From Candidatus Micrarchaeota archaeon (GTDB lineage Archaea; Micrarchaeota; Micrarchaeia; Anstonellales; Anstonellaceae), in assembly GCA_026413965.1 (NCBI GenBank), contig JAOAJY010000001.1:125275-189274 (forward strand): a stretch of DNA of 64,000 nucleotides, given 5' to 3'. This document shows, piece after piece, positions 1 through 64,000 of the stretch. Below the pieces are notes generated by a model, which had not been told where the DNA came from, did not search any database, and saw only the letters and a program-made list of their open reading frames with translations. How positions within the stretch are numbered: the first letter of the stretch is position 1; every line of letters begins with the position of its first letter. The position numbers and the translations under genes were made by a program.

Positions 1-27
1 TTCGCTTTCCCATTTTTTGCATCGATT

Positions 28-1188
28 ATGACTGGGGAAGAAAATGTTGGCGCATATTCTCCTTTATTAGGCGTGAATATCCATAGCTACTTTCAGGGGA
101 TGGCAGGGATTTTGCAGACAGGATTTGCGTTTCTTCCAGCCTTGTTTGCGCTTGGGGCTTATTTTGCTTTCAAGGAACGCGAGCGGTTTGCGGCTGTTTT
201 GTTGGCTGCGGCTGCCGCTGTTTTTTTGTTTGCTGCCTCGCCTGAGATAAACCGCGCTTTCCCATTCGTGGATGGGCTTCGGCTTTTGCCCTCGTTTTTC
301 CTGCCGTTTTTCTTTTTGGCAGGAATGGGCGCCTCCGGGATTTATAGGGGCATTGCAGGCATACTTGAAAAAAAATTCCCGAAAGGCAAAAAAGGCGCAT
401 TTGACAGGGAAACTGCAGGAGGAGCAGTGGTTTTTGCTTTGATTCTTCCGCTGGCAAGCGTATTTTTCGTGTATATGTCAACAACAATAAGCCAGATTAA
501 AGGCTCTATGGATTCTGCGATGGTGGCTTTGGATTATGCAAGCATGGCTGAAATTTACGGCTTGGTGGGGGAGGAGAGGGCGGTTTTTGAGCCTCTCGCT
601 TTTTCTTCGCAATATCCAACCTATTGGAAAGATATGGGGCAGGTGGTGGCCCAAGGGCACAGCAACAACCAAGAGAGGATTGAAACCTTGGCCAAGGCGA
701 GAGCAAGATACTTTATACTTGGGCCAAACGAGATAGGAGACAACAAATCAACAAACAGGCTGGAAGATATCAGGCAAATGCAACAGGATGCGAGATTTGA
801 GCAAGTGCCAATTATGGGAAGCGCCAGGCTCTTTGTGCTCAAAGCAGGCGAAAATGGCAGAAAGGCATATGTTGATGGGGGAGAGATAAGGTGGCAAAGA
901 ATTAGGTTTGAGCGGGCAAGCCTGTCTGGCGAGTGTTTGGCAGATGAGTGCAACGTCACAATTTTTGCGGAGATTCCGCCCTATGCCTCCTGCAGGCTAT
1001 CTGGCTCTGCTTGCCAATTTGAATCTGACGGCAAAGCCGCCAAAGCAAAAGTTGGCAGAGGCAGCTTTGCTTTGGAGATTGCGCCCCAGCCCAGAATCCA
1101 GGAATGGGCTCTTGCTTTAGCTTCTCTCTTCGGGCTTCTTGGAGTTCCTCTGCTGTGGAGGCTTTTCCAAGGATTTTTGGAAAATTGA
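28..1188 (+). CDS. hypothetical polytopic membrane protein with C-terminal soluble domain and terminal TM helix
   Basis: Long ORF with an ATG at position 28. The N-terminal 150 aa are hydrophobic and the C-terminal 30 aa are hydrophobic. No recognisable catalytic motif. Confidence 0.35.
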   Translation: MTGEENVGAYSPLLGVNIHSYFQGMAGILQTGFAFLPALFALGAYFAFKERERFAAVLLAAAAAVFLFAASPEINRAFPFVDGLRLLPSFFLPFFFLAGMGASGIYRGIAGILEKKFPKGKKGAFDRETAGGAVVFALILPLASVFFVYMSTTISQIKGSMDSAMVALDYASMAEIYGLVGEERAVFEPLAFSSQYPTYWKDMGQVVAQGHSNNQERIETLAKARARYFILGPNEIGDNKSTNRLEDIRQMQQDARFEQVPIMGSARLFVLKAGENGRKAYVDGGEIRWQRIRFERASLSGECLADECNVTIFAEIPPYASCRLSGSACQFESDGKAAKAKVGRGSFALEIAPQPRIQEWALALASLFGLLGVPLLWRLFQGFLEN

Positions 1189-2055
1189 GCTGGCAAGAGA
1201 GGATAAGCCCAGCTGGATTTTGCCCAGCACGGATTTTTTCTGCATGAGCAATCTTTCATGGGAAACCCCGGGCGCAGCCTCAAGCTTGCCGGGCAATTCG
1301 ACCAAAATCCCTTTCCTCAAAAGCAACGCCAGCCCCTCTTCGCACCTTGCGATTGGTATGTTGTTGGCTGCTGAGAATTTTGGGAGGCTGATGGCGCCTT
1401 GGTGGGAAGCCACCCATTCCAAAAGGAGCTCTTGCAGATGCCGGTCGGATACGGCTTCCAGCTGTTTCACTCTGGCTTTGAGCGCCTCATTTTCCTTTTC
1501 CAGCGATGCGCATGCGAAAGAGCACCTTTCTGCCTCAGCTATCAGCCTTTGCCTTTGAAGCTGGGCTTTCTTTTGCTCCGAGGAGAGCACCTCTATTTTT
1601 TGCAAAAGAGACTCGTAAGGCTCAAGCGAAAATCTCTCTGAAAATTCCAGAGATGGGAGCAATGCCGCAGAGGCTTCGCTTGCGCTTGCCTTGAGGTTCG
1701 GCACAAGCCTCAAGCACCTGAGCAGAAGTATTGCGGCCCTCAGCCGCCTTGATTGCGGATGGCATCCTTCTGGGCAAGAGTATTTGGCTGAAGCCTCATT
1801 GCGGTCCAGCTTTATTTGGCAAAAAAGAAGCGGATTGCCATGCATGTCCCTTGAGTCTATTTTGGACAGCAGGCAGGACGACCTGGTCTGCTGGATGCTG
1901 TCAAAGCCCAAGGAAGAAAGATGGTCCAGCTTCGGAAAACTTTTGCCTTTCAGCTCAATTGGAAATCTGATTTCATGGACTGTTTTGCTTTCTTGCGGCA
2001 TTGGCACCCCTCTTTTTCCCTTCTTTCCTGCTTTCTTCTTTTTCTGAAAGCTCAA
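1117..2055 (-). CDS. hypothetical coiled-coil protein immediately downstream of a HerA/FtsK-like ATPase; true start probably internal (around 2001)
   Basis: 312-aa minus-strand ORF overlapping the 3' end of the ATPase gene. Central heptad-like segment QKKAQLQRQRLIAEAE...ENEALKARVKQLEAV. No database-recognisable motif. Confidence 0.3.
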   Translation of the reverse strand: MSFQKKKKAGKKGKRGVPMPQESKTVHEIRFPIELKGKSFPKLDHLSSLGFDSIQQTRSSCLLSKIDSRDMHGNPLLFCQIKLDRNEASAKYSCPEGCHPQSRRLRAAILLLRCLRLVPNLKASASEASAALLPSLEFSERFSLEPYESLLQKIEVLSSEQKKAQLQRQRLIAEAERCSFACASLEKENEALKARVKQLEAVSDRHLQELLLEWVASHQGAISLPKFSAANNIPIARCEEGLALLLRKGILVELPGKLEAAPGVSHERLLMQKKSVLGKIQLGLSSLASSIFQKSLEKPPQQRNSKKPEERS

Positions 2056-3496
2056 ACTCCACTTTTCCTTCGCTTCCTGCCATCCTCAAATTGGAAAACA
2101 CCTCCAAAAGCTGCTTTTCTCCTGCCCCAAGCTCGCGAAGGAGCGAGATTATGGTTGGGCGGGCAAAGCCAAAGCCTTCCAGAATTCGTACAAATTCAGA
2201 GGCTTCCATCGAAAGGCTGCTTTTTTCGAATTTGGCAAGAACGATTGCTGCCTGCTTTTCAGAAAGCCCAAACAAGTGAAGCTGCCTCAGAAGCTCGCTT
2301 CGCTCCAAGCTTATGTCCATGCCACCACCTCTCAGCCTGCAAAATTCTGCCAGCGGCTCCCCATCCACCTTCAATATGAAATCCCGTGAGCATTGGGCAG
2401 GCGTTGCGGTTTCTATATGCACAAGAGCCTGCCCCACTCCCAATGAATGCGAAAGCTCCTCATAGTTTTGGGAGTAAGACAAGGAGGAGCGGACATAGGC
2501 CCTCTCGGAATCCAAAGTGAGCCTGAAGCAGATTGTGGTGCCGCTGTTTGAGAAAATGCTTTTGTGCACATCAGATGGGTTTTGGGATGCGACAATTATG
2601 GAAAATCCGTATTTTCTGCCTTCACGCACTATCGAAATGACATCTGAGCGCTCGTCTGACGCTATTTTCCAAGCCTCATCCACCACCACGAACAGGCGAG
2701 GAAAGGGATTTTCGGAGTAGGAAGAAAGGCGCATGCTCTCCTTCAAGAATTGCAATATGGTCAAGCCAGCAAGGCTTCTTTGCTCCTCTGTGGGGAGAGA
2801 ATGCAGATCTATGCAGACCAAGCCCTCTGATATGGAGCTGATTTTCAGCTTGGAGCTGCAGAAAGACTCTCCAGAAGCCAAAAGAAGATTCCGTATTCTC
2901 CTTGCGCAAATCCTGTGCGCTTCGCTTTGCTTTTGCCTTTTGCCAAGCAGAAAGAGAAGATGCTTGAGGGTGGGGCTTTTCCATCTTCGGTAGCACTCCA
3001 GCATTGCGTCCTCTGTGATTCTTATTTGCTCAGGATAATTGCCAAGGTCGGTAAGCATGCATAAAGCCGAAATCACCTGCCTGGCGCGCACATGCGGCTT
3101 CTGCCCTCCCAAATCCATCATGTTCACTCCGTTCCTGCCAAAATCAACCACCCTGCCTCCTGCCGCCCAAACCCAGCTGGAATATTCTCCTGCCCAGTCC
3201 AAAATCAGAGCCGATGCGCCCAAGACCAGCCTTGCGCGGGTGATGAAAGTCTTTATGAAGTAGGATTTCCCTGAGCCGGTTATGCCGACCACGCACAAAT
3301 GGGGATTGACCAATTTTCTCGGGTCCCAGAAAAACGGCACCCTGCAAAAAAGCGTTTTTCCTATGTATATGGAGGAGGATGGGCGGGAGACGAGGATTTT
3401 TGGGTCAGGCTCTGGCGGGCGCAATAGTATGTTTCTTGAGGCTAGCTGCCCGGAAAGCACCTTGTTGATTTGCAATGATTTCATGAGCTCAATCAA
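1973..3496 (-). CDS. HerA/FtsK-like P-loop ATPase (DUF87-type)
   Basis: Walker A GITGSGKSYFIKTF, Walker B RLFVVVDEAWKIA, and a C-terminal helical region. Length 507 aa. Confidence 0.55.
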   Translation of the reverse strand: MIELMKSLQINKVLSGQLASRNILLRPPEPDPKILVSRPSSSIYIGKTLFCRVPFFWDPRKLVNPHLCVVGITGSGKSYFIKTFITRARLVLGASALILDWAGEYSSWVWAAGGRVVDFGRNGVNMMDLGGQKPHVRARQVISALCMLTDLGNYPEQIRITEDAMLECYRRWKSPTLKHLLFLLGKRQKQSEAHRICARRIRNLLLASGESFCSSKLKISSISEGLVCIDLHSLPTEEQRSLAGLTILQFLKESMRLSSYSENPFPRLFVVVDEAWKIASDERSDVISIVREGRKYGFSIIVASQNPSDVHKSIFSNSGTTICFRLTLDSERAYVRSSLSYSQNYEELSHSLGVGQALVHIETATPAQCSRDFILKVDGEPLAEFCRLRGGGMDISLERSELLRQLHLFGLSEKQAAIVLAKFEKSSLSMEASEFVRILEGFGFARPTIISLLRELGAGEKQLLEVFSNLRMAGSEGKVEFELSEKEESRKEGKKRGANAARKQNSP

Positions 3497-4398
3497 AACT
3501 CTCCCAAAACCTTTGTTTTGAGGATGTGCAATATGTCTATTTTTGAAGCCTCGGAGGCGATGGTGTTTGAGGCGACTATCTCCTCTGCGCCTGCCTCCTG
3601 TATCTTGGCGTATGCGTTGCCCAAGAAAAGCCCGTGGGTGCAGCCGCAGCAGACTGATGCCGCCCCGCCCTCAACCACTGCGCGGGTGGCGCGAATCATC
3701 GTCCCTCCGCCTGCTATCATGTCGTCAAGTATGACCACTTCCCTGCCTTTGACATCAAAGCCTGCCTCTATGCTTGCGACTGGGCGGAGAGCCTGGCGCT
3801 TGTGGTTTTTGTAATCTCCGCGGACTTTTTTCATGCTTTTTCCGCCTGCCTCAGACACGATGTAGGAGGCTCCTTGGTCTGGGCTTATGAAAAGCGGATT
3901 TTGCCTTCGGGACTTGAAGTAATGCACCAGCTCCCCTGAAAGCGTAAAGTTCCTTATCTTCAGCCCTCCGTAGCTGAATACGCCTGGCTTTTTGAGGAAG
4001 TGGCAATCAAAGGTCGCAATTGAGCTGAAGCCTGCGGAAGCAAGCATTTCGCAGACTGCCTCAGACGAAAGCGCCTCGCCTTGCTTCCATATTTTGTCCT
4101 GGCGGGCATAAGGAAGATAGGGGATTATGGCTTCCATCCGGTTTGCGACCTTTGAGACGGTCTTTCCAATAAGCACAAGCTGAAGAAGAGAGCTGTCTTG
4201 CTTTGGGTAGCACCTGTGGAGGACTTGGACGTCTTTCCCTCTGCATGCTTCCAAATCCCTTATGAAAACGTGGCTTTCTTTGTCTGGGAAGCTTTTGAGC
4301 TCAATGTTGGCAGGAAAAAGATATGATGAGTTTTGGCTCACCAGAAGATAGGTTCCTTTTTTTGAGGCTTGCTGGCTGCTGGAATAGTAGGCGACCAT
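3493..4398 (-). CDS. prs: ribose-phosphate pyrophosphokinase (PRPP synthetase)
   Basis: PRPP-binding motif VVILDDMIAGGGTMIRA and a Prs-type N-terminal domain. About 300 aa. Confidence 0.75.
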   Translation of the reverse strand: MVAYYSSSQQASKKGTYLLVSQNSSYLFPANIELKSFPDKESHVFIRDLEACRGKDVQVLHRCYPKQDSSLLQLVLIGKTVSKVANRMEAIIPYLPYARQDKIWKQGEALSSEAVCEMLASAGFSSIATFDCHFLKKPGVFSYGGLKIRNFTLSGELVHYFKSRRQNPLFISPDQGASYIVSEAGGKSMKKVRGDYKNHKRQALRPVASIEAGFDVKGREVVILDDMIAGGGTMIRATRAVVEGGAASVCCGCTHGLFLGNAYAKIQEAGAEEIVASNTIASEASKIDILHILKTKVLGEF

Positions 4399-4420
4399 GA
4401 TAGTATATGATAGATGGGTT

Positions 4421-4975
4421 TTAAAGCTGCTGTCTTTCTGCCCCGGCTATCCTTCTCAAGACTGCCACCAAGATAGGCATGTGCCTGGCTTTTGAGCCGC
4501 CCTCTTGGGAAGCGCTTTTGTCGCATCTTGGGCAGGTTGCCTTGCCGTTAGGCAGAATCTTGAAGTGGCTGGTTTCTTTTCCGCAATAAAAGCAGAAAAC
4601 TTGTATCTGCCTGCCCCATTTTTTCGCGGCGCAGCTGGAGTGGGCAATGGAGCCATCTGAAAGCCTGAGGGAGTGCTGGTGGGCTTCTATCCGCCTTGCG
4701 CAAAGGGAGCACTCCGGCAGCTGGTCTATCCGCTCAAGCTCGGAGAAGCAATATCCGCAATAAGCCCTTCCTCTCCTTTGCTTTGACTCCTCTTGCCTTA
4801 CGCGAAGGCCGCATTTGCTGCAGATGGCGAAGGAAGCCTCAGAGGTCTTCTTGATGTAGCAAGGTATGCAGAGCATGGCTCTTGCATAATATGCGGAGTC
4901 ATATTCATCCACCTCTGCTCCGCAAGTCAAACAGAAGACCATGCGAAAGATTATCAAAAAGCAAATAAAAAGCAA
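4421..4975 (-). CDS. multi-zinc-ribbon protein (seven CxxC pairs)
   Basis: CLTCG, CIPCY, CSKCG, CGYCF, CSLCA, CFYCG and CPRCD spaced as tandem zinc ribbons. The start is possibly internal. Confidence 0.35.
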   Translation of the reverse strand: MLFICFLIIFRMVFCLTCGAEVDEYDSAYYARAMLCIPCYIKKTSEASFAICSKCGLRVRQEESKQRRGRAYCGYCFSELERIDQLPECSLCARRIEAHQHSLRLSDGSIAHSSCAAKKWGRQIQVFCFYCGKETSHFKILPNGKATCPRCDKSASQEGGSKARHMPILVAVLRRIAGAERQQL

Positions 4976-4987
4976 AGCGTAAGCGCC

Positions 4988-5479
4988 TTAGAAATTGAAA
5001 GCGGAGACTTTGTAAAATTTCGGCTCATTCTGGCTGCCGCAAGCCACAATCAGCTCAAGCCTTGCCAGATGCGCCACCCTCACTTCCTCCTCCAGGCTTT
5101 TTTTGGAAGGGAACTTGCCGGGAGCCAGGCACACCAATTGGCTGGGCCGCTCCTCTTCCCTGCCTACGCCAGGGGAATAGACGCGCAGATATTTGGAGGA
5201 GCCAGAATATGGGCGCACAATCCTTCCTTTTTTGCGGATGAGGGAATAGACTTTGAAGGCGAAGGCAAAAAGCTTGTCTTTTTTTGAGGCGCGCTTGAGG
5301 AATTGCTGCAGGGTTTGGCTTTGGAAGGAGGTATGCTTTTGCTGGGCAAGATATGCTGCCTCAAGCGGATGCAGAAGGTTTTCCTGCCCAGGAAGCCCGA
5401 AGCCTGCCTGCGCGAATTTGGAGCGGAGAGCCTCGTCTGACTCGCAAAAAAGCCCTGCCCCTTTTTTCTCAACAAGCAC
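4988..5479 (-). CDS. endA: tRNA-splicing endonuclease, short homotetramer-type
   Basis: FKVYSLIRKKGRIVRPYSGSSKYLRVYSPG matches the EndA YxVYxDLRxRGYxVKxGxKYGxDFRxY block. C-terminal VRVAHLARLELIVAC matches the catalytic His region. Length 163 aa. Confidence 0.65.
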   Translation of the reverse strand: MLVEKKGAGLFCESDEALRSKFAQAGFGLPGQENLLHPLEAAYLAQQKHTSFQSQTLQQFLKRASKKDKLFAFAFKVYSLIRKKGRIVRPYSGSSKYLRVYSPGVGREEERPSQLVCLAPGKFPSKKSLEEEVRVAHLARLELIVACGSQNEPKFYKVSAFNF

Positions 5480-5481
5480 GC

Positions 5482-6648
5482 TTACACCCTGCTTTTTCTC
5501 AACGATAGGACAAAATCTGCCTCTTCCTCATCAAGCCTAAAGTAGCCTGCGGCGCCTTCCGGATTGCGCCTGCAAAGCTCTGCCAGCAGAGGGAGATAAT
5601 GGCTGGCTTGCTTAATCGAGCAGTGGCAGGCGGCTGCCACTTTCCTCAAAAGGCTGAGCCGCGCAGCCCTTGGCTGCTTGGTTGCGCCCATTTGCCTCAA
5701 AAAATCAGGATAGGCCAGGTTTTTGAATTTTTTGTATGGGCCAAGCTTTGACACTGCCACGCCTGCCGAAGCCAAGTCTTTGGAATACCTCAGGTAGCCC
5801 CAGTGCTGCTGCCTGGAAATCCTGCCGTCAAAAACATCCGCGCGAGAAAGGCAGCTGTACGCCTCCGCTATCTCAAAAGGCTTCTCGTATTCCAGCGGTA
5901 TGTTGTGGGCTATCCAAAGTTTCAAAGTGTCATGCTCGACTTCGGAAAGCAAGGCGGCTTTGCGCGCCTCAGAATAGCTGCCAGCTTTGAGTATTGCCCG
6001 CACGACCTCAAAAGCATTCTTTTCTGAATCTCTGGAAGCGTGCATGTTCCTTCCTTTCAAATCGTTTATCGCTGCCCGGACATCTCCGCCTGAAGCCTGC
6101 GCGATAATTCCCAGATGCTCTTGAGGCATCTCTGAGCCTGCCGCCATGCGCCGCAGCAGAGGCAAAATGGACGAGGCAGGCACTCTGCGCATCTCCAAAG
6201 GAGTGCAGTGCGGCCTTATCTGCGAAAGGCTTTTGCTGTAAAGGGAAGCGGCAGTCAGGATTATGGGCTGGCTGGAAGAGGAGACTAGCCTCAAAATCGC
6301 TGCTGCGCCGCCACGGTCTTCTTTGCCAGAAAGCGAATCGGCATCATCTATCAAAATGAGCCGCAGGTTTCCAAAAAGAGTGGAGGAATTTGAAGCATGC
6401 AAGACTACCCTTTCAACCGTTTCCTGGTCGCGGACGTCCGAGGCATTGAACTCCAAAAGCTCCCAGCCAAACTCTTCCGCAAGCGCATGGGCAAGAAAGG
6501 TTTTGCCTATTCCTGTTGGCCCGAACACCAAAAGCGGCTTTTGCGCCTCGCCTCTGCTCCACTTTTCAGCCCACTCCCTTGCGGACCGAACAGCGTCTGA
6601 ATTGCCCACAAGCTTGCTGGTTGGCTTCTCGCCTGAGGTGGCAGCCAT
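5482..6648 (-). CDS. rfcL: replication factor C large subunit
   Basis: N-terminal AREWAEKWSRGEAQKPLLVFGPTGIGKTFLAHALAEEFGWELLEFNASDVR is typical of archaeal RfcL. Walker B LILIDDAD. Confidence 0.7.
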   Translation of the reverse strand: MAATSGEKPTSKLVGNSDAVRSAREWAEKWSRGEAQKPLLVFGPTGIGKTFLAHALAEEFGWELLEFNASDVRDQETVERVVLHASNSSTLFGNLRLILIDDADSLSGKEDRGGAAAILRLVSSSSQPIILTAASLYSKSLSQIRPHCTPLEMRRVPASSILPLLRRMAAGSEMPQEHLGIIAQASGGDVRAAINDLKGRNMHASRDSEKNAFEVVRAILKAGSYSEARKAALLSEVEHDTLKLWIAHNIPLEYEKPFEIAEAYSCLSRADVFDGRISRQQHWGYLRYSKDLASAGVAVSKLGPYKKFKNLAYPDFLRQMGATKQPRAARLSLLRKVAAACHCSIKQASHYLPLLAELCRRNPEGAAGYFRLDEEEADFVLSLRKSRV

Positions 6649-6651
6649 GCC

Positions 6652-7857
6652 TTGATTATGCCGCCATCAATTTTAAACCGTTGCCGCCTTCTTATCCCTA
6701 TGCTCATCGGATTGGTTGGCGCGCCCAATAAGGGGAAAAGCACCTTCTTCTCAGCAGCCACCATGGTGGATGCTCAGATTGCCAACTACCCATTCACAAC
6801 AATAAGCCCAAACAAAGGAGTGACATACGTCCGCGCCCCGTGCCCGCATGCGCCATTGGGGCTGCCTGGCTGCAACCCAAAAAACAGCAAGTGCATAGGC
6901 GGAACCCGCCTGGTGCCTGTCAATATTGTGGATGTGCCGGGCTTGGTTCCTGGCGCCCACAAAGGAAAGGGGCTTGGCAACAAGTTCTTGGACAGCATAC
7001 GGGAAGCGGACGCGCTGATACAGGTTTTGGACGGGACAGGAAAGACGGATTTGAATGGAAACCCCTGCGATTTTTCGCCGCCTATTGAGGAGGCCAGGTT
7101 CCTGAAAAATGAGCTTGCGATGTGGATTGCGGGGATAATGAAAAGGAGGGAAGGGAAAGCCGCAACGCAAAAAGAAGCGGCAGTTGCGCTTTCTGGGCTC
7201 AAAATCAGCGAGCAGATGATTGCGGATGCAGCAAGAAAATGCGGGCTGGACATAAGCGGAGGCATGCCTGATGAGGAAGGGATTGAGAGGATGGCGCGCG
7301 CAATTGTGGATTTGCGGATGCCTCTTGCAATCGCGTGCAACAAAGCAGACGCCCCTGGAGCTTGCAAAAACTGCAAAGAACTCAGGCAGGCATTAGGCAG
7401 CGGGGTTTTCATAGTCAGCGCAGCTATTGAGCTGGCGCTCCGGAAAGCCAATGAAAAGGGGCTGATAAAATATACGCCTGGCGACTCTGGATTTGAGATT
7501 GCCGGCAATCCAGATGAGAGGCAGCGCGAGGCGCTTGAGAAGATGAGGCTTTTTCTTGCGGAAAATGGAGGGAGCGGAGTCCAGCAAGCCATTGATTGGG
7601 TGGTGTATGGCTTGATTGGAGGCATTGTGGTCTATCCGGTGGAGGATGAGCACAGGCTCTCCAACCATAAAGGAGAGGTCCTGCCAGATGCCTTGTTGGT
7701 GCCAAGGGGCACAACCGTGCTGCAGCTGGCTGAAAGGATACACACCGATTTTGCCAAAAAATTCATAGGCGCAATTGATGCGAAAAGGAAAATCAGGGTT
7801 GGTGGCGACCATTTGCTCTCCAACGGCGATGTTATAAAGATTATTGCGTCTAGGTGA
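6652..7857 (+). CDS. Obg-family GTPase (YchF/OLA1-like) with C-terminal TGS domain
   Basis: G1 GLVGAPNKGKSTFF, G3 DVPGLV, and a C-terminal TGS-like beta-grasp region. The start is probably internal (around 6700). Confidence 0.6.
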   Translation: MIMPPSILNRCRLLIPMLIGLVGAPNKGKSTFFSAATMVDAQIANYPFTTISPNKGVTYVRAPCPHAPLGLPGCNPKNSKCIGGTRLVPVNIVDVPGLVPGAHKGKGLGNKFLDSIREADALIQVLDGTGKTDLNGNPCDFSPPIEEARFLKNELAMWIAGIMKRREGKAATQKEAAVALSGLKISEQMIADAARKCGLDISGGMPDEEGIERMARAIVDLRMPLAIACNKADAPGACKNCKELRQALGSGVFIVSAAIELALRKANEKGLIKYTPGDSGFEIAGNPDERQREALEKMRLFLAENGGSGVQQAIDWVVYGLIGGIVVYPVEDEHRLSNHKGEVLPDALLVPRGTTVLQLAERIHTDFAKKFIGAIDAKRKIRVGGDHLLSNGDVIKIIASR

Positions 7858-7873
7858 AAGGCAGGTGGTTGGC

Positions 7874-9355
7874 ATGAAAAAGGCGAAAGGCTCTGCAGGC
7901 TCGGGCAGCCAAAAACAAAGCAGCAGTGGAAACCAGAATTTTGCAAATTATGTGATAATTGGGGCTGCAGTGGCTGTGCTTGCTATTTTGGCTTTCATGC
8001 TTCTTGGAGAAAAAACGCCTCCTGCTGCCTCGCCTGCCAGCGGAGCTGCAGCGGAGCTTCTCCTGTCTGCTTATGACAAGGGAGCAGGAATGGTTGCCTA
8101 CCAGATGGCTTACTGGCAGGGCGAAAACGACGACATCAGCAACTACACCCTCAAAAGCTCTGGCAAGCAGCGCTTCGCCAAGGTGGAGGGAAGATTTGGC
8201 GCAATTGAGGGATATTTCGCCTATGAGTCTCCAGAGGCAATTTGCCTGGAATACGGCGAGGCAAAGCACTGCGCGGCTGTTGGAAACCACAGCGGAATGG
8301 AGGAGCTTGCAGGCAGCTTGAAAGCGCTTTTCCCAACCCGCAAGGCATATATGGAGCAAAAGGAGGCTCTCTCCAAGCTCATCAAAAACGGCGCCATACA
8401 ATTTGAAGGCGAAATCCTGCAGGAAAATGCAGGCAGCTTTGCAGCCAAAAAAATAGCATACAGGCTGGATTACTCAAACCTCACAGTCCAGCAGCTTGCG
8501 GATTTGGGGATTGACCCTGCCTCGCCAATGCTGAAAGACCTCAAAGAGCAGAAGGTGGCTTTTTGGATTGATGAGAAGACCGGCATGGTTGTCCGGAGCC
8601 TTTCCACCTATCTTGAAAAAGGAATCCCGAAAAAATACGAGACTTTCTATTCGGAGATTTTGCTTTCCCCGCCTGATGAGATTGCCTTGCCGAATGCCAC
8701 CTTGAGCCCCAGCCGCTTTTACCAGTTTTACCAGCAGGCGAAGGCAGATTTTGTGGAGAAGGAGCAGTGCCGCCTCTCTCCAAGGCAAGAGCAGCCGCAG
8801 TGCTACAAGAACTTGGCGTACAAAAAGGACGACCACAAGCTATGCCAGCCTATAGATGAGGAGAATGAGAGGGAGACCTGCATGCTGATAATTGCCCAGA
8901 AAACGAAAAATGACAGCATATGCGGGCTTCTCCGCAAGAGCAAAGACGACTGCTACATAAACGTCGCTGGGCAAAAAGGAGACTGGGAGATTTGCAAGAA
9001 GGTCTCGGATGCAGGCAGGCTTGAGGAGTGCGCCAACGCAGCAGCGCAAGGAGCTAAGATTATTGAGAGGGAAAAGCAAAGCGCCGCGCCTGCGCCTCCT
9101 AAAAATTGCGAAAAGAATGATGACTGCAAAGTCTTTGGCGCGCAGTATTGCGCCCCAAAAAACTCCACTGGCGACTTTGGGAGCGCTGACGAGTTTGCGG
9201 TTTGCTATGCTTCCATACCATGCGTTTGCGAAGAGGGCTACTGCAAGTTCAAAAAAGACGAGGATTTCTACGCATGCATAAGCAAGATAGAAGAGGGGAT
9301 TACCCGAAAATTCATATTGGACCTGATAGCGCAAAGCCAAAACAAAAGCGGATGA
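7874..9355 (+). CDS. membrane-anchored secreted Cys-rich protein
   Basis: Lys/Ser-rich N-terminus followed by a TM helix YVIIGAAVAVLAILAFMLL. The C-terminal 200 aa contain about 24 Cys in spaced pairs. Confidence 0.4.
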   Translation: MKKAKGSAGSGSQKQSSSGNQNFANYVIIGAAVAVLAILAFMLLGEKTPPAASPASGAAAELLLSAYDKGAGMVAYQMAYWQGENDDISNYTLKSSGKQRFAKVEGRFGAIEGYFAYESPEAICLEYGEAKHCAAVGNHSGMEELAGSLKALFPTRKAYMEQKEALSKLIKNGAIQFEGEILQENAGSFAAKKIAYRLDYSNLTVQQLADLGIDPASPMLKDLKEQKVAFWIDEKTGMVVRSLSTYLEKGIPKKYETFYSEILLSPPDEIALPNATLSPSRFYQFYQQAKADFVEKEQCRLSPRQEQPQCYKNLAYKKDDHKLCQPIDEENERETCMLIIAQKTKNDSICGLLRKSKDDCYINVAGQKGDWEICKKVSDAGRLEECANAAAQGAKIIEREKQSAAPAPPKNCEKNDDCKVFGAQYCAPKNSTGDFGSADEFAVCYASIPCVCEEGYCKFKKDEDFYACISKIEEGITRKFILDLIAQSQNKSG

Positions 9356-9361
9356 AATAAG

Positions 9362-9449
9362 CGGGCCCAGAGGGATGCCCGAGTTGCTTTTCGAACCCCC
9401 GACACGTGGATTAAGAGTCCACCGCTCTACCAAGCTGAGCTATGGGCCC
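9362..9449 (-). tRNA. tRNA-Lys (anticodon CUU) with probable 14-nt insertion/intron in the T-loop
   Basis: Reverse complement folds as acceptor GGGCCCA/UGGGCCC, D-arm GCUC-AGCUUGGUA-GAGC, and anticodon arm GUGGA-CUCUUAA-UCCAC. T-stem GGGGG/CCCUC is interrupted by a 21-nt loop UUCGAA+AAGCAACUCGGGCA+U. Confidence 0.55.
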
Positions 9450-9508
9450 GTGCAGGCGATAATATAAAGGGAAGAATATAAAAGTGCAACGTCTGGAAGG
9501 TTTTTCTT

Positions 9509-10495
9509 ATGCTGGAGATTGAAAGGAAGATAGAGGAGCTGAATAGGCCTGTCAAAAGAAGGCTGCAGGAGCTTTTTGCGCCTGGAAAAAAGCCGTTTGA
9601 AGTCTACGGCCTGCTTTCAGAATTCATGGCAAAGCCGGGCAAGCTCTTGAGGCCTGCCCTTTGCTTGGCTTCCTGCCAAGCTGTCGGAGGGAGGAGAGAG
9701 GATGCGGTCTCAGCCGCAGCGGCTATTGAGATGTTCCACAACTTCACGCTCATACATGATGACATTGAGGACAACTCGCTGCTTCGCAGGGGAAAGCCGT
9801 GCCTCCATATAAAATACAGCCTGCCGCTTGCGCTCAACGCAGGCGACGGGCTGTTCATGCTGGTTTGGAAGGAGGCGCTCTCCATTCCAGGGCCAAGGCG
9901 GGAGGAGGCGCAGAGGAGGCTTCTGTCAGGCTTCACCCAGGTTTTGGAGGGCCAGGCTATTGAGCTTGGATGGTACTTCAAAGGCAAATGGGATGTTGCG
10001 GAAAGCGACTATCGGACGGTTGTTGAGGGGAAAACCGGGGCATTGATTTCCTGCGCTTGCGAAGTGGGCGGGATGCTTGGAGGAGGAGACAGGGCTGCCT
10101 GCCGCGCGCTTTCGGAATTTGGAATGGGCATCGGGGTTGGTTTTCAGATTATGGATGACGTCCTCAATCTCTCAGGCGACCAGAAAAAATACGGGAAGGA
10201 GATTGGCGGAGACATTGCCGAGGGCAAGCGCACCCTAATAACCATACGCGCCTTGCAAGCCTTGGAGGGCAGAAAGAGGGAGAGGCTTGGCTTCATCCTC
10301 AAAAAGAGCAAAAAAAGCAAAAGAGATGTCAAAGAGGCGCTTTTGCTCATAAAAGAATCGGGAGTGATGGAAAGCGTGGTCAATGCCGCTGAGGAAGAGA
10401 TTTCGCGCGCCATTTCCAAGCTAGATGCGCTCCCGAGAAATTCCCAAAAGCTTCTCCGAGAGATTGCGGAATACATCACCAAACGGGAGCGATAA
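9509..10495 (+). CDS. idsA: geranylgeranyl diphosphate synthase (trans-polyprenyl synthase)
   Basis: First Asp-rich motif LIHDDIEDNS and second FQIMDDVLN. Confidence 0.75.
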   Translation: MLEIERKIEELNRPVKRRLQELFAPGKKPFEVYGLLSEFMAKPGKLLRPALCLASCQAVGGRREDAVSAAAAIEMFHNFTLIHDDIEDNSLLRRGKPCLHIKYSLPLALNAGDGLFMLVWKEALSIPGPRREEAQRRLLSGFTQVLEGQAIELGWYFKGKWDVAESDYRTVVEGKTGALISCACEVGGMLGGGDRAACRALSEFGMGIGVGFQIMDDVLNLSGDQKKYGKEIGGDIAEGKRTLITIRALQALEGRKRERLGFILKKSKKSKRDVKEALLLIKESGVMESVVNAAEEEISRAISKLDALPRNSQKLLREIAEYITKRER

Positions 10496-10553
10496 GGGAA
10501 GATTTTTAAATTGGAACCGAGAAGAAGGAGGCAAGGCGAAACCGGGTGATTGG

Positions 10554-10814
10554 ATGGTTGTGAAAGTTTCGAAAATTTATGGGATGGATATTTACACTGA
10601 CGGCGGAAAGTTTCTTGGGCGGGTGCAGGAGATACTGCTTGATTTGGAAAAGGGGGAGGTCCTTCGCCTCACTATGGAGCCTCTCAACTCTGTGTCAAAA
10701 GACGAGGCAAAGCGCATACTTCGCGACCGGTCTGTCCTTTACAAAAGCGTAAAATCAATTGAGGACGTGGTGGTTGTAAGCAAAGGAGCAGCCAGCGCGG
10801 GCCTGGAGAGCTGA
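10554..10814 (+). CDS. PRC-barrel domain protein
   Basis: MVVKVSKIYGMDIYTDGGKFLGRVQEILLDLEKGEV resembles PRC barrels. ATG at 10554 is in frame with the longer listed ORF. Confidence 0.45.
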   Translation: MVVKVSKIYGMDIYTDGGKFLGRVQEILLDLEKGEVLRLTMEPLNSVSKDEAKRILRDRSVLYKSVKSIEDVVVVSKGAASAGLES

Positions 10815-10873
10815 ATTGGCTTTTTTTAATGGCTAATTTGGGCATTTTGCTGTTTTTGGCTTAACCCCCCAAG

Positions 10874-11027
10874 CCCCAGACTTCCTTTAATATTTTGCAT
10901 TTTTTATGTGATTTTTCTCTATGTTTTTTATCTTTTTGAAATTTTATTATTTTTAATTAATGTAACCATAGTTACAAACAAACCAACCACCATAACCAAA
11001 CAGTTAAACAATATGGGAAGTCTGGGG
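10874..11027. repeat. 12-bp perfect inverted repeat (CCCCAGACTTCC / GGAAGTCTGGGG) flanking a 130-bp AT-rich spacer in a convergent intergenic region
   Basis: Arms at 10874-10885 and 11016-11027 read directly from the sequence. Confidence 0.6.
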
Positions 11028-11044
11028 GCTGCACAGGCAAAAAG

Positions 11045-11119
11045 TAGCGGGAAGTGGATTTGAACCACTGACCTCTGGGTTATGAGCCCAGCGGGCACTC
11101 CAGACTACCCTATCCCGCT
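11045..11119 (-). tRNA. initiator tRNA-Met (anticodon CAU)
   Basis: Reverse complement is AGCGGGA-UA-GGGU..GCCC-G-CUGGG-CUCAUAA-CCCAG-AGGUC-AGUGG-UUCAAAU-CCACU-UCCCGCU-A. The A1:U72 pair and three G-C pairs closing the anticodon loop are archaeal initiator features. Confidence 0.8.
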
Positions 11120-11151
11120 AATTTCTATTTGAAAAAGACGTAATTAAAAAA

Positions 11152-11730
11152 TTACCTCTTTTTGCGCTCAAATAACTCCAAAAACTCCTGTTTGTTGCCG
11201 CTTTCCTGCTCAGCAAGCGCATTTTTTCGCGAGTAATCTTCCTCAACTTGCGCCTCCCCAACGTCGCATTCCACAATATTTTCCTTTTCCCCCCCAAACT
11301 CCCGCAGCTTCTCCTCGCTCATTTTCCAAATATACGAATACCAGCCGCTATCCTTGTCTCGGACGCGAGTATATGAGAAAAGGCCGCACCCATGCAGCCT
11401 GTTCAAAACAATACGCACATCACTGGCCTTTATGCCTATCTTTTTTGCCAAATCCTCATCAGTCATGTCTTTGTCAAATTCCCTAATCACATCAATCGTA
11501 TTCTCCCCGCCCATCTCAATCAAGCGCTGCCTGGCTTCAGCGCTTGCAAGCACTGCAAGGCGAGCCGCCTTGGAGTAGGTGGATTTTTTGACTATTATGT
11601 CTGGGTTTGAAGTTTTTGGCTTGGCTTTTGGCCCAGATTTTTGCCCGGCTCTTTTTTTCATGCTGCCTCTGCTCTTTTGTTTTTTGATGGACGTTTGGGG
11701 TTTCTGCTTGGAAGATTTCTTTGCGCCCAC
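11152..11730 (-). CDS. tfe: transcription factor E alpha (TFE/TFIIE-alpha winged helix) with Lys-rich N-terminal tail
   Basis: Winged helix IDVIREFDKDMTDEDLAKKIGIKASDVRIVLNRLHGCGLFSYTRV...GWYSYIW. Confidence 0.6.
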   Translation of the reverse strand: MGAKKSSKQKPQTSIKKQKSRGSMKKRAGQKSGPKAKPKTSNPDIIVKKSTYSKAARLAVLASAEARQRLIEMGGENTIDVIREFDKDMTDEDLAKKIGIKASDVRIVLNRLHGCGLFSYTRVRDKDSGWYSYIWKMSEEKLREFGGEKENIVECDVGEAQVEEDYSRKNALAEQESGNKQEFLELFERKKR

Positions 11731-11773
11731 TCAAATCACACCATTCTTTCAGCAGGAATGAGTATATATTATT

Positions 11774-12301
11774 TCATCTGTTTTTTACACGAATAACACT
11801 CTTACCACACTTATTTGGGATGATTCTCATCTTTCCCTCAAACCTTTTGCCAAGCTCTTCGCCTTTATGATACCGGTCTAAGAACAAAGCCAAGGCAGAA
11901 ACTTCTGAATGGGGTTGATTTGAGACTGCAAGATTGTAGTCTGAAAGCCTGTAAATCTCTGCAGGCACTTTGCCAGCCCCCACCACAACCACCACATTTT
12001 TCCCAAAAAGCTCGGCCATCGCGCCCTCAAAAGGCTCCCCATACATGGTCAAATGGACGATTGCCCATCCCGCCTTCTTGCGCTCCAAAATGAATTTTTT
12101 CCAGCTTTCCACATGGCGGATCTGGAAGTCTCCCCCCCAAAGTCCGCATACGTTTTTGATGGAAGCCAGCACTTTCTGGTCAAAGTCCCCGCAAAGGGCG
12201 CCTTCATCCCCCCCAAGCGCCCTTGCCGCAAGAAAGACATGGGTGGTGAGCCTCTGGTCCCTAATTGCTCGGTGCCCCAGCCTAAGAATGCAGACTGCCA
12301 T
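11774..12301 (-). CDS. trm56: tRNA (cytidine56-2'-O)-methyltransferase aTrm56
   Basis: MAVCILRLGHRAIRDQRLTTHVFLAARALG...HLTMYGE...DYNLAVSNQPHSEVSALALFLDRY closely follows the aTrm56 family consensus. Start set at the Met preceding ILRLGHR. Confidence 0.8.
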   Translation of the reverse strand: MAVCILRLGHRAIRDQRLTTHVFLAARALGGDEGALCGDFDQKVLASIKNVCGLWGGDFQIRHVESWKKFILERKKAGWAIVHLTMYGEPFEGAMAELFGKNVVVVVGAGKVPAEIYRLSDYNLAVSNQPHSEVSALALFLDRYHKGEELGKRFEGKMRIIPNKCGKSVIRVKNR

Positions 12302-12400
12302 AGCCTCAGCCAGCATATTTTTCCCATCAGCCTCTAATACCTTCGCTTTTCGCGGCAGCCTTCGGGCAAGCATTAAAAAAGAGGCCTGCATTCCTTTTCT

Positions 12401-12790
12401 GTGCAAAAAATCCTTTTGGACACCAGCTTTCTCATGCTCCAATTTGAAGATGGAATTGACCTCTCCTTCAGCCTGCAGGAGCTTTTGGACAGCCCTGCCT
12501 GCCTCCTTTTGCCTACTGGCATGCTAAGTGAGCTGCGCGCGATTGCGGGCAGGGGAGGAAGGCGGGCATCTGCCGCAAGGTTCGTGCTGCAAAACCTCCC
12601 GCAAATCCTGCGCGGATTTGCTGTGGAGCAAGTTGAAAGCAAAGGCCCGCTTGACGAATGGATTTTTAAATATGCGGAAAAAAACAAGGTGACGGTCGCA
12701 ACAAATGACGCAAAGCTTCGCTCAAGGCTCAAAAAAGCCGGAATTCCTGCGATAACTGCAAAAAGCAAAGCGAAGCTTGGATATGTCTGA
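12401..12790 (+). CDS. PIN-domain protein (Fcf1-like small nuclease)
   Basis: ILLDTSFLM at the N-terminus and VATNDAKLRSRLKKAGIPAI at the C-terminus. Length 129 aa. Confidence 0.5.
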   Translation: MQKILLDTSFLMLQFEDGIDLSFSLQELLDSPACLLLPTGMLSELRAIAGRGGRRASAARFVLQNLPQILRGFAVEQVESKGPLDEWIFKYAEKNKVTVATNDAKLRSRLKKAGIPAITAKSKAKLGYV

Positions 12791-12803
12791 ATGAGGTGAT
12801 GGT

Positions 12804-14867
12804 TTGGAATCTGCCTTGCCGCTAGAACTGGGCTTGCTTTTGCCGCTGCTTCTTGCGCTGGCCGGGATGGCTTATGGCGCGTTCCTGATGGCGCAGATTT
12901 TCAGGCGGGATGAAGGAACTGAAAAAATGAAAGAAATCTCGCAAGCCATAAAAGAGGGCTCTGATGCGTATCTGAACAGGCAGTTCAAGACCGTTGCCCT
13001 GTTTGCCCTTCTTCTGCTGGCAGTAATCTATATTGCCTTGGGGCCGTTTGTGGCTGCGGCATTCCTTGTGGGAGCAATAGCGTCCGGGCTTTCAGGATAT
13101 CTTGGGATGTATGTTGCGGTCCGCTCCAACGCACGGGCTGCGCAAGCCTCTCTTTTGAGCATGCAGGAAGCGCTGGCGGTTCCATTCTCAGCCGGCGCAG
13201 TCAATGGGGCTTTGGTCTCAGGCATCGGGCTGCTGGGCGTGTCTTTGGTGTTCGCAGGGGCCTACTTTCTTTTGGGGGGCGGAGAGCAAGCCATGATAGA
13301 GGCAGGCAAAACTCTCATAGGATTTGGCTTTGGCGCCAACTTGCTGGCCCTTTTCATGAGAGTGGGCGGGGGCATTTACACAAAAGCAGCTGATGTGGGG
13401 GCAGATTTGGTCGGAAAAGTGGAGGCAGGAATACCTGAAGATGACCCGCGCAACCCTGCCACAATAGCAGACAATGTTGGGGACAATGTTGGCGATTGCG
13501 CAGGGATGGGCGCAGATGTCTTTGAATCCTACACAGTCACCATAATCTCCGCAATTGTCTTAGGCGCAGCCGCCCTTGGCATGCTGGGGGCCATATTCCC
13601 TCTTTTGGTCGCAGGAGGAGCCATGGTGATCGGCTTGGCATCCACAAGGTTTGTCAAGGTTAAAAGCGAGCAGGAGCACCCGTTTGACGCAATGAAAAGA
13701 GGCTTTGCAATCTCAACTGTTCTCCAAGCCGCGCTGTTTTATGCCCTCTCCATATATGTCTTGAACAGCGTTGAGGCGTTTCTTGCCCTTCTCACAGGCC
13801 TTGCCGCAACCCATCTCATAATCTTCATCACCGATTATTACACCTCCACAACAAGGCCTCCTGTCCGCCAAATAGCAGCTGCCGCCAAATCCGGAGCAGG
13901 CACCAACCTCATCGCAGGATTGGGGGTGGGCATGGAGTCCGCAGTGGCAGGCATAATCGTGGTGGCGGCAAGCATCCTTGCTGGGTATTTTGGCTTGGAG
14001 CCTTTTGGCATAGGGGCAAAAGGGCTTGGCTATTTTGGAATAGCTCTGGTTGGCTTGGGCATGCTTTCTACCACCGCAATGATAATGGCTATGGACACCT
14101 TCGGCCCGATATCCGACAATGCAAATGGAATAGGCGAAATGTCTGGGCTTGACAAGAAGGGGCGCAGAAGGATGGATGTGCTGGATGCTGTGGGGAACAC
14201 CACCAAAGCCGTGACAAAAGGCTTTGCCATAAGCTCTGCGGCAATAGCGGCAGTCGCCCTGTTTTCAACCTTCTTTGAAAGCGCAGGCCTCAACTCAATA
14301 AACGTCGCTCTTCCGGCTGTTTTTGTGGGGCTGCTTTTGGGCGGCGCAGTTCCGTTCATATTCTCCTCTCTTACCATGGGGGCTGTTGGCAAGGCAGCAA
14401 ACCTGGTGGTGGAGGAAGTGAGGAGGCAGTTCAAAGACCCAGGCATAATGAAGGGCACAAAAAAGCCTGATTATGCGGCATGTGTGGATATCTCCACCAA
14501 AGCAGCGCTGAATTCTCTGCTGCTTCCTGCGGCAATAGCCATAGCGGTTCCGGTCCTGATAGGCTATTCTCTTGGGCTTGAGGCGCTGGGCGGATTTCTT
14601 GCAGGCGCGATACTGGTCTCCCAGCTGATGGCAGTTTTCATGTCAAATGCGGGCGGGGCTTGGGACAACGCCAAAAAGTATATAGAGGAAGGCAATCTTG
14701 GAGGAAAAGGCTCAGATGCCCACAAAGCCGCAGTGGTTGGGGACACTGTGGGGGACCCGTTCAAAGACACCTCTGGGCCTGCGCTCAACCCGATGATAAA
14801 AGTGCTCAACATCGTCTCCCTGCTGGTGGCTGCTGTGATTGCAGGCAAGCAAATAGGCGCAATCTAG
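12804..14867 (+). CDS. hppA: membrane-bound H+/Na+-translocating pyrophosphatase
   Basis: GGIYTKAADVGADLVGKVE, DNVGDNVGD, GDTVGDPFKDTSGP and about 15 TM segments. Confidence 0.9.
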   Translation: MESALPLELGLLLPLLLALAGMAYGAFLMAQIFRRDEGTEKMKEISQAIKEGSDAYLNRQFKTVALFALLLLAVIYIALGPFVAAAFLVGAIASGLSGYLGMYVAVRSNARAAQASLLSMQEALAVPFSAGAVNGALVSGIGLLGVSLVFAGAYFLLGGGEQAMIEAGKTLIGFGFGANLLALFMRVGGGIYTKAADVGADLVGKVEAGIPEDDPRNPATIADNVGDNVGDCAGMGADVFESYTVTIISAIVLGAAALGMLGAIFPLLVAGGAMVIGLASTRFVKVKSEQEHPFDAMKRGFAISTVLQAALFYALSIYVLNSVEAFLALLTGLAATHLIIFITDYYTSTTRPPVRQIAAAAKSGAGTNLIAGLGVGMESAVAGIIVVAASILAGYFGLEPFGIGAKGLGYFGIALVGLGMLSTTAMIMAMDTFGPISDNANGIGEMSGLDKKGRRRMDVLDAVGNTTKAVTKGFAISSAAIAAVALFSTFFESAGLNSINVALPAVFVGLLLGGAVPFIFSSLTMGAVGKAANLVVEEVRRQFKDPGIMKGTKKPDYAACVDISTKAALNSLLLPAAIAIAVPVLIGYSLGLEALGGFLAGAILVSQLMAVFMSNAGGAWDNAKKYIEEGNLGGKGSDAHKAAVVGDTVGDPFKDTSGPALNPMIKVLNIVSLLVAAVIAGKQIGAI

Positions 14868-14920
14868 CCTAATGCCTAAAGGGCAAAGCTATATAAGCAG
14901 AAAACAAGCAACTTTAGCTG

Positions 14921-15319
14921 ATGGCAGCGCAGCAAATGAAGCCGCCTGAAGACAGCAGGCAATTCTTCAACCTCGTTGGCTCCAATGTTGCTGAGAACTG
15001 GGAAGAAGCAGTAAGCATAGTCCGCAAGGCTTTGGAATGCTTCCCAAACTGGCAGTCAACCAAAGCCGCGCAGTTCCTCAGAAAAATTGAGAGCGGGAAA
15101 GCAAAAAGCCTGAAAGCAAGCTTTGGTGTCCAGCAAGACAGCGGAATCATGATTTATAGCGTAAAGCTGGAAACGCATGATGGCGCAAACGAGGTGCTCA
15201 CCTTAAGAGTTGGCAAAAGCCTGACAGAAATCTCCTACCAAAAAAACGGAAGCATTGAGGAGATTATGCGGCATGAGAAAGGGGAAGTTTTGCGCTGGAG
15301 CTCCAAAGGGGGTGTTTGA
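14921..15319 (+). CDS. hypothetical protein
   Basis: 132-aa ORF with coding-like composition and no recognised motif. Confidence 0.3.
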   Translation: MAAQQMKPPEDSRQFFNLVGSNVAENWEEAVSIVRKALECFPNWQSTKAAQFLRKIESGKAKSLKASFGVQQDSGIMIYSVKLETHDGANEVLTLRVGKSLTEISYQKNGSIEEIMRHEKGEVLRWSSKGGV

Positions 15320-15476
15320 TGGAGAAAACAGTAGTTCAGCCATTTGACGAAAACGCAAAACAAACCATACAAAATATCTTACGAACCTTCGTCAAAACTC
15401 TCCCTCCTGTTTTGACCGAGCAGCCGCCTACTAAAAAGAAAACCCTAACAATCAGATAAAATAGGGCAGGTGTTTT

Positions 15477-15764
15477 ATGAAGCCAAAATTCCCGCACCCA
15501 GACAATATCTCTTGGGATAAGATAAAAGAGGTCAAAATCACAAGCGATGAAGAGAATCACAAGCTTGAGTTCAACTTGGATGAAAGAAAGCAGAAGATAG
15601 TGATTTCCTTAGCCCCTGGCTCTATTTCATACACCCTTTGCGACAAAGACGGCTCTCCTCTTCTTTCTGCCATCCAAAAGGGGAATGAGGTCAAAGTGCT
15701 TGACTTCTCAAAAAAGCTGCCCGCCAAAGCAAGCAATGCAAAAGCCAGAATAAGAAAAGTTTAG
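15477..15764 (+). CDS. hypothetical protein
   Basis: 95-aa ORF with no recognised motif. Confidence 0.3.
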   Translation: MKPKFPHPDNISWDKIKEVKITSDEENHKLEFNLDERKQKIVISLAPGSISYTLCDKDGSPLLSAIQKGNEVKVLDFSKKLPAKASNAKARIRKV

Positions 15765-15766
15765 CA

Positions 15767-16855
15767 TCAGCCCTGCTTTTTCACCACAGAAAAAATGTCT
15801 CCCTCTTCAAGCACATGCTGCAGCCCAACCTTCTGCCCGGGGAATTTGGCGGATTTGCCCCACACCAAAGCATACTTGAAATCCCTCACAAGGTCACGGT
15901 GGAGCTTGTTGCAGGCGTCTTCAATCGTTGAGCCTTTGCGCAGCATCATAGGCTCTTTCAAGTCCGCCTCTTCCATGCGAGGCTTGGTGTATACCCGAAT
16001 GAGGCTCAGGCGCCCAAAAATCTCTTTTTTGAGCTTCTCAATGTTGAGCCCCTTTTCAGCAGAAATCGGCACAAAATCAAACCCCAGCGCCTTGAGGTAT
16101 TCTTCTCCAACCATATCCACCTTGTTCAAAACCACAAGAGAAGGCACGTAGCGCCTATTTGCCGCCAAAACATCTATGAGCTGGTCTATGCTTGCGTCCT
16201 GCCGGAAAACAACAGTGGCATTGTGCACCCCGTACTCGTTCAAGACGCCTATGATGGTCTTTTCGTCAAGCTTGGTAAGCTTCACCGTGGAGTTTATCTC
16301 AATCCCGCCTTTCAGCTTTTTGGTTATGAATATCTTCGGAGGCTCCTCATCTAGCCTTATGCCCATGCCGGCAAGCTCCTCCTTTATTTTTGGGAGTATG
16401 CCCGGCTGGAAAACATCCAGCATTATCAGCACCAAATCCGCGCTTCTTGCCACTGCCAGCACCTCTCTGCCCCTGCCTTTGCCTTCGTGGGCTCCAATTA
16501 TTATCCCCGGCAGGTCCAGCAGCTGGATTTTTGCGCCGCCGTATTCCATCACACCAGGTATGCATGAGAGGGTGGTGAATGCGTACGAGGCGGTCTTGCT
16601 TTTTGCGCCAGTCAGCGCATTCAGAAGGGTGGATTTTCCGACAGAGGGCAGCCCAATGAAAACCACAGTGGCATCGCCGCTTTTTTTGACGTCAAATCCG
16701 CCCAAGCGCGCGCCTGCTTTTTTTGGGGAGACAAGCTCCCTTTTCAGCTTGGCAATCTTGGCTTTCAGCAGCCCTATATGGTATTCAGTGGCTTTGTTTT
16801 TCTGGGTTCTTGCAAGCTCCTCCTCAAGCTCCCTGAGCTTTTCCTCAATCCCCAT
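15767..16855 (-). CDS. DRG-family GTPase with TGS domain
   Basis: VVFIGLPSVGKSTLLNALTG, DLPGII and a C-terminal TGS domain. Start placed at MGIEEKLREL. The upstream ORF extension is hydrophobic junk. Confidence 0.7.
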   Translation of the reverse strand: MGIEEKLRELEEELARTQKNKATEYHIGLLKAKIAKLKRELVSPKKAGARLGGFDVKKSGDATVVFIGLPSVGKSTLLNALTGAKSKTASYAFTTLSCIPGVMEYGGAKIQLLDLPGIIIGAHEGKGRGREVLAVARSADLVLIMLDVFQPGILPKIKEELAGMGIRLDEEPPKIFITKKLKGGIEINSTVKLTKLDEKTIIGVLNEYGVHNATVVFRQDASIDQLIDVLAANRRYVPSLVVLNKVDMVGEEYLKALGFDFVPISAEKGLNIEKLKKEIFGRLSLIRVYTKPRMEEADLKEPMMLRKGSTIEDACNKLHRDLVRDFKYALVWGKSAKFPGQKVGLQHVLEEGDIFSVVKKQG

Positions 16856-16909
16856 GCATGATATGAGGGTGCGAAACCCTTTAAATTCTGGATACGCAAA
16901 GCCAACAAT

Positions 16910-18235
16910 ATGGCAAGAAAAGAGGGAAAAAAAGAGGCTTCCGCAGAGGCTGAGCCAGGAGACAAGGTGCAGGTTGAATGCGCAAGCGGGAAATACTGCG
17001 GAATTCTTCTCCCTCGCAAGCAAGAGTCGCCTTTTTTGGCGCTAAAGCTTGGCTCAGGCTACAATATAGGGATAAGGAAAGAAGCCATCACCGCAATCTC
17101 AATCCTTGAAAAAGCATCCGCCCAATTCAGAAAGGAGCTGAAAGAAGAAAAGAAAAGCTCCAGCCCAGCAGGCAAGGTTTCCCTTCTTGCTTGCGGCGGA
17201 ACCATCGCAAACAGGGTGGATTACCGCACAGGCGCTGTCCATCCTGCGGTAAGCGCAGAGGAGCTTTTGGAGAGCCTGCCTATGCAGACGCGCGGAACCG
17301 TCCAGCCCCGCATGCTTTTCTCGCTTCCTTCTGAGGACATGTCTCCTGCGCACTGGGCTGAGCTTGCGAAGGCAGCCGCAGAGAGCATAAAAGGCGGGGC
17401 AGAAGGCGTGGTCATCACGCATGGGACAGACACCATGCACTACACTTCTGCCGCCCTCTCCTTCATGCTGCAAAACCTCCCCTGCCCAGTGGTCCTCACA
17501 GGAAGCCAGCGCAGCTCTGACCGAGGCTCGTCAGATGCGGAGCTTAACCTCTCCTGCGCTATTGCAGCAGCAAAATCCGACCTATCCGGGGTCTTCATCT
17601 GCATGCATGAGAATCTCTCAGATGAGTCCTGCGCTCTTCTTTTCGGCCCAAAAGCCAGAAAGATGCACACCACCCGAAGGGACGCCTTCCGCCCCATAAA
17701 TTCGCTTCCTGCGGCAAGAGTGGATGCAGCCAGCTTGTCTGTGGAGAAAATATCCCCAAATTGCCAGCCCCGCAAAAAAGAAAGCAAGCTTGCGCTTGAC
17801 ACCCGCATGAACACCAACGTAGCCCTCCAATACATATACCCAGGGCTGAAGCCGTCAGCAATCGCTTCACTTGCCGGGTATGATGGGGTGGTTTTGGCTG
17901 GCATGGGCCTGGGCCATCTTCCTGTCAATCTTTCAGGCGACAAGCTTGCCATGCCAATACTCAAAGAGGTTGCGCAGCTGGTCAACTCAGGCATTCCGGT
18001 GGTCTTGGCCTCGCAATGCATTTACGGCAGGGTGGATATGGACGTTTACACAAACGGGCGAGTGCTCAAAGAAGCCGGCATCATAGGCAATCTTTGCGAC
18101 ATGACTCCTGAGACTGCGTATGTCAAGCTCATGTGGGTGCTTGGGCGGGAAAAGAGGATGGGAGAGGTTAAAAAGCTCATGGAAACCTCCATCGCAGGGG
18201 AAATATCGGAAAGAAGCCCAATAGCTCCTTATTAG
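16910..18235 (+). CDS. gatD: Glu-tRNA(Gln) amidotransferase subunit D
   Basis: Asparaginase-like LLACGGTIA and HGTDTM motifs. Lies immediately upstream of gatE. Confidence 0.8.
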   Translation: MARKEGKKEASAEAEPGDKVQVECASGKYCGILLPRKQESPFLALKLGSGYNIGIRKEAITAISILEKASAQFRKELKEEKKSSSPAGKVSLLACGGTIANRVDYRTGAVHPAVSAEELLESLPMQTRGTVQPRMLFSLPSEDMSPAHWAELAKAAAESIKGGAEGVVITHGTDTMHYTSAALSFMLQNLPCPVVLTGSQRSSDRGSSDAELNLSCAIAAAKSDLSGVFICMHENLSDESCALLFGPKARKMHTTRRDAFRPINSLPAARVDAASLSVEKISPNCQPRKKESKLALDTRMNTNVALQYIYPGLKPSAIASLAGYDGVVLAGMGLGHLPVNLSGDKLAMPILKEVAQLVNSGIPVVLASQCIYGRVDMDVYTNGRVLKEAGIIGNLCDMTPETAYVKLMWVLGREKRMGEVKKLMETSIAGEISERSPIAPY

Positions 18236-18244
18236 AGGCGGAAC

Positions 18245-20104
18245 ATGAAATGCGGAATTGAGATACACCAAAGGATTGCCGGGCGCAAGCTTTTTTGCAG
18301 ATGCCCCTCTCCTTCTGATCACCCATCCTCTGATGGCTCCAAAGCAGGCGAAGCCAGATTCACACGCAGGCTGCATGCTGTTCTCTCAGAGCTTGGGGAG
18401 ATGGATGCTGCGGTCCGGATGGAGTCCATCCGGCAGCGCCAATTTTCATACGCCGCCAGCCTAAACGAGTGTTGCCTTGTTGAGGCAGATGAAGAGCCCC
18501 CGCACCAAATCAGCCAAGAGGCTTTGGCAGCAGCGGTTGCCATATGCCGCCTCCTGAAAAGCAAAGTGGTGGATGAGCTCCATGTGATGCGCAAGAACGT
18601 GATTGACGGCAGCAACACCTCCGGCTTCCAAAGGACAGCTCTTGTGGGCATAGGGGGAGAGGTGGAGACTCCCTTGGGCAAGCTTGCGATACAGACGGTG
18701 TGCTTAGAGGAAGAGAGCGCAGGGATAATTGAGGGCAAAGAGGGCAGCGCCGAATACAGCCTCTCGCGCTTGGGCGTGCCTTTGGTTGAGATAGCCACCG
18801 AGCCCTCGCTTTCAAGCGGCAAGCAAGCCCAAGAAGCGGCTTTTGCCATAGGCTCTCTTTTGCGCAAGACAGGCTTGGTGCAAAGGGGCATAGGCTCCAT
18901 AAGGCAGGACTTGAACGTCTCAATTCCAGGCGGCGCAAGAGTGGAGATAAAAGGAGTGCAGGAGCTGTCAATGATTGCAACCACAGTTGATATGGAGGCC
19001 GCAAGGCAATCCCAGCTTATCCAGATTTCCAAAGAGGCCCAAAAAAGGCTTTCAGGCAAGCCCATAGAGGAGGTTTTTGTTGACCTGACTGAAATATTCA
19101 AGGAGACTTCCTGCTCCATCATAGGCAAAGCCATACGCTCGGGCGGCTGCGCCATGGGGCTTCTCCTGCCAAAGCATGAAGGCCTTCTTGCCAAAGAAAT
19201 CCTCCCAGGCAGGCGGTATGGCACTGAGCTTTCAGATTACGCAAAATCCGCAGGCATAAAAGGCATAATCCATTCTGATGAGAACCTTTCAAAATACGGG
19301 ATAACAGACGATGAGGCGCTAGAGGTCCGGGCAGCCCTCTCCGCCAAGCCTTCGGATGCGTTTGTGATTGCGGCAGGGGAAAGGAGAAAAGCCCAAGCGG
19401 CTCTTTCCGAAGTCTGCCGCAGGGCAAACTATCCCGGAGTGCCTGAGGAGACAAGGAAAGCCAACCCTGACGGAACGTCCAGCTACATGCGCCCTCTTCC
19501 TGGAAAGGCAAGGCTCTATCCTGAGACCGACTTGCCGCCTTTGGAGATAGGCAGCAGCATTTTGCGGAAGGCAGAGGAAGAGGTCAGAAGGATGGAGAAA
19601 GAGGAGAAGGAAAAAGCGCAGCTGCTTTCTGCGCTCAACCCGCAGCTTTCATCGCAAGTTTCAAGCGTGCGCGGGCTGATTTCGCACAACGAGAGCTTCA
19701 GCCAGGAGTTCTCCTCTCCAGAATTTTCGGTTTTTGCGGCTTGCGTGAAAAAAGGAATAGACGCAAAATTCGCAGCTTCGGTCATTTCAAACACCCTTCA
19801 AGCCCTAAAAAGGGAAGGGGCGCCTGTAAGCAGCTTGGATGAGCCGAAGCTGATTGATTTTTTCGAGTCCTTCCAAAAAAGAGTGTTCTCAAAATCAGCC
19901 TCGCCTGAGATTTTGCGGGCAATGTGCCAGGAGGGCATCTCCGCCAGCCAGGCAGCCAAAAAGCTCGGCCTTCAGCTGGTGACAGGAGATGAGCTGCTCA
20001 GCCTGATTTCAAAAGAGAAGCTTGGGATTTCGGAATTCATGGCAAAGCACAGGCTCAGGGTGGATGCTGAAGAGGTGCAGAAGGCATTCAAGAAAATCAC
20101 TTAG
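18245..20104 (+). CDS. gatE: Glu-tRNA(Gln) amidotransferase subunit E
   Basis: MKCGIEIHQRI...KLFC is the archaeal GatE N-terminus. 619 aa with a GatB/YqeY-like C-terminus. Confidence 0.8.
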   Translation: MKCGIEIHQRIAGRKLFCRCPSPSDHPSSDGSKAGEARFTRRLHAVLSELGEMDAAVRMESIRQRQFSYAASLNECCLVEADEEPPHQISQEALAAAVAICRLLKSKVVDELHVMRKNVIDGSNTSGFQRTALVGIGGEVETPLGKLAIQTVCLEEESAGIIEGKEGSAEYSLSRLGVPLVEIATEPSLSSGKQAQEAAFAIGSLLRKTGLVQRGIGSIRQDLNVSIPGGARVEIKGVQELSMIATTVDMEAARQSQLIQISKEAQKRLSGKPIEEVFVDLTEIFKETSCSIIGKAIRSGGCAMGLLLPKHEGLLAKEILPGRRYGTELSDYAKSAGIKGIIHSDENLSKYGITDDEALEVRAALSAKPSDAFVIAAGERRKAQAALSEVCRRANYPGVPEETRKANPDGTSSYMRPLPGKARLYPETDLPPLEIGSSILRKAEEEVRRMEKEEKEKAQLLSALNPQLSSQVSSVRGLISHNESFSQEFSSPEFSVFAACVKKGIDAKFAASVISNTLQALKREGAPVSSLDEPKLIDFFESFQKRVFSKSASPEILRAMCQEGISASQAAKKLGLQLVTGDELLSLISKEKLGISEFMAKHRLRVDAEEVQKAFKKIT

Positions 20105-20912
20105 GCAGCGCATACTCTTTGTTTTCAAGGAATTTTTTTTTCCCGAACCAAAGGATTTCTAGCTTGTCTTTGCTGAATTTCAGCAAATCTTTGTCTTGCG
20201 AGTGGACTTCAAGCGTTATCGTCCCGTCATAAAAGGATTTCAGGCGCCTAATCGCATTCCTCATGTCTATTTTTCCTGCTCCAATCGGCAGGTGCTGGTC
20301 TGCCTTGCGGTCATTGTCATGAAGATGGACGTGCGCTATTTTTTTCCTGAAAGCCTCCAAATATCCTTCGACGCCCTCTCCGCCATCCATGGAAGCATGC
20401 CCGACGTCAAGCGTCATGCCCGCATCCACCTCCTCAAACAACAGTTTGAAGTCCTTTATTGAGAAAGAGGAGGCGCTATAGTTCTCCACCAGAAGCGCCA
20501 GGCCCCTATCGGAAGCTTCCTTGTGCAGCTTCTTCACAGTCTCAATAGTCCTTGCGATGTGCACCTGCCTATCTTGTATGCCGGAAGGAAGGAATTCGGT
20601 GTGCACAGTGGCTTTTTTTGCCCCCAGCATGGCCGCTGCGTCAAAAGCCAAGCAAAATTCCTCCACAATCGCCTTCTGCACGCGCGGATAGGGGTGAGCC
20701 ACTGAGAAGTACCACGGGAAATGGCTCAGCACCCCGAAATTGTAGGAGTGCAAAGCATCATGTATCTCCTTTTTGCCTGCCATTATCTTTTCAGGAGTTG
20801 CGCCAGGAGCCTCTATGGTGATTTCAACAAAGTCAAATCCCATCTCTCCAAAAAGAGAAATCTGCCCCGCCAGGCTTTCCTTCGGGCTGTTCATAGCCCC
20901 GATAATCAACAA
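20097..20912 (-). CDS. xylose-isomerase-like TIM-barrel protein (sugar phosphate isomerase/epimerase or AP endonuclease family 2)
   Basis: HVHLHDNDRKADQHLPIGAGKID and VGHASMDGGEG metal-binding blocks. Confidence 0.5.
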   Translation of the reverse strand: MLIIGAMNSPKESLAGQISLFGEMGFDFVEITIEAPGATPEKIMAGKKEIHDALHSYNFGVLSHFPWYFSVAHPYPRVQKAIVEEFCLAFDAAAMLGAKKATVHTEFLPSGIQDRQVHIARTIETVKKLHKEASDRGLALLVENYSASSFSIKDFKLLFEEVDAGMTLDVGHASMDGGEGVEGYLEAFRKKIAHVHLHDNDRKADQHLPIGAGKIDMRNAIRRLKSFYDGTITLEVHSQDKDLLKFSKDKLEILWFGKKKFLENKEYALPK

Positions 20913-20921
20913 ATCACCTGC

Positions 20922-21668
20922 CTATCCTATCTGGATTTCCTCCTCAATCTTTTTTATCCTATTCAAGGCAGACAAGGCTGCAAGCATGGAGGTTTTTGGG
21001 TTCTGCCTAAAGGGCACATTCTCAAAAGCCATCTCCATAGCCCCTGCTGAGGAGGAAGCGATTATCTTGTGGGTGTTTCTTTTTGCGCAAGGGTCGCTTA
21101 TTATCCTGACTTTGGTTTTCCGGAATCCTGCTCCGGCTATTGAGATTGCTGCTGACACATTCACGTTCTTTGGATAAAGCCTGCATGCTTCCTGCGCGCT
21201 TCCTTCAAACAAAACCACCCGCCTAGCATCCATTCTCCCAAAGGCTGCAGGCGGCTTGGAGGTCTCAAGGACAACTCTGAGTCCGGCTTTCCTTGCCGCT
21301 GATATGGCGTCCAAGCCGCCTATGGCTCCTGACGGAATGTATATTTTCCTCCTATGCTTTCTGGCTTTTCTTTTCAAAAGCTCCAGCAGCTTTTGGTCAG
21401 CAAGCGCCCCTACTGACATGACCATCACATCGCAGTGCTCAAGGCATCCAAAAAGCATAGGGACTGCTTGCTGGGAAGCCGCTTCCACCACAAGCTCTGC
21501 TCCTCCGCACCTTTCCGGCATCTTGCTGTAGAATGGGCACCTCAGCCCCAGCCTTTCCATCCTTTTTTTGGCTTTTGGATCCGAATCCAACACCCACACA
21601 AGCTGCTTTTTTAGCCGCATGGCAAGAAAGCTGCCGATGTTGCCCAAGCCAATCAGGCCAATCCTCAT
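20922..21668 (-). CDS. L-aspartate dehydrogenase-like NAD(P)-binding protein
   Basis: MRIGLIGLGNIGSFLAMRL Rossmann N-terminus. Size of 248 aa fits NadX-type enzymes. Confidence 0.5.
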   Translation of the reverse strand: MRIGLIGLGNIGSFLAMRLKKQLVWVLDSDPKAKKRMERLGLRCPFYSKMPERCGGAELVVEAASQQAVPMLFGCLEHCDVMVMSVGALADQKLLELLKRKARKHRRKIYIPSGAIGGLDAISAARKAGLRVVLETSKPPAAFGRMDARRVVLFEGSAQEACRLYPKNVNVSAAISIAGAGFRKTKVRIISDPCAKRNTHKIIASSSAGAMEMAFENVPFRQNPKTSMLAALSALNRIKKIEEEIQIG

Positions 21669-21677
21669 CGCATCTCC

Positions 21678-22088
21678 TCACAACAGATTGCCCAATCCAC
21701 TGCCTTCCAACGCTTTTTTCCGCTCGATATATGCCTTATGGAGCTTTTCCACCGCCCTTTCATCTATTCTTACCCTTCCGCCGTGCGGCCTGAGAGCTCC
21801 TGAGAAAGTTTTGGGTATGTGCAAAAGCTCGTGTATCAGCACCTTCTCCTTTTCGCTTTCAGGCAGCTTGTCGTAATGCTGGGAAACCACTTCTATTATG
21901 TAAAATGCCCCCACCCCAAGCGCCTTCTGCCATATCTTCGGCAAGTTCCATATCCTTGCGTATGCGTTTGCTTTGGTGTTGTATGAGCGCATGCAAAAAA
22001 TCCTGAACTCGTTTATATGCCCATAGGAAAGCGCGCTTACAATATCGGTTATTTTCCGCTCAACATCAGGAGCCATCTCAACCTGCAT
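21678..22088 (-). CDS. putative HExxH zinc metalloprotease (SprT/DUF45-like)
   Basis: HELLH motif in a 136-aa protein. Confidence 0.4.
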   Translation of the reverse strand: MQVEMAPDVERKITDIVSALSYGHINEFRIFCMRSYNTKANAYARIWNLPKIWQKALGVGAFYIIEVVSQHYDKLPESEKEKVLIHELLHIPKTFSGALRPHGGRVRIDERAVEKLHKAYIERKKALEGSGLGNLL

Positions 22089-22148
22089 GAATGGCTAACC
22101 GCAGCCCAATTTTTATATGTGCCCCCCAAAAATCCATGCGGTGCGGCA

Positions 22149-23462
22149 ATGGGGAATCTGGAAGCCTTCTTCAGCAGGTGCCAAGAGGCATGCGAAGAAA
22201 TATTGCGCATGCAAAATCCCCTCGTAGTCCATCACTATGACTGCGACGGCATAGCGTCAGGCTCAATAGCGGCGTGGTGGCTTGAGCAGAATGGAAAGCA
22301 GTATCGCATGGTTTCGGTCAGGAAGCTGGACGAGCTTTTCCTAAGCTCCATCGCCGGCGAGCCTAATTTGGTGTTTGTGGATTTGGGGAGCGGAACCCCT
22401 ATGGTGGAAGAGCTCAAAAGCAGCATCGTCATAATTGACCACCACCAGCCTGCGTTCAAATCCTGCCTGCAGGCAAATCCCCATCTTTTTGGGTTTGATG
22501 GCGGGCATGAAATCTCCGCCTCAGGCTGCGCTCATTTTGTCTTCAACTCTCGGGCAGATTTGGGGGTGGTGGGGGCAGTTGGAGACATCCAATATCCTCT
22601 AAAAAGCCTCAACAGGATAATGCTTGACAAGGCAGTGTCATCCAAGCAGGTGGCAGTCTCCACAGACCTGCGCCTTTTTGGCAGGAATTCCCGACCGCTC
22701 ATCCAGTTCCTCTCATTCTCAGACGACCCTTACCTTCCAGGGCTCACAGGGAACGAGGAGGCTTGCGCCAAGCTCCTCTCAGAGCTTTCCATCAGCCTCA
22801 AAGAAGGGGAAAAATGGCGGGCGTATTCAGACTTGTCTTTGGAGGAAAAAAGGCGGCTGGTCTCCGCTCTTGCGGAGATCGTCTCGCAGCGCATCTCTCC
22901 AGAGGCAGCTTCCAGCCTCACAGGAGAGGTGTATTCTCTGCTGCAGCAGCCGCAAAACACAGAGCTTTCGGATGCTTCTGAATTTGCCACCCTGCTCAAC
23001 GCATGCGGCAGGAACTCCCAGCCGCAGCTGGGCGTGGATGTCTGCCTTTCCAGGCAAGGCGCCTTTGAGTCAGCCCGCCTCCTTTTGGCTGAGCATAGGA
23101 GAAGGCTGCGGGAAGGGATAGAATTTGCCCTCAAAAACGTGCAGGATTTCGGCAAGTTCTTTCTGATAGATGGCCGCGGAGCCATTCCAGACTCCATAAT
23201 CGGCGTGGTTTCAGGCATGATTTTTCCAGGAGGCAAAAGCAAGCCTGTGCTGGGGCTCTCCCTTGAGGAGACTGGCGCGATAAAGCTTTCTGCAAGGGGA
23301 ACTAGGAAGCTTGTTGAGGAAGGGCTCAACTTGGGCAAGATAATGGCAGAAGCAAGCTCTTCGGTCGGAGGGGTTGGCGGAGGGCACAACATAGCGGCAG
23401 GAGCCACCATACCCGCAGACAAGCTTGATGCGTTTGTGCAGGAGTTCGCAAGGAGGCTATGA
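22149..23462 (+). CDS. DHH-family phosphoesterase (RecJ/GAN-like)
   Basis: HHYDCDGIASG (motif I) and IIDHHQP (DHH motif). ATG at 22149 is in frame with the longer listed ORF. Confidence 0.6.
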   Translation: MGNLEAFFSRCQEACEEILRMQNPLVVHHYDCDGIASGSIAAWWLEQNGKQYRMVSVRKLDELFLSSIAGEPNLVFVDLGSGTPMVEELKSSIVIIDHHQPAFKSCLQANPHLFGFDGGHEISASGCAHFVFNSRADLGVVGAVGDIQYPLKSLNRIMLDKAVSSKQVAVSTDLRLFGRNSRPLIQFLSFSDDPYLPGLTGNEEACAKLLSELSISLKEGEKWRAYSDLSLEEKRRLVSALAEIVSQRISPEAASSLTGEVYSLLQQPQNTELSDASEFATLLNACGRNSQPQLGVDVCLSRQGAFESARLLLAEHRRRLREGIEFALKNVQDFGKFFLIDGRGAIPDSIIGVVSGMIFPGGKSKPVLGLSLEETGAIKLSARGTRKLVEEGLNLGKIMAEASSSVGGVGGGHNIAAGATIPADKLDAFVQEFARRL

Positions 23463-25766
23463 CTTCTTGGCTTTTTTGGGCTTCTCAATGCTTTCCTGCA
23501 TCTCCGCGCTTTCCTGGACTTCCTGGCTGACCAAAGAGGAGAAGACTTTTTGCCATTCAGCATCCACCAATTTCCAATCCACCTCTCCTTCTGATGCCTC
23601 CAGCCTCTTGAGCAGGTTGTTTGCTTGCGTGGTGCATTTGAGGACAAAGTCAAGCTCCAAAAACTGCGGGTGGGAATACTTGCGGGAAGCCTCGAGTATC
23701 TGAGAATAAAGCTTGCCTTTGAAAAACGCCTCCATGATGTACTGCGCAGGAGGAATTCCTGTCTCCTCGCATCTTCTCTCAAGAGCAGGAGGGATGAATT
23801 CCAACTTCAGACTCTTTGAGATTTTGCCCAAATCCGCATCAGCAAGAGACTTTGCCTCTGCTTCTGGGAGGTTGGTGAAAAGGCATTTCAGCCTGGTGCT
23901 CTCTATGTCTTCTCCCCTCTCAAGCCTGAAAACCTCCACAAATTTCCTCTCCTTCAAATCAGTCTCATACTGGAAGCCCAGCATCCTGTAAACCTGCGCC
24001 TTTCTCCCAAACCTCACTTTTTTGAGGAAAGAGTACCTGTCAGTTGAGAACATGGAGGCAGCCGGCACCCCAAACACCAGCTCAAGCCTGTCCTGCACGT
24101 CCTTCAACGACTGGGCATGGAGGTTGTAAAGAAGGAATATGCCTGGCTGCGTGTTCAGCAGGTTGATCACTCCCTGCACAGCAAGGCGCGAGCGGATTTC
24201 ATTTATTATGACGCAGGCATCTCCCATGCGCAAGGCCGCATTGGTCATGGAGACCAAGTCAAGCTCGCTGCTCCCTATGTCTTCCCTGTCTGAAGACTGG
24301 ACTTGCACTGCGCCTATGTGGAAACCGCGCTTCCGGTAGGCTTTGGTAGGAATCTCCTCAATATCCTGTATTGGCAATATCCTCTTCTTTGTCCCTATGG
24401 CGGCGATTTTTGCTGAGGTGAAGGCGGTTTTGCCCACTCCTTTTAGCCCAAGGACAGCCTCAGAGCAGCCCAGGCTGACCATGACATCGTCATATCCTGC
24501 AAAAAAAGGGCTCATGGAGCCAAGCTTAAGATACATGGGGTAGGTGAAAGGCTGGTCCCTCATTATCCTAAGCGCAGCTTGAAGCTCCCCGAAAGTCGCA
24601 GGCGGCCTTTGCAGGTGGCATCTCATGGCAAGCCGGGTGAGGACCACATCAATCACCGGCTGGTTCTTGTCAAACCGCTTGGTTCCTTGCGATGCCGCCA
24701 CTATGTTCTTGAACGCATTCTCCATCATCTCATGGTTGTATCTCCAAAGCGTATGGCACAGGCCGTACTTGGCATGCTCTATGTAAATGGGAGAATTCTC
24801 GCCATCGATGTAAATGTCAGTTATGTTGTCCCTGTCCAAAGCCATGTTCTCAATAGGCGCGCCCAAGCCAACCACCCATGCGGCAGCTTCTCTGCCCATG
24901 GCAATTGCCTGCTCTTGCGTTATGGGTATCTTCTCCAAAGTGGCTCGGTCTATGAACGATTGCGCATACTCGCGCGAGCGGTCATCAAAGACAGTCGCAT
25001 AATCCAACGTTTGCCGTATGTCTTTCAAGCCTTCCTGTATTGTAGCCCTAAGCATCTCCTGAAGCTTGGCAGGCAGGTTCTCTATGGTCGGGTTCTCAAT
25101 AGTGTAAAGGTGCGCCTCTCCGCCGGGTATGTCGTAGATTTTCACTTGCAGCCCTCCTGGAAGCTCGTATTGGGCATCCTTTGAGTCAATCAAGACAGCC
25201 TCCTTTGGGACTGAGAGCATGAAGTTTTGTATGAAAAGCAGGCTCTTGAGCCCAAGCAGCGCCAAAAAGGCCGCCCGCAAATCCCCTGTCTTTTGGCAAA
25301 GAAGATAAAGGGAAGACTTGGTGTAGGCTTCAAGTATCCCATTCACCCAAGCCTTGAAGTTCCTGTGCCCCTCAACAAAAACCGCCTTTTCTGGGTAAGG
25401 CTCGCTGTATGACTTCAGCACTTGCGCAGCCACCAGCGGATTCATGAACATGAATTCGTAAAAGTCTTTCAGCGCCTTCTTTCTCTGCTGGTAATAGTCG
25501 TCCTCGGGCCTGCCATAAGTCTTTGGGTTGAGCATTATCGCCTCGACCTGCCTCACAATAGCGTTGTACTCAGAAATTATCGCGCTTTTTTCAGCATCCA
25601 GCTCCACCACTATCTCTTCTTCATATCTCATGGTTTTCCAAGGCTTCAGGAGCTGCGAGGTGACCCTCAGATGCGAGTTTATGCACTGGGGGGTGGTCAA
25701 TCCAAGGCCGCAAGTGGGGCAGTCCATCACCAGGCGCATCCCTTGGTATGAAGGTCGGCAACCCAT
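23457..25766 (-). CDS. highly divergent type II/IV secretion-family ATPase (FlaI/PilB/VirB11-like) with long N- and C-terminal extensions
   Basis: N2-like ITDIYIDGENSPIYIEHAKYG, Walker A GLKGVGKT, Asp box RILPIQDIEEIP, Walker B DACVIINEIRS, and His box LLNTQPGIFLLYNLHAQS, in canonical order. Length 769 aa. Confidence 0.55.
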   Translation of the reverse strand: MGCRPSYQGMRLVMDCPTCGLGLTTPQCINSHLRVTSQLLKPWKTMRYEEEIVVELDAEKSAIISEYNAIVRQVEAIMLNPKTYGRPEDDYYQQRKKALKDFYEFMFMNPLVAAQVLKSYSEPYPEKAVFVEGHRNFKAWVNGILEAYTKSSLYLLCQKTGDLRAAFLALLGLKSLLFIQNFMLSVPKEAVLIDSKDAQYELPGGLQVKIYDIPGGEAHLYTIENPTIENLPAKLQEMLRATIQEGLKDIRQTLDYATVFDDRSREYAQSFIDRATLEKIPITQEQAIAMGREAAAWVVGLGAPIENMALDRDNITDIYIDGENSPIYIEHAKYGLCHTLWRYNHEMMENAFKNIVAASQGTKRFDKNQPVIDVVLTRLAMRCHLQRPPATFGELQAALRIMRDQPFTYPMYLKLGSMSPFFAGYDDVMVSLGCSEAVLGLKGVGKTAFTSAKIAAIGTKKRILPIQDIEEIPTKAYRKRGFHIGAVQVQSSDREDIGSSELDLVSMTNAALRMGDACVIINEIRSRLAVQGVINLLNTQPGIFLLYNLHAQSLKDVQDRLELVFGVPAASMFSTDRYSFLKKVRFGRKAQVYRMLGFQYETDLKERKFVEVFRLERGEDIESTRLKCLFTNLPEAEAKSLADADLGKISKSLKLEFIPPALERRCEETGIPPAQYIMEAFFKGKLYSQILEASRKYSHPQFLELDFVLKCTTQANNLLKRLEASEGEVDWKLVDAEWQKVFSSLVSQEVQESAEMQESIEKPKKAKKS

Positions 25767-25849
25767 GCTATCTGCAACACGTCTCAGGTTTTTAAATTAT
25801 GATTAAAGAAGGGAAAAGCGCGGCTTTCAAGCCGCGCAAAAACAAAAAC

Positions 25850-26065
25850 TCATGCATTCTTCAGCTTCGCCTTGTAGACATATCCGTCCTTCCCAAGGTA
25901 GTACATGTACCCTTTCTGCTTCTCCACCTTCTCAGTGCCGACCTTCTTTTTCCTTCCGCCTTTGTTGTGCTTCATCGGGGCAGCCCAAACATATCCGTCC
26001 TTCCCTATGTAGTAAAGGTAGCCGTCCTCGCGCTTGATTTTCTCGCTCCCAATCTTTTGTCCCAT
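25850..26065 (-). CDS. small basic protein with internal tandem duplication
   Basis: EDGYLYYIGKDGYVWAAPMK and QKGYMYYLGKDGYVYKAKLK are two near-identical modules in 71 aa. Sits directly upstream of the ATPase on the same strand. Confidence 0.4.
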   Translation of the reverse strand: MGQKIGSEKIKREDGYLYYIGKDGYVWAAPMKHNKGGRKKKVGTEKVEKQKGYMYYLGKDGYVYKAKLKNA

Positions 26066-26196
26066 TCAGACACCTCCAAAATAGATATCGGGATTTTCCC
26101 GCCGTGTCTTCGTCGGCATAATTTATAAAGATATGTCTGCGCCCTTTGGCAATAGGTTTAAACGTTCGCCCTGCATTAGCTTAAAGGCGTGATTGG

Positions 26197-27522
26197 ATGG
26201 ATTTGGGAAGGAGCCTGCGCGCCGCTCTGGCGAAATTCACAGGCGCTCCGCTGGCAGACGAAAAAGCGGTCAAATTGCTTTGCCGCGAGCTTCAGCGCAT
26301 ACTCATCTCCTCAGACGTGAATGTGCGCCTGGTTTTTGAGCTGACCAAGAAGATAGAGGCAAGGGCTCTTGACTCAAAGCTTGCAAAGGGCTTGTCTTTG
26401 AGGGAGCATGTGGTCAAGGTGGTTTATGAGGAGCTTTCCTCTCTTATGGGAAGCCAATACGAGCCAAAAATCAGCCCCCACAAGATTCTTCTTCTCGGGC
26501 TTTACGGGAGCGGCAAGACCACCACAGCAGGCAAGCTTGCTCACTTTTACAAAAGCAGAGGGCTTTCGGTAGCGCTGGTATGCTGCGATACCGACCGCCC
26601 GGCAGCATATGAGCAGCTTGAGCAAGTGGCGAAATCCTCCGGCTCCGCATTCTATGGCATCAAAGGAGAAAAGGACGCGCTGAAAATACTTGGCTATGCG
26701 ATGCAAAAATGCAAAGAAGACGTGATAATAGCGGATTCTTCGGGAAGAAGCGCGTTTGACGAGGCTCTTGTGCAGCAGCTCAAGCAGATAAGCCAAGCCT
26801 TCAGCCCAGACGAAAAATTCCTGGTGATATCTGCCGACATAGGGCAGGTGGCAGGCAAGCAGGCTGAGCAGTTCAACCAAGCCGTAGGGCTGTCTGGCGT
26901 TGTAATCACCAAGCTGGATGGCAGCGGAAAAGGGGGAGGGGCGCTTTCCGCAGTTGCTGCCAGCGGGGCGAAAGTCGCATTCGTCGGCACAGGCGAAAAG
27001 ATGGACGCTTTGGAGCCTTTCAACGCCCAGAAGTTCGTGGGCAGGCTTCTTGGCTTTCCTGATTTGGAGGCGCTGATGCAGAAAGTCAAGAAAATCTCAG
27101 AGGAAGAGAAGCTGCAAGAGGGATTGGACGAGAAGCTTACCCTGAGGGCTTTCTATGAGCAGCTTCGGGCAGCCAAAAAGCTCGGGCCGCTATCAAGCGT
27201 GTTCTCCATGCTTGGCATGGCTGATGTGCCTGACGAGCTTGTGAAAAACAGCGAAGAGAAGCTGAAGAAATTCGAGAGCATAATAAACTCCATGACGCCG
27301 CAAGAAAGGGAAGACGCGCAGCTTGTCAAGAAAAGCCGCTCCAGGATAGAAAGGATAGCGCGCGGCTCCGGAACCTCTGAAAAAGACGTGCGCGAGCTGA
27401 TTTCCCAATTTGAGAAAGTGGAAAGCATGGTCAACCAATTCAAGCACAACCGAAGCCTGAGGAAAAAGATGGAGAAGCTTATGCGGGGCGCAAACATAGA
27501 CTTGTCAAGGCTTGGAGGCTGA
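26197..27522 (+). CDS. srp54: signal recognition particle protein SRP54
   Basis: G-domain GLYGSGKTTTAGKLA and DTDRPAA. M-domain SMTPQEREDAQLVKKSRSRIERIARGSGTSEKDVRELISQFEKV. Confidence 0.85.
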   Translation: MDLGRSLRAALAKFTGAPLADEKAVKLLCRELQRILISSDVNVRLVFELTKKIEARALDSKLAKGLSLREHVVKVVYEELSSLMGSQYEPKISPHKILLLGLYGSGKTTTAGKLAHFYKSRGLSVALVCCDTDRPAAYEQLEQVAKSSGSAFYGIKGEKDALKILGYAMQKCKEDVIIADSSGRSAFDEALVQQLKQISQAFSPDEKFLVISADIGQVAGKQAEQFNQAVGLSGVVITKLDGSGKGGGALSAVAASGAKVAFVGTGEKMDALEPFNAQKFVGRLLGFPDLEALMQKVKKISEEEKLQEGLDEKLTLRAFYEQLRAAKKLGPLSSVFSMLGMADVPDELVKNSEEKLKKFESIINSMTPQEREDAQLVKKSRSRIERIARGSGTSEKDVRELISQFEKVESMVNQFKHNRSLRKKMEKLMRGANIDLSRLGG

Positions 27523-27524
27523 CC

Positions 27525-28274
27525 TCAAATTCTTGGCTTCATGAGCGCAAGCTCTTTTGCAGCAAGCTCCTCAATCACTTCTTTGGCAATGACCCGCCTG
27601 CCGCCAATTTTCTCGTGCGGTATCCTGTTCCTGTCCAGCCTCCTCTCAAACGCATTCCTCTTTATCTTCACTCCCTTGGAATTCAGCACCTGCACAGCCT
27701 CAGCCACATCATAATAATTCTTGCATACGTGTATCATGCTTTCAATGGCGGACTTTGGCACCCAGCGCTGCGTCCCAATCTTGAGGGACGGGACAGAGTT
27801 TTTCTCTATTCTTCCGATGAAAGCGCGGAGGTTTATCTTCTCGTATTTCTTCAGCTCATTATATGCCTGCTTGACTGTGTAAAACTCATTAGCAAGGGAC
27901 ACCCAATCCTCAACAACAGGCTTGGGTATGAGGCGCTTGTTTCCAATCTTTTCTGAGCGGATTGACCGCCTCTCCACGCGCCCTCCAAAAGCGCGGAAAG
28001 AAAGGTCCACTCCCCCTTTCCTCAGCTCTTCATATGCCTCCTCAAGAGTGTAAAGGCCCATGCTTTTCAGCTGCTCCCTCTCAAGCTTGTCTTGCGCATG
28101 CATCTGCTTGGCTTTCTCCACAATCTCGCTGATGCTGTCATGAATCTCTTTCTCAACGCTTGCCCGCTTGGCTTTGAGGTCGGATATTTTAAGCGATTTC
28201 AGCTTGGCTACAACAGGGTCCTTGACAGTCTTTTCTATCACAATTCTTCTCCCGCGAGGCATATGGTCACCCAC
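27525..28274 (-). CDS. protein composed of three tandem excisionase-type (HTH_17-like) DNA-binding repeats
   Basis: Three ~45-aa modules ending RSIRSEKIGNKRLIPKPVVEDW, NSVPSLKIGTQRWVPKSAIESM and NRIPHEKIGGRRVIAKEVIEEL. Each is preceded by Y..EA...L...GV..S.RAF. Confidence 0.5.
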   Translation of the reverse strand: MGDHMPRGRRIVIEKTVKDPVVAKLKSLKISDLKAKRASVEKEIHDSISEIVEKAKQMHAQDKLEREQLKSMGLYTLEEAYEELRKGGVDLSFRAFGGRVERRSIRSEKIGNKRLIPKPVVEDWVSLANEFYTVKQAYNELKKYEKINLRAFIGRIEKNSVPSLKIGTQRWVPKSAIESMIHVCKNYYDVAEAVQVLNSKGVKIKRNAFERRLDRNRIPHEKIGGRRVIAKEVIEELAAKELALMKPRI

Positions 28275-28387
28275 TCCTTTTACTCATAAATACACATTTT
28301 ACCATAATTTTTTGCCACCACTCATTTATAAGCCTTCCCTTCTGCTTTTGGCAAGGCTTCCCGGCTCTTGCCTACAAGTTAGCCGTG

Positions 28388-28402
28388 CAATATTTAAATA
28401 CT
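28388..28402 (+). promoter_or_regulatory. candidate TATA box (AATATTTAAATAC) about 25 nt upstream of the proposed GTG start of pus10; leaderless arrangement
   Basis: AT-rich box in a divergent intergenic region. The spacing fits archaeal BRE/TATA-to-TSS distance. Confidence 0.3.
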
Positions 28403-28419
28403 ATTTCAAGAACCACATC

Positions 28420-29553
28420 GTGCGCCTCTTCCAGCTGTGCGCATTGTGCGCAAAAAGATTCCCGAAAAGCAGACACATCATCGCAGCCAAAAGAGCCGAA
28501 GGCTGCTTCATATGCAGAGGGCTCCTTTCCGCAATAGGCGCGCTTTCAAGGCAGGCAGTTGAGCTTTCGGACGGCTTTGAGTGGGGCTCTTTTTCGGTGG
28601 CCTCTTCCTTCCCCAAAGATGCGCTTGCGCGCGAGCAGGATGTCTGCGACCTCTTTTCGCCTCGCGAATGCACCTCAATGAAAAATTCAGCGAACGCGCT
28701 TGCGGCAACCGCCATAAAAAACCTGTCTGGCAAGCCGAACAGCCAAAGGGAAGCGGACGCGAATTTTCTTCTTGATTTCTCCATCCAGAAGGCTTTTTTC
28801 CAGCCAAGCCCGATTTTCGTTTTTGGCAGATACCTCAAGCTTTCCCGCTCGCATTGCCAAAGCAGATGGCAGTGCTTCAAATGCGGCGGGCGGGGAGGGG
28901 AGTGCTGCAGCGGAAGCGGAAAAAGCTACCCGTCAGTTGAGGAGGAGCTCGGCAAGGTCTTTGCCCAAGCTTTTTGCGCCAAGGATGCCAAGCTGCATGC
29001 GAGCGGCAGGGAAGATGTGGATGTGCGCAACCTTGCAGGCAGGGCCTTTGTGATGGAGCTTGCCAGCCCGAAAAAAAGGAAGGCGGATTTGCTTGCCATA
29101 GAGAAGCAATTCGGGGAAAGCTGCGCAGTCAGGGCTTTCGGCTTGCGCATGGCAAAAAAATGGGCAGTCGAAGCAGTCTGCAATTCGCATTTTGACAAGG
29201 AGTATGTCGCCATCGTTTCAGCTGATCGCGAGCTTTCGCAGCAAGATTGCCAGAAGATGTCCTTTCTGGAAGGGGCGGAGATAGAGCAGCAGACTCCTTT
29301 GAGGGTGCTTGGAAGGCGGGCGGATTTGGTGCGAAAAAGAAAGGTGCTTTCAATATCTTGCCAGCCGGAAGGGAAAAAGCTCAAGCTGAGGATTCTTGCA
29401 GAGGCAGGGACCTACATAAAGGAGCTGGTGAGCTCGGATGGCGGAAGGACAAAGCCAAGCGTCGCCTCAATTTTGGGGTGCAATGCGGTTTGCGAAGAGC
29501 TGGATGTGGCAGGCATACGCGATTATTTCTTGGAGACTATAGAGTTTGATTAA
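28420..29553 (+). CDS. pus10: tRNA pseudouridine(54/55) synthase Pus10
   Basis: N-terminal zinc ribbon CALC...CFIC. GREDVDVRNLAGRAFVMEL and TYIKELVSSDGGRTKPS are Pus10 catalytic/THUMP-adjacent blocks. Start assigned to an in-frame GTG because the longer ORF overlaps the opposite-strand gene. Confidence 0.6.
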   Translation: MRLFQLCALCAKRFPKSRHIIAAKRAEGCFICRGLLSAIGALSRQAVELSDGFEWGSFSVASSFPKDALAREQDVCDLFSPRECTSMKNSANALAATAIKNLSGKPNSQREADANFLLDFSIQKAFFQPSPIFVFGRYLKLSRSHCQSRWQCFKCGGRGGECCSGSGKSYPSVEEELGKVFAQAFCAKDAKLHASGREDVDVRNLAGRAFVMELASPKKRKADLLAIEKQFGESCAVRAFGLRMAKKWAVEAVCNSHFDKEYVAIVSADRELSQQDCQKMSFLEGAEIEQQTPLRVLGRRADLVRKRKVLSISCQPEGKKLKLRILAEAGTYIKELVSSDGGRTKPSVASILGCNAVCEELDVAGIRDYFLETIEFD

Positions 29554-29577
29554 ATATTTTGCGGGAAAGGTTTTTGC

Positions 29578-30474
29578 ATGCTGGAGTTCTTCCAAGCCCC
29601 GCCAGAAGTTCCTGGGATAGAGGCAAGGATTGCTGTGGCAGTGGCTTTCACGGCAGCTGCGGCATACTATGACATGTTCAACAAAAAATGGGTGCCAAAC
29701 GCGCTCCTTTACGCGTTCATCCTTTCCGCCATCGCCGTCAACATAGCTTTTTTTGAGGAGAAGGTTTTCATGCAAGCAGTTGCGTTTGGCGCAGCTGCAT
29801 TTGCGGTTTCCTATCCTTTGTACAAAATGGGGCAGCTTGGAGGGGCAGACGTCTATGCTTATTCAGGAATAGCCCTCTCCATTCCCTATCTTCCTCAGCC
29901 TATTTTTGGGCCTGCCCAGCAGATTCCATACCCATTTCTTTTCTCAGCGCTTGCCCCAACCGGGCTGGCTTTCATTGCCCACATGCTTGTCAGGTTCGTC
30001 CCATACATAGCGGCAAGGCTCAAGTCAGGAGAGGTTCGGATAAGCGCGCAAAAAGCAGCCCCGGCAGCCCTGATTTCGCTTGCGTTCCTGTTTTTCATCT
30101 ATTCGCTGTCCAGCCTGCCAGTGGCTCTCCCCGCCCACTATCTTGCCATTCTTGGCTTTCTTTTTTCAGCGCTGGTTTTCTTCTCATTGTTCAAGGAGGA
30201 AATCAAGGAAAGCATGATAGAGTACCTGCCGCTTTCAAAAATCCAGCCAGAAGATGTGCTTGCTGTTGAGAAAATGGACCAAAAGGCAGTCTTGCGCTTG
30301 AGGCTTAATCCGCTGCTTGACCAAGGAGCAATCAGCAGGATGAAAAAAGCGAAGCTCAAAAAAGCCCCAATATTCACCAAGATGCCATTTTTCTTGCCCT
30401 ACCTTCTCTTCGGGCTCATCATCAGCATCCTTTTTGGGGACATGGTGCATTTCTTCCTCAATTCCGCCTTATAG
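29578..30474 (+). CDS. A24-family prepilin/preflagellin peptidase
   Basis: First catalytic Asp block YYDMFNKKWVPNALL (D x4 K x VPN), second block MGQLGGADVYAYSGIAL (GGxD), and a polytopic membrane topology. Confidence 0.55.
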   Translation: MLEFFQAPPEVPGIEARIAVAVAFTAAAAYYDMFNKKWVPNALLYAFILSAIAVNIAFFEEKVFMQAVAFGAAAFAVSYPLYKMGQLGGADVYAYSGIALSIPYLPQPIFGPAQQIPYPFLFSALAPTGLAFIAHMLVRFVPYIAARLKSGEVRISAQKAAPAALISLAFLFFIYSLSSLPVALPAHYLAILGFLFSALVFFSLFKEEIKESMIEYLPLSKIQPEDVLAVEKMDQKAVLRLRLNPLLDQGAISRMKKAKLKKAPIFTKMPFFLPYLLFGLIISILFGDMVHFFLNSAL

Positions 30475-31000
30475 CCTGAAGAATTTCCTCAGCTCCGCCA
30501 TCTTTGTGGAATTCTCTTGCGCTTTCAATCGCTGCCTCAAGATAAGGCCTTGAAGGAAGCGCATCTGCCGCTTCCCCTTCCAGGACAAACGCAGTCGCCA
30601 AGACCTCGCTTCCATCAGCAAGCTTCGCCTTCACAGGCATCCTCCTCCAAAACCCTGCCCAGTGGGATTTTTGCAGAGCCTCAAGCTGATGCTTTGCCAT
30701 CCTATATACCGCTCCGCGCGCAATCCCATTTTCATCCGGCACCAAATTCGCAACGCCAAACTCTGTTTTTTTGCTGGTCTGGAAAGCAATCCGGTAGCCC
30801 TCCACAACCGCAGGCTCGGCAGAATCAAATCCTCCTGCTTTTTTTGCAATCGTGCTTTTGCTTGCTGATGGGCCGTAGGCAAAAAGCGCAACAGAAGACC
30901 GGCTGTCTATGTGGAGGAAAGCCATAAGCAGCAATCCTGCGCAGGCAGCGCAGAGAATGATGAAAGCCAGCCTAACCCAGTCCATCCAACCACTTCTCAA
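30458..31000 (-). CDS. gamma-glutamyl cyclotransferase (AIG2)-like protein with N-terminal TM helix
   Basis: LFAYGPSA near the start of the soluble domain and YRMAKHQLE in the C-terminal half. Confidence 0.4.
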   Translation of the reverse strand: MRSGWMDWVRLAFIILCAACAGLLLMAFLHIDSRSSVALFAYGPSASKSTIAKKAGGFDSAEPAVVEGYRIAFQTSKKTEFGVANLVPDENGIARGAVYRMAKHQLEALQKSHWAGFWRRMPVKAKLADGSEVLATAFVLEGEAADALPSRPYLEAAIESAREFHKDGGAEEILQAIRRN

Positions 31001-33414
31001 AAGAATGAGGAGAGGCTTTTTTGCTCCCCGCCAAACCTCAAGTCCTCCTCCCGATACCCAAGCTCATGGAGTATCTTCAAGACTGATGGCAGCACTTGAT
31101 TGTCGATGTAGTATGCAGGGTCATAGTCTTTCGCAAGCTCAACAGGCTGCGCCTTTTCGGATATGCTGCTTCCTTTCTTGGTTATCACATAGCCTATTAT
31201 GTGCCCTTTCTCCACCGGCATGCCTGCGGCTATGGCTTTTTGGGCGGCAGAAAGCTCGGGAGATTTCACATCATATTTTCTTGGGTCTTTCCTTATCTGC
31301 GTGTAAATCGCAAGCTCCTCAAGAGGCACCTCGCCGCTGCGCAGCCTCTCAATGACTTTCCGGACTTCGCTTACTGCCTTTTCCTTGCTTCCGTATTTGA
31401 GTATCGCCTCCAATACTTTCCTCTGTGTAGACTTTGCGATTGCGGACCAGTCTCTTCTGACAAGCTCAAACCCGCGTATTTTTATCTTCCCATCCTCGCC
31501 AATCAGAGCGTATTTTTTCTTTGCTCCGGTTTCCTCCCCGGCGCCTTTTTTCGTGACAAAAACCCCCCTTGGATAAAACCCTTCCAGCTCAAGCTCCATG
31601 TCCCCTGGAAGCTCCTCATTTATCTTTTTCATGAATTCAAGCGCCTCTTGCTTGGTCTTGCCTCCCATAAGAAGAAAGATGGAGTCAGTGTCCCCGTATA
31701 GGACCTCAAATCCGGCTTGCTCTGCTTTTTGGATGGTCTCCTGGATGAAGTGCCTGCCCCAAGCCGTCACCGCCTCCCCGCATTCGCGCGAGTACCACCG
31801 CGACCTTGGGTATGCCAGATATCCGTAGTAAGAGTTGGCAAGGATTTTCAGAGACTGCACTCTGGCAAAAAGCATCTCGTATTCCGCAGTGTCCTTCTCA
31901 ATTTCTTTGAGCCTCTGCTTCATGCTGCTTCTGGCTGCAATCAGCTCTTGAAGGACTGATGGAATCAGGCCACGCGGGCTTTTGGCGAATCTGCTTCCGC
32001 TTGGGGAAACATAGCACTCAGCATCGCCTGCCCCGCTTGGGGGATTGAGCGTGAATGGGTCAATGTTGTGCGAGGTTATTATTGAAGGGTACAAGCCGCG
32101 GAAGTCAAAAACCACCAGGCCCTCGTATATTCCAGGCTGCGGCAGCTTGACAAACGCGCCTTTTATCGGGCCAAGCTCGCGCTCACGCGCCAAAGCCTCA
32201 TCGGGCTTGTTTGGTATTATTGCCCCTCTCTCAAAGCTTTTGTGCATCAGCAAGGACTCCACAAGCTGCCCCGCAGTGGCGTTGGCGGCGTCAAACAAAG
32301 GCAGCCTTGTCAGGCGGCTCATCTCCATCTCCAAAGGAAGAAGCATCTTCCCAATCTCCATGGTGGCTTGCGCGTCAAAAAGGGAATATTCGGCAAGCTC
32401 GCCCACAAGGGAGGGGTTTTCCCACATCTTCCATATCTCCAGCTTCCGGACCATCAGCTTCTTCTTGCCAGTGAGCTCCTCGTAAGCGTTTTCAAGGCTG
32501 TACTTTGAGACTTTGAATGCCCCAATAAAGCCCATGAACCGGACAATGGGGTAAAGGTCCAGATGTATGCGCCCAGTGATTTCCGCCACATCGCGTATCC
32601 CCTGCCGCCTGGTCCTGAAAGGCTTCCCATCCCTGCCTATCGGAAAGTCCAGCCCATTCGCATCTGCCCTGGCTTTCAGGTAAGGCAAATCAAAGGCAGT
32701 GCTGTTGTAGCCAAACAAAACCTCAACATCATTTTCTTTTATGGCCTCAAGGAATTTCTTTATCATCTCCCTCTCGTCTTTGCACACAACCGCAAAGCCT
32801 TTTCCAACCTCCTTGCTTGTGATCACCTTCCGCTCCCCAGTTTCCCCAATCTCGTAAGAAATCATGATTATCTCGTCTTTGTCTGGCCGGGGCATTCCTG
32901 TAGGGTTGTAGGTTTCAATGTCAAAAGACATCGTCCTCAAGCTGGCCGCCTTCTGCATGCGCTTGACAATCCTCTTTATCCATTTTCCTTGCCGCTCATA
33001 GACTATTGTGGAGAAAGGCGCAAGCCCCTTGTCTATAAGATATCTCCTGCCAAATGGAATGTCCTTTTCAAAGGTTGGATATTTTGAGAGAGCAGAGCTT
33101 AAGGCAGGGACATCATAGGGCATCTGGCAATAAACCTTCCAAATCTTCTTCCTTTTCCCAAGCACTTCGCGCTCCACAAGCTCGGCTTTCGTAGGGGAAG
33201 CCACCCTCCCTCTGCTTTGCGCTTTGGCGGAAAGGATCTCCTCCAAGGCGGACTCTGGAGCATCAGCATAAAAATAAGGCTCGTACCAGTCGTACAGCCT
33301 GAAGAAGCGCTTTCCTTTCATAAGCAGGCGGACAGCGGTTTTGCCATCCACTATCGCGTAATCAGCGTCAATCAGGATAGCCTTTCTTCTGGCAAGCACG
33401 CTTTCATCTTCCAT
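30997..33414 (-). CDS. polB: family B DNA polymerase
   Basis: Exo I FDIETY, motif A DFRGLYPSIITSHNI, motif C LYGDTDS. Start placed at MEDESVLARRKAILIDADYAIVDGKTAVRL; the longer ORF N-terminus looks non-coding. Confidence 0.8.
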   Translation of the reverse strand: MEDESVLARRKAILIDADYAIVDGKTAVRLLMKGKRFFRLYDWYEPYFYADAPESALEEILSAKAQSRGRVASPTKAELVEREVLGKRKKIWKVYCQMPYDVPALSSALSKYPTFEKDIPFGRRYLIDKGLAPFSTIVYERQGKWIKRIVKRMQKAASLRTMSFDIETYNPTGMPRPDKDEIIMISYEIGETGERKVITSKEVGKGFAVVCKDEREMIKKFLEAIKENDVEVLFGYNSTAFDLPYLKARADANGLDFPIGRDGKPFRTRRQGIRDVAEITGRIHLDLYPIVRFMGFIGAFKVSKYSLENAYEELTGKKKLMVRKLEIWKMWENPSLVGELAEYSLFDAQATMEIGKMLLPLEMEMSRLTRLPLFDAANATAGQLVESLLMHKSFERGAIIPNKPDEALARERELGPIKGAFVKLPQPGIYEGLVVFDFRGLYPSIITSHNIDPFTLNPPSGAGDAECYVSPSGSRFAKSPRGLIPSVLQELIAARSSMKQRLKEIEKDTAEYEMLFARVQSLKILANSYYGYLAYPRSRWYSRECGEAVTAWGRHFIQETIQKAEQAGFEVLYGDTDSIFLLMGGKTKQEALEFMKKINEELPGDMELELEGFYPRGVFVTKKGAGEETGAKKKYALIGEDGKIKIRGFELVRRDWSAIAKSTQRKVLEAILKYGSKEKAVSEVRKVIERLRSGEVPLEELAIYTQIRKDPRKYDVKSPELSAAQKAIAAGMPVEKGHIIGYVITKKGSSISEKAQPVELAKDYDPAYYIDNQVLPSVLKILHELGYREEDLRFGGEQKSLSSFF

Positions 33415-33515
33415 CTTTATCGTAGGTTTCTCCACGGCAAGCATTAAAGAGGTTTCAACAGAGCCTAGTGCTTGGATTTTAAATTTCACTCGCGTTTTGG
33501 CTGACAGGTGGTTGC

Positions 33516-34523
33516 ATGATAAATGTGGCGGTGAACGGGTTTGGAAGAATCGGAAAGCTTGTTGTGAGGGCGGCTTTTGAGCGCGGCTTTGTGGGCAAAA
33601 AATTCGAGATAGTTGCGATAAATGACACCCACGACCCAAAGCTTTCAGCCCATCTGTTCAAATACGACTCCACGCAAGGGAGGTTTTCAGGAAAGGTGAG
33701 CGCAGAGCCAGGCAAGATGCAGATAAACGGCTATGACATAAAGCTGGTCTCATCGCGCGACCCCTCAACAATCAAGTGGGGCGAGATGGGGGTGGATTTG
33801 GTCTTGGAATGCACAGGCGCATTCACAGACAGGGCAGGAGCCTCCAAGCATCTGCAGTCAGGGGCAAAAAAGGTCCTGATTTCCGCCCCATGCAAAGGAG
33901 GCGAGGCGGACGCCACCATCGTCATCGGAGTCAATGACGAAAAATACGACAAAAAGAAGCACCACATAGTGTCAATAGGCTCATGCACCACAAACTGCCT
34001 TGCCCCAGTGGCAAAGGTGGTTGATGACGCATTCGGGATAGAGGCTGGGTTCATGACCACCTGCCATGCTTACACAAACGACCAGCTCATACTTGACGCA
34101 AACCATAAGGACTTCAGGCGCGCAAGGGCAGGCGCAATAAACATAATCCCCACCTCCACAGGCGCTGCGAAAGCCATAGGCGAGGTGATACCGAAGCTGA
34201 AAGGGAAGATGGACGGGCTGGCTCTTCGGGTGCCCATCCCAGTTGGCTCAATAAACGACCTTTCTTGCCTTCTTTCAAAGGAGGCAAGCGCAGAGGAGCT
34301 GAACGCGGCTGTCAAAAAAGCCGCGGAAGGAAAGATGAAAGGAATACTGGAATACACCGAAGACCCGATTGTTTCCTCAGACATAGTCCACAATCCAGCA
34401 AGCTCCATATTCGACGCCCTTTCCACAAAGGCAATCGGCAAGACGGCGAAGCTTCTGTCATGGTATGACAATGAATGGGGCTTTTCCAACAGGATGGTGG
34501 AAATGGCGGCAAAGATGTTCTGA
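33516..34523 (+). CDS. gap: glyceraldehyde-3-phosphate dehydrogenase, class I (bacterial/eukaryotic type)
   Basis: NGFGRIGKLVVRAA, catalytic SCTTNCLAP and C-terminal WYDNEWGFS. Confidence 0.85.
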   Translation: MINVAVNGFGRIGKLVVRAAFERGFVGKKFEIVAINDTHDPKLSAHLFKYDSTQGRFSGKVSAEPGKMQINGYDIKLVSSRDPSTIKWGEMGVDLVLECTGAFTDRAGASKHLQSGAKKVLISAPCKGGEADATIVIGVNDEKYDKKKHHIVSIGSCTTNCLAPVAKVVDDAFGIEAGFMTTCHAYTNDQLILDANHKDFRRARAGAINIIPTSTGAAKAIGEVIPKLKGKMDGLALRVPIPVGSINDLSCLLSKEASAEELNAAVKKAAEGKMKGILEYTEDPIVSSDIVHNPASSIFDALSTKAIGKTAKLLSWYDNEWGFSNRMVEMAAKMF

Positions 34524-34672
34524 CGATGGGATTAAAAATTCTCGGATGCCCAATGGCATGCATTCTGGAATTTTAAGAAAAGTAGGCCTGCGCAAAAAAG
34601 CGCGCAGGCAAGGCGACCAGTTTTCTGTCCAAGACAGAAAGAAAAGACGGGCATTTCATAATGTTAGGTGTT

Positions 34673-34690
34673 GCATTATATATAAATGTT
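34673..34690 (+). promoter_or_regulatory. candidate TATA box (ATTATATATAAATG) upstream of coiled-coil gene
   Basis: Strong AT-rich box followed by AGAGGG 8 nt upstream of an in-frame TTG at 34732. Confidence 0.3.
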
Positions 34691-34731
34691 TGCATGCATT
34701 TAAACATAAAATACAACAAGAGGGTAATTTC

Positions 34732-35514
34732 TTGGCGGAAGAGAAAAAAGAAAAGCAGGCGCTTTTGGAGAGCCTTCCAGACGGCTTGAAGGAGATAGCG
34801 GATATACCTCAAGAAAAGCTCCTCACGCTGCCTGCGAAAGAGCAAGAGAAGCAAGAGCTCCTGCCCTCTCAGCAGCAAAAGCCTGCGCTTCCTGAAAGGC
34901 CCCGCACCCAAAAAGAAAAAGAGCTGGACGAGCTTATAGCCGCCCGCCAATCCATAATTGAGCAGCTTAAGGAGAAAAACCCAAAGCTTGCCGAGGCGCG
35001 CAAGCAAATAGCCTCCCTTCTGCCATCCCTCAAAGGCAAAGGAGCTGGCAAAGCAGTGGAGCTTATGCGGGAGGAAGAGAGGATAGAATTCTCAATCGCA
35101 ACCGAAGCATACACTCCCAAGCAGGAGCGGGAGCTTCTCAAGCGCCTGAGAGCCATAAGGGCAGAGCTTTCGCAGCACAAGGAGCTTGACGCGATAAGAA
35201 AGCAGGTGGAGGAGAAAAGAGCAGAGGTCAGGGCTTTGGCCTCTGAGATAAAGGAGTTGGAGAAAAAGCTTGCCGAGGCGCGCGCCGCCTGCGACGCAAA
35301 ATACGCAGAAGTTCTTGCGGAAAGGAAAGCTGCTTATGAAAAAAGGCAGCGCGAAAGGGCACAAAAGAGGCAGGAGCGCCTTTCTAGCCTTCTTGAAGCC
35401 AGGAAGAGAAAGCGGGAAAAGGAAATGGCAAAATACATGAAAGCATTTGACGACACAGTCTCAATGGATGAGATAGTGCAGATAGAGCGCAAAGAGAAAA
35501 AGAGCAAAAAATAA
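34732..35514 (+). CDS. Lys/Glu-rich coiled-coil protein (start uncertain)
   Basis: Heptad-rich KE sequence. The listed ORF begins inside the GAPDH 3' end. TTG at 34732 has an SD-like AGAGGG. The last 37 coding nt plus stop form repeat copy 1. Confidence 0.35.
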   Translation: MAEEKKEKQALLESLPDGLKEIADIPQEKLLTLPAKEQEKQELLPSQQQKPALPERPRTQKEKELDELIAARQSIIEQLKEKNPKLAEARKQIASLLPSLKGKGAGKAVELMREEERIEFSIATEAYTPKQERELLKRLRAIRAELSQHKELDAIRKQVEEKRAEVRALASEIKELEKKLAEARAACDAKYAEVLAERKAAYEKRQRERAQKRQERLSSLLEARKRKREKEMAKYMKAFDDTVSMDEIVQIERKEKKSKK

Positions 35515-35524
35515 TCATTCAAGA
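35475..35524 (+). repeat. 50-bp perfect direct repeat, copy 1 (AGTGCAGATAGAGCGCAAAGAGAAAAAGAGCAAAAAATAATCATTCAAGA)
   Basis: Identical to 36419-36468 by direct comparison. Covers the 3' end and stop codon of the upstream gene. Confidence 0.9.
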
Positions 35525-35550
35525 TTCAGCCCATCCAAACTAATAAAAAT

Positions 35551-35557
35551 AAGGAGG
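35551..35557 (+). promoter_or_regulatory. Shine-Dalgarno-like AAGGAGG 13 nt upstream of pilin ATG
   Basis: Seen directly in the sequence. Confidence 0.4.
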
Positions 35558-35570
35558 CAGTATAAAAGGT

Positions 35571-36392
35571 ATGCGTGGCTACTCCTTAAAAAAAGCTCAA
35601 GGAAGCACGGAATACCTAGGTATAATGATAATCGTCCTGGTGATCGCACTTGTTTCTATATCAATAATGAACGATGCATTTGTCAAGACATCAGATGTTA
35701 AGGTATCCGAAAGCTCTGCCTATTGGCAGTCTGCTTCTCCGATTGCAATTCTGGAATCTAGGGCAGATGCTTCTGGCTTGACATTTAAGGTTAGGAATAA
35801 TGGGTTAGAAAGGATCGAAATAAATGGGATTCTTTCTTCTGGCTCGCAAATTCCCCTTTCACCTGCCATTTCTCTTTCCCCTGGCGAAGAAAGATTGATT
35901 TCTAATATAGCTGGATTGAACCTTACAGCAGGCAGAAAAAAGGTAGATGTTTTTTCACTCGGTTTTTCCTATACGGTTCGCTTCGGCTCAATGTCCATGA
36001 CCAAGATCCAGACAGGCCCCCCAGTCACCTCCATAGTATGTGGTGATGCCGATTGCTCTAGCCTCGGCAGCTCTTCTGGTTGCGGAATAGGGTGCGGATT
36101 TGGCTATACCTGTTGCAGCTATGAGCCTGGGCAGTATGCCTGTCTATTTGCAAGCGGAGGGACACTATGCAGCGGATTTGAAGTGTGCAGCGAAGGAAAG
36201 TTTTACTGCGAGCCAATGGGCCAGTGTGTCCCCCTAGGAACAATCTGCAATAATTGCATGGGCAGCTGCGGAGAGGGGCAAGTGTGCTGTGTTTGCGATG
36301 CCCAATGTGTTCCTGAAGGGCAGTGTGCTTGCGAACACTGCTTGGAAATCCAATGCTCAGGCGGGAACTGCATCTGCGTTTCTCAAGGATGA
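35571..36392 (+). CDS. archaeal type IV pilin-like protein (class III signal, DUF361-like QGSTEYL motif) with Cys-rich C-terminal domain
   Basis: MRGYSLKKAQGSTEYLGIMIIVLVIALVSISI is a prepilin-peptidase signal plus hydrophobic helix. The C-terminal ~115 aa contain about 30 Cys (CGIGCGFGYTCCSYEPGQYAC...CVCDAQCVPEGQCACEHC). Confidence 0.6.
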   Translation: MRGYSLKKAQGSTEYLGIMIIVLVIALVSISIMNDAFVKTSDVKVSESSAYWQSASPIAILESRADASGLTFKVRNNGLERIEINGILSSGSQIPLSPAISLSPGEERLISNIAGLNLTAGRKKVDVFSLGFSYTVRFGSMSMTKIQTGPPVTSIVCGDADCSSLGSSSGCGIGCGFGYTCCSYEPGQYACLFASGGTLCSGFEVCSEGKFYCEPMGQCVPLGTICNNCMGSCGEGQVCCVCDAQCVPEGQCACEHCLEIQCSGGNCICVSQG

Positions 36393-36418
36393 TTTTCGAA
36401 TAGCAGCAAACAGCCACA

Positions 36419-36468
36419 AGTGCAGATAGAGCGCAAAGAGAAAAAGAGCAAAAAATAATCATTCAAGA
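36419..36468 (+). repeat. 50-bp perfect direct repeat, copy 2
   Basis: Identical to 35475-35524. Lies between the pilin stop codon and the convergent geranylgeranyl reductase stop, overlapping its last two codons. Confidence 0.9.
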
Positions 36469-37692
36469 CAGCAGAAGCCTAAGGTAAAACAGCGGAGAGG
36501 CATATCCCTTGCGCGCCTCTTCGTCCGAAAATGTGCTTGCTATCGCTTCCCTTGCTTTCTGGCTGCTTGAGGCTTTGGCTATCACGAAGTTCAGCAGCCA
36601 CTCGTGCCTTCCAAGCTTTTGCATCATGTAGCTTCTTTCAAGCTCGTCCCCCACTTCTTTCCAAAGCCTCTCAGGATACCTGGCAAGAAAGCTTTCAGAG
36701 GTGTCTCCTGCCGCAAGAGCCTCATCTGCAACCTGCGCGGCTATTTTTCCTGAAAGAAGCGCATTCCCGATTCCTTCGCCTGAAAAAGGATCGACCAAGC
36801 CTGCCGCATCTCCGACCAAAAGCACGCCGTCCGAGTGCACTTTTCTTCTTTTTGAGCCAAAAGGCAAAGACCAAGCCTTTATTGGCGTAAGCTGCTTGGC
36901 GGACTTGAACCTTTCGGCAAAAAGCGGGTTTTTCTCTATCACCTCAAGCATGGCTTTCTGGAGGTTGACGTTCCGAGCCTTCATGTCCTCCATCACCATG
37001 CCAACGCCGACGTTCGCAAGCCCGTTCTCCAGCGGGAAAATCCAAAAATAGCCAGGCATTATGGAGCGGACGAAATGTATCTCCAAAGCATTGCCCATGC
37101 CAGAAATGCCGGAGTAATACGCCCTGTAAGCTATGCACGTGTGGGCAGGGTCAACCTCTGAGCCCCTGATTTCCCTTGCGACAAGAGAGGACACTCCGTC
37201 TGCGCCGATAATTATTTTGCCGCGGAACTCCTCTTCCCTTCCGCCTATTTTTGCCCTCACTCCGCACACCTTCCCATTCTCCCGCAACACTCCGACAACC
37301 TCAGCGCCATCCCTTGCCTCGGCTGCCTTTGCAGCCGCTTTCCAAACAATGTGGTCAAAAACCTGCCTTCTGCAAACATAGCCTTTCTTGATTCCTTTTT
37401 CCTGGCTTGCGAACGTTATGGAGGCGACCTTGCCGCTTGGCGAGGAAAATGTGACTCCCTCAACCAAGGCATGGTCTGCCCTCTCAAGCTCTCCAATAAG
37501 CCCAAGCTCCTCAATTATCTTTATGGATTTTCCGGATATGGCATCCCCGCAGGTCTTGTCTTTGGGCCATTTTTCCTTCTCCAAAAGAAGGACCTTCCTC
37601 CCTTTGCTTGACAGGAATGCGGCGGCAGAGCTTCCTGCGGGCCCTCCGCCAACCACTACAGCGTCATACATGGTTTCTGCCACAAAACTCAC
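36463..37692 (-). CDS. geranylgeranyl reductase (digeranylgeranylglycerophospholipid reductase)
   Basis: FAD motif YDAVVVGGGPAGSSAA, GDAAG, about 409 aa. Confidence 0.8.
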   Translation of the reverse strand: MSFVAETMYDAVVVGGGPAGSSAAAFLSSKGRKVLLLEKEKWPKDKTCGDAISGKSIKIIEELGLIGELERADHALVEGVTFSSPSGKVASITFASQEKGIKKGYVCRRQVFDHIVWKAAAKAAEARDGAEVVGVLRENGKVCGVRAKIGGREEEFRGKIIIGADGVSSLVAREIRGSEVDPAHTCIAYRAYYSGISGMGNALEIHFVRSIMPGYFWIFPLENGLANVGVGMVMEDMKARNVNLQKAMLEVIEKNPLFAERFKSAKQLTPIKAWSLPFGSKRRKVHSDGVLLVGDAAGLVDPFSGEGIGNALLSGKIAAQVADEALAAGDTSESFLARYPERLWKEVGDELERSYMMQKLGRHEWLLNFVIAKASSSQKAREAIASTFSDEEARKGYASPLFYLRLLLS

Positions 37693-37745
37693 CAGCCTTA
37701 GCTAAATTTCCAAAACAATAAAAAAAGCTTCTGCCAACTTTATTT

Positions 37746-38381
37746 GTGGCAAGCAGCACAATTTTCTCTGGAGTGAAGGTCACATGGCTTGGGCATGCCA
37801 GCATACATCTGGAAGGCGATGGCATGTCGGTTTATGCAGACCCATATGTTCTTCCAAAGGCTCCCAAGCCGGCAGATGTCATACTTTACACTCATGGACA
37901 CTTTGACCACTGCGTAGCCGCCCCTTCAATAACTACCCACAAGACAGTTGTGATTGGGCACGGGTGCAAGCTGCCTTGCAGGGTGATACAAGCAGGTGGC
38001 ATTGAAAAAATCGGCGGATTGCTTGTGGAGGCAGTTGAAGCCTACAACATCAGCAAGCCGTATCATCCAAAAGGCTCAGGCGTGGGGTATATAGTCAAGT
38101 TCAAAACCGCCTCTGTGTACATAGCAGGCGACACCGATTTCATACCAGAGATGCGGAATTGCAAGTGCGACATAGCGCTGGTCCCTATAGGCGGGACTTA
38201 CACCATGGACGCAAAAGAGGCTGCCTTGGCGGTGGCTGCCATCAAGCCCAAGCTGGCAATACCCATCCACTTCAACTACCTTGCCGAGACCAAGGCCGAC
38301 CCTGAGGAATTCCGATCAGAGGTGGAACGGCTCTCTTTGGGGAAAATAGAAGTCAGGATATTGGCTCCTCAGGGCAGGTAG
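37746..38381 (+). CDS. MBL-fold metal-dependent hydrolase (UPF0173-like)
   Basis: HGHFDH motif in a 211-aa protein. Confidence 0.6.
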   Translation: MASSTIFSGVKVTWLGHASIHLEGDGMSVYADPYVLPKAPKPADVILYTHGHFDHCVAAPSITTHKTVVIGHGCKLPCRVIQAGGIEKIGGLLVEAVEAYNISKPYHPKGSGVGYIVKFKTASVYIAGDTDFIPEMRNCKCDIALVPIGGTYTMDAKEAALAVAAIKPKLAIPIHFNYLAETKADPEEFRSEVERLSLGKIEVRILAPQGR

Positions 38382-38410
38382 GTTGTCTGGAAAGCGGAAA
38401 AGTTTTTGAT

Positions 38411-39274
38411 TTGGCTCAAGCAGCAGCCAAAGGCTTTCTCTCAGCGCTCTTTGCCTTTTTGCTTGCCTCCGGCTTATCCCTAAGCGTCATGGCGCAAAAG
38501 CTGCTTGACGCCGAAGCCTATATGGCTTCAATTGAGAAATACGCTTCCTATTCTGAAATGAGGAATCACTTGGCGGCATCCATCGCAAGAAGCTTCCCGC
38601 CAAATTTGAGGCAGGGCGCGCAAGAAGAGATAAGAAGCGCCATAACTGAGGATTATCTGCGCAGCCAAGTGCGAAATGCAGTGGGCTCTGCCCTCGACTA
38701 TCTTTCCTCAAAATCAGACAGGCTTTATTTGCGGATGGACCTCTCTCCAATCAAAGAAAAGCTGAAAGAAAGCCAGCTGCCTGAGTTGAGGGTTGCCTCT
38801 CAAGCCTTTCCTGCCAGTCTTGATTTGGCTGAGGAAGAGGGGAACTTGGAGCAGATGAAGCAGCTGGAAAGCGCGCGCCAGCAGATAAGCCAGGCAAACA
38901 AAATAAAGCACCTGCTTGTCGCAGCCTCTATCCTGCCTCTTGCGTTGCTTTTCTTTTTCCATGAAGGCTATAGAGGCTGGCTGCATGGGTGCGGAAGCCT
39001 TCTTTTGAAGGCAGGCGTATCTTGCCTATCTTTAAGCGCAGTCCTTTTTGCCATGCCTTTTGCTCTGCCAGAAATCCTTCCGTCCATGCAAAATTCATCG
39101 CAGGGAGCTGAAACCGCCCGCCTTGCCGGGCAGATATTGGGGGAAGTTTTTTCGCAGGCAGGAGTTGAGCTTGCGCTGCATTCCGCCCCAATCATTTTGG
39201 CAGGCGGAGCCCTCATGCTCCTGCTCAAGAAGCCCGAAACGAATAATAATCCAAGCTCCGAAGCTTCTGCATGA
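38411..39274 (+). CDS. hypothetical membrane protein
   Basis: TTG start. N-terminal TM helix plus C-terminal TM helices. Its stop overlaps the start of the giant downstream gene. Confidence 0.35.
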   Translation: MAQAAAKGFLSALFAFLLASGLSLSVMAQKLLDAEAYMASIEKYASYSEMRNHLAASIARSFPPNLRQGAQEEIRSAITEDYLRSQVRNAVGSALDYLSSKSDRLYLRMDLSPIKEKLKESQLPELRVASQAFPASLDLAEEEGNLEQMKQLESARQQISQANKIKHLLVAASILPLALLFFFHEGYRGWLHGCGSLLLKAGVSCLSLSAVLFAMPFALPEILPSMQNSSQGAETARLAGQILGEVFSQAGVELALHSAPIILAGGALMLLLKKPETNNNPSSEASA

Positions 39275-42200
39275 TGATGGGGTGTCCAAAAAGGCACCTT
39301 GCCTTTCTTGCGAGCCTTCTTCTTTTCGGCTTAGCTTTCCCATCCGGGCTTTCAGGCTGCTTTTCCCCATCGCCTCTTGAAAGGTTCTGGGAGAGCCCAG
39401 GGTATTTCGAGTCCAACCCGCACGTTTCCAATTTGGGCATTTTCAAGTTCTATTCCTACGCATTTGACAATTCGACAAAAAGCCTGGAGCTTGAGCAAAC
39501 AGCGCTGCTGTCGCAGCAGGAAATCTTTTCTGCCCTAAGCCTCGAGCAAAGGGAAGAATTCTTCCCAGCCATAAAAGAGCTTGAGGCATCGCAAAGCCAC
39601 CTTTCGAAGGCAAAAGCGCATGCCGCAGAAGCCCAGAGGCTTTCCTCAGAGTCCCAAAAGCTCGCCTCGCATATTTTTGACCAAACCCAAATCGCCCTCC
39701 TTTACCTCCCCTATCCATTTTCCAACTTGCCGGCAATATGGCTTTTTCTCAAGTCCCAGGCAGCCTCTGAGTATATCTCAAAATACCCTGCAACTCTGCA
39801 AGCCGCATATTCCCACTCGGCAAGCGCCTATGACTCTGCCCAAAAAGCAGCCTATCTTGCAGCCTCCCTTGCGGACAAAAAAGCCTCGGCATTGCTGTTT
39901 GCAGGGGCAGGAGACGCCAAATACTCAGGGAAGGCGAAAAGCGCCTATTACCGCTACCAGGAGCTTCTTTCCTCAGGCAGGCTTTGCGGCAAGCAAAGGG
40001 CAGAAAGCATACGCGGCTATTTTTCATCCAGCCCCAGCATGCCTGACTTTTCGCAGGCAGGGTTCGGCCAGCATCTGAGGCAGATTGCAGGCAAAGGCAA
40101 CAATTCCTCGCTTTTCCAGCTTGCTTTGCTTTATTCCGAGCTTTCCTCTGCCCATGCCGCCATGCAAGAGGAGTACTTTGAGATGAGGGCAAGCGCGCTG
40201 GAATCCCAAAGGCAGCTTGAGCTCCACATTTCCCTGCTGGAGTCCGAAAGGCTGGACCTGATAGACAGCCTATCAAATGAGGCTGGACAAAAGAGCCTTT
40301 CAGCAGGGACAGGCTTTGCCGGGCTCTCCAGCGGCCTGAAAATAGCCAAAGACAGGCTCTTCTCATCGCAGCACCTTCTTTCGTCATCCGAATCCATCGC
40401 AAAATCAAAAGATTACCAAGGCTACCTTTCGGATGCAATCCACAAAGCCTCGCAAGCCAAAGAGCTCTCCCAAAGCTCGCTTTCTTCTCTGTCCAAAATA
40501 AGGCAAGACGCAATTTTTCTTGCGGACGGCAAAAGAAAAGAGGCGGAGCAATCCATATTAGACGCTGAAAGCTATTTCTCAAATGGAAGCCAGGCAAGCT
40601 CAAAAATGCGGGCGCAGTCTCTTCTCATGCTTCAGGATGCGAAAAAGAAGTTCAGCCTTGCGTCACAGGCAAAGCGGATAGGGGAGCAGTTTGTCCTTTA
40701 TTCAGAGGCAAAAGCCATGGCAGAAGCTTCGCGCCAGGCTTTGCTCACTGGAAGCCTGGCTTCCGCGAAAGAGCAAGCCTTCAAGGAGGTCCAGGCGCTT
40801 TCTGATGCCATCTTGAAGGCAGAAAAGGACGGGCTGGATGTCTCCTTTGAGAAGTCCAAGCTTGCAGAGTACCAGCAGCTTTTGCAGCTTGTTGATTCTG
40901 CGGAGGCAATGCTTGCATTAAGCGAAGCTTCCAGAAGCGAGCATCAAGGGCTGATTTTGAGGCTTTCAGGAAAATACCGGCATCTCTCCGACGGATTCCC
41001 GCAGCTGCAAATGCTTGTGCTGGAAATAAGAAAAAAAGACCCGCTTTTCTTGCCGGAGTTTGACAGCGTGTCCAAATACTTCAAGGAGGGGGGTTTGGAC
41101 GCCAAGGAGGCTGCAGGCAAGCTGAAGGAAATAGAGGCTTCCATCAGCGAGCTATTATCCAAGGCAAAAAGCAGAATACCTCAGCACCTCTCGCAGGTGC
41201 TCTCGGAGAATGCAGAAGCCATAGAGCTAAGGGAGCCGTTCTCGATAGGCAAGCCAAGCAAATACAAGGCAAGCATCCACACCCAAAACACAGCAGAGAT
41301 TGGCTACAGCGGCACTGTGGTGTTTTTTGCCAGGACTTCCTCTGCCCTCTCAACCCAGGACTTTTCAGGAGGAAGCCCAATCAAAGACGCTTACCAAAAA
41401 GAAGGCAAAACCGCAATAGAGATTTCCGGAGTTTCTCCAAAGCAAACCCTGTCTTTCTTCTTTGAGAAATTTGAGCAGCCGGTCCAGGCAGTCTCCCTAA
41501 AGCCATTTTGCCATTCCGCTACTCAGGAGGAGGCTTCAGCAGGGGCAGAGCTTCGTTTTGTGTCAGAAAAGCCGCTGGAATCGGCTTTTTTTGCCCTGCC
41601 TGCCCCAGAAAGCCTGGCAAGCCCATCAGCATCATATCTTGGCTTCCCTGCTGACTACATAAGGCAAGCCCCAGGAGGGATGCTTGAGGGGAGAATATCC
41701 CAAATCCAAAAGGGCGATGGGAGGCTGGAAATAAGCTATAAAGTCATGAAGCCATTTGATGCCAAAGTTGTCGAGGAGAGCTCCAAAAGCCTAGGGGCAG
41801 GAAGGCAAGCCATCCGCATGTCTTTGGTGGTTGAGAACGCGGCTCTTGATTGCGCACAAGCTTCAGTCTCTTTCCAGCTTCCTTATTTTGGGATTGAGAA
41901 CTTCTCCGTCGCAAGCCCAAGCGGCAGTGCCATATTGTCCAAGCAGGTTGCGCAAAACTCCGCAGGCTCTGAAGCAAAATTTGCCTTTTCCCCTCTTGCC
42001 AAGGGCTCAAAAGCGCATTTTGAGCTGCATTTTGAGGTCCAAAACAAATCTGAAGCTTTAAGCCACGCTATCCGGATGCTTGAGCTTTCAGCTTTGCACT
42101 CAAACAGCACCCTCCAGCATTTGGCTTTGGAGCAAGCGCGGCTTCTTGCAGAGGCAAACAAGACTGATGAGGCGCTGCTTCTTTCCCAGTCAGCCTACCG

Positions 42201-43317
42201 CCTTCAAAGCCAAAGCAGCCCTCTTGACATCATCTCCTACCAAGAGAGCCTGGAGCATGCCCAAGCTCTCCTCTCTTCGGCAAAATCCTCCCAAAAAGCA
42301 ATGCGCCAATCCTCATCAATGCATCTTGAGCTGTCAAAGGCAATAGCAGACCTTGAGTCTTCAATCTCGTCAGCCTCTTTTCTGGCTGAGCGCGGAAGCT
42401 ACTCAAAGGCGGCAAGCCAGCTTAGGGAATCTTCTGGCAGCTTCCAATCTTTCATAGCCCAGCTTGCCTCAAAATCCGCAAATGACGCATTGGAAGGGTA
42501 TTCAAAGGCAAAAGAGAGGCAGGCGGACCAAGCGCTGCTTTCATCCTGCTCGCAGGCAATTTCCCAGGGAAGCCGCCTGTTTTCCCAAGGCGAAATCCTA
42601 AAGTCGCTTGAGCGCTTCGCAGAAGCCCAAAGCATCCTGTCTGAAATTTCCGGCATCCAGGAAGCTCAAGAGAAAGAGCTGGCTTTGCAGGCAGAAGAGA
42701 TAGGGAAAAAATTCCAAGCCCTAAAAGAAGAGTTTGAAAGCAAGCTTTCGTCATATTCTCCGCAGTACTCCTCATTGTCCCAGCAAAGCAGAAGGAAGCT
42801 TCCAATAACCCCAAGCGAGGCGCAGGCAAGGCTCGCGGAGGCGCAAAGGAAGATTTCCTCAGCCTCAAAATACAAGGATGCCAAGCAGCGGCTGCAAGAG
42901 GCGAGCCAATCCTACATGCTTTTGGAGTCTGCGGACAAGTCGCTTTCAGATGCAATAAGCCAATTGCGCTCCTCAGCAGAGTCATCGCTTAAGGTGGCAA
43001 GAATAGCTTTGGCTGAGGCGCAAGCAAAGTCCTCAAGCCAGGACAGCTCCCTGCTGGCTCAGATGGAGAAAGAGGCTGAGAAGGCAGAGGAGGCTTACGC
43101 CAACGGGCTTTATGCGGATTCCCTTTCGTCTTCTGACAGGGTGATAAGCGCGGCAAACGCGCTGTTGTCATCAAAAAAGCAAGATGGCATCCCCAAGGCA
43201 GAATTGCTTGCAGCCATCTCCGCCATATTCATTATTGCGGCTGCCTATTTCCTGCTCTCAAAAGCCAACAGGGGCAGCCAGAAAAAAGAGAAGAAAAGCA
43301 TCCCCAAGTCCGATTAG
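39271..43317 (+). CDS. giant (1348 aa) low-complexity coiled-coil surface protein with N-terminal signal/lipobox-like peptide and C-terminal TM anchor
   Basis: N-terminus MMMGCPKRHLAFLASLLLFGLAFPSGLSGC. Body rich in Ser/Ala/Leu/Gln/Glu/Lys. C-terminus LLAAISAIFIIAAAYFLLSKANRGSQKKEKK. Confidence 0.5.
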   Translation: MMMGCPKRHLAFLASLLLFGLAFPSGLSGCFSPSPLERFWESPGYFESNPHVSNLGIFKFYSYAFDNSTKSLELEQTALLSQQEIFSALSLEQREEFFPAIKELEASQSHLSKAKAHAAEAQRLSSESQKLASHIFDQTQIALLYLPYPFSNLPAIWLFLKSQAASEYISKYPATLQAAYSHSASAYDSAQKAAYLAASLADKKASALLFAGAGDAKYSGKAKSAYYRYQELLSSGRLCGKQRAESIRGYFSSSPSMPDFSQAGFGQHLRQIAGKGNNSSLFQLALLYSELSSAHAAMQEEYFEMRASALESQRQLELHISLLESERLDLIDSLSNEAGQKSLSAGTGFAGLSSGLKIAKDRLFSSQHLLSSSESIAKSKDYQGYLSDAIHKASQAKELSQSSLSSLSKIRQDAIFLADGKRKEAEQSILDAESYFSNGSQASSKMRAQSLLMLQDAKKKFSLASQAKRIGEQFVLYSEAKAMAEASRQALLTGSLASAKEQAFKEVQALSDAILKAEKDGLDVSFEKSKLAEYQQLLQLVDSAEAMLALSEASRSEHQGLILRLSGKYRHLSDGFPQLQMLVLEIRKKDPLFLPEFDSVSKYFKEGGLDAKEAAGKLKEIEASISELLSKAKSRIPQHLSQVLSENAEAIELREPFSIGKPSKYKASIHTQNTAEIGYSGTVVFFARTSSALSTQDFSGGSPIKDAYQKEGKTAIEISGVSPKQTLSFFFEKFEQPVQAVSLKPFCHSATQEEASAGAELRFVSEKPLESAFFALPAPESLASPSASYLGFPADYIRQAPGGMLEGRISQIQKGDGRLEISYKVMKPFDAKVVEESSKSLGAGRQAIRMSLVVENAALDCAQASVSFQLPYFGIENFSVASPSGSAILSKQVAQNSAGSEAKFAFSPLAKGSKAHFELHFEVQNKSEALSHAIRMLELSALHSNSTLQHLALEQARLLAEANKTDEALLLSQSAYRLQSQSSPLDIISYQESLEHAQALLSSAKSSQKAMRQSSSMHLELSKAIADLESSISSASFLAERGSYSKAASQLRESSGSFQSFIAQLASKSANDALEGYSKAKERQADQALLSSCSQAISQGSRLFSQGEILKSLERFAEAQSILSEISGIQEAQEKELALQAEEIGKKFQALKEEFESKLSSYSPQYSSLSQQSRRKLPITPSEAQARLAEAQRKISSASKYKDAKQRLQEASQSYMLLESADKSLSDAISQLRSSAESSLKVARIALAEAQAKSSSQDSSLLAQMEKEAEKAEEAYANGLYADSLSSSDRVISAANALLSSKKQDGIPKAELLAAISAIFIIAAAYFLLSKANRGSQKKEKKSIPKSD

Positions 43318-43934
43318 CCTAGCCTGGCAATCTCGGATTCTATGGCTTGCTTGAATTTCCCAAAAGGCTGCGCACCCATTATCTTGGTTTCCCCAATCTT
43401 GAAGGTGGGCGTCGCAGCAATCCCTTCCTTTTCTGCCTCTTCCATGTCTTTAAGCACCTTCTCCCTCCCCCTGCCGGATGCCACGCAAGATCGGAATTCC
43501 TCCATGTCAACCCCAATTTCTGATGCGTGCTTTTGCAGGTCCGAGTCCGAAAGCGCATGCTGGCTTGAAAAGAGCCTGTCGTGCATCTCCCAGAATTTGC
43601 CCTGCTCCTCGGCGCAGGCAGCCGCAATCGCAGCAGGCATGGCTCGGGGATGGATTCCAACAAGCGGATAGTGCCGGAAGACCAGCTTCACCTCATTAGG
43701 ATAAGCCCGCAACACCTCCTCAACAACAGGCTGCGCTTTAGCGCAGAATGGGCATTCGAAGTCCGAATACTCATAAATCACGATTTTCGCACTCGGGCTT
43801 CCGCGGTATGCTCTCCCATTTTCCATTCCTGCGCTTATGGGCGCGGCTGCGCACCCAAAAAGCAAAGCTGCCATAAGAGCCAGCAGCGCAAAATTCCTCA
43901 TGCATGCAGATAGGGCAAAATCGATTAAAACCAT
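43314..43934 (-). CDS. DsbA-like thiol:disulfide oxidoreductase with N-terminal membrane anchor/signal
   Basis: Thioredoxin active site FECPFCAKAQP with a hydrophobic N-terminus. Confidence 0.65.
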   Translation of the reverse strand: MVLIDFALSACMRNFALLALMAALLFGCAAAPISAGMENGRAYRGSPSAKIVIYEYSDFECPFCAKAQPVVEEVLRAYPNEVKLVFRHYPLVGIHPRAMPAAIAAACAEEQGKFWEMHDRLFSSQHALSDSDLQKHASEIGVDMEEFRSCVASGRGREKVLKDMEEAEKEGIAATPTFKIGETKIMGAQPFGKFKQAIESEIARLG

Positions 43935-43959
43935 TTCTGCTAACTATTTTGGTGGTTTT

Positions 43960-44358
43960 ATGTATCAGGCAAAGCTGATAAAGGCAGATACCATCCCTGA
44001 GGCTGCCGAGCAAATAAGGAAAATAGACGTCGGAGAGGAGTGCGTCAGGATAATGAAAGACAAGGCAGTCTTCCGCCTCGTCAAGCTGCATGATGTGCGG
44101 AATGCTGTCGCCAACATAATAAAGCAAGAGATGATTTCGTGCGGCGGAGACGCCACAGTCTCGCAATGGACTGTCAATTGCACGCACCCAAAAACAGATG
44201 TTCTTCTGATGGGCACCATAAAGCAATACAAGCTTCTTATTGCCAAGATGAGGATGCAAGGCGCCTACAGGCCAAACGAAGAGAAGAAAAAAGAATACAA
44301 GGCAGTCTGCGACGAGCTTTCTGAGATCCTCAAAGACGACTTGAAGCCAAAAGACTGA
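43960..44358 (+). CDS. hypothetical protein
   Basis: 133-aa ORF from an in-frame ATG. No confidently recognised motif. Confidence 0.3.
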   Translation: MYQAKLIKADTIPEAAEQIRKIDVGEECVRIMKDKAVFRLVKLHDVRNAVANIIKQEMISCGGDATVSQWTVNCTHPKTDVLLMGTIKQYKLLIAKMRMQGAYRPNEEKKKEYKAVCDELSEILKDDLKPKD

Positions 44359-44417
44359 GGGCTTGCCCTCTTGCCCAGCCTGGCAATTATAAAACTTAGC
44401 TGGCATATGTAGTTGGT

Positions 44418-45326
44418 GTGGGCGTGCGGGACCTCATTTCAATCCGCGACCTTGGGAAAAAAGACATAGAGTCCTTCCTTTCAGAAGCCTCCAGGATGGA
44501 AAAGCTGCTGACCAAGCCAAAGCACCTGCTCTCAGGAAAGATAATCGCCAGCATGTTCTTTGAGGCATCCACCAGGACCAACATGTCTTTCCAGACTGCC
44601 GCAAAAAGGCTGGGCGGAAAGCTTCTGACTTTTTACCCTTCCATAAGCTCCGCAGCCAAAGGAGAAAGCCTGGCAGACACGATAAGGATGATGGATGGCT
44701 ATGTGGATGCTATTGTGCTGCGCCATCCTTACGAGGGGGCTGCCCGGTTTGCAGCTGATTTGGCGGAGCATCCTGTGATAAATGCGGGGGATGGCGGAAA
44801 CCAGCATCCGACTCAGACGTTGATTGACCTTTACACAATCAAGAAGCTCAAAGGAAAAATCCAGGGCTTGAAAGTGACGCTTATGGGCGACTTGAAGCAT
44901 GCCCGCGCAATGCGCTCGCTTCTTTACGGCCTTTCGATGTTTGGCGCAGAAGTGGCTCTTGCCTCCCCGCCTTCGCTTGCGATGGACCAGGACATAATAA
45001 GCGAAGTGAAAAGCAAATTTGGGGCAGAGCCCGTCCAGTCGCAAAAGGCTGAGCTTAAGGACTGCGACGTGCTTTACGTGTGCAGGATACAAAAGGAGCG
45101 CTTCCCAGACCAGTATGAGGCTGAAAAGATGCAGAGGGATTTCCGGGTGGACTTGGAGCTGCTCAGCCACGCAGATGAGTCAATGGCAATACTCCATCCT
45201 CTGCCCAAAGTCGATGAGATACCGCCAGAGGTGGATTCAGACCCCCGCGCAAAATACTTTGAGCAGGCGAAAAACGGCGTGCCTGTCCGCATGGCGGTCC
45301 TGAACAAATGCATAAATGGAAGGTAA
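44418..45326 (+). CDS. pyrB: aspartate carbamoyltransferase catalytic subunit
   Basis: STRTR block FEASTRTNMSFQTAAKRLGG, HPTQ, about 302 aa. Confidence 0.85.
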   Translation: MGVRDLISIRDLGKKDIESFLSEASRMEKLLTKPKHLLSGKIIASMFFEASTRTNMSFQTAAKRLGGKLLTFYPSISSAAKGESLADTIRMMDGYVDAIVLRHPYEGAARFAADLAEHPVINAGDGGNQHPTQTLIDLYTIKKLKGKIQGLKVTLMGDLKHARAMRSLLYGLSMFGAEVALASPPSLAMDQDIISEVKSKFGAEPVQSQKAELKDCDVLYVCRIQKERFPDQYEAEKMQRDFRVDLELLSHADESMAILHPLPKVDEIPPEVDSDPRAKYFEQAKNGVPVRMAVLNKCINGR

Positions 45327-45768
45327 TGCTATGCCGCTGACAGTCCAAAAGATAGAGGAAGGGACAGTGATTGACCACATCACCGCAGGAGCCGGCACAA
45401 AAGTCCTGCAAATGCTGTCCTCCTCCTATCCAATATCAAAGATGTGCGCGCTGATAATAAATGCCCCAAGCAGAAAGCTTGGGAAAAAAGACATAGTCAA
45501 AATAGAGGGCGTGTTCCTGGAAGAGAAGACGGTGAACAAAATATCGCTTGTCGCCCCCCAAGCAACTGTCAACATAATAAGGCAAGGCAAAGTCAGCGGC
45601 AAGCAGAAAGTCAGCCTGCCGCCTGTGTTGTCAGGGGTTGTCAAATGCCCCAACCCCAAATGCATAACCAATCTGGAGCGCGCAGAGACCTGCTTTTTAC
45701 AAATGCAAGATGGGCAGCTCCGCTGCAAGCACTGCGAAAGGGTGTTCAAGCCCTCAGAGCTTGCCTGA
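45316..45768 (+). CDS. pyrI: aspartate carbamoyltransferase regulatory subunit
   Basis: C-terminal zinc domain CPNPKCIT...CKHCE. Overlaps the pyrB stop. Confidence 0.8.
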   Translation: MEGNAMPLTVQKIEEGTVIDHITAGAGTKVLQMLSSSYPISKMCALIINAPSRKLGKKDIVKIEGVFLEEKTVNKISLVAPQATVNIIRQGKVSGKQKVSLPPVLSGVVKCPNPKCITNLERAETCFLQMQDGQLRCKHCERVFKPSELA

Positions 45769-45771
45769 GGG

Positions 45772-46119
45772 ATGGATATGAAAGAGCTTTTTTTGAAAAT
45801 CAAGCCAAGCTCAATCCTTCTTTTGCTCAAAGACAGCCAGCAATCCTGGTATCCATCCAAGCTTGCCAGGGCATCAGGAGCATCCTATGTCCACACGGTC
45901 AATCTCCTTGGCAAGCTCAGGAAGGCAAATGTCGTGTCTCTTGAGAAAAAAGGCAAGCAAACCTGCTACAGGCTCACTGAGAAAGGGGCGCATCTTGCCC
46001 TCTCGCTTGACGACTTTTCAAAAAAATGCGACTCCCTTGCCGCCGATTCGGAAAAGGCTGCGCCACAGCAGCAGCCATCGCCTCAGCCGCCCCAAGACAA
46101 GCCTTTGCAGCAGAAATGA
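45772..46119 (+). CDS. winged-helix DNA-binding protein with Pro/Gln-rich tail
   Basis: SKLARASGASYVHTVNLLGKLRKANVVSLEKKGKQTCYRLTEKG is HTH-wing like. Confidence 0.4.
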   Translation: MDMKELFLKIKPSSILLLLKDSQQSWYPSKLARASGASYVHTVNLLGKLRKANVVSLEKKGKQTCYRLTEKGAHLALSLDDFSKKCDSLAADSEKAAPQQQPSPQPPQDKPLQQK

Positions 46120-46152
46120 ATTAAGTATTTATATCTTGCACAAGCTTTTCAT

Positions 46153-46683
46153 TTGGTGATACTCTTGCCGTCAGCAAAGCAAGCATCCGCATCAACGCAG
46201 GCGCCCCTCAAGCCCATGCTTCATTTTTTGCCTGAGGGCTTGCCCAGGAAAGCTGCCGAGTTTTTGGTTGCAATCATCCCAGGCGCGATTTTGCTTTTCG
46301 CCTTTTTCATAGCTGCTGAGGCAACGGTGGCGATTTTCACGGGAGAGAAAGGCAACAGCTTCATGTCTGTGATTTTTCTTCCTGTCATCTGCTTGCTCCC
46401 CCTGCTTTCCGGGGTGGTGTCTGCTCTCATTTTGGAGAAGCTTCGCAGAGCCCAAGTCAGCGTTGTTGATGGGGCGGTTGCAGGGGCAGCCTCAGCAATG
46501 GCAGGCTCAGCCGCCTCCTCGTTCGTGCTTGTCGCCCTTGACATCGCCTTGAGGCTGCACCCATTCGGCAATTCAATAACCGGGCTGATGCTGGCTCTTG
46601 TGATGGCTTTTGTGGTTGCCATGGACACTCTGCTTGGAGCTATCGGCGGCGGGATGACCGCGAAATTCCTCAAGGATTTCTGA
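46153..46683 (+). CDS. hypothetical membrane protein (in frame with the next ORF across a single TGA)
   Basis: Four to five predicted TM helices. Stop TGA at 46681-46683 is followed by GCC then ATG in the same frame. Confidence 0.4.
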   Translation: MVILLPSAKQASASTQAPLKPMLHFLPEGLPRKAAEFLVAIIPGAILLFAFFIAAEATVAIFTGEKGNSFMSVIFLPVICLLPLLSGVVSALILEKLRRAQVSVVDGAVAGAASAMAGSAASSFVLVALDIALRLHPFGNSITGLMLALVMAFVVAMDTLLGAIGGGMTAKFLKDF

Positions 46684-46686
46684 GCC

Positions 46687-47679
46687 ATGGCGCCTCCTCT
46701 GGATTTTTCAGGGCAATCCTTCGCATTCAGCGCAGCCATTTTGGCTGCAACCATCTCCATACTCTTGGGCGGCATGCTTTTTGGGGTGGGGCTTGCTTTT
46801 GGGCTCAGGAGAATAAGGCTTGCCGGGCAGGAGGAAATAGCCCAAGGCATAATATCGGCAGCAATGGCAGGCGGCATCATATCATTTGCTGTCCTTTTGG
46901 ACTCGCTTTCTGCGCAGGCGGCTTTCGGCTCTTCCCTGCCAGTCTGCCCATCGGTCCAAAATCCCAGCCAGTCTGCCTTTTCGGCATATCTTTGCCATCT
47001 TGAAAGCAGGGCGCAGGCTTATCTTAGGCTGGCAGGCGCGCTTTCAAGGTCCTCGGACATATGCGGGTTCGCAGGCTCGCTTGTGGTTTCAGCAGGGGCA
47101 GTGCAAGCCCAGCCTTTCTTCTCCCTGGAGGCTGCCTCAAAGTCTCTCTTTGGCCTTTCGCAAGATGCCTACTGGCTGCATGCAATCGCTTCCATGCAGT
47201 TTCAGGCTGCTGATGCCTTGAGGGCAGGCGCCCTGCTGGTGTTTCTTCCTGCTGGGCTGCTCTTGAGGACTTTTTTTGCCACCAGAAAGATAGGCGCAGC
47301 GGCAATGGCTGCCGCAGTCTCCATATACATGTTTTTTCCGCTTCTCTTCCTTTACACATTTCCGGCAAGCAAAGCCCTTGCCGAGTCCCAAAGGGCAGCT
47401 GAGGCTTCGGAAGAGTTCAACTCGCAGTTTGCTTCCATCCCTCTTCTTGACTTGGAGCAGCCTTCTTCCGTCAGGAGCAAAATGGACTTCATGGCGCAGC
47501 AGGATTTCAGCTCCCGCCTGCAGCCCATCTTTTCGCTCTCCTCCCGCGCGGTTGCCTTAGGATTCCCAGACTTGGTCCTTTACCCAATCCTCTCTCTTCT
47601 GCTTTCTCTTGTTGCTGCAGCCCAGCTTTACAGCATATTCTCCATGCAGATATTTTTGCCAAGATACGATTTGATATGA
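46687..47679 (+). CDS. hypothetical membrane protein
   Basis: Multiple TM helices. Same frame as the upstream ORF. Confidence 0.4.
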   Translation: MAPPLDFSGQSFAFSAAILAATISILLGGMLFGVGLAFGLRRIRLAGQEEIAQGIISAAMAGGIISFAVLLDSLSAQAAFGSSLPVCPSVQNPSQSAFSAYLCHLESRAQAYLRLAGALSRSSDICGFAGSLVVSAGAVQAQPFFSLEAASKSLFGLSQDAYWLHAIASMQFQAADALRAGALLVFLPAGLLLRTFFATRKIGAAAMAAAVSIYMFFPLLFLYTFPASKALAESQRAAEASEEFNSQFASIPLLDLEQPSSVRSKMDFMAQQDFSSRLQPIFSLSSRAVALGFPDLVLYPILSLLLSLVAAAQLYSIFSMQIFLPRYDLI

Positions 47680-48153
47680 CTAAAGGCTTTTTTCAAAAAG
47701 AGAAAGCGCCTTCCTTATTTTCTCAAAGGAGGTCTCCATCCTCTGCCTGTAGATGTGCGCCAGCGCCTCAGCCAAATCGTCGTTTTCCTGCTGGGGAGCC
47801 AGCACGAAGCGGTATTTTCTCCTTTTGCTTTCTATAAGCCCCAGCTTCTTGAGCTGAAGAAGATGGTATCTGACGGCTTTTGGGTTGGGCTCGGCTTTTT
47901 TCACCTGCCGAACCTTCTCAAGTATCTGGTGTATGTCTGGCTCGCTTCCGCCCTGCCTCATCTGATAATGCAAAGCCAAAAGAGCCTCCAGAACCTCAAG
48001 AAGGCCGGTCCGGGATTCTCTTGGCGAAATCAGCCCCAAAGACAAGGCAAGATATCTCACCAAGCCCTTTCTTGTCAGCTTCACATCCTCTGTCAGCTGC
48101 AAATCGCGGACGAGGCACTCCCCTCTTATAAGCGCGCTTTCAGGCATTTGCAT
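47680..48153 (-). CDS. winged-helix (ArsR-like) DNA-binding protein
   Basis: AVRYHLLQLKKLGLIESKRRKYRFV is an HTH recognition helix plus wing. Confidence 0.4.
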   Translation of the reverse strand: MQMPESALIRGECLVRDLQLTEDVKLTRKGLVRYLALSLGLISPRESRTGLLEVLEALLALHYQMRQGGSEPDIHQILEKVRQVKKAEPNPKAVRYHLLQLKKLGLIESKRRKYRFVLAPQQENDDLAEALAHIYRQRMETSFEKIRKALSLFEKSL

Positions 48154-48212
48154 GCTTTAGCCTGCTCACACAAGATTAAAAAGTTCCACGGAATTATCAT
48201 TGTGGTGAAAGC

Positions 48213-48578
48213 GTGCTCAACCCCTCCACCCACTTTTCCCCCATACGCATGGAGGCTTACGTGAGAAACGAGGTTGAGATGGAAGTTTCGGTCAAAAACG
48301 AGGGCAACGAGCCTCTTTGGGTGGAGGCGGACGTGGCTGTGCCTGAAGCAATATCTCTTGCCCCTGACAGGCTGCTTTCACGAGGAAGAATGCGCATAGG
48401 GATAGCGCTTCCGGGCGAAAGGATATCAAAGAAAGTGAAGATTTTCGGGGGAGCCAGCTCTTATCCTGACACATACGCCATCCGCATCACATTTTTCGGC
48501 TATGGGAAGGACGGCACAATCGCGCAAAGGTGCGAGCTTAGGTCTGACTTGCGCTGCGAGAGGGCAGGGCATGCCTGA
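48213..48578 (+). CDS. hypothetical protein with CARDB-like beta-sandwich segment
   Basis: VEMEVSVKNEGNEPLWVEADV resembles CARDB strands. Confidence 0.3.
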   Translation: MLNPSTHFSPIRMEAYVRNEVEMEVSVKNEGNEPLWVEADVAVPEAISLAPDRLLSRGRMRIGIALPGERISKKVKIFGGASSYPDTYAIRITFFGYGKDGTIAQRCELRSDLRCERAGHA

Positions 48579-49074
48579 TTCATCCATCCAGCATTTGCAA
48601 GCGCGGCTGCTTTTTCTCTTCAGCCTCTTTCTTGGCGCAGCCTTCTTTTTCCTCGGTGTGCTGGACGGCTTGTTTTTCCAGCCTCCTGAGTATTCAAAAA
48701 GCGCCTTTGGGATGGCTTTTTCAAGGGAGGACCTATATTACGCCTCCCTGACCTTGTCGGTTGCGCTTTTTTGCGCAGCCTTTGCCTTGGCAGCCGAGAT
48801 AGGGCGGTCCATCAAGCCATCTGCCCTCAGGTTTTTTCTTTTCGCCTCAGCTAGCTCAATCCTGTTTTCTGTCTGGATTTGGGCTATTGGGTGGATGCAA
48901 ATCTCCCCGACAATGTTTTCAGGGGCAAACAAGCCTCTTGATTTGTGGCGCTTTGGAGGCACAGCAATCTACATAAACACATTTGATTTTCCTCTGCTTA
49001 TCGCAGCTTCGCTTGCCGCCCACATCCTGCTTATCTATCAAGCCTCAAAGACAAGCTGGCTTTCGCAAGGCTAA
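48571..49074 (+). CDS. hypothetical membrane protein
   Basis: Four hydrophobic helices. Start set at an internal Met to avoid overlap with the upstream ORF. Confidence 0.35.
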   Translation: MPDSSIQHLQARLLFLFSLFLGAAFFFLGVLDGLFFQPPEYSKSAFGMAFSREDLYYASLTLSVALFCAAFALAAEIGRSIKPSALRFFLFASASSILFSVWIWAIGWMQISPTMFSGANKPLDLWRFGGTAIYINTFDFPLLIAASLAAHILLIYQASKTSWLSQG

Positions 49075-49682
49075 TCCCATCCCTCAGCTTTTCTTGCCAC
49101 AATAGGCTCAACTTGCGCAAGAACATGCGAAAAAACCTCGTCCTTTGGCTTGGAGGCATCAATGACTGCGTACTTGTAGGACAAGAAGCCCTCCCTGGCC
49201 ATCCGAAGGTAGTTCTTGCGGACTTTCTCCAAGAATGCTACATCGCGCTCGTGCCTGTCAGGCGATTTTTGGCTTCTTTTCCTTGCCGCCCCTTCCTTTG
49301 CAGCTATGTCCATCACCAAAACCAATTCAGGCACAACCGCGCGGCTTTCCAAAAGCATCTTCTTGACTTTCCCATAGCCAGCTGATGCGCCTTGGTATGC
49401 CAGCGTGGAGTGGAAATACCTGTCGCACACCACCACCAGCCCCTGCCTGATCTCCTGCATTATCTTGCTTTGCTCTTTCAGCATGTCCTGCGCAAAAATT
49501 TCGGCAAGCCGGCAGGCAGGGACCTCCTTCTCCCCATAAAGATGCTGCAGAGCCTCTTTGGCTTTTCTTGTTGGGTATTTGTGCACCTTGTGCCCTATCC
49601 TGCTCTGCCTGAAAAACCTGGAAAGCATGCCCACCTGGATTCCCTTTCCTGAGCCGTCTATGCCCTCAAAGACAATCAGCAT
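49071..49682 (-). CDS. tmk: thymidylate kinase
   Basis: MLIVFEGIDGSGKG P-loop and a DRY-like VVCDRYFHS. Confidence 0.8.
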   Translation of the reverse strand: MLIVFEGIDGSGKGIQVGMLSRFFRQSRIGHKVHKYPTRKAKEALQHLYGEKEVPACRLAEIFAQDMLKEQSKIMQEIRQGLVVVCDRYFHSTLAYQGASAGYGKVKKMLLESRAVVPELVLVMDIAAKEGAARKRSQKSPDRHERDVAFLEKVRKNYLRMAREGFLSYKYAVIDASKPKDEVFSHVLAQVEPIVARKAEGWD

Positions 49683-49734
49683 GCATCTTCAATCGCCTGC
49701 ATCCAATTTAAACGGTTATCCTATAACCTTTACC

Positions 49735-50706
49735 ATGGGCACAATATTGGTCACAGGAGCAGCAGGCAGGCTGGGCTCGCTGGTTTGCTCTGCTCTCCTT
49801 TCAGAAGGCTATTTTGTGCGAGGAATCGTGAAGCCGGGCTCAAAAGCCTCTCTTCCAGCTGGCGCTGAGAGGGAAGAAGCAGATTTGGTACTTCCCATTC
49901 CAGCCTCCGCATTCTCAGACGTTGAGGCGGTGGTTCATTGCGCAGGGCTTGTGGGCGAAAAGCCATACGGCCAGCTTCTGGTGCACAACGCTTTTGCAGT
50001 CAAAAACCTTCTTGCAAGCTGCCCTGAAAGCGTTGAAAAAATCATCCTGGCAAGCTCCATATCAGTCTATGGGCAGCATCCAGGGGTGGTGGCAGACGAG
50101 TCCTTTCCGACCAATCCTGACACCAACTATGGAAAAAGCAAGCTTCTTGCGGAAATGTTCGCAAGAGACTACAGGGACGCAAAATCCATCTGCTTGCTCA
50201 GGTTTGGCATGATATACGGCTCCTCTTTCACAGACGGGTATTTTCAAGTCCTAAGCATGCTGCAAAGCGGAAAGATGAGGATTGTGGGGGATGGGCGCAA
50301 CCGCCTGCCTCTTTTGCACCAAGCGGATGCGGTTTCTTCTGTCTTTGAGGCGCTGAATTCATGCCGCCCTGGATGCCATGAGTACAACATCGTGGGGTGC
50401 GAGCAAAAGACGCAGCGGGAGCTTCTTTCAATAGCCGCAGGCTTTCTGGGCGTGCCTGCCCCGTCCAAGTCTGTGCCTGCTTTTGCCGCAATCCTGGCTG
50501 TTAAAGCCCAGAGGGCTCTTTCTTTTTTGAGGCTCGCCAAGCCGCCCAGCCTGACAGAGGAGAACATAAGGCAGCTCTCATCAGACAGGGCATACTCCAC
50601 AGACAAGGCAAGGAAGGAGCTGGGCTTTGAGGCAAAGGTTAAATTAGAGGATGGCATCAACGAAGTGGTGCAAAGCTATCTCTCCTGGAGGAGAGGGAGC
50701 AAGTGA
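49735..50706 (+). CDS. NAD-dependent epimerase/dehydratase family protein
   Basis: MGTILVTGAAGRLGS Rossmann start and a YGKSK catalytic dyad. The upstream ORF extension is divergent-promoter sequence. Confidence 0.65.
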   Translation: MGTILVTGAAGRLGSLVCSALLSEGYFVRGIVKPGSKASLPAGAEREEADLVLPIPASAFSDVEAVVHCAGLVGEKPYGQLLVHNAFAVKNLLASCPESVEKIILASSISVYGQHPGVVADESFPTNPDTNYGKSKLLAEMFARDYRDAKSICLLRFGMIYGSSFTDGYFQVLSMLQSGKMRIVGDGRNRLPLLHQADAVSSVFEALNSCRPGCHEYNIVGCEQKTQRELLSIAAGFLGVPAPSKSVPAFAAILAVKAQRALSFLRLAKPPSLTEENIRQLSSDRAYSTDKARKELGFEAKVKLEDGINEVVQSYLSWRRGSK

Positions 50707-50710
50707 TTGG

Positions 50711-51478
50711 ATGGGCAAGGTTGAAAATTACATAAAAGAGGGCATCGCAAGCAAAGGCGGGCTTCTTTTTGCCCTAATAGACCCGGTGGATTACCCAAGC
50801 CCAAAGCAGGCGATTGAAGCAGGGATAAGCTCTTCTGAGGCAGGGGCAGACATTGTGCTTATTGGAGGAAGCATAGGGGCGCAGGGAGAGCTTTTGGACA
50901 ATGTGGCTTGCGGGATAAAGGACAAATCCAGCGCCCCAGTCGTCCTCTTCCCAGGCAACATCTCCACAGTCACAAAGCATGCGGATGCGATTTACTTCAT
51001 GTCTCTTCTCAACAGCAGAAACCCATATTGGATTTCTCAGGCGCAGGCGCTCTCCGCCAGGATAGTCAAGCAGATGGGCATTGAGGCTCTTCCAGTTGGA
51101 TATATAGTTGTTGAGCCAGGAGGGACGGTGGGGTGGGTTGGCGATGTGAATTTGGTCCCCCGCGACAAGCCGCACATAGCGGCTTCTCTTGCGATGGCAG
51201 CAGAGCTCAGCGGCTCGCGCATGGTCTTGACTGATTGCGGAAGCAACCCCAAGGAAGGGCATATCCCGCTTGAGATGGTATCAGCAGTGGCAAAATCCAT
51301 ATCAGTCCCATACATAGTGGGCGGCGGCGTGCGCACTCCAAAAGAGGCAGCTGCTGTGATATCTGCCGGCGCCGGAGCGGTGCAGGTGGGGACTGCTCTT
51401 GAAAGAGGGGGGAATGTGGGAAAAAGGGTTGCCGAGCTTGCCAGAGCCGTGCTTGAGGCAGGCAAGAAAAAAATCTGA
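50711..51478 (+). CDS. geranylgeranylglyceryl phosphate synthase (PcrB family)
   Basis: LIGGSIG and YIVGGGVRTP phosphate-binding motifs. Size about 255 aa. Confidence 0.8.
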   Translation: MGKVENYIKEGIASKGGLLFALIDPVDYPSPKQAIEAGISSSEAGADIVLIGGSIGAQGELLDNVACGIKDKSSAPVVLFPGNISTVTKHADAIYFMSLLNSRNPYWISQAQALSARIVKQMGIEALPVGYIVVEPGGTVGWVGDVNLVPRDKPHIAASLAMAAELSGSRMVLTDCGSNPKEGHIPLEMVSAVAKSISVPYIVGGGVRTPKEAAAVISAGAGAVQVGTALERGGNVGKRVAELARAVLEAGKKKI

Positions 51479-51493
51479 TTCAGGCAAATCCCT

Positions 51494-52105
51494 GTGGTTG
51501 AGATGGAGATCTCGTTTGGCAGCCTCAGGATTTCTGTCTGCGAGTCAGTCTATCAGCCTTCAGAAGACTCCTTCCTTCTTGCTGCATATGCCTCCTCGCT
51601 GTCTGGAAAGATTTTGGACATGGGGACTGGCACAGGCATCGTTGCCCTTGCGGCAGCATCCTCCAATCCGCGCAATGATGTTGTCGGGCTGGACATCAGC
51701 CAAAAAGCGGTGGAGTGCGCAAAAAAGAACGCCGCAGCAAACGGAGTCTCCAACGCGGTTTTTTTCCAATCAGACCTTTTCTCAGCCACCAGCGAGAAAT
51801 TTGACGCCATCCTTTTCAACCCCCCCTATCTTCCGACAACAAGGGAGGAGAGGCTTTTGCTTGGGGATGAGAATTTGGCTTATGATGGCGGCGAATCCGG
51901 GCTTGAGGTATTCCGCAGGTTCGTTTCCCAAGCCCCAAGCCATCTTTTCTTGGGCGGCAAAATCGCAGTCATAGGCACTTCTCTTGGGGATGGGATAGAA
52001 AAGGCAATGGAGGAGCTTGAGTCAAGGGTGGGGCCCGCATCCGTGCTTGCGCAAGAATCCTTCTTTTTTGAGAAGATAGCCTTGATTGAAGCGGTGTTGA
52101 GATGA
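51494..52105 (+). CDS. HemK/Mtq2-like protein N5-glutamine methyltransferase
   Basis: VYQPSEDSFLL, SAM motif ILDMGTGTGIV, NPPYLP. Confidence 0.65.
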   Translation: MVEMEISFGSLRISVCESVYQPSEDSFLLAAYASSLSGKILDMGTGTGIVALAAASSNPRNDVVGLDISQKAVECAKKNAAANGVSNAVFFQSDLFSATSEKFDAILFNPPYLPTTREERLLLGDENLAYDGGESGLEVFRRFVSQAPSHLFLGGKIAVIGTSLGDGIEKAMEELESRVGPASVLAQESFFFEKIALIEAVLR

Positions 52106-52863
52106 GCCAAGGGAGATTCCGCATTGTCTTGGTTGAGCCAGAGTATGAAATCAACGTCGGCTCGGTTGCCCGCGCCATGAAGAATTTCGGGTTCTCCGAG
52201 CTTTTTTTGGTCAAGCCAAAATGCGACCACCTGGGATTTGACGCAGTGAAATTCTCCAAGCACGCTCGGGATGTTTTGGAGGGCGCAAAGGTTGTGCAGA
52301 CTTTGGAGGATGCCTTCGCAGGCTGCAAATTCCGGGTGGGGACGACAGGCGTGCTTTTCCGCCACTGGGACAAGACAATAAGAAGCCCAATCCCAATAAA
52401 GTCCCTTGCAAGCAAGCTGAAAGCCGAAAAGGAAGGGCGGGTGGCGATCCTATTCGGAAATGAGGGGACAGGGCTTTCTGAGCAGGACATTTCCGCATGC
52501 GATTTTCTTGCCACCATCCCGACAAGCAGCCAGTACCCTGTGCTCAACCTCTCGCATGCCGCAGCCATTGTCTTATATGAGCTTTCAGGATTGGAGAGCC
52601 AGGCATTTGTGCCTGCAGGCGAAAAAGAGAAGGAAAAGCTCATCGAAACCTTTTTCCTTTATGTTGAAAGGTATGCCCATGCCATGAGAAATCCCAGAAA
52701 GGCAAAGATAGCATTCAGGCGCATGGTTGGCAAATCCATGCTGACTGACAAAGAGTGCGCCTCTATACTTGGGGTTTTGAGGAGGGCATACCGGGAGCTT
52801 CCAGCTGTTGAAGCCAAAAGGCAAAAGAACAGATGCCATGCAGGCAGAAAAGCCCTTCCTTAG
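52102..52863 (+). CDS. SpoU/TrmH-family RNA 2'-O-methyltransferase (TrmJ-like)
   Basis: RIVLVEPEYEINVGSVARAMKNFG, ILFGNEGTGLS, LNLSHAAAIVLYEL. Confidence 0.65.
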   Translation: MSQGRFRIVLVEPEYEINVGSVARAMKNFGFSELFLVKPKCDHLGFDAVKFSKHARDVLEGAKVVQTLEDAFAGCKFRVGTTGVLFRHWDKTIRSPIPIKSLASKLKAEKEGRVAILFGNEGTGLSEQDISACDFLATIPTSSQYPVLNLSHAAAIVLYELSGLESQAFVPAGEKEKEKLIETFFLYVERYAHAMRNPRKAKIAFRRMVGKSMLTDKECASILGVLRRAYRELPAVEAKRQKNRCHAGRKALP

Positions 52864-53225
52864 CGCTTTTTGCTCTTGACAATCTTGACTTTTGAGGGCG
52901 TCAGCAGTATTTTGTCATTGTCAATCCTGGCGATGTCTCCGTTTATCTTTGTGATGAACATCTTTATGTTGTCAATGGTCTGCCTCAGCTTGTTTGGCTG
53001 CTTGCTCATGGGGGAGACATTGAGAAGGATTATGTTCTTGGCTTTCAGCTCATCCATTATCACTGAGACATCAGCTTCGCTTTCCAAAGCAATAGGCTTC
53101 ACATAAAAGTCTGCTGCCTCATGCAGAACATCCACATTCTCCATCTCAACAGCATTCATGTATTCCTCAAGGTTCATCTCTTTGGATATGCCTATGCTTT
53201 TGGTAATCTTTTCAAGTATGCCCAT
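52860..53225 (-). CDS. sepF: SepF-like (DUF552) cell-division protein
   Basis: 121 aa. VKPIALESEADVSVIMDELKAKNIILLNVSPM resembles the SepF core. Confidence 0.45.
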   Translation of the reverse strand: MGILEKITKSIGISKEMNLEEYMNAVEMENVDVLHEAADFYVKPIALESEADVSVIMDELKAKNIILLNVSPMSKQPNKLRQTIDNIKMFITKINGDIARIDNDKILLTPSKVKIVKSKKR

Positions 53226-53327
53226 CTTACCACCTCAAGCCTGTAGAATACAACAGCATTGCTTTTTCGGTGTATACCTTAATAAGCCTTTTCTCGCCAT
53301 GAAACCTTCCTGCGCCAAGGCGAGCTT

Positions 53328-54569
53328 ATGCCGTCCTTTTCGGAGATTTTGAGCAAACCAACCGTTTTTGCAGACCGCAACGTGCTTTCGCCCCACTATG
53401 TGCCAGAGACGCTGCCATTCAGGGAAAAAGAGATAGAGCGGATAATGGTCTGGCTTTCTCCGGCTTTGAAAAATGAGCGCCCGCGCAACATATTCATCTA
53501 CGGCAAGACTGGGACAGGGAAAACCTGCTCGGTCAAGCACGTGTTGTCCAAGCTCTCCCAGCACAAGTCAAGCGCCTTCTCCTGCTACATAAATTGCAGG
53601 ATGTACAATTCCAGGTACCGTGTCATACAGAAGATAACAAAAGACCTGCTTCCAAGCTTGGACTCCATGGGCTTTGGGCTAGCCATGCTTTATGAGAAGA
53701 TGATGCACTCTGTTGACTTCGGAGATGCGCAGGCAGGCGCAGAGAGCGGAGGGCAGGCTGGCAAAAGGCTCATTGTGGTCCTTGACGAAGTTGACATGGT
53801 GAAAGACCTGGACGACTTGCTTTACACCCTGACCAGGTGCAACGATGAGCTCAAAAGAGGAAGCGTCAGCCTAATAGGGATATCAAACAAGCTTTCATTC
53901 AAGGACCAGCTGGGGCAGCGCTCCAAAAGCTCCCTGTGCGAAAACGAGATGGTCTTCGCCCCATACACCGCAAACCAGCTGCAGTCAATAATTGCCCAGC
54001 GGGCGCAAATCGGTTTCAAGCCAGGGGTGGTGGAGGAGTCCGCAATCAACCTTGCGGCTGCCATAACTGGCCAGGATGTTGGGGATGCAAGATATGCGCT
54101 CAAGCTTCTTATGAAAGCAGGGGAAATAGCGGACGAAAAGGGGCTGTCCAAAATCACAGACAAGGAGGTGGATGAGGCGCGGCGCTCGGTTGACAGGGAT
54201 GTGGTTTTTGAAGCCATCTCCACCCTTCCTGACCATCAGCAGCTGGTTTTGCTGGCTGTTGCCAATTTGGCTTTGGACAAAGGAAAGAACACCCGGCTTG
54301 CGGAAGCAGGCGAGGAGGATGCTCAGCTCCTCATATCAGGCGAGGTTTATGAGGAATACTCCAAAATGTGCAGAAGATACCGCAAGCCAAGAAGAAGCGC
54401 AAGGTGGTACCGCGAATACCTCAACGACTTGGAGATGCTTGGGCTGATAACCACCATAGAATCCGGGGCAGGAATGAGGGGAAGGACCAGGCTCATACGC
54501 ATAGGCTATCCTGCCTCTGATGTGAAAAAGATAGTGGAGAAAAACTTCCAGATAATAGAGTCTCCTTGA
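53328..54569 (+). CDS. orc1: Orc1/Cdc6 replication initiator
   Basis: NIFIYGKTGTGKTCSVKHV, Walker B VVLDEVD, and a C-terminal winged helix. Confidence 0.85.
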   Translation: MPSFSEILSKPTVFADRNVLSPHYVPETLPFREKEIERIMVWLSPALKNERPRNIFIYGKTGTGKTCSVKHVLSKLSQHKSSAFSCYINCRMYNSRYRVIQKITKDLLPSLDSMGFGLAMLYEKMMHSVDFGDAQAGAESGGQAGKRLIVVLDEVDMVKDLDDLLYTLTRCNDELKRGSVSLIGISNKLSFKDQLGQRSKSSLCENEMVFAPYTANQLQSIIAQRAQIGFKPGVVEESAINLAAAITGQDVGDARYALKLLMKAGEIADEKGLSKITDKEVDEARRSVDRDVVFEAISTLPDHQQLVLLAVANLALDKGKNTRLAEAGEEDAQLLISGEVYEEYSKMCRRYRKPRRSARWYREYLNDLEMLGLITTIESGAGMRGRTRLIRIGYPASDVKKIVEKNFQIIESP

Positions 54570-54578
54570 GGTGAGAGC

Positions 54579-55118
54579 ATGCCCTCCCAGCAAAAAACAT
54601 TCTCCCTTCTTTTTGAGTCGCTTTCGCTCAAAAAGCTGCCTCGGATGGGCTGGGTGGCAGAGGGCGCCCCAAGGGAATCTTTGGCGGACCACTCGTTTGG
54701 GGCAGCTGTTATTGCTTTGGCTTTGGCTCGGATGGAGGGGCTGGATGAGAAAGAAGAGGCAAAGCTTGTCCGCATGGCATTGCTTCATGACATGCACGAG
54801 TGCAGGATAGGGGACCTCTCCCGCCTGCAAAGGCAATATGTTGCCGCTGACTGCGTTAGGGCAGAAAAAGAGCTTTTTGGGGGGACGCATCTTGAAGGCG
54901 AGCTGGAGCTTCTGCAGGCAGGCAAGGCAAGCAGGCTGGCAGCGCTTTGCAAAGACGCAGACAAGCTGGACATGCTTTTCCAAGCGATTGACTATTCCAA
55001 CAGGGGAAGCTTGGGGATGGGCAGGTTCATCCGCTCAGCCCTAAAGCAGATAAAGTCCGCCTCCGGCAAAAAGCTTGCCCGGATGGCGCTAAAGAAGCTG
55101 AGAAGGAAAAGGATTTAG
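54579..55118 (+). CDS. HD-domain phosphohydrolase (YfbR-like 5'-nucleotidase)
   Basis: HSFGAA...HDMHECRIGD is an HD motif. Confidence 0.65.
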   Translation: MPSQQKTFSLLFESLSLKKLPRMGWVAEGAPRESLADHSFGAAVIALALARMEGLDEKEEAKLVRMALLHDMHECRIGDLSRLQRQYVAADCVRAEKELFGGTHLEGELELLQAGKASRLAALCKDADKLDMLFQAIDYSNRGSLGMGRFIRSALKQIKSASGKKLARMALKKLRRKRI

Positions 55119-55119
55119 G

Positions 55120-55374
55120 ATGGAGCTTAAAGAGGCAGTTGGATTTGCGGCGGCGATAGCCACCACTTTGGGGTTTCTTCCAAAGACCTATCATGTTTGG
55201 AAAAGCCGGTCAGCCAAGAATATAGAGTGGTGGCTTATCGGGGTTTTCTGGCTTGATGTTGCGCTTTGGTTTGCCTATGGCATGCTGATTGCAAGCAAGC
55301 CCACTTTGGCAGCTTCGGGGCTGATAGGCATTCTGGTCGGATGCATAACCGCTGCGAAGCTCAAATTCGGCTGA
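55120..55374 (+). CDS. PQ-loop/SemiSWEET-like small membrane protein
   Basis: 84 aa with three TM helices. GFLPKTYHVWKSRSAKNIEW resembles the PQ-loop motif. Confidence 0.4.
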   Translation: MELKEAVGFAAAIATTLGFLPKTYHVWKSRSAKNIEWWLIGVFWLDVALWFAYGMLIASKPTLAASGLIGILVGCITAAKLKFG

Positions 55375-55377
55375 GGC

Positions 55378-55665
55378 TCACTGGTCCATAAGCTCAAGGG
55401 CTTTTTTGACAGACATGCCCTCGCGTATCCCCAAGTCGTCAGCCCAGGTGGTGAATGACTTTATCTTCGCCTTGAAGAACTCATCCCAGTTCTTGACTCC
55501 GCTGACAAAAGCAGCCACGTCGCCAAACCTTTCGGCAGCCTCTTTTGATATGTATCCGCAGGCGACATACCCTTTTTTTGCCTTCACAATAAGCAAAGGC
55601 ACGTTGCCTAATGGAAAGCTAACCCCTACATATTCCCTTCCTTCAAAAGTCAGCTTCTCTTCCAT
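55378..55665 (-). CDS. hypothetical small protein
   Basis: Start placed at MEEKLTFEG. The upstream ORF extension is Gly/Pro-rich and antisense to a neighbour. Confidence 0.3.
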   Translation of the reverse strand: MEEKLTFEGREYVGVSFPLGNVPLLIVKAKKGYVACGYISKEAAERFGDVAAFVSGVKNWDEFFKAKIKSFTTWADDLGIREGMSVKKALELMDQ

Positions 55666-55696
55666 GGCATCACCTTTCTTGTGGGCTGATGGAGGG

Positions 55697-55999
55697 CTAC
55701 CACCTGCGCCCGCTGTTCCACCTTTCAGAAGGCTGCCTGGGCTGCCTGCCGCCTCTCTCGGCTTGCCTGGCAGCTCGGCTTTTGAGCTTTTCGAATATCC
55801 GCTTGGCTTTCGCGCAAGATATGCAATAGTGCTTCTCCACAAATGTGGAGGTGCGCACATCATCTCCGGTTTTGAGGTCTGTGGAATACACATTTGTGGT
55901 GGTGTAGGTTATCATCTTGTCCCTTGGGATAGTCCTGCCGCAAGCATCGCATGAGCTTGGCCTCTCCCTTCCCCGAGTCCTGCGGACCATTCTAAACAC
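55697..55999 (-). CDS. rps26e: ribosomal protein eS26
   Basis: CDACGRTIPRDKMITYT and KHYCISCAKAKRIFEKL match the eS26 zinc-ribbon blocks. Confidence 0.6.
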   Translation of the reverse strand: MFRMVRRTRGRERPSSCDACGRTIPRDKMITYTTTNVYSTDLKTGDDVRTSTFVEKHYCISCAKAKRIFEKLKSRAARQAERGGRQPRQPSERWNSGRRW

Positions 56000-56186
56000 C
56001 CTGCCCCTGTATCTTTATGGCATACCTTCCCGGAGCCTTCACCTCCAGCTTTTTCCCTATCTCTGAATTCTCCGGGTCAATCACGACAATCTGCCCCATG
56101 AACTTCTCCGTCAAGTTCTTGGATTGGCAAGAGGGGCACTCATCAGCTTCCTCTACAATCAGCCTGCAATTGGCGCATGCTCTCAT
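55992..56186 (-). CDS. spt4: transcription elongation factor Spt4 / RNA polymerase subunit E''
   Basis: CANCRL...CPSCQS zinc ribbon followed by GQIVVIDPENSEIGKKL...GRYAIKI. Confidence 0.65.
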   Translation of the reverse strand: MRACANCRLIVEEADECPSCQSKNLTEKFMGQIVVIDPENSEIGKKLEVKAPGRYAIKIQGQGV

Positions 56187-56195
56187 AAAACCATC

Positions 56196-56789
56196 TCAAG
56201 AAGCCTTCTCCTCCTTCTTCTTTTTCGCCTCTTTCGGCTCTTTCTCCTCCTCTTTCTTTGCCGCAAGCCATTCGTCTTTCCCAAGCCCTTCTGGCCGCAT
56301 GGTCAGGCCTATTTTGGTTTCAGGTATGGTTGCCTTCATGCTTACCGTAGATATCTTGGCGAACACATGGTCGCCTTTCTTGAGGGATTTTTTGCTTTCC
56401 CTTCCGACAAAAGACATTGTTTTCTTGTTGAAGCTGAGGAAATCGTTTGCTATTTGGGAAAGATGGACCAAGCCCTCCATAGGCCCAAGCCTCAGGAAAA
56501 CCCCGAACTCCACAACCTCGGAGACATCGGTCTCAACCACCTCGTTTATCATAGGGTGGTATGCAAGGACATCAAAGGAGACATCATAATAGGCGGCATT
56601 GTCTCCTGGGACAACCAGCCCGTCTCCTTCAGCCTTCACATTCCAAAGCGCAAGGACCACTCCGGCATCCTTGTCAATCCTGCGCTCATACCTTTCCCGC
56701 AGCATCTGGGTCAGGGCATCCTCAAGCTTAAGGCTGAAAAGCTGGGCAGGAAGCCTGACTTTGTCTTTGCATGAAAGCACAAAATACAT
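56196..56789 (-). CDS. rpoE: DNA-directed RNA polymerase subunit E' (Rpb7 homolog)
   Basis: MYFVLSCKDKVRLPAQLF N-terminus plus an S1 domain. Confidence 0.8.
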   Translation of the reverse strand: MYFVLSCKDKVRLPAQLFSLKLEDALTQMLRERYERRIDKDAGVVLALWNVKAEGDGLVVPGDNAAYYDVSFDVLAYHPMINEVVETDVSEVVEFGVFLRLGPMEGLVHLSQIANDFLSFNKKTMSFVGRESKKSLKKGDHVFAKISTVSMKATIPETKIGLTMRPEGLGKDEWLAAKKEEEKEPKEAKKKKEEKAS

Positions 56790-56871
56790 AAAGGCACCTT
56801 CAAACCAAAGCCCATAAGAAGAGCCGCCCCTTTATATTTCCAAAGAAGGTTTAAAATATGAGCGGAAAGGC

Positions 56872-57711
56872 CTACCTGGAATCATAAATCCTCTTCATCT
56901 CCAAAGCGTCCTTTTCCAAAAGCGGCGATTCGCATATCGCGGTTCCTGCCCAGCCGTTTTCTTTCCATGCCTGGGCAAGAGGGGCAAAAGGAGGGGAGCT
57001 TGAGGAAATGGGCAAATGGCTTCTTTCCCCTTTATCGCTGTATTGTATGCCTGAGAAATGGCAGTGGAAGTTTTTTGAAGCCTCAGAGCCCAGCCGCCTC
57101 TCAACTTCCGAGAGGATGCGGAAGTAATCCTCTTTTGCCTCCAGCCTTTCATGGCGTGCATGGTAGTGGGCATAATCCAGCACCGGAACAACCTGCTTTA
57201 TGCCAAAATGCTCCGCCAAATCAATTATCTCATCAAGAGAGCCATAAGCGGATTTTTTCCCTGTAAGCTCTGCCCCCAAAGCCACGCCTTTCACCCCCAA
57301 AGCTTCCATCTCCTCTATGCATCGGCTGAATGTGGCATAAACAAGCTTGCGGCACTCTTCAGCTGGCCTTGACATGTAATGCCCGGGGTGTATCACTATC
57401 ACCCAAGCCCCCAGCCAATAGGCAGCCTGGGCAGTTGAGACGATTTGGCGCACGCTTGACTCTATTTTTTGCTTCTCCTTTGCGCAGCAGTTTATGTAAT
57501 ACGGGGCATGGCAAGAGAGCCTAATGCCGCTTTCTTCCGCGGCTTTTTTTGCCTCCTTTGCCTTCTCCTGCCCCAAATTAACGCCATGCACAAACTCCAC
57601 TTCCATAGCCCCCAGCCCAATCTTCCTGCAGTACCTTATGCCGTCTGCGGTGCCTCCTGCAGGAGCGCCAATCGGTATTCCAGCAGGCCCGAAAACCACG
57701 CCTCTTTCCAT
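56872..57711 (-). CDS. endonuclease IV-like (AP endonuclease family 2) TIM-barrel protein
   Basis: CHAPYYINCCAKE, IVIHPGHYM, VLDYAHYHARH, HCHFSGIQYSDKGERSHLPI follow the Nfo metal-site pattern. Start placed at MERGVVFG. Confidence 0.5.
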   Translation of the reverse strand: MERGVVFGPAGIPIGAPAGGTADGIRYCRKIGLGAMEVEFVHGVNLGQEKAKEAKKAAEESGIRLSCHAPYYINCCAKEKQKIESSVRQIVSTAQAAYWLGAWVIVIHPGHYMSRPAEECRKLVYATFSRCIEEMEALGVKGVALGAELTGKKSAYGSLDEIIDLAEHFGIKQVVPVLDYAHYHARHERLEAKEDYFRILSEVERRLGSEASKNFHCHFSGIQYSDKGERSHLPISSSSPPFAPLAQAWKENGWAGTAICESPLLEKDALEMKRIYDSR

Positions 57712-57713
57712 CC

Positions 57714-58100
57714 CTATCCCCTCATGCCCATGTGCTTGTAGAGAGCCAGCTTGAAGACTTTCAGCGGCAAAAGGGCGCATTTCAGCCTAACAGGGCCAGG
57801 GTCTATCCCAAGCATCCCCAGAATGTCTCTTTTGCCTATTTTCTTTGCCTCCTGAATGCTTTTCCCCTTTGCCTCCTGGCTTAGCATGGAGGCTGATGCC
57901 AGGCATATTGCGCATGCGCTTCCGCTGAATTTAATCTCAGATATTTTCTCCTCGGAAAATTTGAGGTAGAATGCTATCTCATCTCCGCATAAAGGGTTGG
58001 AGTCCTCTGCCTGCGAGTGGGCATCCTCAAGCTTTCCGAAATTGCGCGGCTTTTTGTAGTGGTCCAATATGTTCTCCCTATAGAAGCTTTCGCCAGGCAT
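57714..58100 (-). CDS. sufU: IscU/SufU-like Fe-S cluster scaffold
   Basis: NPLCGDEIAFYL and GSACAICLASASM Cys motifs. Start placed at MPGESFYRENILDHY. Confidence 0.6.
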   Translation of the reverse strand: MPGESFYRENILDHYKKPRNFGKLEDAHSQAEDSNPLCGDEIAFYLKFSEEKISEIKFSGSACAICLASASMLSQEAKGKSIQEAKKIGKRDILGMLGIDPGPVRLKCALLPLKVFKLALYKHMGMRG

Positions 58101-58104
58101 TTTT

Positions 58105-59316
58105 TCACCCCAGCTTTCGCCAGGCTTTTTTCGCCGCATCCGCAAGCCGAAGGGCTTCTTCCTCAGTGTTGTATATATAAAAGCTGGCTCTGGCAGCCGA
58201 AGACTCCCCCAGCACTCCCATGAGCGGCTGCGCGCAGTGGTGGCCTGTCCGTATCGCCACCGCCTCCCTGTCAGCAAAGCTTCCCAAATCGTGCGCATGG
58301 ATTCTGCCTATGTTGAAGGAGACAATGCCAGCAGGGCCTGGCTCACCGTAAAACCTCGCCTGCGGTATTTTCTCAAGCTCCTGCCTGCAAAAGCTTGACA
58401 GCTTTTGCCCGTGCTGGCAGACAGCAGCCATCCCTATCTTGCCCAAATACTCAACCGCTGCAGCAAGGCCCACTGCTGCTGCCACGTTGGGAGTTCCTGC
58501 CTCAAACTTGTGCGGAGGGCAATTCCACGTGGAGCCGCCAAAGCTCACGCTTTTTATCATATCCCCCCCTCCAAGAAAAGGCTCAAGCTCTTCTTGCAGC
58601 TCTTTTCTTGCGTAAAGAACGCCAATGTGGGGCCCAAGCATCTTGTGCCCTGAGAAAGCAAGAAAGTCGCAGCCAATCCTTTTCACATCCATTTGAAAAT
58701 GCGGGGCGGACTGGGAAGCATCCACGCAGGAAATCGCGCCGTATTTTTTCGCCAGTCTGCAAAGGAGCCTTGCGTCATTTTCCACCCCAAGCACGTTTGA
58801 GACGTGCGCAAAGGAAAAAACAGACGCCGCGCCATCCTCAAGCAAGCTCTCGGCATCATGGCAATCAATCTTCCAGCCATCCATTTTGGCGTATTTGATT
58901 GCAGCCCCAAACCGCCTGCCTGCAAGCTGCCAAGGGACTATGTTGCTGTGGTGCTCCATCTGGCTTAGCAGCACCTGCCCAATCTTCCTGCTTGAAAGGC
59001 AGCACCAAGCCACAAGGTTGAGAGCTTCAGTTGCGTTTTTTGTGAAAATTATCTCTTCGCTCCTTGCATTTATGAATAAAGCCACTTTTTTCCTTGCTTT
59101 CTCATACGCCTCTGTCGCCTCTTGCGAAAGGGAATAGGCTCCGCGATGGACGTTGGCGTTGCAGGCCTGGTAATATTCCGCAATCGCCTCAATCACCTGC
59201 TTGGGCTTTTGGGAGGTTGCCGCATTGTCCAGGTAAGCAAGCGGCTTTCCGAAAAACTTTCTTGCCAGGATTGGGAAGTCTTCCCTTATTCTATCCACAT
59301 CAAGCCTTTTGACCAT
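58105..59316 (-). CDS. sufS: cysteine desulfurase (SufS-type aminotransferase class V)
   Basis: PLP lysine SGHKMLGPHIG, MVKRLDVDRIREDFPIL start, RTGHHCAQP. Confidence 0.8.
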   Translation of the reverse strand: MVKRLDVDRIREDFPILARKFFGKPLAYLDNAATSQKPKQVIEAIAEYYQACNANVHRGAYSLSQEATEAYEKARKKVALFINARSEEIIFTKNATEALNLVAWCCLSSRKIGQVLLSQMEHHSNIVPWQLAGRRFGAAIKYAKMDGWKIDCHDAESLLEDGAASVFSFAHVSNVLGVENDARLLCRLAKKYGAISCVDASQSAPHFQMDVKRIGCDFLAFSGHKMLGPHIGVLYARKELQEELEPFLGGGDMIKSVSFGGSTWNCPPHKFEAGTPNVAAAVGLAAAVEYLGKIGMAAVCQHGQKLSSFCRQELEKIPQARFYGEPGPAGIVSFNIGRIHAHDLGSFADREAVAIRTGHHCAQPLMGVLGESSAARASFYIYNTEEEALRLADAAKKAWRKLG

Positions 59317-60439
59317 CAAAGACCTCTTTTGCCCTCTTCCTGATGCTTTCCGAAAGCACGGCTGCAATTTTCGGGTTCAAGCCAGCGGAGGCTATCAGCC
59401 CTGAGAAAAACCCTTCCAAAACCATTCTCCTCCCTTCGCTTTCATCTATGCCCCTGCTTTGCAGGTAAAACAGCTCTTCCTCATCCACGCTTGAGACCGC
59501 AGAGCCATGGCCTGCGGAGACCTCGCAGTTTCTCACAAAAAGCTGAGGCACAATGCGGAATCTGGGATTCCCCAGTATGGGCATGCTTTTGGCAAGAAGG
59601 TGGGTGTCGGATTGCGGGGCAGGCTGCTCTATCACCACCTTGGCTTCAGCCTCAACCTGCGAATTTCCAGCAGCCCCGAAGTGGAAAACCGAGCGGGAAT
59701 ATGTGGATGGGGCAAGATGGAAATGCTCTGATTGCAGCCTCATCCTCTGCCCGTCCCCCATGAGGCTGGCGTTGTAATGCTCGCACCGGCTTTGCCTTTT
59801 TGCCTGCAGGATGCAAAACGAGTCCTGCTGGCTTTTCCCTCCGATGTTGGAGCGAAGGATTTTGGCTTTGGCTTTGCCTTCGGCTTCAACCACTGCCCCC
59901 AGCTTTCTCTGGGCATGGGGCGAATTGGCTTGGGCAAGGCAAATTTGCGCCTCTGCCTCATTTTTTGCGGCTGCGAAAAGCCCGGAAACCCCATCCGCGC
60001 GGTGCTTCTCGGAATAAATCAGCGCAGCCTTGCTTTTTTCAGCAAAGACCACAGCATCAAAGGCATAGCCTATGCTTCCGTCCCTTTCAAGAACGGCTGG
60101 CGCTTCCTCCTGGCCGGAAATCCAGGCAGCAGAGCCGCTGGAAAACAGGGCAAGGGATAGCAGGAAGTCGTTGGGGGAAAAGCCTGCTTTTGCGCAGAAG
60201 GACAAGGCTCTTCTGAAATCTTTTTGCCTGCAGGCTTCCGCAAGGCTTTCGGCTTTGCAGCCTCTTTGGGAAGGCATGCTTTGATTTTCAGGCAAGCCGG
60301 AATCAAAATCCTCCACCTTTTCCAATCCGCGCTGCCTGAGTGCCGAGGCTGCCTGCAGCCTTATTTTCAGCAGAAAGTCCGGCTCGCCAAGCTCTTTTGA
60401 TATCTGCCTTGCCTTATCTATGATGGCGATTTGGCTCAT
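59300..60439 (-). CDS. sufD: Fe-S cluster assembly protein SufD
   Basis: 379-aa SufB/SufD-family paralog immediately downstream of sufB. Confidence 0.7.
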   Translation of the reverse strand: MSQIAIIDKARQISKELGEPDFLLKIRLQAASALRQRGLEKVEDFDSGLPENQSMPSQRGCKAESLAEACRQKDFRRALSFCAKAGFSPNDFLLSLALFSSGSAAWISGQEEAPAVLERDGSIGYAFDAVVFAEKSKAALIYSEKHRADGVSGLFAAAKNEAEAQICLAQANSPHAQRKLGAVVEAEGKAKAKILRSNIGGKSQQDSFCILQAKRQSRCEHYNASLMGDGQRMRLQSEHFHLAPSTYSRSVFHFGAAGNSQVEAEAKVVIEQPAPQSDTHLLAKSMPILGNPRFRIVPQLFVRNCEVSAGHGSAVSSVDEEELFYLQSRGIDESEGRRMVLEGFFSGLIASAGLNPKIAAVLSESIRKRAKEVFDGQKA

Positions 60440-61863
60440 CCGACCGAACCCTCCATCTCCATCTCAATAAGCCGATTCATCTCCACCGCATACTCCAAAG
60501 GAAGCTCCTTGACTATCGGCTCTATGAAGCCTCTCACTATCAAGGCAAGAGCCTCCTCAGCATCAATGCCTCGGCTCATAAGGTAAAACAGCTGCTCCTC
60601 TGATATCCTTCCTACCGATGCCTCATGCCCTATCTGGGCGTCCTTTGAGCGTATGTCCATGACTGGCACGGTCTCAGCCTTGGATTTTGAGTCGGATATT
60701 ATGCTGTCGCAGCGGACATTGGCTTTCACCCCGCTGCATCCCGGAGCCACATAAAGCATCCCCCGGTAGCGGACCACTCCTCCTTTCTTGCAGATGCTTT
60801 TTGATAGGATTTTGGAGGAGGTTTGGGGAGCCATGTGGAAAACTTTGGCTCCGGTGTCTTTGATCTGCCCCTCGCCTGCAAGCGCGATGCTCAAATGCTC
60901 CGCGCGCGCCCCCCTGCCTGCAAGGATGCTGCACGGGTAAATCATGCTCACCCCTGAGCCAAGCGTTCCGCTTACCCACTCCATGACCGCGCCTTCCTCC
61001 ACAATTGCCCTTTTTGTGTTGAGGTTGTAGACATTCCTGCTCCAATTCTGGATTGAGGTGTATCTTACTCGGCTGCCTTTGCCTGCGAATATCTCCACAA
61101 CCGCAGAATGCAGCGAGTCTTTGGTGTAATGCGGAGCAGAGCAGCCCTCAATGTATTGCACCTGCGCGCCCTCCTCAGCTATTATCAAAGTGTGCTCAAA
61201 CTGGCCGAAGCCTGGATAATTCATCATGAAGTAAATCTGAAGGGGGGTGGGGACTTTGACTCCTGCTGGGACATAGACAAAGCTTCCGCCTGACCAGAAA
61301 GCCCCATGAAGAGCCGCAAACTTGTTGTCCTCCGGAGGGACGCACCGGGTCATGAAGTGCTTCCTCACAAGCTCGGGGTAATCTTTCAAAGCGGTGTCCA
61401 TGTCGGTGAATATCACCCCCAATTCCGAGATGCTTTTCCTGAGGCTCTTGTAGAGGACCTCTGAATCGTATTGGGCTCCAACCCCTGCCAAAAATTTCCG
61501 CTCAGCCTCAGGTATGCCAAGCCTCTCGAAAGTGTCCTTTATCTCCTGCGGCACTTCATCCCAGCTGTTTGGCTGATGCTCCTTGCCTTTTGGGCGCACA
61601 AAGCCGGTTATGGCTGAAAAATCAAGCCCTGACAGGTCAGGCCCCCAGGATGGCAGGGGCTTGCGCTGGAATATCTTGAAGCACCTTTTCCTGTGCTCCC
61701 TCATCCAATCCGGCTCGCCTTTGACATCAGAAATCTCGTCTATCAGCTCCTCGCTGAGCCCTTCTTTTTTCGCCTTGTAGCCAACGACCCTCTCTTCCTT
61801 TGCCACCATTCTTTTTCTGGGCAAAGCGTCCCTTCCAAACAGCCTAAGCGTCGCATTGTCCAT
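60436..61863 (-). CDS. sufB: Fe-S cluster assembly protein SufB
   Basis: 475 aa with C-terminal SufB blocks (EASVGRISEEQLFYLMSRGIDAEEA). Confidence 0.85.
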   Translation of the reverse strand: MDNATLRLFGRDALPRKRMVAKEERVVGYKAKKEGLSEELIDEISDVKGEPDWMREHRKRCFKIFQRKPLPSWGPDLSGLDFSAITGFVRPKGKEHQPNSWDEVPQEIKDTFERLGIPEAERKFLAGVGAQYDSEVLYKSLRKSISELGVIFTDMDTALKDYPELVRKHFMTRCVPPEDNKFAALHGAFWSGGSFVYVPAGVKVPTPLQIYFMMNYPGFGQFEHTLIIAEEGAQVQYIEGCSAPHYTKDSLHSAVVEIFAGKGSRVRYTSIQNWSRNVYNLNTKRAIVEEGAVMEWVSGTLGSGVSMIYPCSILAGRGARAEHLSIALAGEGQIKDTGAKVFHMAPQTSSKILSKSICKKGGVVRYRGMLYVAPGCSGVKANVRCDSIISDSKSKAETVPVMDIRSKDAQIGHEASVGRISEEQLFYLMSRGIDAEEALALIVRGFIEPIVKELPLEYAVEMNRLIEMEMEGSVG

Positions 61864-61872
61864 AGCAGCACC

Positions 61873-62610
61873 TCAGGAATAATCCCCTATCCACGCATAG
61901 CCTCTCTCCTCAAGCTTGTACGCAAGCTCAGCCTTGCCTGAGGCAACGATTTTTCCATTCTTCATCACATGGACAGCATCAGGCTGCAATCCCCTAAGCA
62001 TCCTGGCATAATGAGTGACAATTATGAATGAAGCGTCCTTTTGCCTTATTTTCCCAAGCGCAGACATGACTTTGGCAAGGCCCTCAATATCCAGCCCAGA
62101 GTCCAGCTCATCCAGCAAGGCAAGCTTTGGCTGGAGGACTGCAAGCTGGAGTATCTCGCTTCTTTTCTTCTCGCCCCCAGAAAAGCCCTCATTCACCCCC
62201 CTTGAGGCGAAAGCCTTGTCCATCCCTATAAGAGACATCTTCTCTTCAAGCAGCCTCTCAAATTCGGCTACAGACATCTCCTTGCCATGGCAAGCCGAAT
62301 AAGCTTGCCTCAAGAACGAGGATAGCGGAACTCCGGAAACCTCGTTGGGCGTCTGGAACGCCAAAAATATCCCTGCTCTTGCGCGCTCATGGGGCTTCAT
62401 GGAAAGCAAGTCTTTGCCCTCAAATTCCACCTTTCCTTCCACGGAGTATTTCGGATGGCCTGCAAGAGCGTTGAGGAGGGTGGATTTTCCAGAGCCGTTT
62501 TGCCCCATTATCACATGCACTTCCCCTTTCTTTATGGAAAGAGAAACTCCCTTCACAATCTCTTTTTTGCCTGCAAACACTCTAAGGCCCTCAATTTTCA
62601 TAATCTCCAT
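61873..62610 (-). CDS. sufC: Fe-S cluster assembly ATPase SufC
   Basis: Walker A GQNGSGKST, ABC signature LSGGEKKR, Walker B LALLDELDSG. Confidence 0.9.
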   Translation of the reverse strand: MEIMKIEGLRVFAGKKEIVKGVSLSIKKGEVHVIMGQNGSGKSTLLNALAGHPKYSVEGKVEFEGKDLLSMKPHERARAGIFLAFQTPNEVSGVPLSSFLRQAYSACHGKEMSVAEFERLLEEKMSLIGMDKAFASRGVNEGFSGGEKKRSEILQLAVLQPKLALLDELDSGLDIEGLAKVMSALGKIRQKDASFIIVTHYARMLRGLQPDAVHVMKNGKIVASGKAELAYKLEERGYAWIGDYS

Positions 62611-62949
62611 TCAAGCACCCTCTGCCATGCAAATCATGCATGGGTCTTTTCTTCCAAGCCTGGACTTTTTGGCAAGGACAACTATTTTTGCCACCTCTGC
62701 TTCAAGCTCGGCTTGGCTCCCAATCCCAGAAGCTATCTTTTTGGCAAGCTTTCTGCATGCCTTCCTGCATGCTTCCGGAAGCCTTTCTCCCCCTCTCTTG
62801 CCGCTTATGTATTGCGAGATGGCGGCAGGAGTTGCCCCAATCGCCTGGGCTATCTTTTTCCGAGGCACTTTCATCTTGTCAAGCGAGAGCGCAAGCTCCC
62901 TGCTTATTGCAGGCAGGATTTTCCAATGCACTTGTGAGCATGGAAGCAA
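62611..62949 (-). CDS. HTH-type transcriptional regulator upstream of the suf operon
   Basis: IAQAIGATPAAISQYISGKR is an HTH. Lies immediately 5' of sufC on the same strand. Confidence 0.45.
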   Translation of the reverse strand: MLPCSQVHWKILPAISRELALSLDKMKVPRKKIAQAIGATPAAISQYISGKRGGERLPEACRKACRKLAKKIASGIGSQAELEAEVAKIVVLAKKSRLGRKDPCMICMAEGA

Positions 62950-62991
62950 GCCAATCCCTCTTGTTTAACAATTGTTAACGCTGAAAGGTAT

Positions 62992-63636
62992 TTATTTGAA
63001 TACCTTTCCAGTCTCCTCAGACCAAAAAAGAAGGTCCAAATGCGCCATCGGAATTCTCCTTTTCCTGCAAAATTCCTCCATCTTTTTCTCTATCAGAAGG
63101 TATTTTTTTGCGGTGAGGGTTTTTGGCATGCTTCTGATGGCGTTGTGCTTTTTGAGGTTTTTCAGTATGTGCCTGTCCAATATTGCGATTCCATCTCCCC
63201 TGCCTATGTTCCTAAGATAATGGCTGGCTTCCTTCCAGCCCATGCCCTTGACATTCTTCACCAGCCACTCCCGAGCCTGCATGCTGTCAGGCAGAAAGGA
63301 AATCTCCTCAAGCTTCCTGAAAAAGCCTTGCCCAAGCGATTCTCTTGCAAGAACAAGATACTCTGCCTTTTTGTTGTGGAATCTCACCTTCTTTGCAAGG
63401 GCTGCCGCAATCTCTTCTGCAGACCCTCCATAAAGCAGCCCTCTCCTTTTCAGCTCCTTAAGCGCAGAATCGCAGGAGAGCGCCTTGCTTTGTGGCGTCA
63501 GAAGGCAAAAAGCAAGCTCCTCAAACAGCCGCTTGCCGCCCATTTTCCCTGCCCTTTTGAATAGGTCCAAGCGAGCCTGGATCTGCTTCTTCCTCTTCCG
63601 ATAGCTTTCAGCCAGGCTGCTCCGCATTTCTCTCAA
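62992..63636 (-). CDS. ogg: HhH-GPD N-glycosylase/DNA lyase (archaeal Ogg-like)
   Basis: GMGWKEASHYLRNIGRGDGIAILDRHIL is an HhH-GPD signature. Confidence 0.6.
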   Translation of the reverse strand: MREMRSSLAESYRKRKKQIQARLDLFKRAGKMGGKRLFEELAFCLLTPQSKALSCDSALKELKRRGLLYGGSAEEIAAALAKKVRFHNKKAEYLVLARESLGQGFFRKLEEISFLPDSMQAREWLVKNVKGMGWKEASHYLRNIGRGDGIAILDRHILKNLKKHNAIRSMPKTLTAKKYLLIEKKMEEFCRKRRIPMAHLDLLFWSEETGKVFK

Positions 63637-64000
63637 TCTCCCCGTGCCCAGGGCAAAGCAGGCGGTAAGGCAGGCGCCTTATCTTTCCCAAGCTTTCCTG
63701 GATTTGCTCAAAGCTTCCACCCAAATCCGTCCTGCCATGTACTCCTTGAGCAAAAAGTGTGTCTCCGCTGAAAAGCAGGCCGGTTCTTCTGTCAAATACG
63801 CATATGCTGCCGTCTGTATGCCCAGGCGTATGCAGGAATTCAAGCCGATGCTTCCCAAAAACCACATCCTCCATCGGATTCTCTTCAGCGTTTTCAGGTA
63901 TGCTTATGTACGGCCCTTTGAACCTGAATTCAGCAGGATGGATAAGCACCCGCTTCCAGCTTTTCCGCACTCCGCCTGTGTGGTCAAAATGCCCGTGAGT
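63608..64000 (-). CDS. MBL-fold metallo-hydrolase, 5'-truncated by window edge
   Basis: THGHFDH is encoded at the window edge; HTPGHTDGS lies downstream. Confidence 0.55.
   Translation of the reverse strand, partial: THGHFDHTGGVRKSWKRVLIHPAEFRFKGPYISIPENAEENPMEDVVFGKHRLEFLHTPGHTDGSICVFDRRTGLLFSGDTLFAQGVHGRTDLGGSFEQIQESLGKIRRLPYRLLCPGHGEIERNAEQPG

Follow-up and report, generated by a model that had tools for sequence, protein, structure and literature searches.

What is a protein that strings together three excisionase-type helix-turn-helix (HTH) modules doing on the chromosome of an archaeon? The genomes of Micrarchaeota and other DPANN archaea are tiny, and how their DNA is organised and regulated is poorly understood. 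A 64-kb stretch of a Candidatus Micrarchaeota contig, hereafter called the window, carries a gene of this kind. The original prediction, made from the letters of the window, suggested that the product could be either a nucleoid or architectural protein or the remnant of a mobile-element regulator. We conclude, with modest confidence, that it is probably a core DNA-binding or architectural factor, specific to Micrarchaeota and inherited vertically, and not an excisionase. Judged from its sequence, the class that we favour for this triple winged-HTH (wHTH) protein is that of a nucleoid or architectural protein.

The open reading frame (ORF) predicted at 27525..28274 on the minus strand exists, and its translation holds all three of the repeat segments on which the prediction was built (RSIRSEKIGNKRLIPKPVVEDW, NSVPSLKIGTQRWVPKSAIESM and NRIPHEKIGGRRVIAKEVIEEL). 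Its GTG start at 28274 was replaced by an ATG at 28262 (MPRGRR...), which is almost certainly the true start, since an M-P/S/G-R N-terminus was found in all of the 35 orthologs aligned (35/35) and a Shine-Dalgarno-like sequence overlies the GTG. A GGTGA/GGTGG motif lies 5-10 nt ahead of the ATG in most orthologous loci. The gene is laid out as follows:

27525..28262, minus strand: coding sequence of 245 aa, with the stop codon at 27525-27527.
28267..28277, minus strand: Shine-Dalgarno-like sequence GGAGTGGGTGA, which overlies GTG 28274.

The encoded protein is basic, with a mass of 28 kDa, a pI of 9.95 and 54 K+R versus 34 D+E residues. An NCBI MAG protein annotated as [quoted passage not shown] matches it at 100% identity from end to end. 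The triple-wHTH gene converges with that for SRP54 (26197-27522) and diverges from an upstream Pus10 gene that likely starts at GTG 28420, and it is therefore co-transcribed with neither. The spacer of ~158 bp towards Pus10 (28263-28419) has a GC content of 40%, versus ~51% for the window. At the other end, where the gene converges with SRP54, the two stop codons (27520-27527) stand only 2 nt apart; this leaves no space for separate terminators, and so the 3' ends of the two transcripts must overlap or share a bidirectional termination signal.

Fifty ORFs tested across the window gave housekeeping families, which include a HerA-like protein, PRPP synthetase, GTPases, H+-PPase, GatD/E, TFE-alpha, aTrm56, SRP54, Pus10, an A24 peptidase, PolB, GAPDH, geranylgeranyl reductase, ATCase, thymidylate kinase, Orc1/Cdc6, SufBCD/S and Ogg. 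Several further observations were made on these and other genes. Divergent beside SRP54 is a 71-aa ORF (25850-26065, minus strand) with an internal duplication (..EDGYLYYIGKDGYVW.. / ..QKGYMYYLGKDGYVY..), for which neither Pfam nor NCBIfam gave a match. Its identity across Micrarchaeota loci is 83-92%, above that of both SRP54 and the triple-wHTH protein, and it matches designed PQQ-type beta-propeller "Cake" proteins by sequence (6tjh, E = 2.9e-7). On the strength of this match it looks like a free-standing two-blade fragment, which might assemble into an oligomeric propeller. A 769-aa protein (23457-25766, minus strand; 74-85% identity in relatives) had no Pfam match at E <= 1e-3 and only far sub-threshold NCBIfam matches to the TadA, FlaI and VirB11 secretion ATPases (71 bits vs a cut-off of 373). 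It has a Walker A-like GLKGVGKT, a class A24 prepilin peptidase is encoded at 29578-30474, and the 769-aa protein is probably a divergent type IV filament ATPase. A 1348-aa ORF (39271-43317, plus strand) had no Pfam or NCBIfam match. The window also holds the Orc1/Cdc6 gene (53328-54569, plus strand; Cdc6_lid and Cdc6_C) and a second AAA/DnaA-like ATPase (5482-6648, minus strand), and its cumulative GC skew peaks at ~14-20 kb and then falls steadily; a replication origin may lie near the window.

Three repeat units of 56-58 aa start at residues 70, 127 and 183 of the triple-wHTH protein, so that the period measures 56-57 aa and not the ~45 aa first proposed. Local BLOSUM62 alignments of unit against unit scored 110, 92 and 76, as opposed to ~21-23 +/- 4 for shuffled sequences (z = 22.7, 16.1 and 12.6), and the observed score was reached by 0 of 2000 shuffles. 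The units of ten orthologs, aligned jointly, gave the consensus xxYxVxEAYxxLKKxGxxIxxRAFxGRxERxSIPSxKIGxxRxIPK, with A8, A23, F24, R27, K37 and R42 invariant. An AF2 model made from a 35-sequence alignment (pLDDT 88.9, pTM 0.77) has the topology beta-alpha-alpha-beta-beta-alpha three times over, and each of the three modules is predicted to be a winged helix of the Xis/MerR type. The protein is divided as follows:

28059..28262, minus strand: N-terminal region, residues 1-68, from the AF2 model and the alignment.
27885..28058, minus strand: wHTH module 1, residues 69-126, with recognition helix SFRAFGGRVERRS and wing SEKIGNKRLIP.
27717..27884, minus strand: wHTH module 2, residues 127-182, with recognition helix NLRAFIGRIEKNS and wing SLKIGTQRWVP.
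27528..27716, minus strand: wHTH module 3 and C-terminal helix, residues 183-245, with recognition helix KRNAFERRLDRNR and wing HEKIGGRRVIA.

In the model, helix 114-126 abuts strand 127-129 and helix 170-182 abuts strand 183-185, and the modules appear to be fused with essentially no linker. The R/K-rich stretch that ends each repeat had been taken for a helix; in the AF2 model it forms a beta-hairpin wing and the start of the C-terminal helix, and the recognition helices (RAFGGRVER, RAFIGRIEK and RNAFERRLDR) precede it. The invariant residues fall in the recognition helix and the wing (R-A-F-x-x-R, K-I-G and R-x-I-P). HTH_17 proteins contact DNA through their K-I-G / R-x-I-P wing and their R-rich helix (see also PMC6158623). 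Each recognition helix and wing differs from the other two, and all of them are essentially invariant in every clade examined. The N-terminal region begins with a conserved basic arm (MPRGKRIVIEK), short and disordered in the AF2 model, followed there by a short helix (16-23), a long one (26-56) and a third at 62-67. It is the least conserved part of the protein, with a mean pairwise identity of 0.47 versus 0.66-0.70 for the modules. Pfam matches of its helix to VPS28, STAS and HHH_9 fell below cut-off and were set aside as noise.

Sequence and structure searches agreed with the proposed HTH_17/Xis-type fold, in that both placed the repeats among excisionase/MerR-type winged-HTH modules. The protein passed NCBIfam TIGR01764 ("excise") in two stretches (32.4 bits vs a cut-off of 28.8). 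Pfam HTH_17 (PF12728) was sub-threshold for the window protein (18.6 bits vs a gathering score of 27), for which module 3 alone gave the best match (21.2 bits vs 27); the orthologs P0125, P0117 and P0142 exceeded the gathering score with 40.6, 30.3 and 28.0 bits, and PF12728 is precomputed for 13 of the 120 listed homologs. Pfam MerR, MerR_1 and MerR-DNA-bind did not match the window protein at E up to 10, and its architecture, a helix and three wHTH modules with nothing after the third, is not that of a classical MerR protein. Foldseek probabilities for MerR, Xis, TraN and RacA structures in the PDB were 0.77-0.99. The best PDB match was TraN (4p0z; probability 0.98, E = 4e-3); RacA bound to DNA (5i44) was matched with a probability of 0.99 and an rmsd of 2.3 A over 60 columns, and Pukovnik Xis (4j2n) with a TM to target of 0.71 and an rmsd of 1.8 A over 52 columns. 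Further matches were to MerR/SoxR, NmlR and GlnR. Against BFVD, Foldseek returned phage HTH and "excise" proteins, among them a few longer ones (117-188 aa) that align over 119-196 columns, which suggests from the predicted structures that these are multi-module proteins as well. Searching the PDB by sequence with the whole protein gave chance-level matches only (uL11 and adenylosuccinate lyase, E >= 0.19), and a profile of the repeat found no related chain there, with a single chance-level match (ApcE, E = 1.5).

A search of 5.8 billion proteins returned 442 homologs, of which the 120 listed are 54-100% identical to the query and span at least 91% of it; those named among them are nearly all labelled Micrarchaeota/Anstonellaceae. 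The family is narrow, as an exhaustive HMM search of 1.84 billion proteins at 50% identity found only 36 representatives. At least 164 GTDB species-representative genomes carry the gene. The 80 GTDB loci shown each lie on a different contig and are nearly all labelled Micrarchaeota, and the few other labels among them are probably due to mis-binning. Two clear orthologs bear bacterial labels, namely L019 (CAIYVS010000023.1; "uncultured Bacteroidetes bacterium", 76% identity) and P0118 ("Candidatus Omnitrophica bacterium", 54% identity), and both are probably Micrarchaeota contigs mis-binned into bacterial MAGs. A divergent homolog, P0131, was considered as a functional clue and discarded; it lies on an ordinary archaeal chromosomal contig (GatD, HerA-like) that gives no functional hint.

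The gene is single-copy and chromosomal across Micrarchaeota. The order Pus10/PepA24, triple-wHTH gene, SRP54 recurs in many of the examined loci of distinct Micrarchaeota genomes, while in more distant clades PolB lies downstream and SRP54 is not adjacent. Identity to the window protein tracks that of SRP54 (means of 66.1 vs 66.7%, a difference of -0.6 points, r = 0.88, n = 32 loci) and is 24-29 points above that of Pus10, PolB and PepA24. Judging by these identities, the gene appears to be under strong purifying selection. The frozen recognition helices and an evolution as slow as that of SRP54 favour a global chromosomal role over that of a local regulator, and this role would be that of an architectural factor or of a global regulator with many constrained sites.

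The pI of 9.95 and the invariant Arg and Lys residues of helix 2 and the wing suggest that the ligand is DNA. By analogy with related proteins, we infer how the modules may be arranged along it: in one polypeptide, three non-identical winged helices, rigidly joined, would each place a recognition helix of its own and a basic wing in the next groove along ~30 bp of DNA. The triple fusion would thereby do covalently what lambda Xis, Apl, BldC and RdfS do by cooperative head-to-tail oligomerisation on direct repeats, and would extend the two-module TraN, which acts as a monomer. The outcome would be a bent or stiffened nucleoprotein segment, with the N-terminal helix free for self-association or partner binding. 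A bolder possibility, which we advance tentatively and consider rather less probable than the general conclusion above, is that the protein is an essential, phylum-specific "micro-filament" in which three fused winged helices hard-wire an Xis-like array, and that it acts as a core factor of chromatin architecture or of general transcription, on a par with a universal housekeeping component; if true, the excisionase fold would have given rise to a new class of archaeal nucleoid protein.

The closest characterised relatives in structure put this arrangement into context. A monomer of TraN, from the Enterococcus plasmid pIP501, occupies a 34-bp DNA by inserting its two recognition helices into neighbouring major grooves and its wings into the minor groove; TraN is a repressor that also acts at the promoter directly upstream of its own gene (PMC6158623). 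TraN (4p0z/4pm3) resembles the window protein in being a single polypeptide of fused excisionase/MerR-like winged-HTH modules. However, it has two modules that form a pseudo-twofold "internal dimer" in ~120 aa and is plasmid-borne in a type IV secretion operon, whereas the window protein has three modules and an N-terminal helix and is chromosomal, archaeal and present across much of a phylum. Superposition of two modules on TraN was poor (rmsd ~11 A, TM to target 0.39), and the inter-module geometry therefore probably differs. With three modules, and with SRP54 and Pus10 as neighbours in place of a T4SS operon, the window protein does not belong to a TraN-like family, although by analogy its mechanism may be similar.

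BldC of Streptomyces, a MerR-like protein of 68 aa, forms head-to-tail multimers on direct repeats and distorts the DNA (PMC5859096). It too is a minimal MerR/Xis-type wHTH without an effector domain, and chromosomal rather than mobile, but it is a bacterial, single-domain protein that oligomerises non-covalently on 2-4 or more repeats, as opposed to three linked modules in 245 aa. Neither the whole protein nor the repeat profile matched BldC chains by sequence in the PDB. On direct repeats spaced by about one helical turn, excisionases assemble cooperatively head to tail (PMC7498355, PMC11963761), and RdfS forms helical filaments (PMC11963761). The excisionases lambda Xis, Pukovnik Xis, Apl, TorI and RdfS share the fold, and the window protein passes TIGR01764. 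These are single-domain proteins that are encoded beside an integrase on phages or ICEs and act at att sites, whereas the window protein has no integrase, mobile element or viral relatives, and neither an att site nor the boundaries of an element could be identified around its gene. RacA of Bacillus subtilis (5i44) likewise joins a MerR-like wHTH to a long helix or coiled coil and has a chromosomal architectural or anchoring role instead of effector-controlled transcription. RacA has a single N-terminal wHTH and a C-terminal coiled coil and is a symmetric dimer; in the window protein this order is reversed and the wHTH triplicated.

The triplicated array had been called unusual, and this holds in part. 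Triplication alone is not unprecedented, given the fused pair of TraN and the canonical tandem HTH_17 proteins P0155 (three repeats, Pfam 87.8 bits) and P0156 (four repeats, 98 bits), and the longer BFVD phage proteins also weigh against the claim. P0155 and P0156 are the most distant matches of the triple-wHTH family profile (E ~4e-4); they have typical bacterial-type HTH_17 sequences and no N-terminal helix, and their relationship to the family is marginal. What is new is that an N-terminal helix is combined with three specialised modules, in a single-copy gene that is found across Micrarchaeota, evolves as slowly as SRP54 and belongs to a family with no characterised member. A literature search found no paper on this family.

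Of the alternatives to a core chromosomal factor, the one that survives best is that of an autoregulated, sequence-specific transcription factor whose three modules read an element at its own transcription start. Many archaeal repressors block the recruitment of RNA polymerase, and the element, once bound, would do the same here. We consider this reading unlikely, as well as the block that it entails. It is based on the following promoter features:

28324..28334, minus strand: BRE/TATA box GGCTTATAAAT, with the consensus cGAAAGGnTTATAAA in 67 non-redundant loci.
28288-28305, minus strand: promoter-proximal element ATGGTAAAATGTGTATTT, 18 bp, with two GTA-containing half-sites 9-10 bp apart.

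The element begins ~20 nt past the TATA box, which is the predicted transcription start, and its form in the clade of the window is A-TGGTAAA-N3-TG(T/G)(A/T)TT. A third GTA-containing half-site, AGTAAAA (28278-28284), follows 9-10 bp further on here and in some genomes, but is weakly conserved. By its sequence, the element at 28288-28305 looks like an operator. The pattern ATGGTAAANNNTG, with 10 specified bases, has one occurrence in the window (28293-28305) and a single one in each of 24 loci, invariably 30-60 nt ahead of the start codon. When 692 kb were scanned with a PWM, all 32 sites of at least 19 bits (32/32) lay in this promoter and none elsewhere, although the use of the pattern as anchor for the motif alignment inflates the information content of the motif. 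Half-sites 9-10 bp apart have the spacing of Xis, Apl and BldC-type proteins (PMC7498355, PMC5859096), and TraN sets a precedent by repressing the promoter directly upstream of its own gene (PMC6158623). The 5'UTR has no stable or conserved RNA fold, which favours an element that works at the level of DNA. An RNA element there was rejected, as the MFE z-scores of 28 orthologous leaders were -1.6 to +1.4 with no common structure. A leaderless upstream ORF from the ATG of ATGGTAAA was not supported either; by eye, its peptides vary in sequence and in length (e.g. 6, 7 and 12 codons), and the ATG is replaced by TTG or AGG at some loci.

However, the element varies. Other clades have AATCATAAAATACAA or CGTATATAAGTTGTGTG in its place while the recognition helices are unchanged. 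Since the element differs between clades and its conservation is inflated by anchoring, autoregulation is a minority hypothesis and unproven. A conservation like that of SRP54 is also atypical of a local regulator, and the element may instead serve as an initiator or be bound by another factor. As a separate observation, AATCATAAAATACAA and CGTATATAAGTTGTGTG are themselves conserved, clade-specific sequences at the position of the element (loci L073, L076, L079, L081 and L083, and L046, L053, L054, L057 and L058). The reverse strand of AATCATAAAATACAA reads TGTATTTTATGATTA, which is similar to TGTATTTATGAGTA of the window; this likeness could be due to chance in AT-rich DNA or could mark an inverted operator. 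A genome-wide target motif was sought by 8-mer enrichment over 45.7 kb of intergenic DNA, where nothing but TATA boxes and T/A runs was over-represented; this result counts against the reading as a core factor.

A less probable alternative still, and one that we think doubtful, is that the modules form a tandem winged-helix scaffold for a conserved RNA or protein partner and not for DNA, possibly with a role in SRP or tRNA biology given the neighbouring genes. Comparable tandem winged helices are found in the C-terminal domains of SelB, which bind SECIS RNA, and in ESCRT-II, ScpB and UFL1. Components of universal machines are typically conserved to this degree, the gene often adjoins SRP54 and Pus10, and Foldseek gave low-probability matches to UFL1/DDRGK1, ESCRT-II, ScpB and SelB. 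The probabilities of these matches were 0.06-0.35, however, as compared to 0.77-0.99 for MerR, Xis, TraN and RacA; the gene is co-transcribed with neither SRP54 nor Pus10, the adjacency to SRP54 is lost in the more distant clades, and the conserved wing and R-rich helix, being DNA-contacting elements in HTH_17 proteins, also point to DNA.

The last alternative, an excisionase (recombination directionality factor) or the decayed regulator of an integrated mobile element, is highly improbable and effectively refuted: its sole support is the resemblance of domain families (TIGR01764 "excise", and the excisionase family phrog_1840 at E = 0.0024), against which stand the absence of integrase and recombinase families (Pfam) from the 50 ORFs spread over the 64-kb window, in agreement with the original prediction that no integrase lies nearby, a uniform GC content (0.46-0.54 across the window), a distance of 16 kb to the only tRNA gene of the window (11044-11119), a lack of relatives in IMG/VR viral contigs, no defence-system match in PADLOC beyond a marginal mad1 (E = 0.01), weak PHROGs matches of which the best (8.8e-5) is to a family of unknown function, and a chromosomal position kept under strong purifying selection in many loci of distinct genomes. 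The suggestion of a remnant of a mobile-element regulator is likewise contradicted by a gene that is single-copy, syntenic in many distinct genomes, conserved like SRP54 and absent from viral contigs.

We thus return to a vertically inherited core factor of the Micrarchaeota chromosome. If the protein were only a local autoregulated repressor, it would be a modest addition to the HTH_17 repertoire. Its occurrence across Micrarchaeota, its SRP54-like slow evolution and its frozen recognition helices single it out as a strong candidate for a chromatin or global regulatory factor that defines the lineage. If borne out, it would be a natural case in which the cooperative, non-covalent filament of Xis, BldC and RdfS has been turned into a single polypeptide, and such a covalent filament would be useful for understanding and engineering the recognition of long, asymmetric DNA sites.

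What the first reader, a model, noticed from the sequence alone, without database searches (positions are those of the whole stretch)
35475..36468. Perfect 50-bp direct repeats bracket the Cys-rich pilin gene as an ~0.9-kb cassette
The 50-mer AGTGCAGATAGAGCGCAAAGAGAAAAAGAGCAAAAAATAATCATTCAAGA occurs at 35475-35524 and again at 36419-36468. Copy 1 is the 3' end and stop codon of the upstream coiled-coil gene. Copy 2 lies just after the pilin stop and overlaps the last codons of the convergent geranylgeranyl reductase. The pilin gene sits alone between them with its own SD. This is a signature of insertion or exchange: an integrase-independent cassette, a long target duplication, or a substrate for recombinational deletion or swapping of the pilin. 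A 50-bp duplication is far longer than classical transposon target-site duplications.
Basis: seen in the sequence. Interest (0 to 1): 0.8.

Follow-up and report, generated by a model that had tools for sequence, protein, structure and literature searches.

The report
Recent pilin-gene insertion with 50-bp duplication
In a tiny symbiotic archaeon (Micrarchaeota), one self-contained gene for a cysteine-rich surface-fibre (pilin-like) protein was recently inserted between two tightly abutting housekeeping genes, duplicating 50 bp of the target so both neighbours stayed intact; this is a clean but single example of how such reduced genomes gain a gene.

Summary
The 50-mer occurs exactly twice (35475-35524 and 36419-36468) and is the only long exact repeat in the 64 kb window. 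The two closest relatives (L014 and L015) keep the same order, PolB–GAPDH–coiled-coil→←GGR–MBL. In both, the coiled-coil gene directly abuts GGR (6 and 11 nt apart), with one copy of the site and no pilin. L014 is collinear over about 17 kb, and the pilin is the only extra gene. Copy 1 encodes the conserved C-terminus of the coiled-coil protein. Copy 2 carries GGR's stop codon, last codon and T-rich 3' flank. The 894-bp insert holds a TATA-like box, one ORF and a T-run. The ORF is a class-III-signal pilin-like protein with 24 Cys in its last 119 residues. In the two other contigs where a Cys-rich homologue could be located, it sits beside cdc48. I found no integrase, transposase, terminal inverted repeats, attC-like hairpin, paralogue, or viral or plasmid relative. 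The best reading is a recent one-off gene capture at a break staggered by 50 nt, filled in to create the duplication. The insertion itself is well supported, but the mechanism is inferred. Interest is moderate.

The parts
34732..35514 (+). Coiled-coil protein gene (annotated N3F07_00885, 260 aa), a conserved Micrarchaeota family. Its last 12 codons and stop lie in repeat copy 1.
   Evidence: P0007, 100% identity; the C-terminus DDTVSMDEIVxIEKKEKK is conserved in 15 orthologues.
35475..35524 (+). Repeat copy 1, the native target sequence. It holds the coiled-coil C-terminal codons, the TAA stop (35512-35514), a 4-nt spacer, and a now non-functional copy of the GGR stop and last codon (TCAAGA).
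35525..36418 (+). Inserted segment (894 bp): a minimal transcription unit with no terminal inverted repeats and no second ORF.
   Evidence: It is absent from the collinear L014 and L015. Its ends were inspected. No other copy occurs in the window.
35541..35552 (+). A/T-rich TATA-like box (TAATAAAAATAA) centred about 25 nt upstream of the ATG; a leaderless mRNA is likely. This is inferred, not shown.
   Evidence: Sequence reading. L004 and L016 carry a conserved TTTATAAA block at about -27 of their homologues.
35571..36392 (+). Pilin-like ORF (273 aa). It has a class III signal (MRGYSLKKA|QGSTEY), a hydrophobic N-helix, a beta-sandwich, and a Cys-rich tail with 24 Cys in residues 155-273.
   Evidence: (PF04021, 14.9 bits, below cutoff).
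36393..36396 (+). T4 run immediately after the pilin stop; a possible archaeal termination signal (inferred).
   Evidence: Sequence reading.
36419..36468 (+). Repeat copy 2, the derived duplicate. It supplies the GGR stop (36463-36465), the last GGR codon, and on the minus strand the T6/T5 runs 3' of GGR. Otherwise it is non-coding.
   Evidence: In one search, blastn aligns window 36426 onwards to the 3' end of the L014 coiled-coil gene. One search shows the T-runs, which are also present in L014 and L015.
36463..37671 (-). Geranylgeranyl reductase family gene. It is intact, with a conserved C-terminus ...PLFYLRLLLS*.
   Evidence: (TIGR02032, 229 bits).
29578..30474 (+). Prepilin (type IV leader) peptidase gene. 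It is context only, being the enzyme expected to process the class III signal.
   Evidence: PF01478, 34.9 bits. It is syntenic in L014 and L019.

Best explanation
A single-gene transcription unit was inserted recently into the 4-nt gap region between the convergent coiled-coil and GGR genes of this Micrarchaeota chromosome. The unit consists of a TATA-like promoter, a Cys-rich type-IV-pilin-like ORF and a T-run. The 50-bp repeat is a target-site duplication created during the event; it is not a pre-existing recombination site. The most likely mechanism is that the two DNA strands were broken 50 nt apart, at 35474/35475 and 35524/35525. A linear DNA fragment was joined between the two ends, and the single-stranded overhangs were filled in, so both sides carry the same 50 bp. 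Because the two genes overlap functionally in this stretch, the duplication left both neighbours untouched. The Lys-rich tail of one gene is, on the other strand, the T-rich 3' flank of the other. That is probably why this insertion survived. The perfect repeats could now allow scar-free loss of the gene by recombination. Shown: the repeat, the empty site in relatives, the direction of the change (gain) and its relative recency. Inferred: the staggered break with fill-in, the promoter and terminator roles, and excision.
For: Exact 50-mer pair, unique in the window. L014 (coiled-coil 72%, GGR 81% identity) and L015 (60% and 75%) have cc directly abutting GGR, with 6- and 11-nt spacers, one copy of the site and no pilin. 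L014 shares 11 collinear genes with the window, and the pilin is the only extra gene. Copy 2 aligns to the 3' end of L014's cc gene. The cc C-terminus encoded by the repeat is conserved family-wide, so copy 1 is native. The GGR C-terminus is intact. Zero differences in 50 bp implies under about 6% divergence (95% bound), against about 26% nucleotide divergence from L014. In the two located contigs, Cys-rich homologues sit beside cdc48 behind a conserved promoter block, which is a different context. There is no recombinase in 64 kb. The insert has no terminal inverted repeats and the repeat no hairpin. The insert has no paralogue and no viral or plasmid relatives. A de novo duplication accounts for the perfect identity and for boundaries that ignore gene limits. 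Precedents exist: 46-nt staggered breaks are repaired into duplications by fill-in plus end joining (PMC5730883), and IS1549 and IS1634 make 8-514 bp duplications (PMC2266710).
Against: Only one event is seen. No second insertion of this kind was found among seven family members in other loci. The donor is unknown, so junction microhomology cannot be assessed. End-joining capacity in Micrarchaeota is unknown, and only 64 kb of the genome was available. No read data were available to confirm the assembly or to detect empty or circular forms. Low GC3 of the insert (z = -2.7) is partly a family trait, so foreign origin is not established.
Confidence: 0.5

Rival explanations
1. Replication-based template switching (the FoSTeS/MMBIR type). 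A stalled fork finished copying the 50 bp and jumped to a donor locus, where it copied the 894-bp pilin unit. It then returned 50 bp upstream on the original template and copied that stretch again.
For: This model also creates a perfect de novo duplication without any element-encoded enzyme, so it fits. The target is a 76% purine, A-rich tract at a head-on convergent gene junction, a plausible stalling site.
Against: No microhomology is visible between the insert's 3' end (…CCACA) and the sequence before the repeat (…GAGAT). The donor is unknown. The purine bias is not exceptional, as 320 other 50-nt windows are equally purine-rich.
Confidence: 0.2
2. Site-specific (att-type) integration of a small integrase-less cassette mobilised in trans. 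The 50-mer would be an attB/attP core, with the copies acting as attL and attR. The unit could excise as a 944-bp circle and re-integrate.
For: Identical direct repeats of 40-60 bp at gene 3' ends are the classical footprint of archaeal and bacterial integrative elements (established knowledge). The insert is a compact, promoter-bearing single-gene unit. The gene's location differs between genomes.
Against: No integrase lies in the insert or in the 64 kb. The 50-mer and both insert ends are absent from the viral, genome and metagenome collections. Homologues in L004 and L016 have no flanking repeats. The attP would have to match 50/50 a sequence that differs substantially even in the closest relative.
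Confidence: 0.15
3. The arrangement is ancestral, and the relatives lost the pilin by recombination between the two repeat copies.
For: Recombination between 50-bp direct repeats would leave exactly the empty site seen in L014 and L015.
Against: The mostly non-coding copy 2 would need to stay 100% identical to copy 1 while the orthologous site diverged strongly between lineages. It would require at least two independent precise losses. The deeper outgroups L019 and L020 carry a different gene (a second FAD oxidoreductase) at this spot and no pilin.
Confidence: 0.05
4. Assembly artefact, or mis-threading of an extrachromosomal 944-bp circle into an empty chromosomal site.
For: The source is a metagenome-assembled genome, seen in only one assembly. 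50 = k-1 for k = 51. No reads were available.
Against: Both junctions are seamless, with no Ns. An X-R-Y-R-Z path needs real reads across R|Y and Y|R. A 50-bp repeat is shorter than the final k of the usual metagenome assemblers, so it would be spanned directly (own knowledge). No other such repeat occurs in the 64 kb. Both neighbouring genes are exactly preserved, which a random chimera would not achieve.
Confidence: 0.05

Closest known systems
Target-site duplications of transposable elements, especially the long variable duplications of IS1549/IS1634 (8-514 bp; PMC2266710)
   Same: A direct duplication of pre-existing target sequence flanks inserted DNA, and its length is far beyond the usual 2-14 bp.
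   Different: The insert and the 64 kb contain no transposase. The insert has no terminal inverted repeats, there is only one copy, and the cargo is a single cellular-type gene.
Repair of staggered double-strand breaks by fill-in plus end joining, giving duplications of the inter-nick sequence (46-nt overhangs; PMC5730883, PMC8355091)
   Same: The duplication length equals the stagger, no element-encoded functions are needed, and the identity of the copies is perfect.
   Different: The mechanism is documented in eukaryotic cells with engineered nicks. Here 894 bp of foreign DNA is captured as well, and the enzymology in a DPANN archaeon is unknown.
attL/attR of integrated archaeal and bacterial elements (tyrosine-recombinase integration at gene 3' ends; own knowledge)
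   Same: Perfect direct repeats of about 50 bp bracket the acquired DNA, and the repeat restores the 3' end of the target gene.
   Different: There is no integrase, the target is not a tRNA, the element is under 1 kb with one gene, and no related element or att sequence is found elsewhere.
Integron gene cassettes, including the archaeal integrons (PMC9668308)
   Same: A single-ORF unit of about 0.9 kb added to a chromosome.
   Different: There is no attC-like imperfect palindrome: the repeat folds at only -4.3 kcal/mol with a 4-bp stem. There is no IntI or attI and no array, and the unit appears to carry its own promoter.
Archaeal type IV pilins (e.g. the Pyrobaculum and Sulfolobus pili 8fk7, 6w8u, 8q30)
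   Same: A class III signal motif, an N-terminal hydrophobic helix plus a beta-sandwich, and a prepilin peptidase encoded nearby.
   Different: It has an extra 119-residue tail with 24 Cys, seen in only 4 of more than 200 family members. The Pfam and Foldseek scores are below formal thresholds.
Neisseria pilE/pilS pilin variation (own knowledge)
   Same: A surface pilin gene associated with recombination-prone repeats.
   Different: The window has no silent partial pilin copies, and the repeats are neighbour-gene sequence rather than pilin sequence. The system works differently.

Membership tests
DDE transposon / insertion sequence | Element-encoded transposase | tested here: not met
   The insert has a single pilin-like ORF. 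No transposase Pfam hit was found in the window's ORFs of 150 aa or more.
DDE transposon / insertion sequence | Terminal inverted repeats at the element ends | tested here: not met
   The ends are TTCAGCCCATCC… and …AACAGCCACA, which show no complementarity.
DDE transposon / insertion sequence | Direct duplication of the target flanking the element | tested here: met
   The 50-bp duplication matches the single-copy site in L014 and L015. The length is atypical, since 2-14 bp is usual.
DDE transposon / insertion sequence | Multiple copies, or copies in other genomes | tested here: not met
   There is no other copy in the window or in the viral, phage or plasmid collections. The rest of the MAG was not available.
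Integrative element (att-site recombination) | Identical direct repeats (attL/attR) bracketing the element | tested here: met
Integrative element (att-site recombination) | Tyrosine or serine recombinase encoded by the element or nearby | tested here: not met
   Searches found none in 64 kb. The genome-wide question is not testable here.
Integrative element (att-site recombination) | The same att core present on a free or related element (attP) | tested here: not met
   There were 0 exact matches in the genome, metagenome and viral collections. These were exact-match searches only.
Integron gene cassette | attC site (an imperfect inverted repeat forming a hairpin) at the cassette 3' end | tested here: not met
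   The repeat's minimum free energy is -4.3 kcal/mol with a 4-bp stem. No inverted repeat lies at the insert's 3' end.
Integron gene cassette | Adjacent IntI integrase/attI and a cassette array | tested here: not met
   The neighbours are housekeeping genes, syntenic with the relatives.
Archaeal type IV pilin-like protein | Class III signal peptide with a prepilin-peptidase site followed by a hydrophobic helix | tested here: inconclusive
   The motif KKA|QGSTEYLGIMIIVLVIALV is present. PF04021 is matched over its full length, but at 14.9 bits against a cutoff of 23.7. Family member P0003 reaches 23.7.
Archaeal type IV pilin-like protein | N-terminal alpha-helix plus a beta-sandwich globular domain resembling solved archaeal pilins | tested here: inconclusive
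   The AF2 model has pLDDT 82-98 for residues 11-160, with a helix at 12-54 followed by beta-strands. The top Foldseek hits are the archaeal pili 8fk7, 8q30 and 6w8u (prob 0.96-1.0), but with E = 5e-3 or weaker and low TM-scores.
Archaeal type IV pilin-like protein | Cognate prepilin peptidase in the genome | tested here: met
   PF01478 Peptidase_A24 at 29578-30474, 34.9 bits.
Staggered-break fill-in duplication with DNA capture | The duplicated stretch is a copy of the contiguous pre-insertion target and directly abuts both ends of the insert | tested here: met
   The reconstructed empty allele aligns to L014 and L015.
Staggered-break fill-in duplication with DNA capture | End-joining or fill-in machinery available in the organism | not testable with these tools
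   Only 64 kb of the MAG was available, and no Ku- or LigD-like hit occurs in the window.

The most novel reading that the evidence does not exclude
The 944-bp unit (insert plus one repeat) is a member of a so-far undescribed class of integrase-less archaeal single-gene cassettes. Such cassettes would insert with about 50-bp target duplications and be able to pop out precisely through those repeats. This would give a DPANN symbiont reversible gain and loss of a cysteine-rich adhesive pilin, possibly tuning host attachment.
Probability: 0.1. Interest if true: 0.75.

Novelty: new variant of a known kind. Interest (0 to 1): 0.42.

Why it matters
DPANN archaea have very small, streamlined genomes, and how they acquire new surface genes is poorly documented. 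Here the molecular scar of a single gene gain is fully legible. The empty site, the filled site, the exact boundaries and a 50-bp duplication all appear within otherwise invariant housekeeping synteny. The case shows that tightly packed convergent genes can accept an insertion without damage when the overlapping 3' region is duplicated. The duplication length is outside the range of classical transposons and comes with no recombinase in sight, pointing either to break-repair gene capture or to an unknown trans-acting mechanism in archaea. The cargo is a rare Cys-rich pilin variant and a plausible host-attachment factor.

Tried and rejected
1. Exact-sequence look-ups of the window's pilin and GGR, and of P0001, in the contig index returned nothing, so the source contig and any sister assemblies could not be compared.
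2. The 50-mer or its sub-patterns gave 0 hits in genome contigs, metagenome contigs and viral contigs. The insert ends gave 0 hits in viral contigs.
3. GGR-anchored loci L001-L013 (at most 67% identity) proved too distant. They carry a second oxidoreductase downstream of GGR and no coiled-coil gene. The coiled-coil protein turned out to be the useful anchor.
4. A dispersed-repeat or MITE explanation was rejected.
5. Integron attC was rejected. Rfam found only a tRNA-Met at 11045-11119.
6. A Neisseria-like silent-cassette system was rejected, as there are no partial pilin copies.
7. Composition as proof of foreign origin was downgraded after the control.
8. The first AF2 model, from a 2-sequence alignment, was too poor to use (pLDDT 52).
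9. A PDB sequence search gave only an insignificant defensin hit (E = 0.31).
10. A literature search for the source study and its assembler was unproductive.
11. The short P0009 contigs (L017, L018) end before any recognisable GGR sequence and gave no additional empty site.
Full report
OBSERVATION. The 50-mer is present exactly twice, at 35475-35524 and 36419-36468, on the same strand and 944 nt apart. No third copy appears even with 3 mismatches allowed, and none is expected by chance. It is the only exact repeat of 24 nt or more in the 64-kb window. It is also the only exact repeat of 20 nt or more that brackets a gene in 186 kb of window plus related loci. Copy 1 contains the last 12 codons and the TAA stop (35512-35514) of the coiled-coil gene. 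Copy 2 contains the stop (36463-36465, minus strand) and last codon of a geranylgeranyl-reductase-family gene (TIGR02032, 229 bits). The 894 bp between the copies carry one ORF (35571-36392).

SOURCE AND CONTEXT. The ORF product is identical to a hypothetical protein of a Candidatus Micrarchaeota MAG (N3F07_00890, 219-kb contig). The window is core chromosome, with SRP54, Pus10, prepilin peptidase, PolB, GAPDH, GGR, an MBL hydrolase, Orc1/Cdc6, SufBCD, H+-PPase and GatDE. None of its ORFs of 150 aa or more hits an integrase, transposase or recombinase family.

THE EMPTY SITE. GGR-anchored searches found only relatives at 67% identity or less, with different genes 3' of GGR. The coiled-coil protein proved the better anchor.
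- Its closest orthologue (72%) lies on L014, an Anstonellaceae MAG contig with the order Pus10–A24–GGACT–PolB–GAPDH–cc→←GGR–MBL–TM–large protein. The cc stop and the GGR stop are 6 nt apart, and there is no pilin.
- L015 (cc 60%, GGR 75%) is the same, with an 11-nt spacer.
- tblastn and blastn show eleven collinear genes between window 26197-43317 and L014. The pilin ORF is the only gene without a counterpart.
- The second blastn segment begins at window 36426, inside copy 2, and aligns to the 3' end of L014's cc gene.
- Deleting one repeat copy plus the insert in silico gives cc-TAA-tcat-TCA-GGR, which aligns base for base with the junctions of the relatives.
- More distant relatives (L019, L020; cc 51%) have a second FAD oxidoreductase between cc and GGR. 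The block is therefore ancient, and this intergenic spot first lost a gene and then, only in the window's lineage, gained the pilin.

POLARITY AND AGE. The peptide encoded by the repeat (…IVQIERKEKKSKK*) is the conserved family C-terminus (DDTVSMDEIVxIEKKEKK), so copy 1 is native and copy 2 is the duplicate. GGR's C-terminus is intact and conserved. Zero differences in 50 bp bound the divergence of the copies at under about 6% (95%). The block is about 26% diverged from L014, and the orthologous site in L014 and L015 differs at many positions. Ancestral presence with repeated precise loss is therefore very unlikely.

THE CARGO. The insert starts 16 nt upstream of an A/T-rich TATA-like box (35541-35552) centred about 25 nt before the ATG. 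It ends 26 nt after the stop, which is followed directly by TTTT. These roles are inferred from archaeal promoter and terminator rules.
- The protein has the class III signal motif KKA|QGSTEY followed by a hydrophobic helix. It is the only such motif in the window.
- It gives a full-length but sub-threshold match to PF04021 (14.9 against 23.7 bits).
- With a 68-sequence alignment, AF2 gives a confident N-helix plus beta-sandwich (pLDDT 82-98 for residues 11-160).
- The best PDB matches are archaeal type IV pili (8fk7, 8q30, 6w8u; prob 0.96-1.0, but E = 5e-3 or weaker).
- A prepilin peptidase is encoded 5 kb upstream.
- The last 119 residues hold 24 Cys. Among more than 200 family members, only four have this tail.
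- In both contigs where such homologues could be located (L004, L016), the gene lies divergent from a cdc48-type gene behind a conserved block aaaagtgcctcaaaaSTTTATAAAGGGG, with no flanking repeats. The window has no cdc48. So the window's copy is in a non-canonical place.
- Its GC3 (0.449 against 0.576±0.047, z = -2.7) and codon usage (z = -2.2) are atypical. Family members in other genomes show the same tendency, so this is only weak evidence for foreign origin.
- There are no viral or plasmid relatives.

WHY THE DUPLICATION MATTERS FUNCTIONALLY. On the minus strand, T6 and T5 runs follow the GGR stop within 30 nt. These runs are the antisense of the Lys-rich codons of the cc tail, and the same holds in L014 and L015. 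Oligo-T tracts are archaeal termination signals (established knowledge). The 50 bp therefore hold two overlapping elements, the cc C-terminus and GGR's 3' flank. Duplication lets each gene keep its own copy. This explains tolerance of the insertion, not the mechanism, and it is inference.

MECHANISM. A duplication made de novo from the target is the simplest account of four features. These are the perfect identity, the boundaries that ignore gene limits (the last base of an Ile codon on one side, one codon into GGR on the other), the absence of terminal inverted repeats, and the absence of any recombinase.
- I favour a break staggered by 50 nt, with capture of a linear fragment and fill-in. 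Experimentally, 46-nt staggered breaks are repaired into duplications of the inter-nick sequence (PMC5730883). IS1549 and IS1634 transposases are known to generate 8-514 bp duplications by an unexplained route (PMC2266710).
- Template switching during replication is a close rival.
- att-type integration of a trans-mobilised cassette remains possible, but it needs an unseen integrase and an attP matching 50/50 a fast-diverging host sequence. Nothing related was found in any collection.
- Integron cassettes are excluded by the lack of an attC-like structure (PMC9668308 for the comparison).
- An assembly artefact is unlikely, because both junctions are seamless and both neighbouring genes are precisely preserved. 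It cannot be excluded without reads.

VERDICT. The event is a recent, apparently one-off gene gain with an unusually long target duplication in a DPANN archaeon. It is a new variant of known insertion scars rather than a demonstrated new mobile system. Interest is moderate. It would rise sharply if read data showed excision circles, or if a survey showed that such 50-bp-flanked single-gene units recur.

Noticed in passing
window 36033-36392 (pilin residues 155-273); also L004 and L016: The pilin-like protein carries a 119-residue C-terminal extension with 24 cysteines (CGIGCG…CCVCD…CACEHC…CICV). Only 4 of more than 200 family members have it (P0001, P0002, P0074, P0075). It has no Pfam or PDB sequence match, and its model confidence is low to moderate (pLDDT 41-76).
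   Followed up: partly
L004 1-230 and L016 3-420: In both located homologue contigs, the Cys-rich pilin gene is divergently paired with a cdc48-type AAA ATPase gene. The two contigs share a conserved promoter-like block, aaaagtgcctcaaaaSTTTATAAAGGGG, about 27 nt upstream of the start, which suggests a conserved leaderless promoter.
   Followed up: partly
window 36390-36458: The pilin stop codon TGA is in the same reading frame as the duplicated coiled-coil tail in copy 2. Read-through or a stop mutation would append FSNSSKQPQVQIERKEKKSKK. This is probably coincidence, with a 1 in 3 chance.
   Followed up: no
window 35475-35521 / 36419-36465; L014 8745-8783; L015 960-1005: The convergent coiled-coil and GGR genes are only 4-11 nt apart in three genomes. 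The Lys-rich tail of one gene is, on the other strand, the T-rich putative terminator of the other, so coding and termination signals overlap.
   Followed up: partly
L019 5861-6925; L001 6383-7480; L003 8575-9666: A second FAD-dependent oxidoreductase (a GGR paralogue of about 355-365 aa) lies directly 3' of GGR in more distant Micrarchaeota. It is absent from the window, L014 and L015, so it was lost at the very spot where the pilin was later gained.
   Followed up: partly
window 39271-43317: A 1348-aa Ser/Ala/Leu-rich protein has an N-terminal signal-like segment, a C-terminal hydrophobic anchor and no Pfam match. It is conserved in L014 (53%) and L019, and may be a surface or S-layer-like protein.
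   Followed up: no
window 45444-45944 and 55406-55954: Two ORFs of 166 and 182 aa have codon usage even more atypical than the pilin's (scores -0.19 and -0.05) and no Pfam hits. They may be non-genes or further recently acquired or fast-evolving genes.
   Followed up: no
window vs L014 (whole block): The closest relative shares 73-74% nucleotide identity but has much lower GC3 (0.43 against 0.58 in the window). Base composition has therefore shifted strongly between these lineages. The insert's GC3 (0.45) resembles the relative's genome more than its own.
   Followed up: no
window 53328-54569: An Orc1/Cdc6 gene lies about 17 kb from the insertion, so a replication origin may be nearby.
   Followed up: no

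Follow-up and report, generated by a model that had tools for sequence, protein, structure and literature searches.

The open reading frame at positions 35571..36392 (+ strand, stop codon included) of the window, the 64,000-nucleotide (64 kb) stretch of Candidatus Micrarchaeota DNA analysed here, encodes a bimodular protein of 273 aa, in which a predicted archaeal type IV pilin runs directly into an orphan cysteine-rich module of 117 residues. With moderate confidence, we read this protein as a modular type IV pilin, a minor subunit that is probably displayed at the tip and bears a binding domain stitched by disulfides. What was observed of this reading is the two-part architecture and its conservation, the genes for a prepilin peptidase, an assembly ATPase and a DsbA-like protein, and the recent insertion of the gene. 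Judged from the database comparisons, the architecture is known in kind, and what is new is the orphan module, which was found in no more than three lineages. Attachment to other cells is the presumed lifestyle of Micrarchaeota and other DPANN archaea, and the molecules of this contact are largely unknown; a pilin with an orphan, strictly conserved Cys-rich module would be a concrete, testable candidate. The practical value is moderate: a hypothesis and a clean biochemical construct are gained, but no new mechanism.

The reading frame opens with an ATG, and its position and N-terminal sequence were both as the initial annotation gave them. The translated product is 100% identical to NCBI MCX8197739.1 (N3F07_00890) from a Candidatus Micrarchaeota archaeon MAG, a protein encoded on a 219-kb contig and annotated as 'hypothetical protein'. 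The genes around the pilin are archaeal housekeeping genes, including those for family B DNA polymerase, GAPDH, geranylgeranyl reductase and SRP54, as well as GatD/E, H+-PPase, Cdc6 and SufBCD. A TATA-like, A/T-rich box, TAATAAAAATAA, was read from the sequence at 35541..35552 (+), about 25 nt before the ATG and within the inserted cassette described below; we take TAATAAAAATAA as a putative promoter of the pilin gene. A scan for bacterial-type promoters revealed nothing at the pilin gene, and such a promoter and terminator scan is uninformative for an archaeon.

The N-terminus consists of MRGYSLKKA, a basic leader, followed by QGSTEYLGIMIIVLVIALVSISI. The two meet at an Ala-Gln junction; Ser stands at +3 and Glu at +5, and a hydrophobic stretch of about 20 residues comes next. 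On the basis of the sequence, the alignment with Pfam Class_IIIsignal and a motif that is invariant in relatives, MRGYSLKKA (35571..35597, +) was assigned as a putative class III signal leader. By the rules established for PibD/EppA substrates, the cut should fall before Q10 and would give Q+1, S+3 and E+5. Residues 7-33 aligned with the entire Pfam Class_IIIsignal profile (PF04021, formerly DUF361; profile positions 1-27/27) at 14.9 bits and an E-value of 0.027, below the cut-off of 23.7, and the Micrarchaeota relatives of the pilin scored 13-20 bits on the same profile. In these relatives, Q10, G11, T13, E14, Y15 and L16 are invariant. The signal had initially been called canonical; the full-profile alignment and the motif of the relatives uphold its class, although the score is under the curated cut-off.

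Species-representative genomes were scanned with the family alignment of the pilin, and 171 relatives were found. Those among the matches listed all belong to MAGs of Micrarchaeota or unclassified archaea, one genome often having many of them, and the motifs [KR][AG]QG[AS]TEYL and YWQSASPI are common to the pilin and its 171 relatives. The AlphaFold2 model of the whole protein, built from a six-sequence alignment, comprises an N-terminal helix and a beta-sandwich with pLDDT values of 76-93. The hydrophobic alpha-helix covers residues 13-54 (35607..35732, +), and the globular beta-sandwich pilin domain covers residues 58-157 (35742..36041, +), ending at the family-conserved Cys157. When this helix and sandwich were submitted to Foldseek, the top matches were archaeal type IV pilins, and the model of residues 1-157 has the order of solved archaeal pilins, a helix and then a beta-sandwich. 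In its leader, Q+1/E+5, hydrophobic helix and beta-sandwich, the protein resembles archaeal class III pilins (PF04021; Epd, Aap, Pyrobaculum; Makarova et al. 2016, PMC4858521), and its genome likewise holds an A24 peptidase and a FlaI/CpaF-like ATPase. Unlike these pilins, it adds a tail of 117 aa with 24 Cys, and its PF04021 score is below the cut-off.

The A24-family prepilin (class III signal) peptidase is encoded at 29578..30474 (+), 5 kb upstream of the pilin, with 34.9 bits for Pfam Peptidase_A24 (cut-off 26.5; E 2.3e-8). The gene lies in the same place in relatives, and the enzyme is predicted to process the pilin leader. A divergent type IV filament assembly ATPase of 769 aa is encoded at 23457..25766 (-). 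It was recognised by phmmer searches of PDB sequences, with CpaF (1.5e-10), Archaeoglobus GspE (3.2e-9) and FlaI (1.5e-5) as matches, and it had no Pfam match. Within the 64-kb window, neither a platform protein (FlaJ/TadC) nor any class III signal ORF beside the pilin was found, and the pilin is therefore a stand-alone gene outside any pilus operon.

A solitary gene of this kind, surrounded by housekeeping genes in 64 kb where no platform protein and no further pilin was found, would also suit surface display without a pilus. In that case, the class III signal and helix would only anchor and process a protein of the cell surface, which might form a short pseudopilus comparable to the Sulfolobus bindosome. 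Archaeal proteins that have a class III signal without being classical pilins are well documented (bioRxiv 10.64898/2026.04.22.720090), and those that join such a signal to a functional domain, as in the bindosome, are a known group (PMC4858521; bioRxiv 10.64898/2026.04.22.720090) into which the window protein fits. However, it has a complete globular domain of pilin type, common to its 171 pilin-like relatives, which would be needless for a signal peptide alone, and stand-alone pilin genes are frequent in archaea (PMC4858521). We thus regard display without a pilus as unlikely, though as a reading that deserves some weight.

The orphan module occupies residues 157-273 (36039..36389, +). All 24 Cys of the protein were counted within these last 117 residues (20.5% Cys), and residues 1-156 contain none. 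The remaining composition includes 21 Gly and 8 aromatic residues (4 Phe, 4 Tyr), and with 8 Glu, 3 Asp and 1 Lys the module is acidic to neutral, not cationic. About 30 cysteines had been claimed for it, which is wrong, whereas the CC, CxC and CxxC spacings reported with them were confirmed by the count (CC twice, CxC three times, CxxC twice, together with CxxxC three times). Likewise, the Cys-dense stretch described as about 115 aa and the C-terminal third is real, but its 117 aa amount to 43% of the protein. The Cys density is far from chance. The mean Cys content of the window, from a crude gene set, is 1.7%, and the second-densest 117-aa stretch in the window, in a zinc-ribbon protein, has 13 Cys. 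Moreover, the enrichment is confined to the reading frame of the pilin, and stops interrupt the other two frames.

To find other proteins with the tail, we used a word index and an exhaustive HMM profile on 1.84 billion representative proteins. Among these, the tail was present in only three lineages, the window protein and two others. The first of the others is P0002, a protein of 280 aa with 43% full-length identity to the window protein, encoded on two small contigs, L001 and L081, from two JGI samples. The second is P0008/P0009, 262 aa as called, on the 16-kb contig L080. The L080 ortholog bears a frameshift, suggesting that some populations vary in the pilin gene or can do without it. A scan of viral contigs brought up no relative of the module.

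Alignment of the tails of the window protein and P0002 placed 23 of the 24 Cys in register, the 24th being shifted by one residue, while the non-Cys positions were 40% identical. Since the cysteines are aligned over such divergent positions, strong purifying selection acts on the cysteines specifically. Across the three tail-bearing lineages, 19 Cys columns are invariant, and the even number of Cys together with their alignment and invariance carries the signature of structural cysteines, as read from these sequences. There may also be an internal duplication, with CxxxCGxGxxCC and QCVPxG each occurring twice in the tail; statistically this is weakly supported, as 78 of 2000 shuffles reached the same score.

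The pilin-only relatives P0003-P0006 stop at a conserved '...KPLxxxC' that aligns with Cys157, exactly where the 117-residue tail of the window protein begins. The initial annotation had proposed that a pilin is fused to a Cys-rich module, had suggested looking for the domain fused to pilins in related MAGs, and had named a frameshift or assembly error as what would undermine the idea. The fusion holds, as P0002 and P0008/P0009 have the same architecture in one ORF. An artefact, in which a frameshift or mis-assembly joined the pilin gene to unrelated Cys-rich coding or noncoding sequence, is barely credible. The perfect 50-bp repeats that flank the gene could in principle mark an assembly loop, but both of them fall outside the ORF, and the pilin-only relatives end precisely at the start of the module. 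Furthermore, L001, L081 and L080, which come from other samples and represent two independent lineages, show the same one-ORF architecture and Cys pattern; because the architecture with its conserved Cys is shared by three lineages, it is not a product of frameshift or assembly.

No family was assigned to the tail when Pfam and NCBIfam were searched with the whole protein or with the tail alone, even at E<=1. With the tail profile, the best match among PDB sequences was a defensin at an E-value of 0.27, which is not significant. AlphaFold2 gave the tail a pLDDT of 45-55, whether it was modelled in the whole protein (6-sequence alignment) or alone (3 sequences), and this low-confidence model contained four beta-hairpins. 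Foldseek with the low-confidence tail model returned no match at E<1 (best E 1.1), with LDL-receptor A, granulin and EGF modules at the head of a non-significant list. In the large library, the tail profile had one match outside the family, a granulin protein of a eukaryote whose 13 repeats reach an E-value of 1.7e-8 when summed over 13 stretches. This match does not establish homology; it is compositional, reflects a shared local pattern (CGxGxxCC...GxYxC in the module and CPxGxxCC...GxYxCC in granulin) and is not significant for a single domain.

Knottin, EGF-like and metallothionein-like folds had been put forward for the module, and neither Pfam nor the searches of PDB sequences and of folds lend support to membership in any of them. 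The module is like granulin, EGF-like, LDL-receptor class A, knottin and defensin domains in its Cys density and Gly-rich beta-hairpin prediction, but its Cys spacing differs, and no sequence or fold match to them is significant. These families are, to our knowledge, essentially eukaryotic. Small disulfide-rich domains are rare in prokaryotes, and the module appears to be a new one. A conductive pilus component had been suggested as well, and nothing in the protein points to one. The CxxCH haem motif is absent from the whole protein, in which the single His sits inside CEHC, which speaks against a multihaem cytochrome or conductive pilus component.

Many Micrarchaeota inhabit anoxic, metal-rich settings, and the Cys of the module, if reduced, might chelate metals in the manner of a metallothionein, attach the pilus to sulfide minerals or take part in surface redox chemistry. 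The 20.5% Cys with CC, CxC and CxxC spacings is the pattern of high Cys content expected of metallothioneins, and strict Cys conservation suits metal ligands as well as disulfides. Nevertheless, a metal- or mineral-binding module seems distinctly improbable to us. No metallothionein or other metal-binding family was matched in Pfam, NCBIfam or PDB, the 8 aromatic residues and predicted beta-hairpins are unlike metallothioneins, and there is no CxxCH motif. The module shows the features of metallothioneins only in part: the Cys motifs are present, but the aromatic residues, the hairpins and the lack of a database match are at odds with them. The location of the module would be extracellular, and the gene for an oxidase of DsbA type with a CPFC active site stands 7 kb from the pilin; both speak against metal binding.

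This DsbA-like thiol:disulfide oxidoreductase lies at 43314..~43901-43934 (-) and was recognised with Pfam Thioredoxin_4 (3.1e-31) and DSBA (1.5e-23). The protein has a lipoprotein-type signal (LLFGC) in addition to the CPFC active site. Thus, the organism appears to be equipped for extracytoplasmic disulfides, and we treat the gene as supportive context. It is missing at the syntenic position in the relative L084, and a general rule tying DsbA-like genes to pilin loci was rejected, since among the roughly 80 loci examined a single further one has such a gene. To the same context of extracytoplasmic disulfides belongs a protein encoded at positions 7844-9355 of the window, which has a membrane anchor and is likewise Cys-rich towards its C-terminus.

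The weak database similarities of the module raise the question of a membrane-active or toxin-like tip, in which a defensin- or granulin-type module would perturb the host envelope and set up contact between a DPANN archaeon and its host. The sole similarities of the module, all weak, are indeed to small disulfide-rich effectors, namely the defensin at 0.27 and the summed granulin-repeat match, and granulin, LDLR-A and EGF structures head the non-significant fold matches. Against this, every match falls short of significance when a single domain is considered, Pfam Granulin is silent on the module even at E<=1, and the module lacks cationic character. A toxin-like function is therefore, in our estimation, very unlikely.

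The family context of the pilin domain was read from 135 ORFs bearing the class III motif, taken from 78 related loci and L001. Their median length was 169 aa and their modal Cys count was 2; typical members of the family have 120-220 aa and 0-4 Cys. Several members carry something else after the pilin domain. A protein of 341 aa has an Lcl_C domain (36 bits, above the Pfam cut-off), and four paralogs of ~400-490 aa have a sub-threshold FGE-sulfatase-like match (18.0 bits; cut-off 23.3), a label assigned mainly by eye. A giant of 1365 aa has a long extension for which 'LamG-like' is an impression only. Other Cys-dense tails occur in about 5 of the 134-135 relatives, in L065 (525 aa, 66 Cys), L056, L046, L007 and L037. 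The earlier statement that pilins are Cys-poor thus stands for the family at large, with its modal 2 Cys, but not for these relatives with unrelated Cys-rich tails.

When the tail profile was run against the 135 Micrarchaeota pilin-like ORFs, no homology to the other Cys-rich tails was detectable, suggesting that Cys-rich modules were attached repeatedly or have diverged past recognition. By these sequences, the Cys-rich tail is a recurrent theme and not unique to the window protein. Because sister proteins bear other modules after the same domain end, the Micrarchaeota pilin domain is a general carrier, and the idea of the modular pilin extends from bacteria to archaea.

In bacterial modular pilins, a grafted module is displayed by the filament, probably at its tip, and mediates binding (PMC8179133). 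Streptococcus sanguinis PilB, for example, is a pilin with a vWA domain, and PilC is a pilin with a lectin (Raynaud et al. 2021, PMC8179133). The window protein is built in the same way, with a complete pilin module at the N-terminus and a distinct further module, here of 117 aa, straight after Cys157, and in both cases one carrier is combined with many modules within one lineage. It differs in being archaeal, in its DUF361/EppA-type class III signal and beta-sandwich domain, and in an orphan Cys-rich module that has no database signature; adhesion and tip location would be extrapolated from the bacterial case.

From these data, we infer cleavage, disulfide formation, filament incorporation, a position in the filament and adhesion as follows. 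The A24 prepilin peptidase, whose gene lies 5 kb upstream, would cut off the leader MRGYSLKKA, and the hydrophobic N-terminal helix would anchor the pilin in the membrane until the CpaF/FlaI-like ATPase builds it into a type IV pilus-like filament. Outside the cell, the beta-sandwich domain would bear the 117-residue module directly past its conserved last Cys. The 24 Cys of the module would be oxidised to up to 12 disulfides, probably with the aid of the DsbA-like lipoprotein encoded nearby, giving a compact and very stable stack of beta-hairpins. The subunit is bulky and for this reason would most likely be a low-abundance, minor pilin, probably located at the tip. By the same logic as in bacterial modular pilins, the module may be offered there as a binding surface to a host or partner cell or to a substratum.

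Support for the pilin part of this scheme comes from the class III signal, the pilin-like fold model, Peptidase_A24, the T4P-type ATPase and the family members that bear other C-terminal modules, and support for the disulfide module comes from the secreted DsbA-like protein, the even Cys count, the conserved Cys, the 8 aromatic residues, the 21 Gly and the predicted beta-hairpins. The points that weigh against a modular pilin are the sub-threshold PF04021 score, the lack of a platform protein in the window and of a pilus operon, the low confidence of the tail model, the absence of a general link to DsbA-like genes and the L080 frameshift.

The pilin gene is flanked by two identical direct repeats of 50 bp, detected by repeat and pattern searches. 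Copy 1 (35475..35524, +) holds the last 12 codons and the stop of the upstream coiled-coil gene, and copy 2 (36419..36468, +) holds the stop codon of the geranylgeranyl reductase gene, which runs convergently; within the repeat, the reductase stop lies 4 nt past that of the coiled-coil gene. Both flanking genes stay intact because the repeat duplicates both gene ends. With 2 exact copies and 0 expected by chance, it is the sole long perfect repeat in the 64 kb.

Judged by the identity of the reductase, L083 (82%) and L084/L085 (72%) are the nearest relatives. They keep the genes for Pus10, A24 peptidase, PolB, GAPDH and the coiled-coil protein, and then those for the reductase (GGR), a metallo-beta-lactamase-fold protein, a surface protein of ~1340 aa, OTCase and PyrI. 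In all of them, the coiled-coil and reductase genes abut, with a 6-nt gap or a 12-nt overlap and no pilin in between, and tblastn for the pilin detected none in L083 or L084. When the cassette and one repeat were removed from the window, the remaining sequence was colinear with L083 across the junction (449 bp, 69%). Identical direct repeats in the window thus correspond to an uninterrupted site in L083 and L084/L085. Since 50-bp repeats flank the gene and the closest relatives show the empty site, the comparison indicates that it was inserted recently, as a cassette of ~0.9 kb, between two housekeeping genes. Repeats and empty sites of this sort point to a gain of such surface genes in the form of small cassettes.

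One crossover between a circular molecule and the 50-bp site would be expected to give this pattern. The 894-bp insert contains only the pilin ORF and no recombinase, and no integrase or recombinase was found among the ~60 ORFs scanned in the window. An integrase may have acted in trans, or the repeat may be an assembly loop. Like integrated elements flanked by att sites, the pilin cassette has perfect 50-bp repeats, restored gene ends and an empty site in relatives; unlike them, it is an insert of 894 bp with one gene, without an integrase and in a target other than a tRNA gene. No match to the 50-bp repeat was obtained in JGI metagenomes.

The two orthologous Cys-rich pilins share another conserved locus, between a CDC48 gene and an MJ0043-like gene, and a search for repeats flanking them in L001, L080 and L081 found none. 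Their location in a different locus leads to a more speculative reading, which we think is probably wrong by a wide measure. Under it, the pilin and module would form a self-contained mobile cassette of 0.9 kb, with its own promoter and 50-bp att-like repeats, that hops between Micrarchaeota sites or genomes, and the module would be a new prokaryotic disulfide-knot or surface metal-binding fold. If this were true, an adhesive pilus tip would be swapped, resulting in changed host or substrate specificity. The 5' half of the insert has a GC content of 0.38-0.43, compared with 0.51 for the window.

The sequences flanking the Cys-rich pilin gene (35571-36392) were compared with those of related loci. 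A perfect 50-bp direct repeat bracketed the gene on both sides (35475-35524 and 36419-36468), so that the convergent coiled-coil and geranylgeranyl reductase genes next to it both had their ends duplicated. In the closest relatives, L083 (3924-4364) and L084 (7150-7300), this junction was unbroken and the pilin was absent. The bracketing repeat together with the uninterrupted, pilin-less junction in these relatives indicates that the pilin gene is a lineage-specific, att-like insertion of 0.9 kb. No integrase accompanied the insertion.

The region at 43314-44418, which separates the gene for the large surface protein from that for OTCase, carried a DsbA-like lipoprotein gene with a CPFC site and an unassigned 173-aa ORF on the plus strand (43837-44358). 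In L084, the surface-protein and OTCase genes were separated by 33 nt (1232-1265). This region looks like a second lineage-specific insertion, bringing a disulfide oxidoreductase into the very genome that acquired the Cys-rich pilin.

In L080 (5734-5830), the gene of P0009, an ortholog of the Cys-rich pilin, was split by a frameshift within the signal-peptide helix because of a 7-bp tandem duplication (CCTAAGC CCTAAGC); when one copy was deleted, the protein read ...QGATEYLVILSVVLIISL... again. The gene could be a pseudogene or be switched by phase variation, or the frameshift could stem from a sequencing error. In the copy of the ortholog P0002 from a second sample (L081, 131-973), Gly replaced the Cys that opens the CGIGCG motif. 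This change, either polymorphic or erroneous, would make the cysteine number odd.

The same pilin domain was followed by other C-terminal regions in L078, L018, L076, L043, L063, and L028. The L063 pilin carried an Lcl_C domain scoring above Pfam's cut-off, the L078 pilin had a below-threshold FGE-sulfatase-like match, with which L018, L076, and L043 were placed on sequence resemblance alone, and L028 encoded a 1365-aa protein composed of the pilin domain and a C-terminal extension. These differing regions suggest that archaeal modular pilins form a whole repertoire. Unrelated Cys-dense tails were found on further Micrarchaeota pilin-family proteins in L065 (8001-9578), L056, L046, L007, and L037, the most extreme being the L065 protein (525 aa with 66 Cys), and many of them shared a loose C-G-x-G-x-x-C-C theme. 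Four small class III signal proteins of 123-207 aa, with 6-12 Cys apiece, lay in tandem on the minus strand of L059 (about 3900-5500), which may be a cluster of Cys-containing pilin paralogs.

Elsewhere in the window, a divergent type IV filament ATPase of 769 aa (23457-25766, minus strand) matched CpaF (1.5e-10), Archaeoglobus GspE, and FlaI, had no Pfam match, and possessed a long N-terminal extension with a CxxC...C motif. A Ser/Ala/Gln-rich protein of 1348 aa (39271-43317, plus strand), a candidate component of the S-layer or envelope, matched no Pfam family and had a coiled-coil appearance as judged by eye. It began with a lipobox-like signal and carried a transmembrane anchor at its C-terminus, and its counterparts (1339-1355 aa) were kept at the equivalent position in relatives. 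Another protein without a Pfam family (503 aa; 7844-9355, plus strand) combined an N-terminal membrane anchor with a Cys-abundant C-terminal region of about 190 aa, and is likely another extracytoplasmic disulfide-containing protein. A small minus-strand ORF (21678-22088) matched the Pfam family 'Putative phage metallopeptidase' (2.5e-21) and was surrounded by housekeeping genes.
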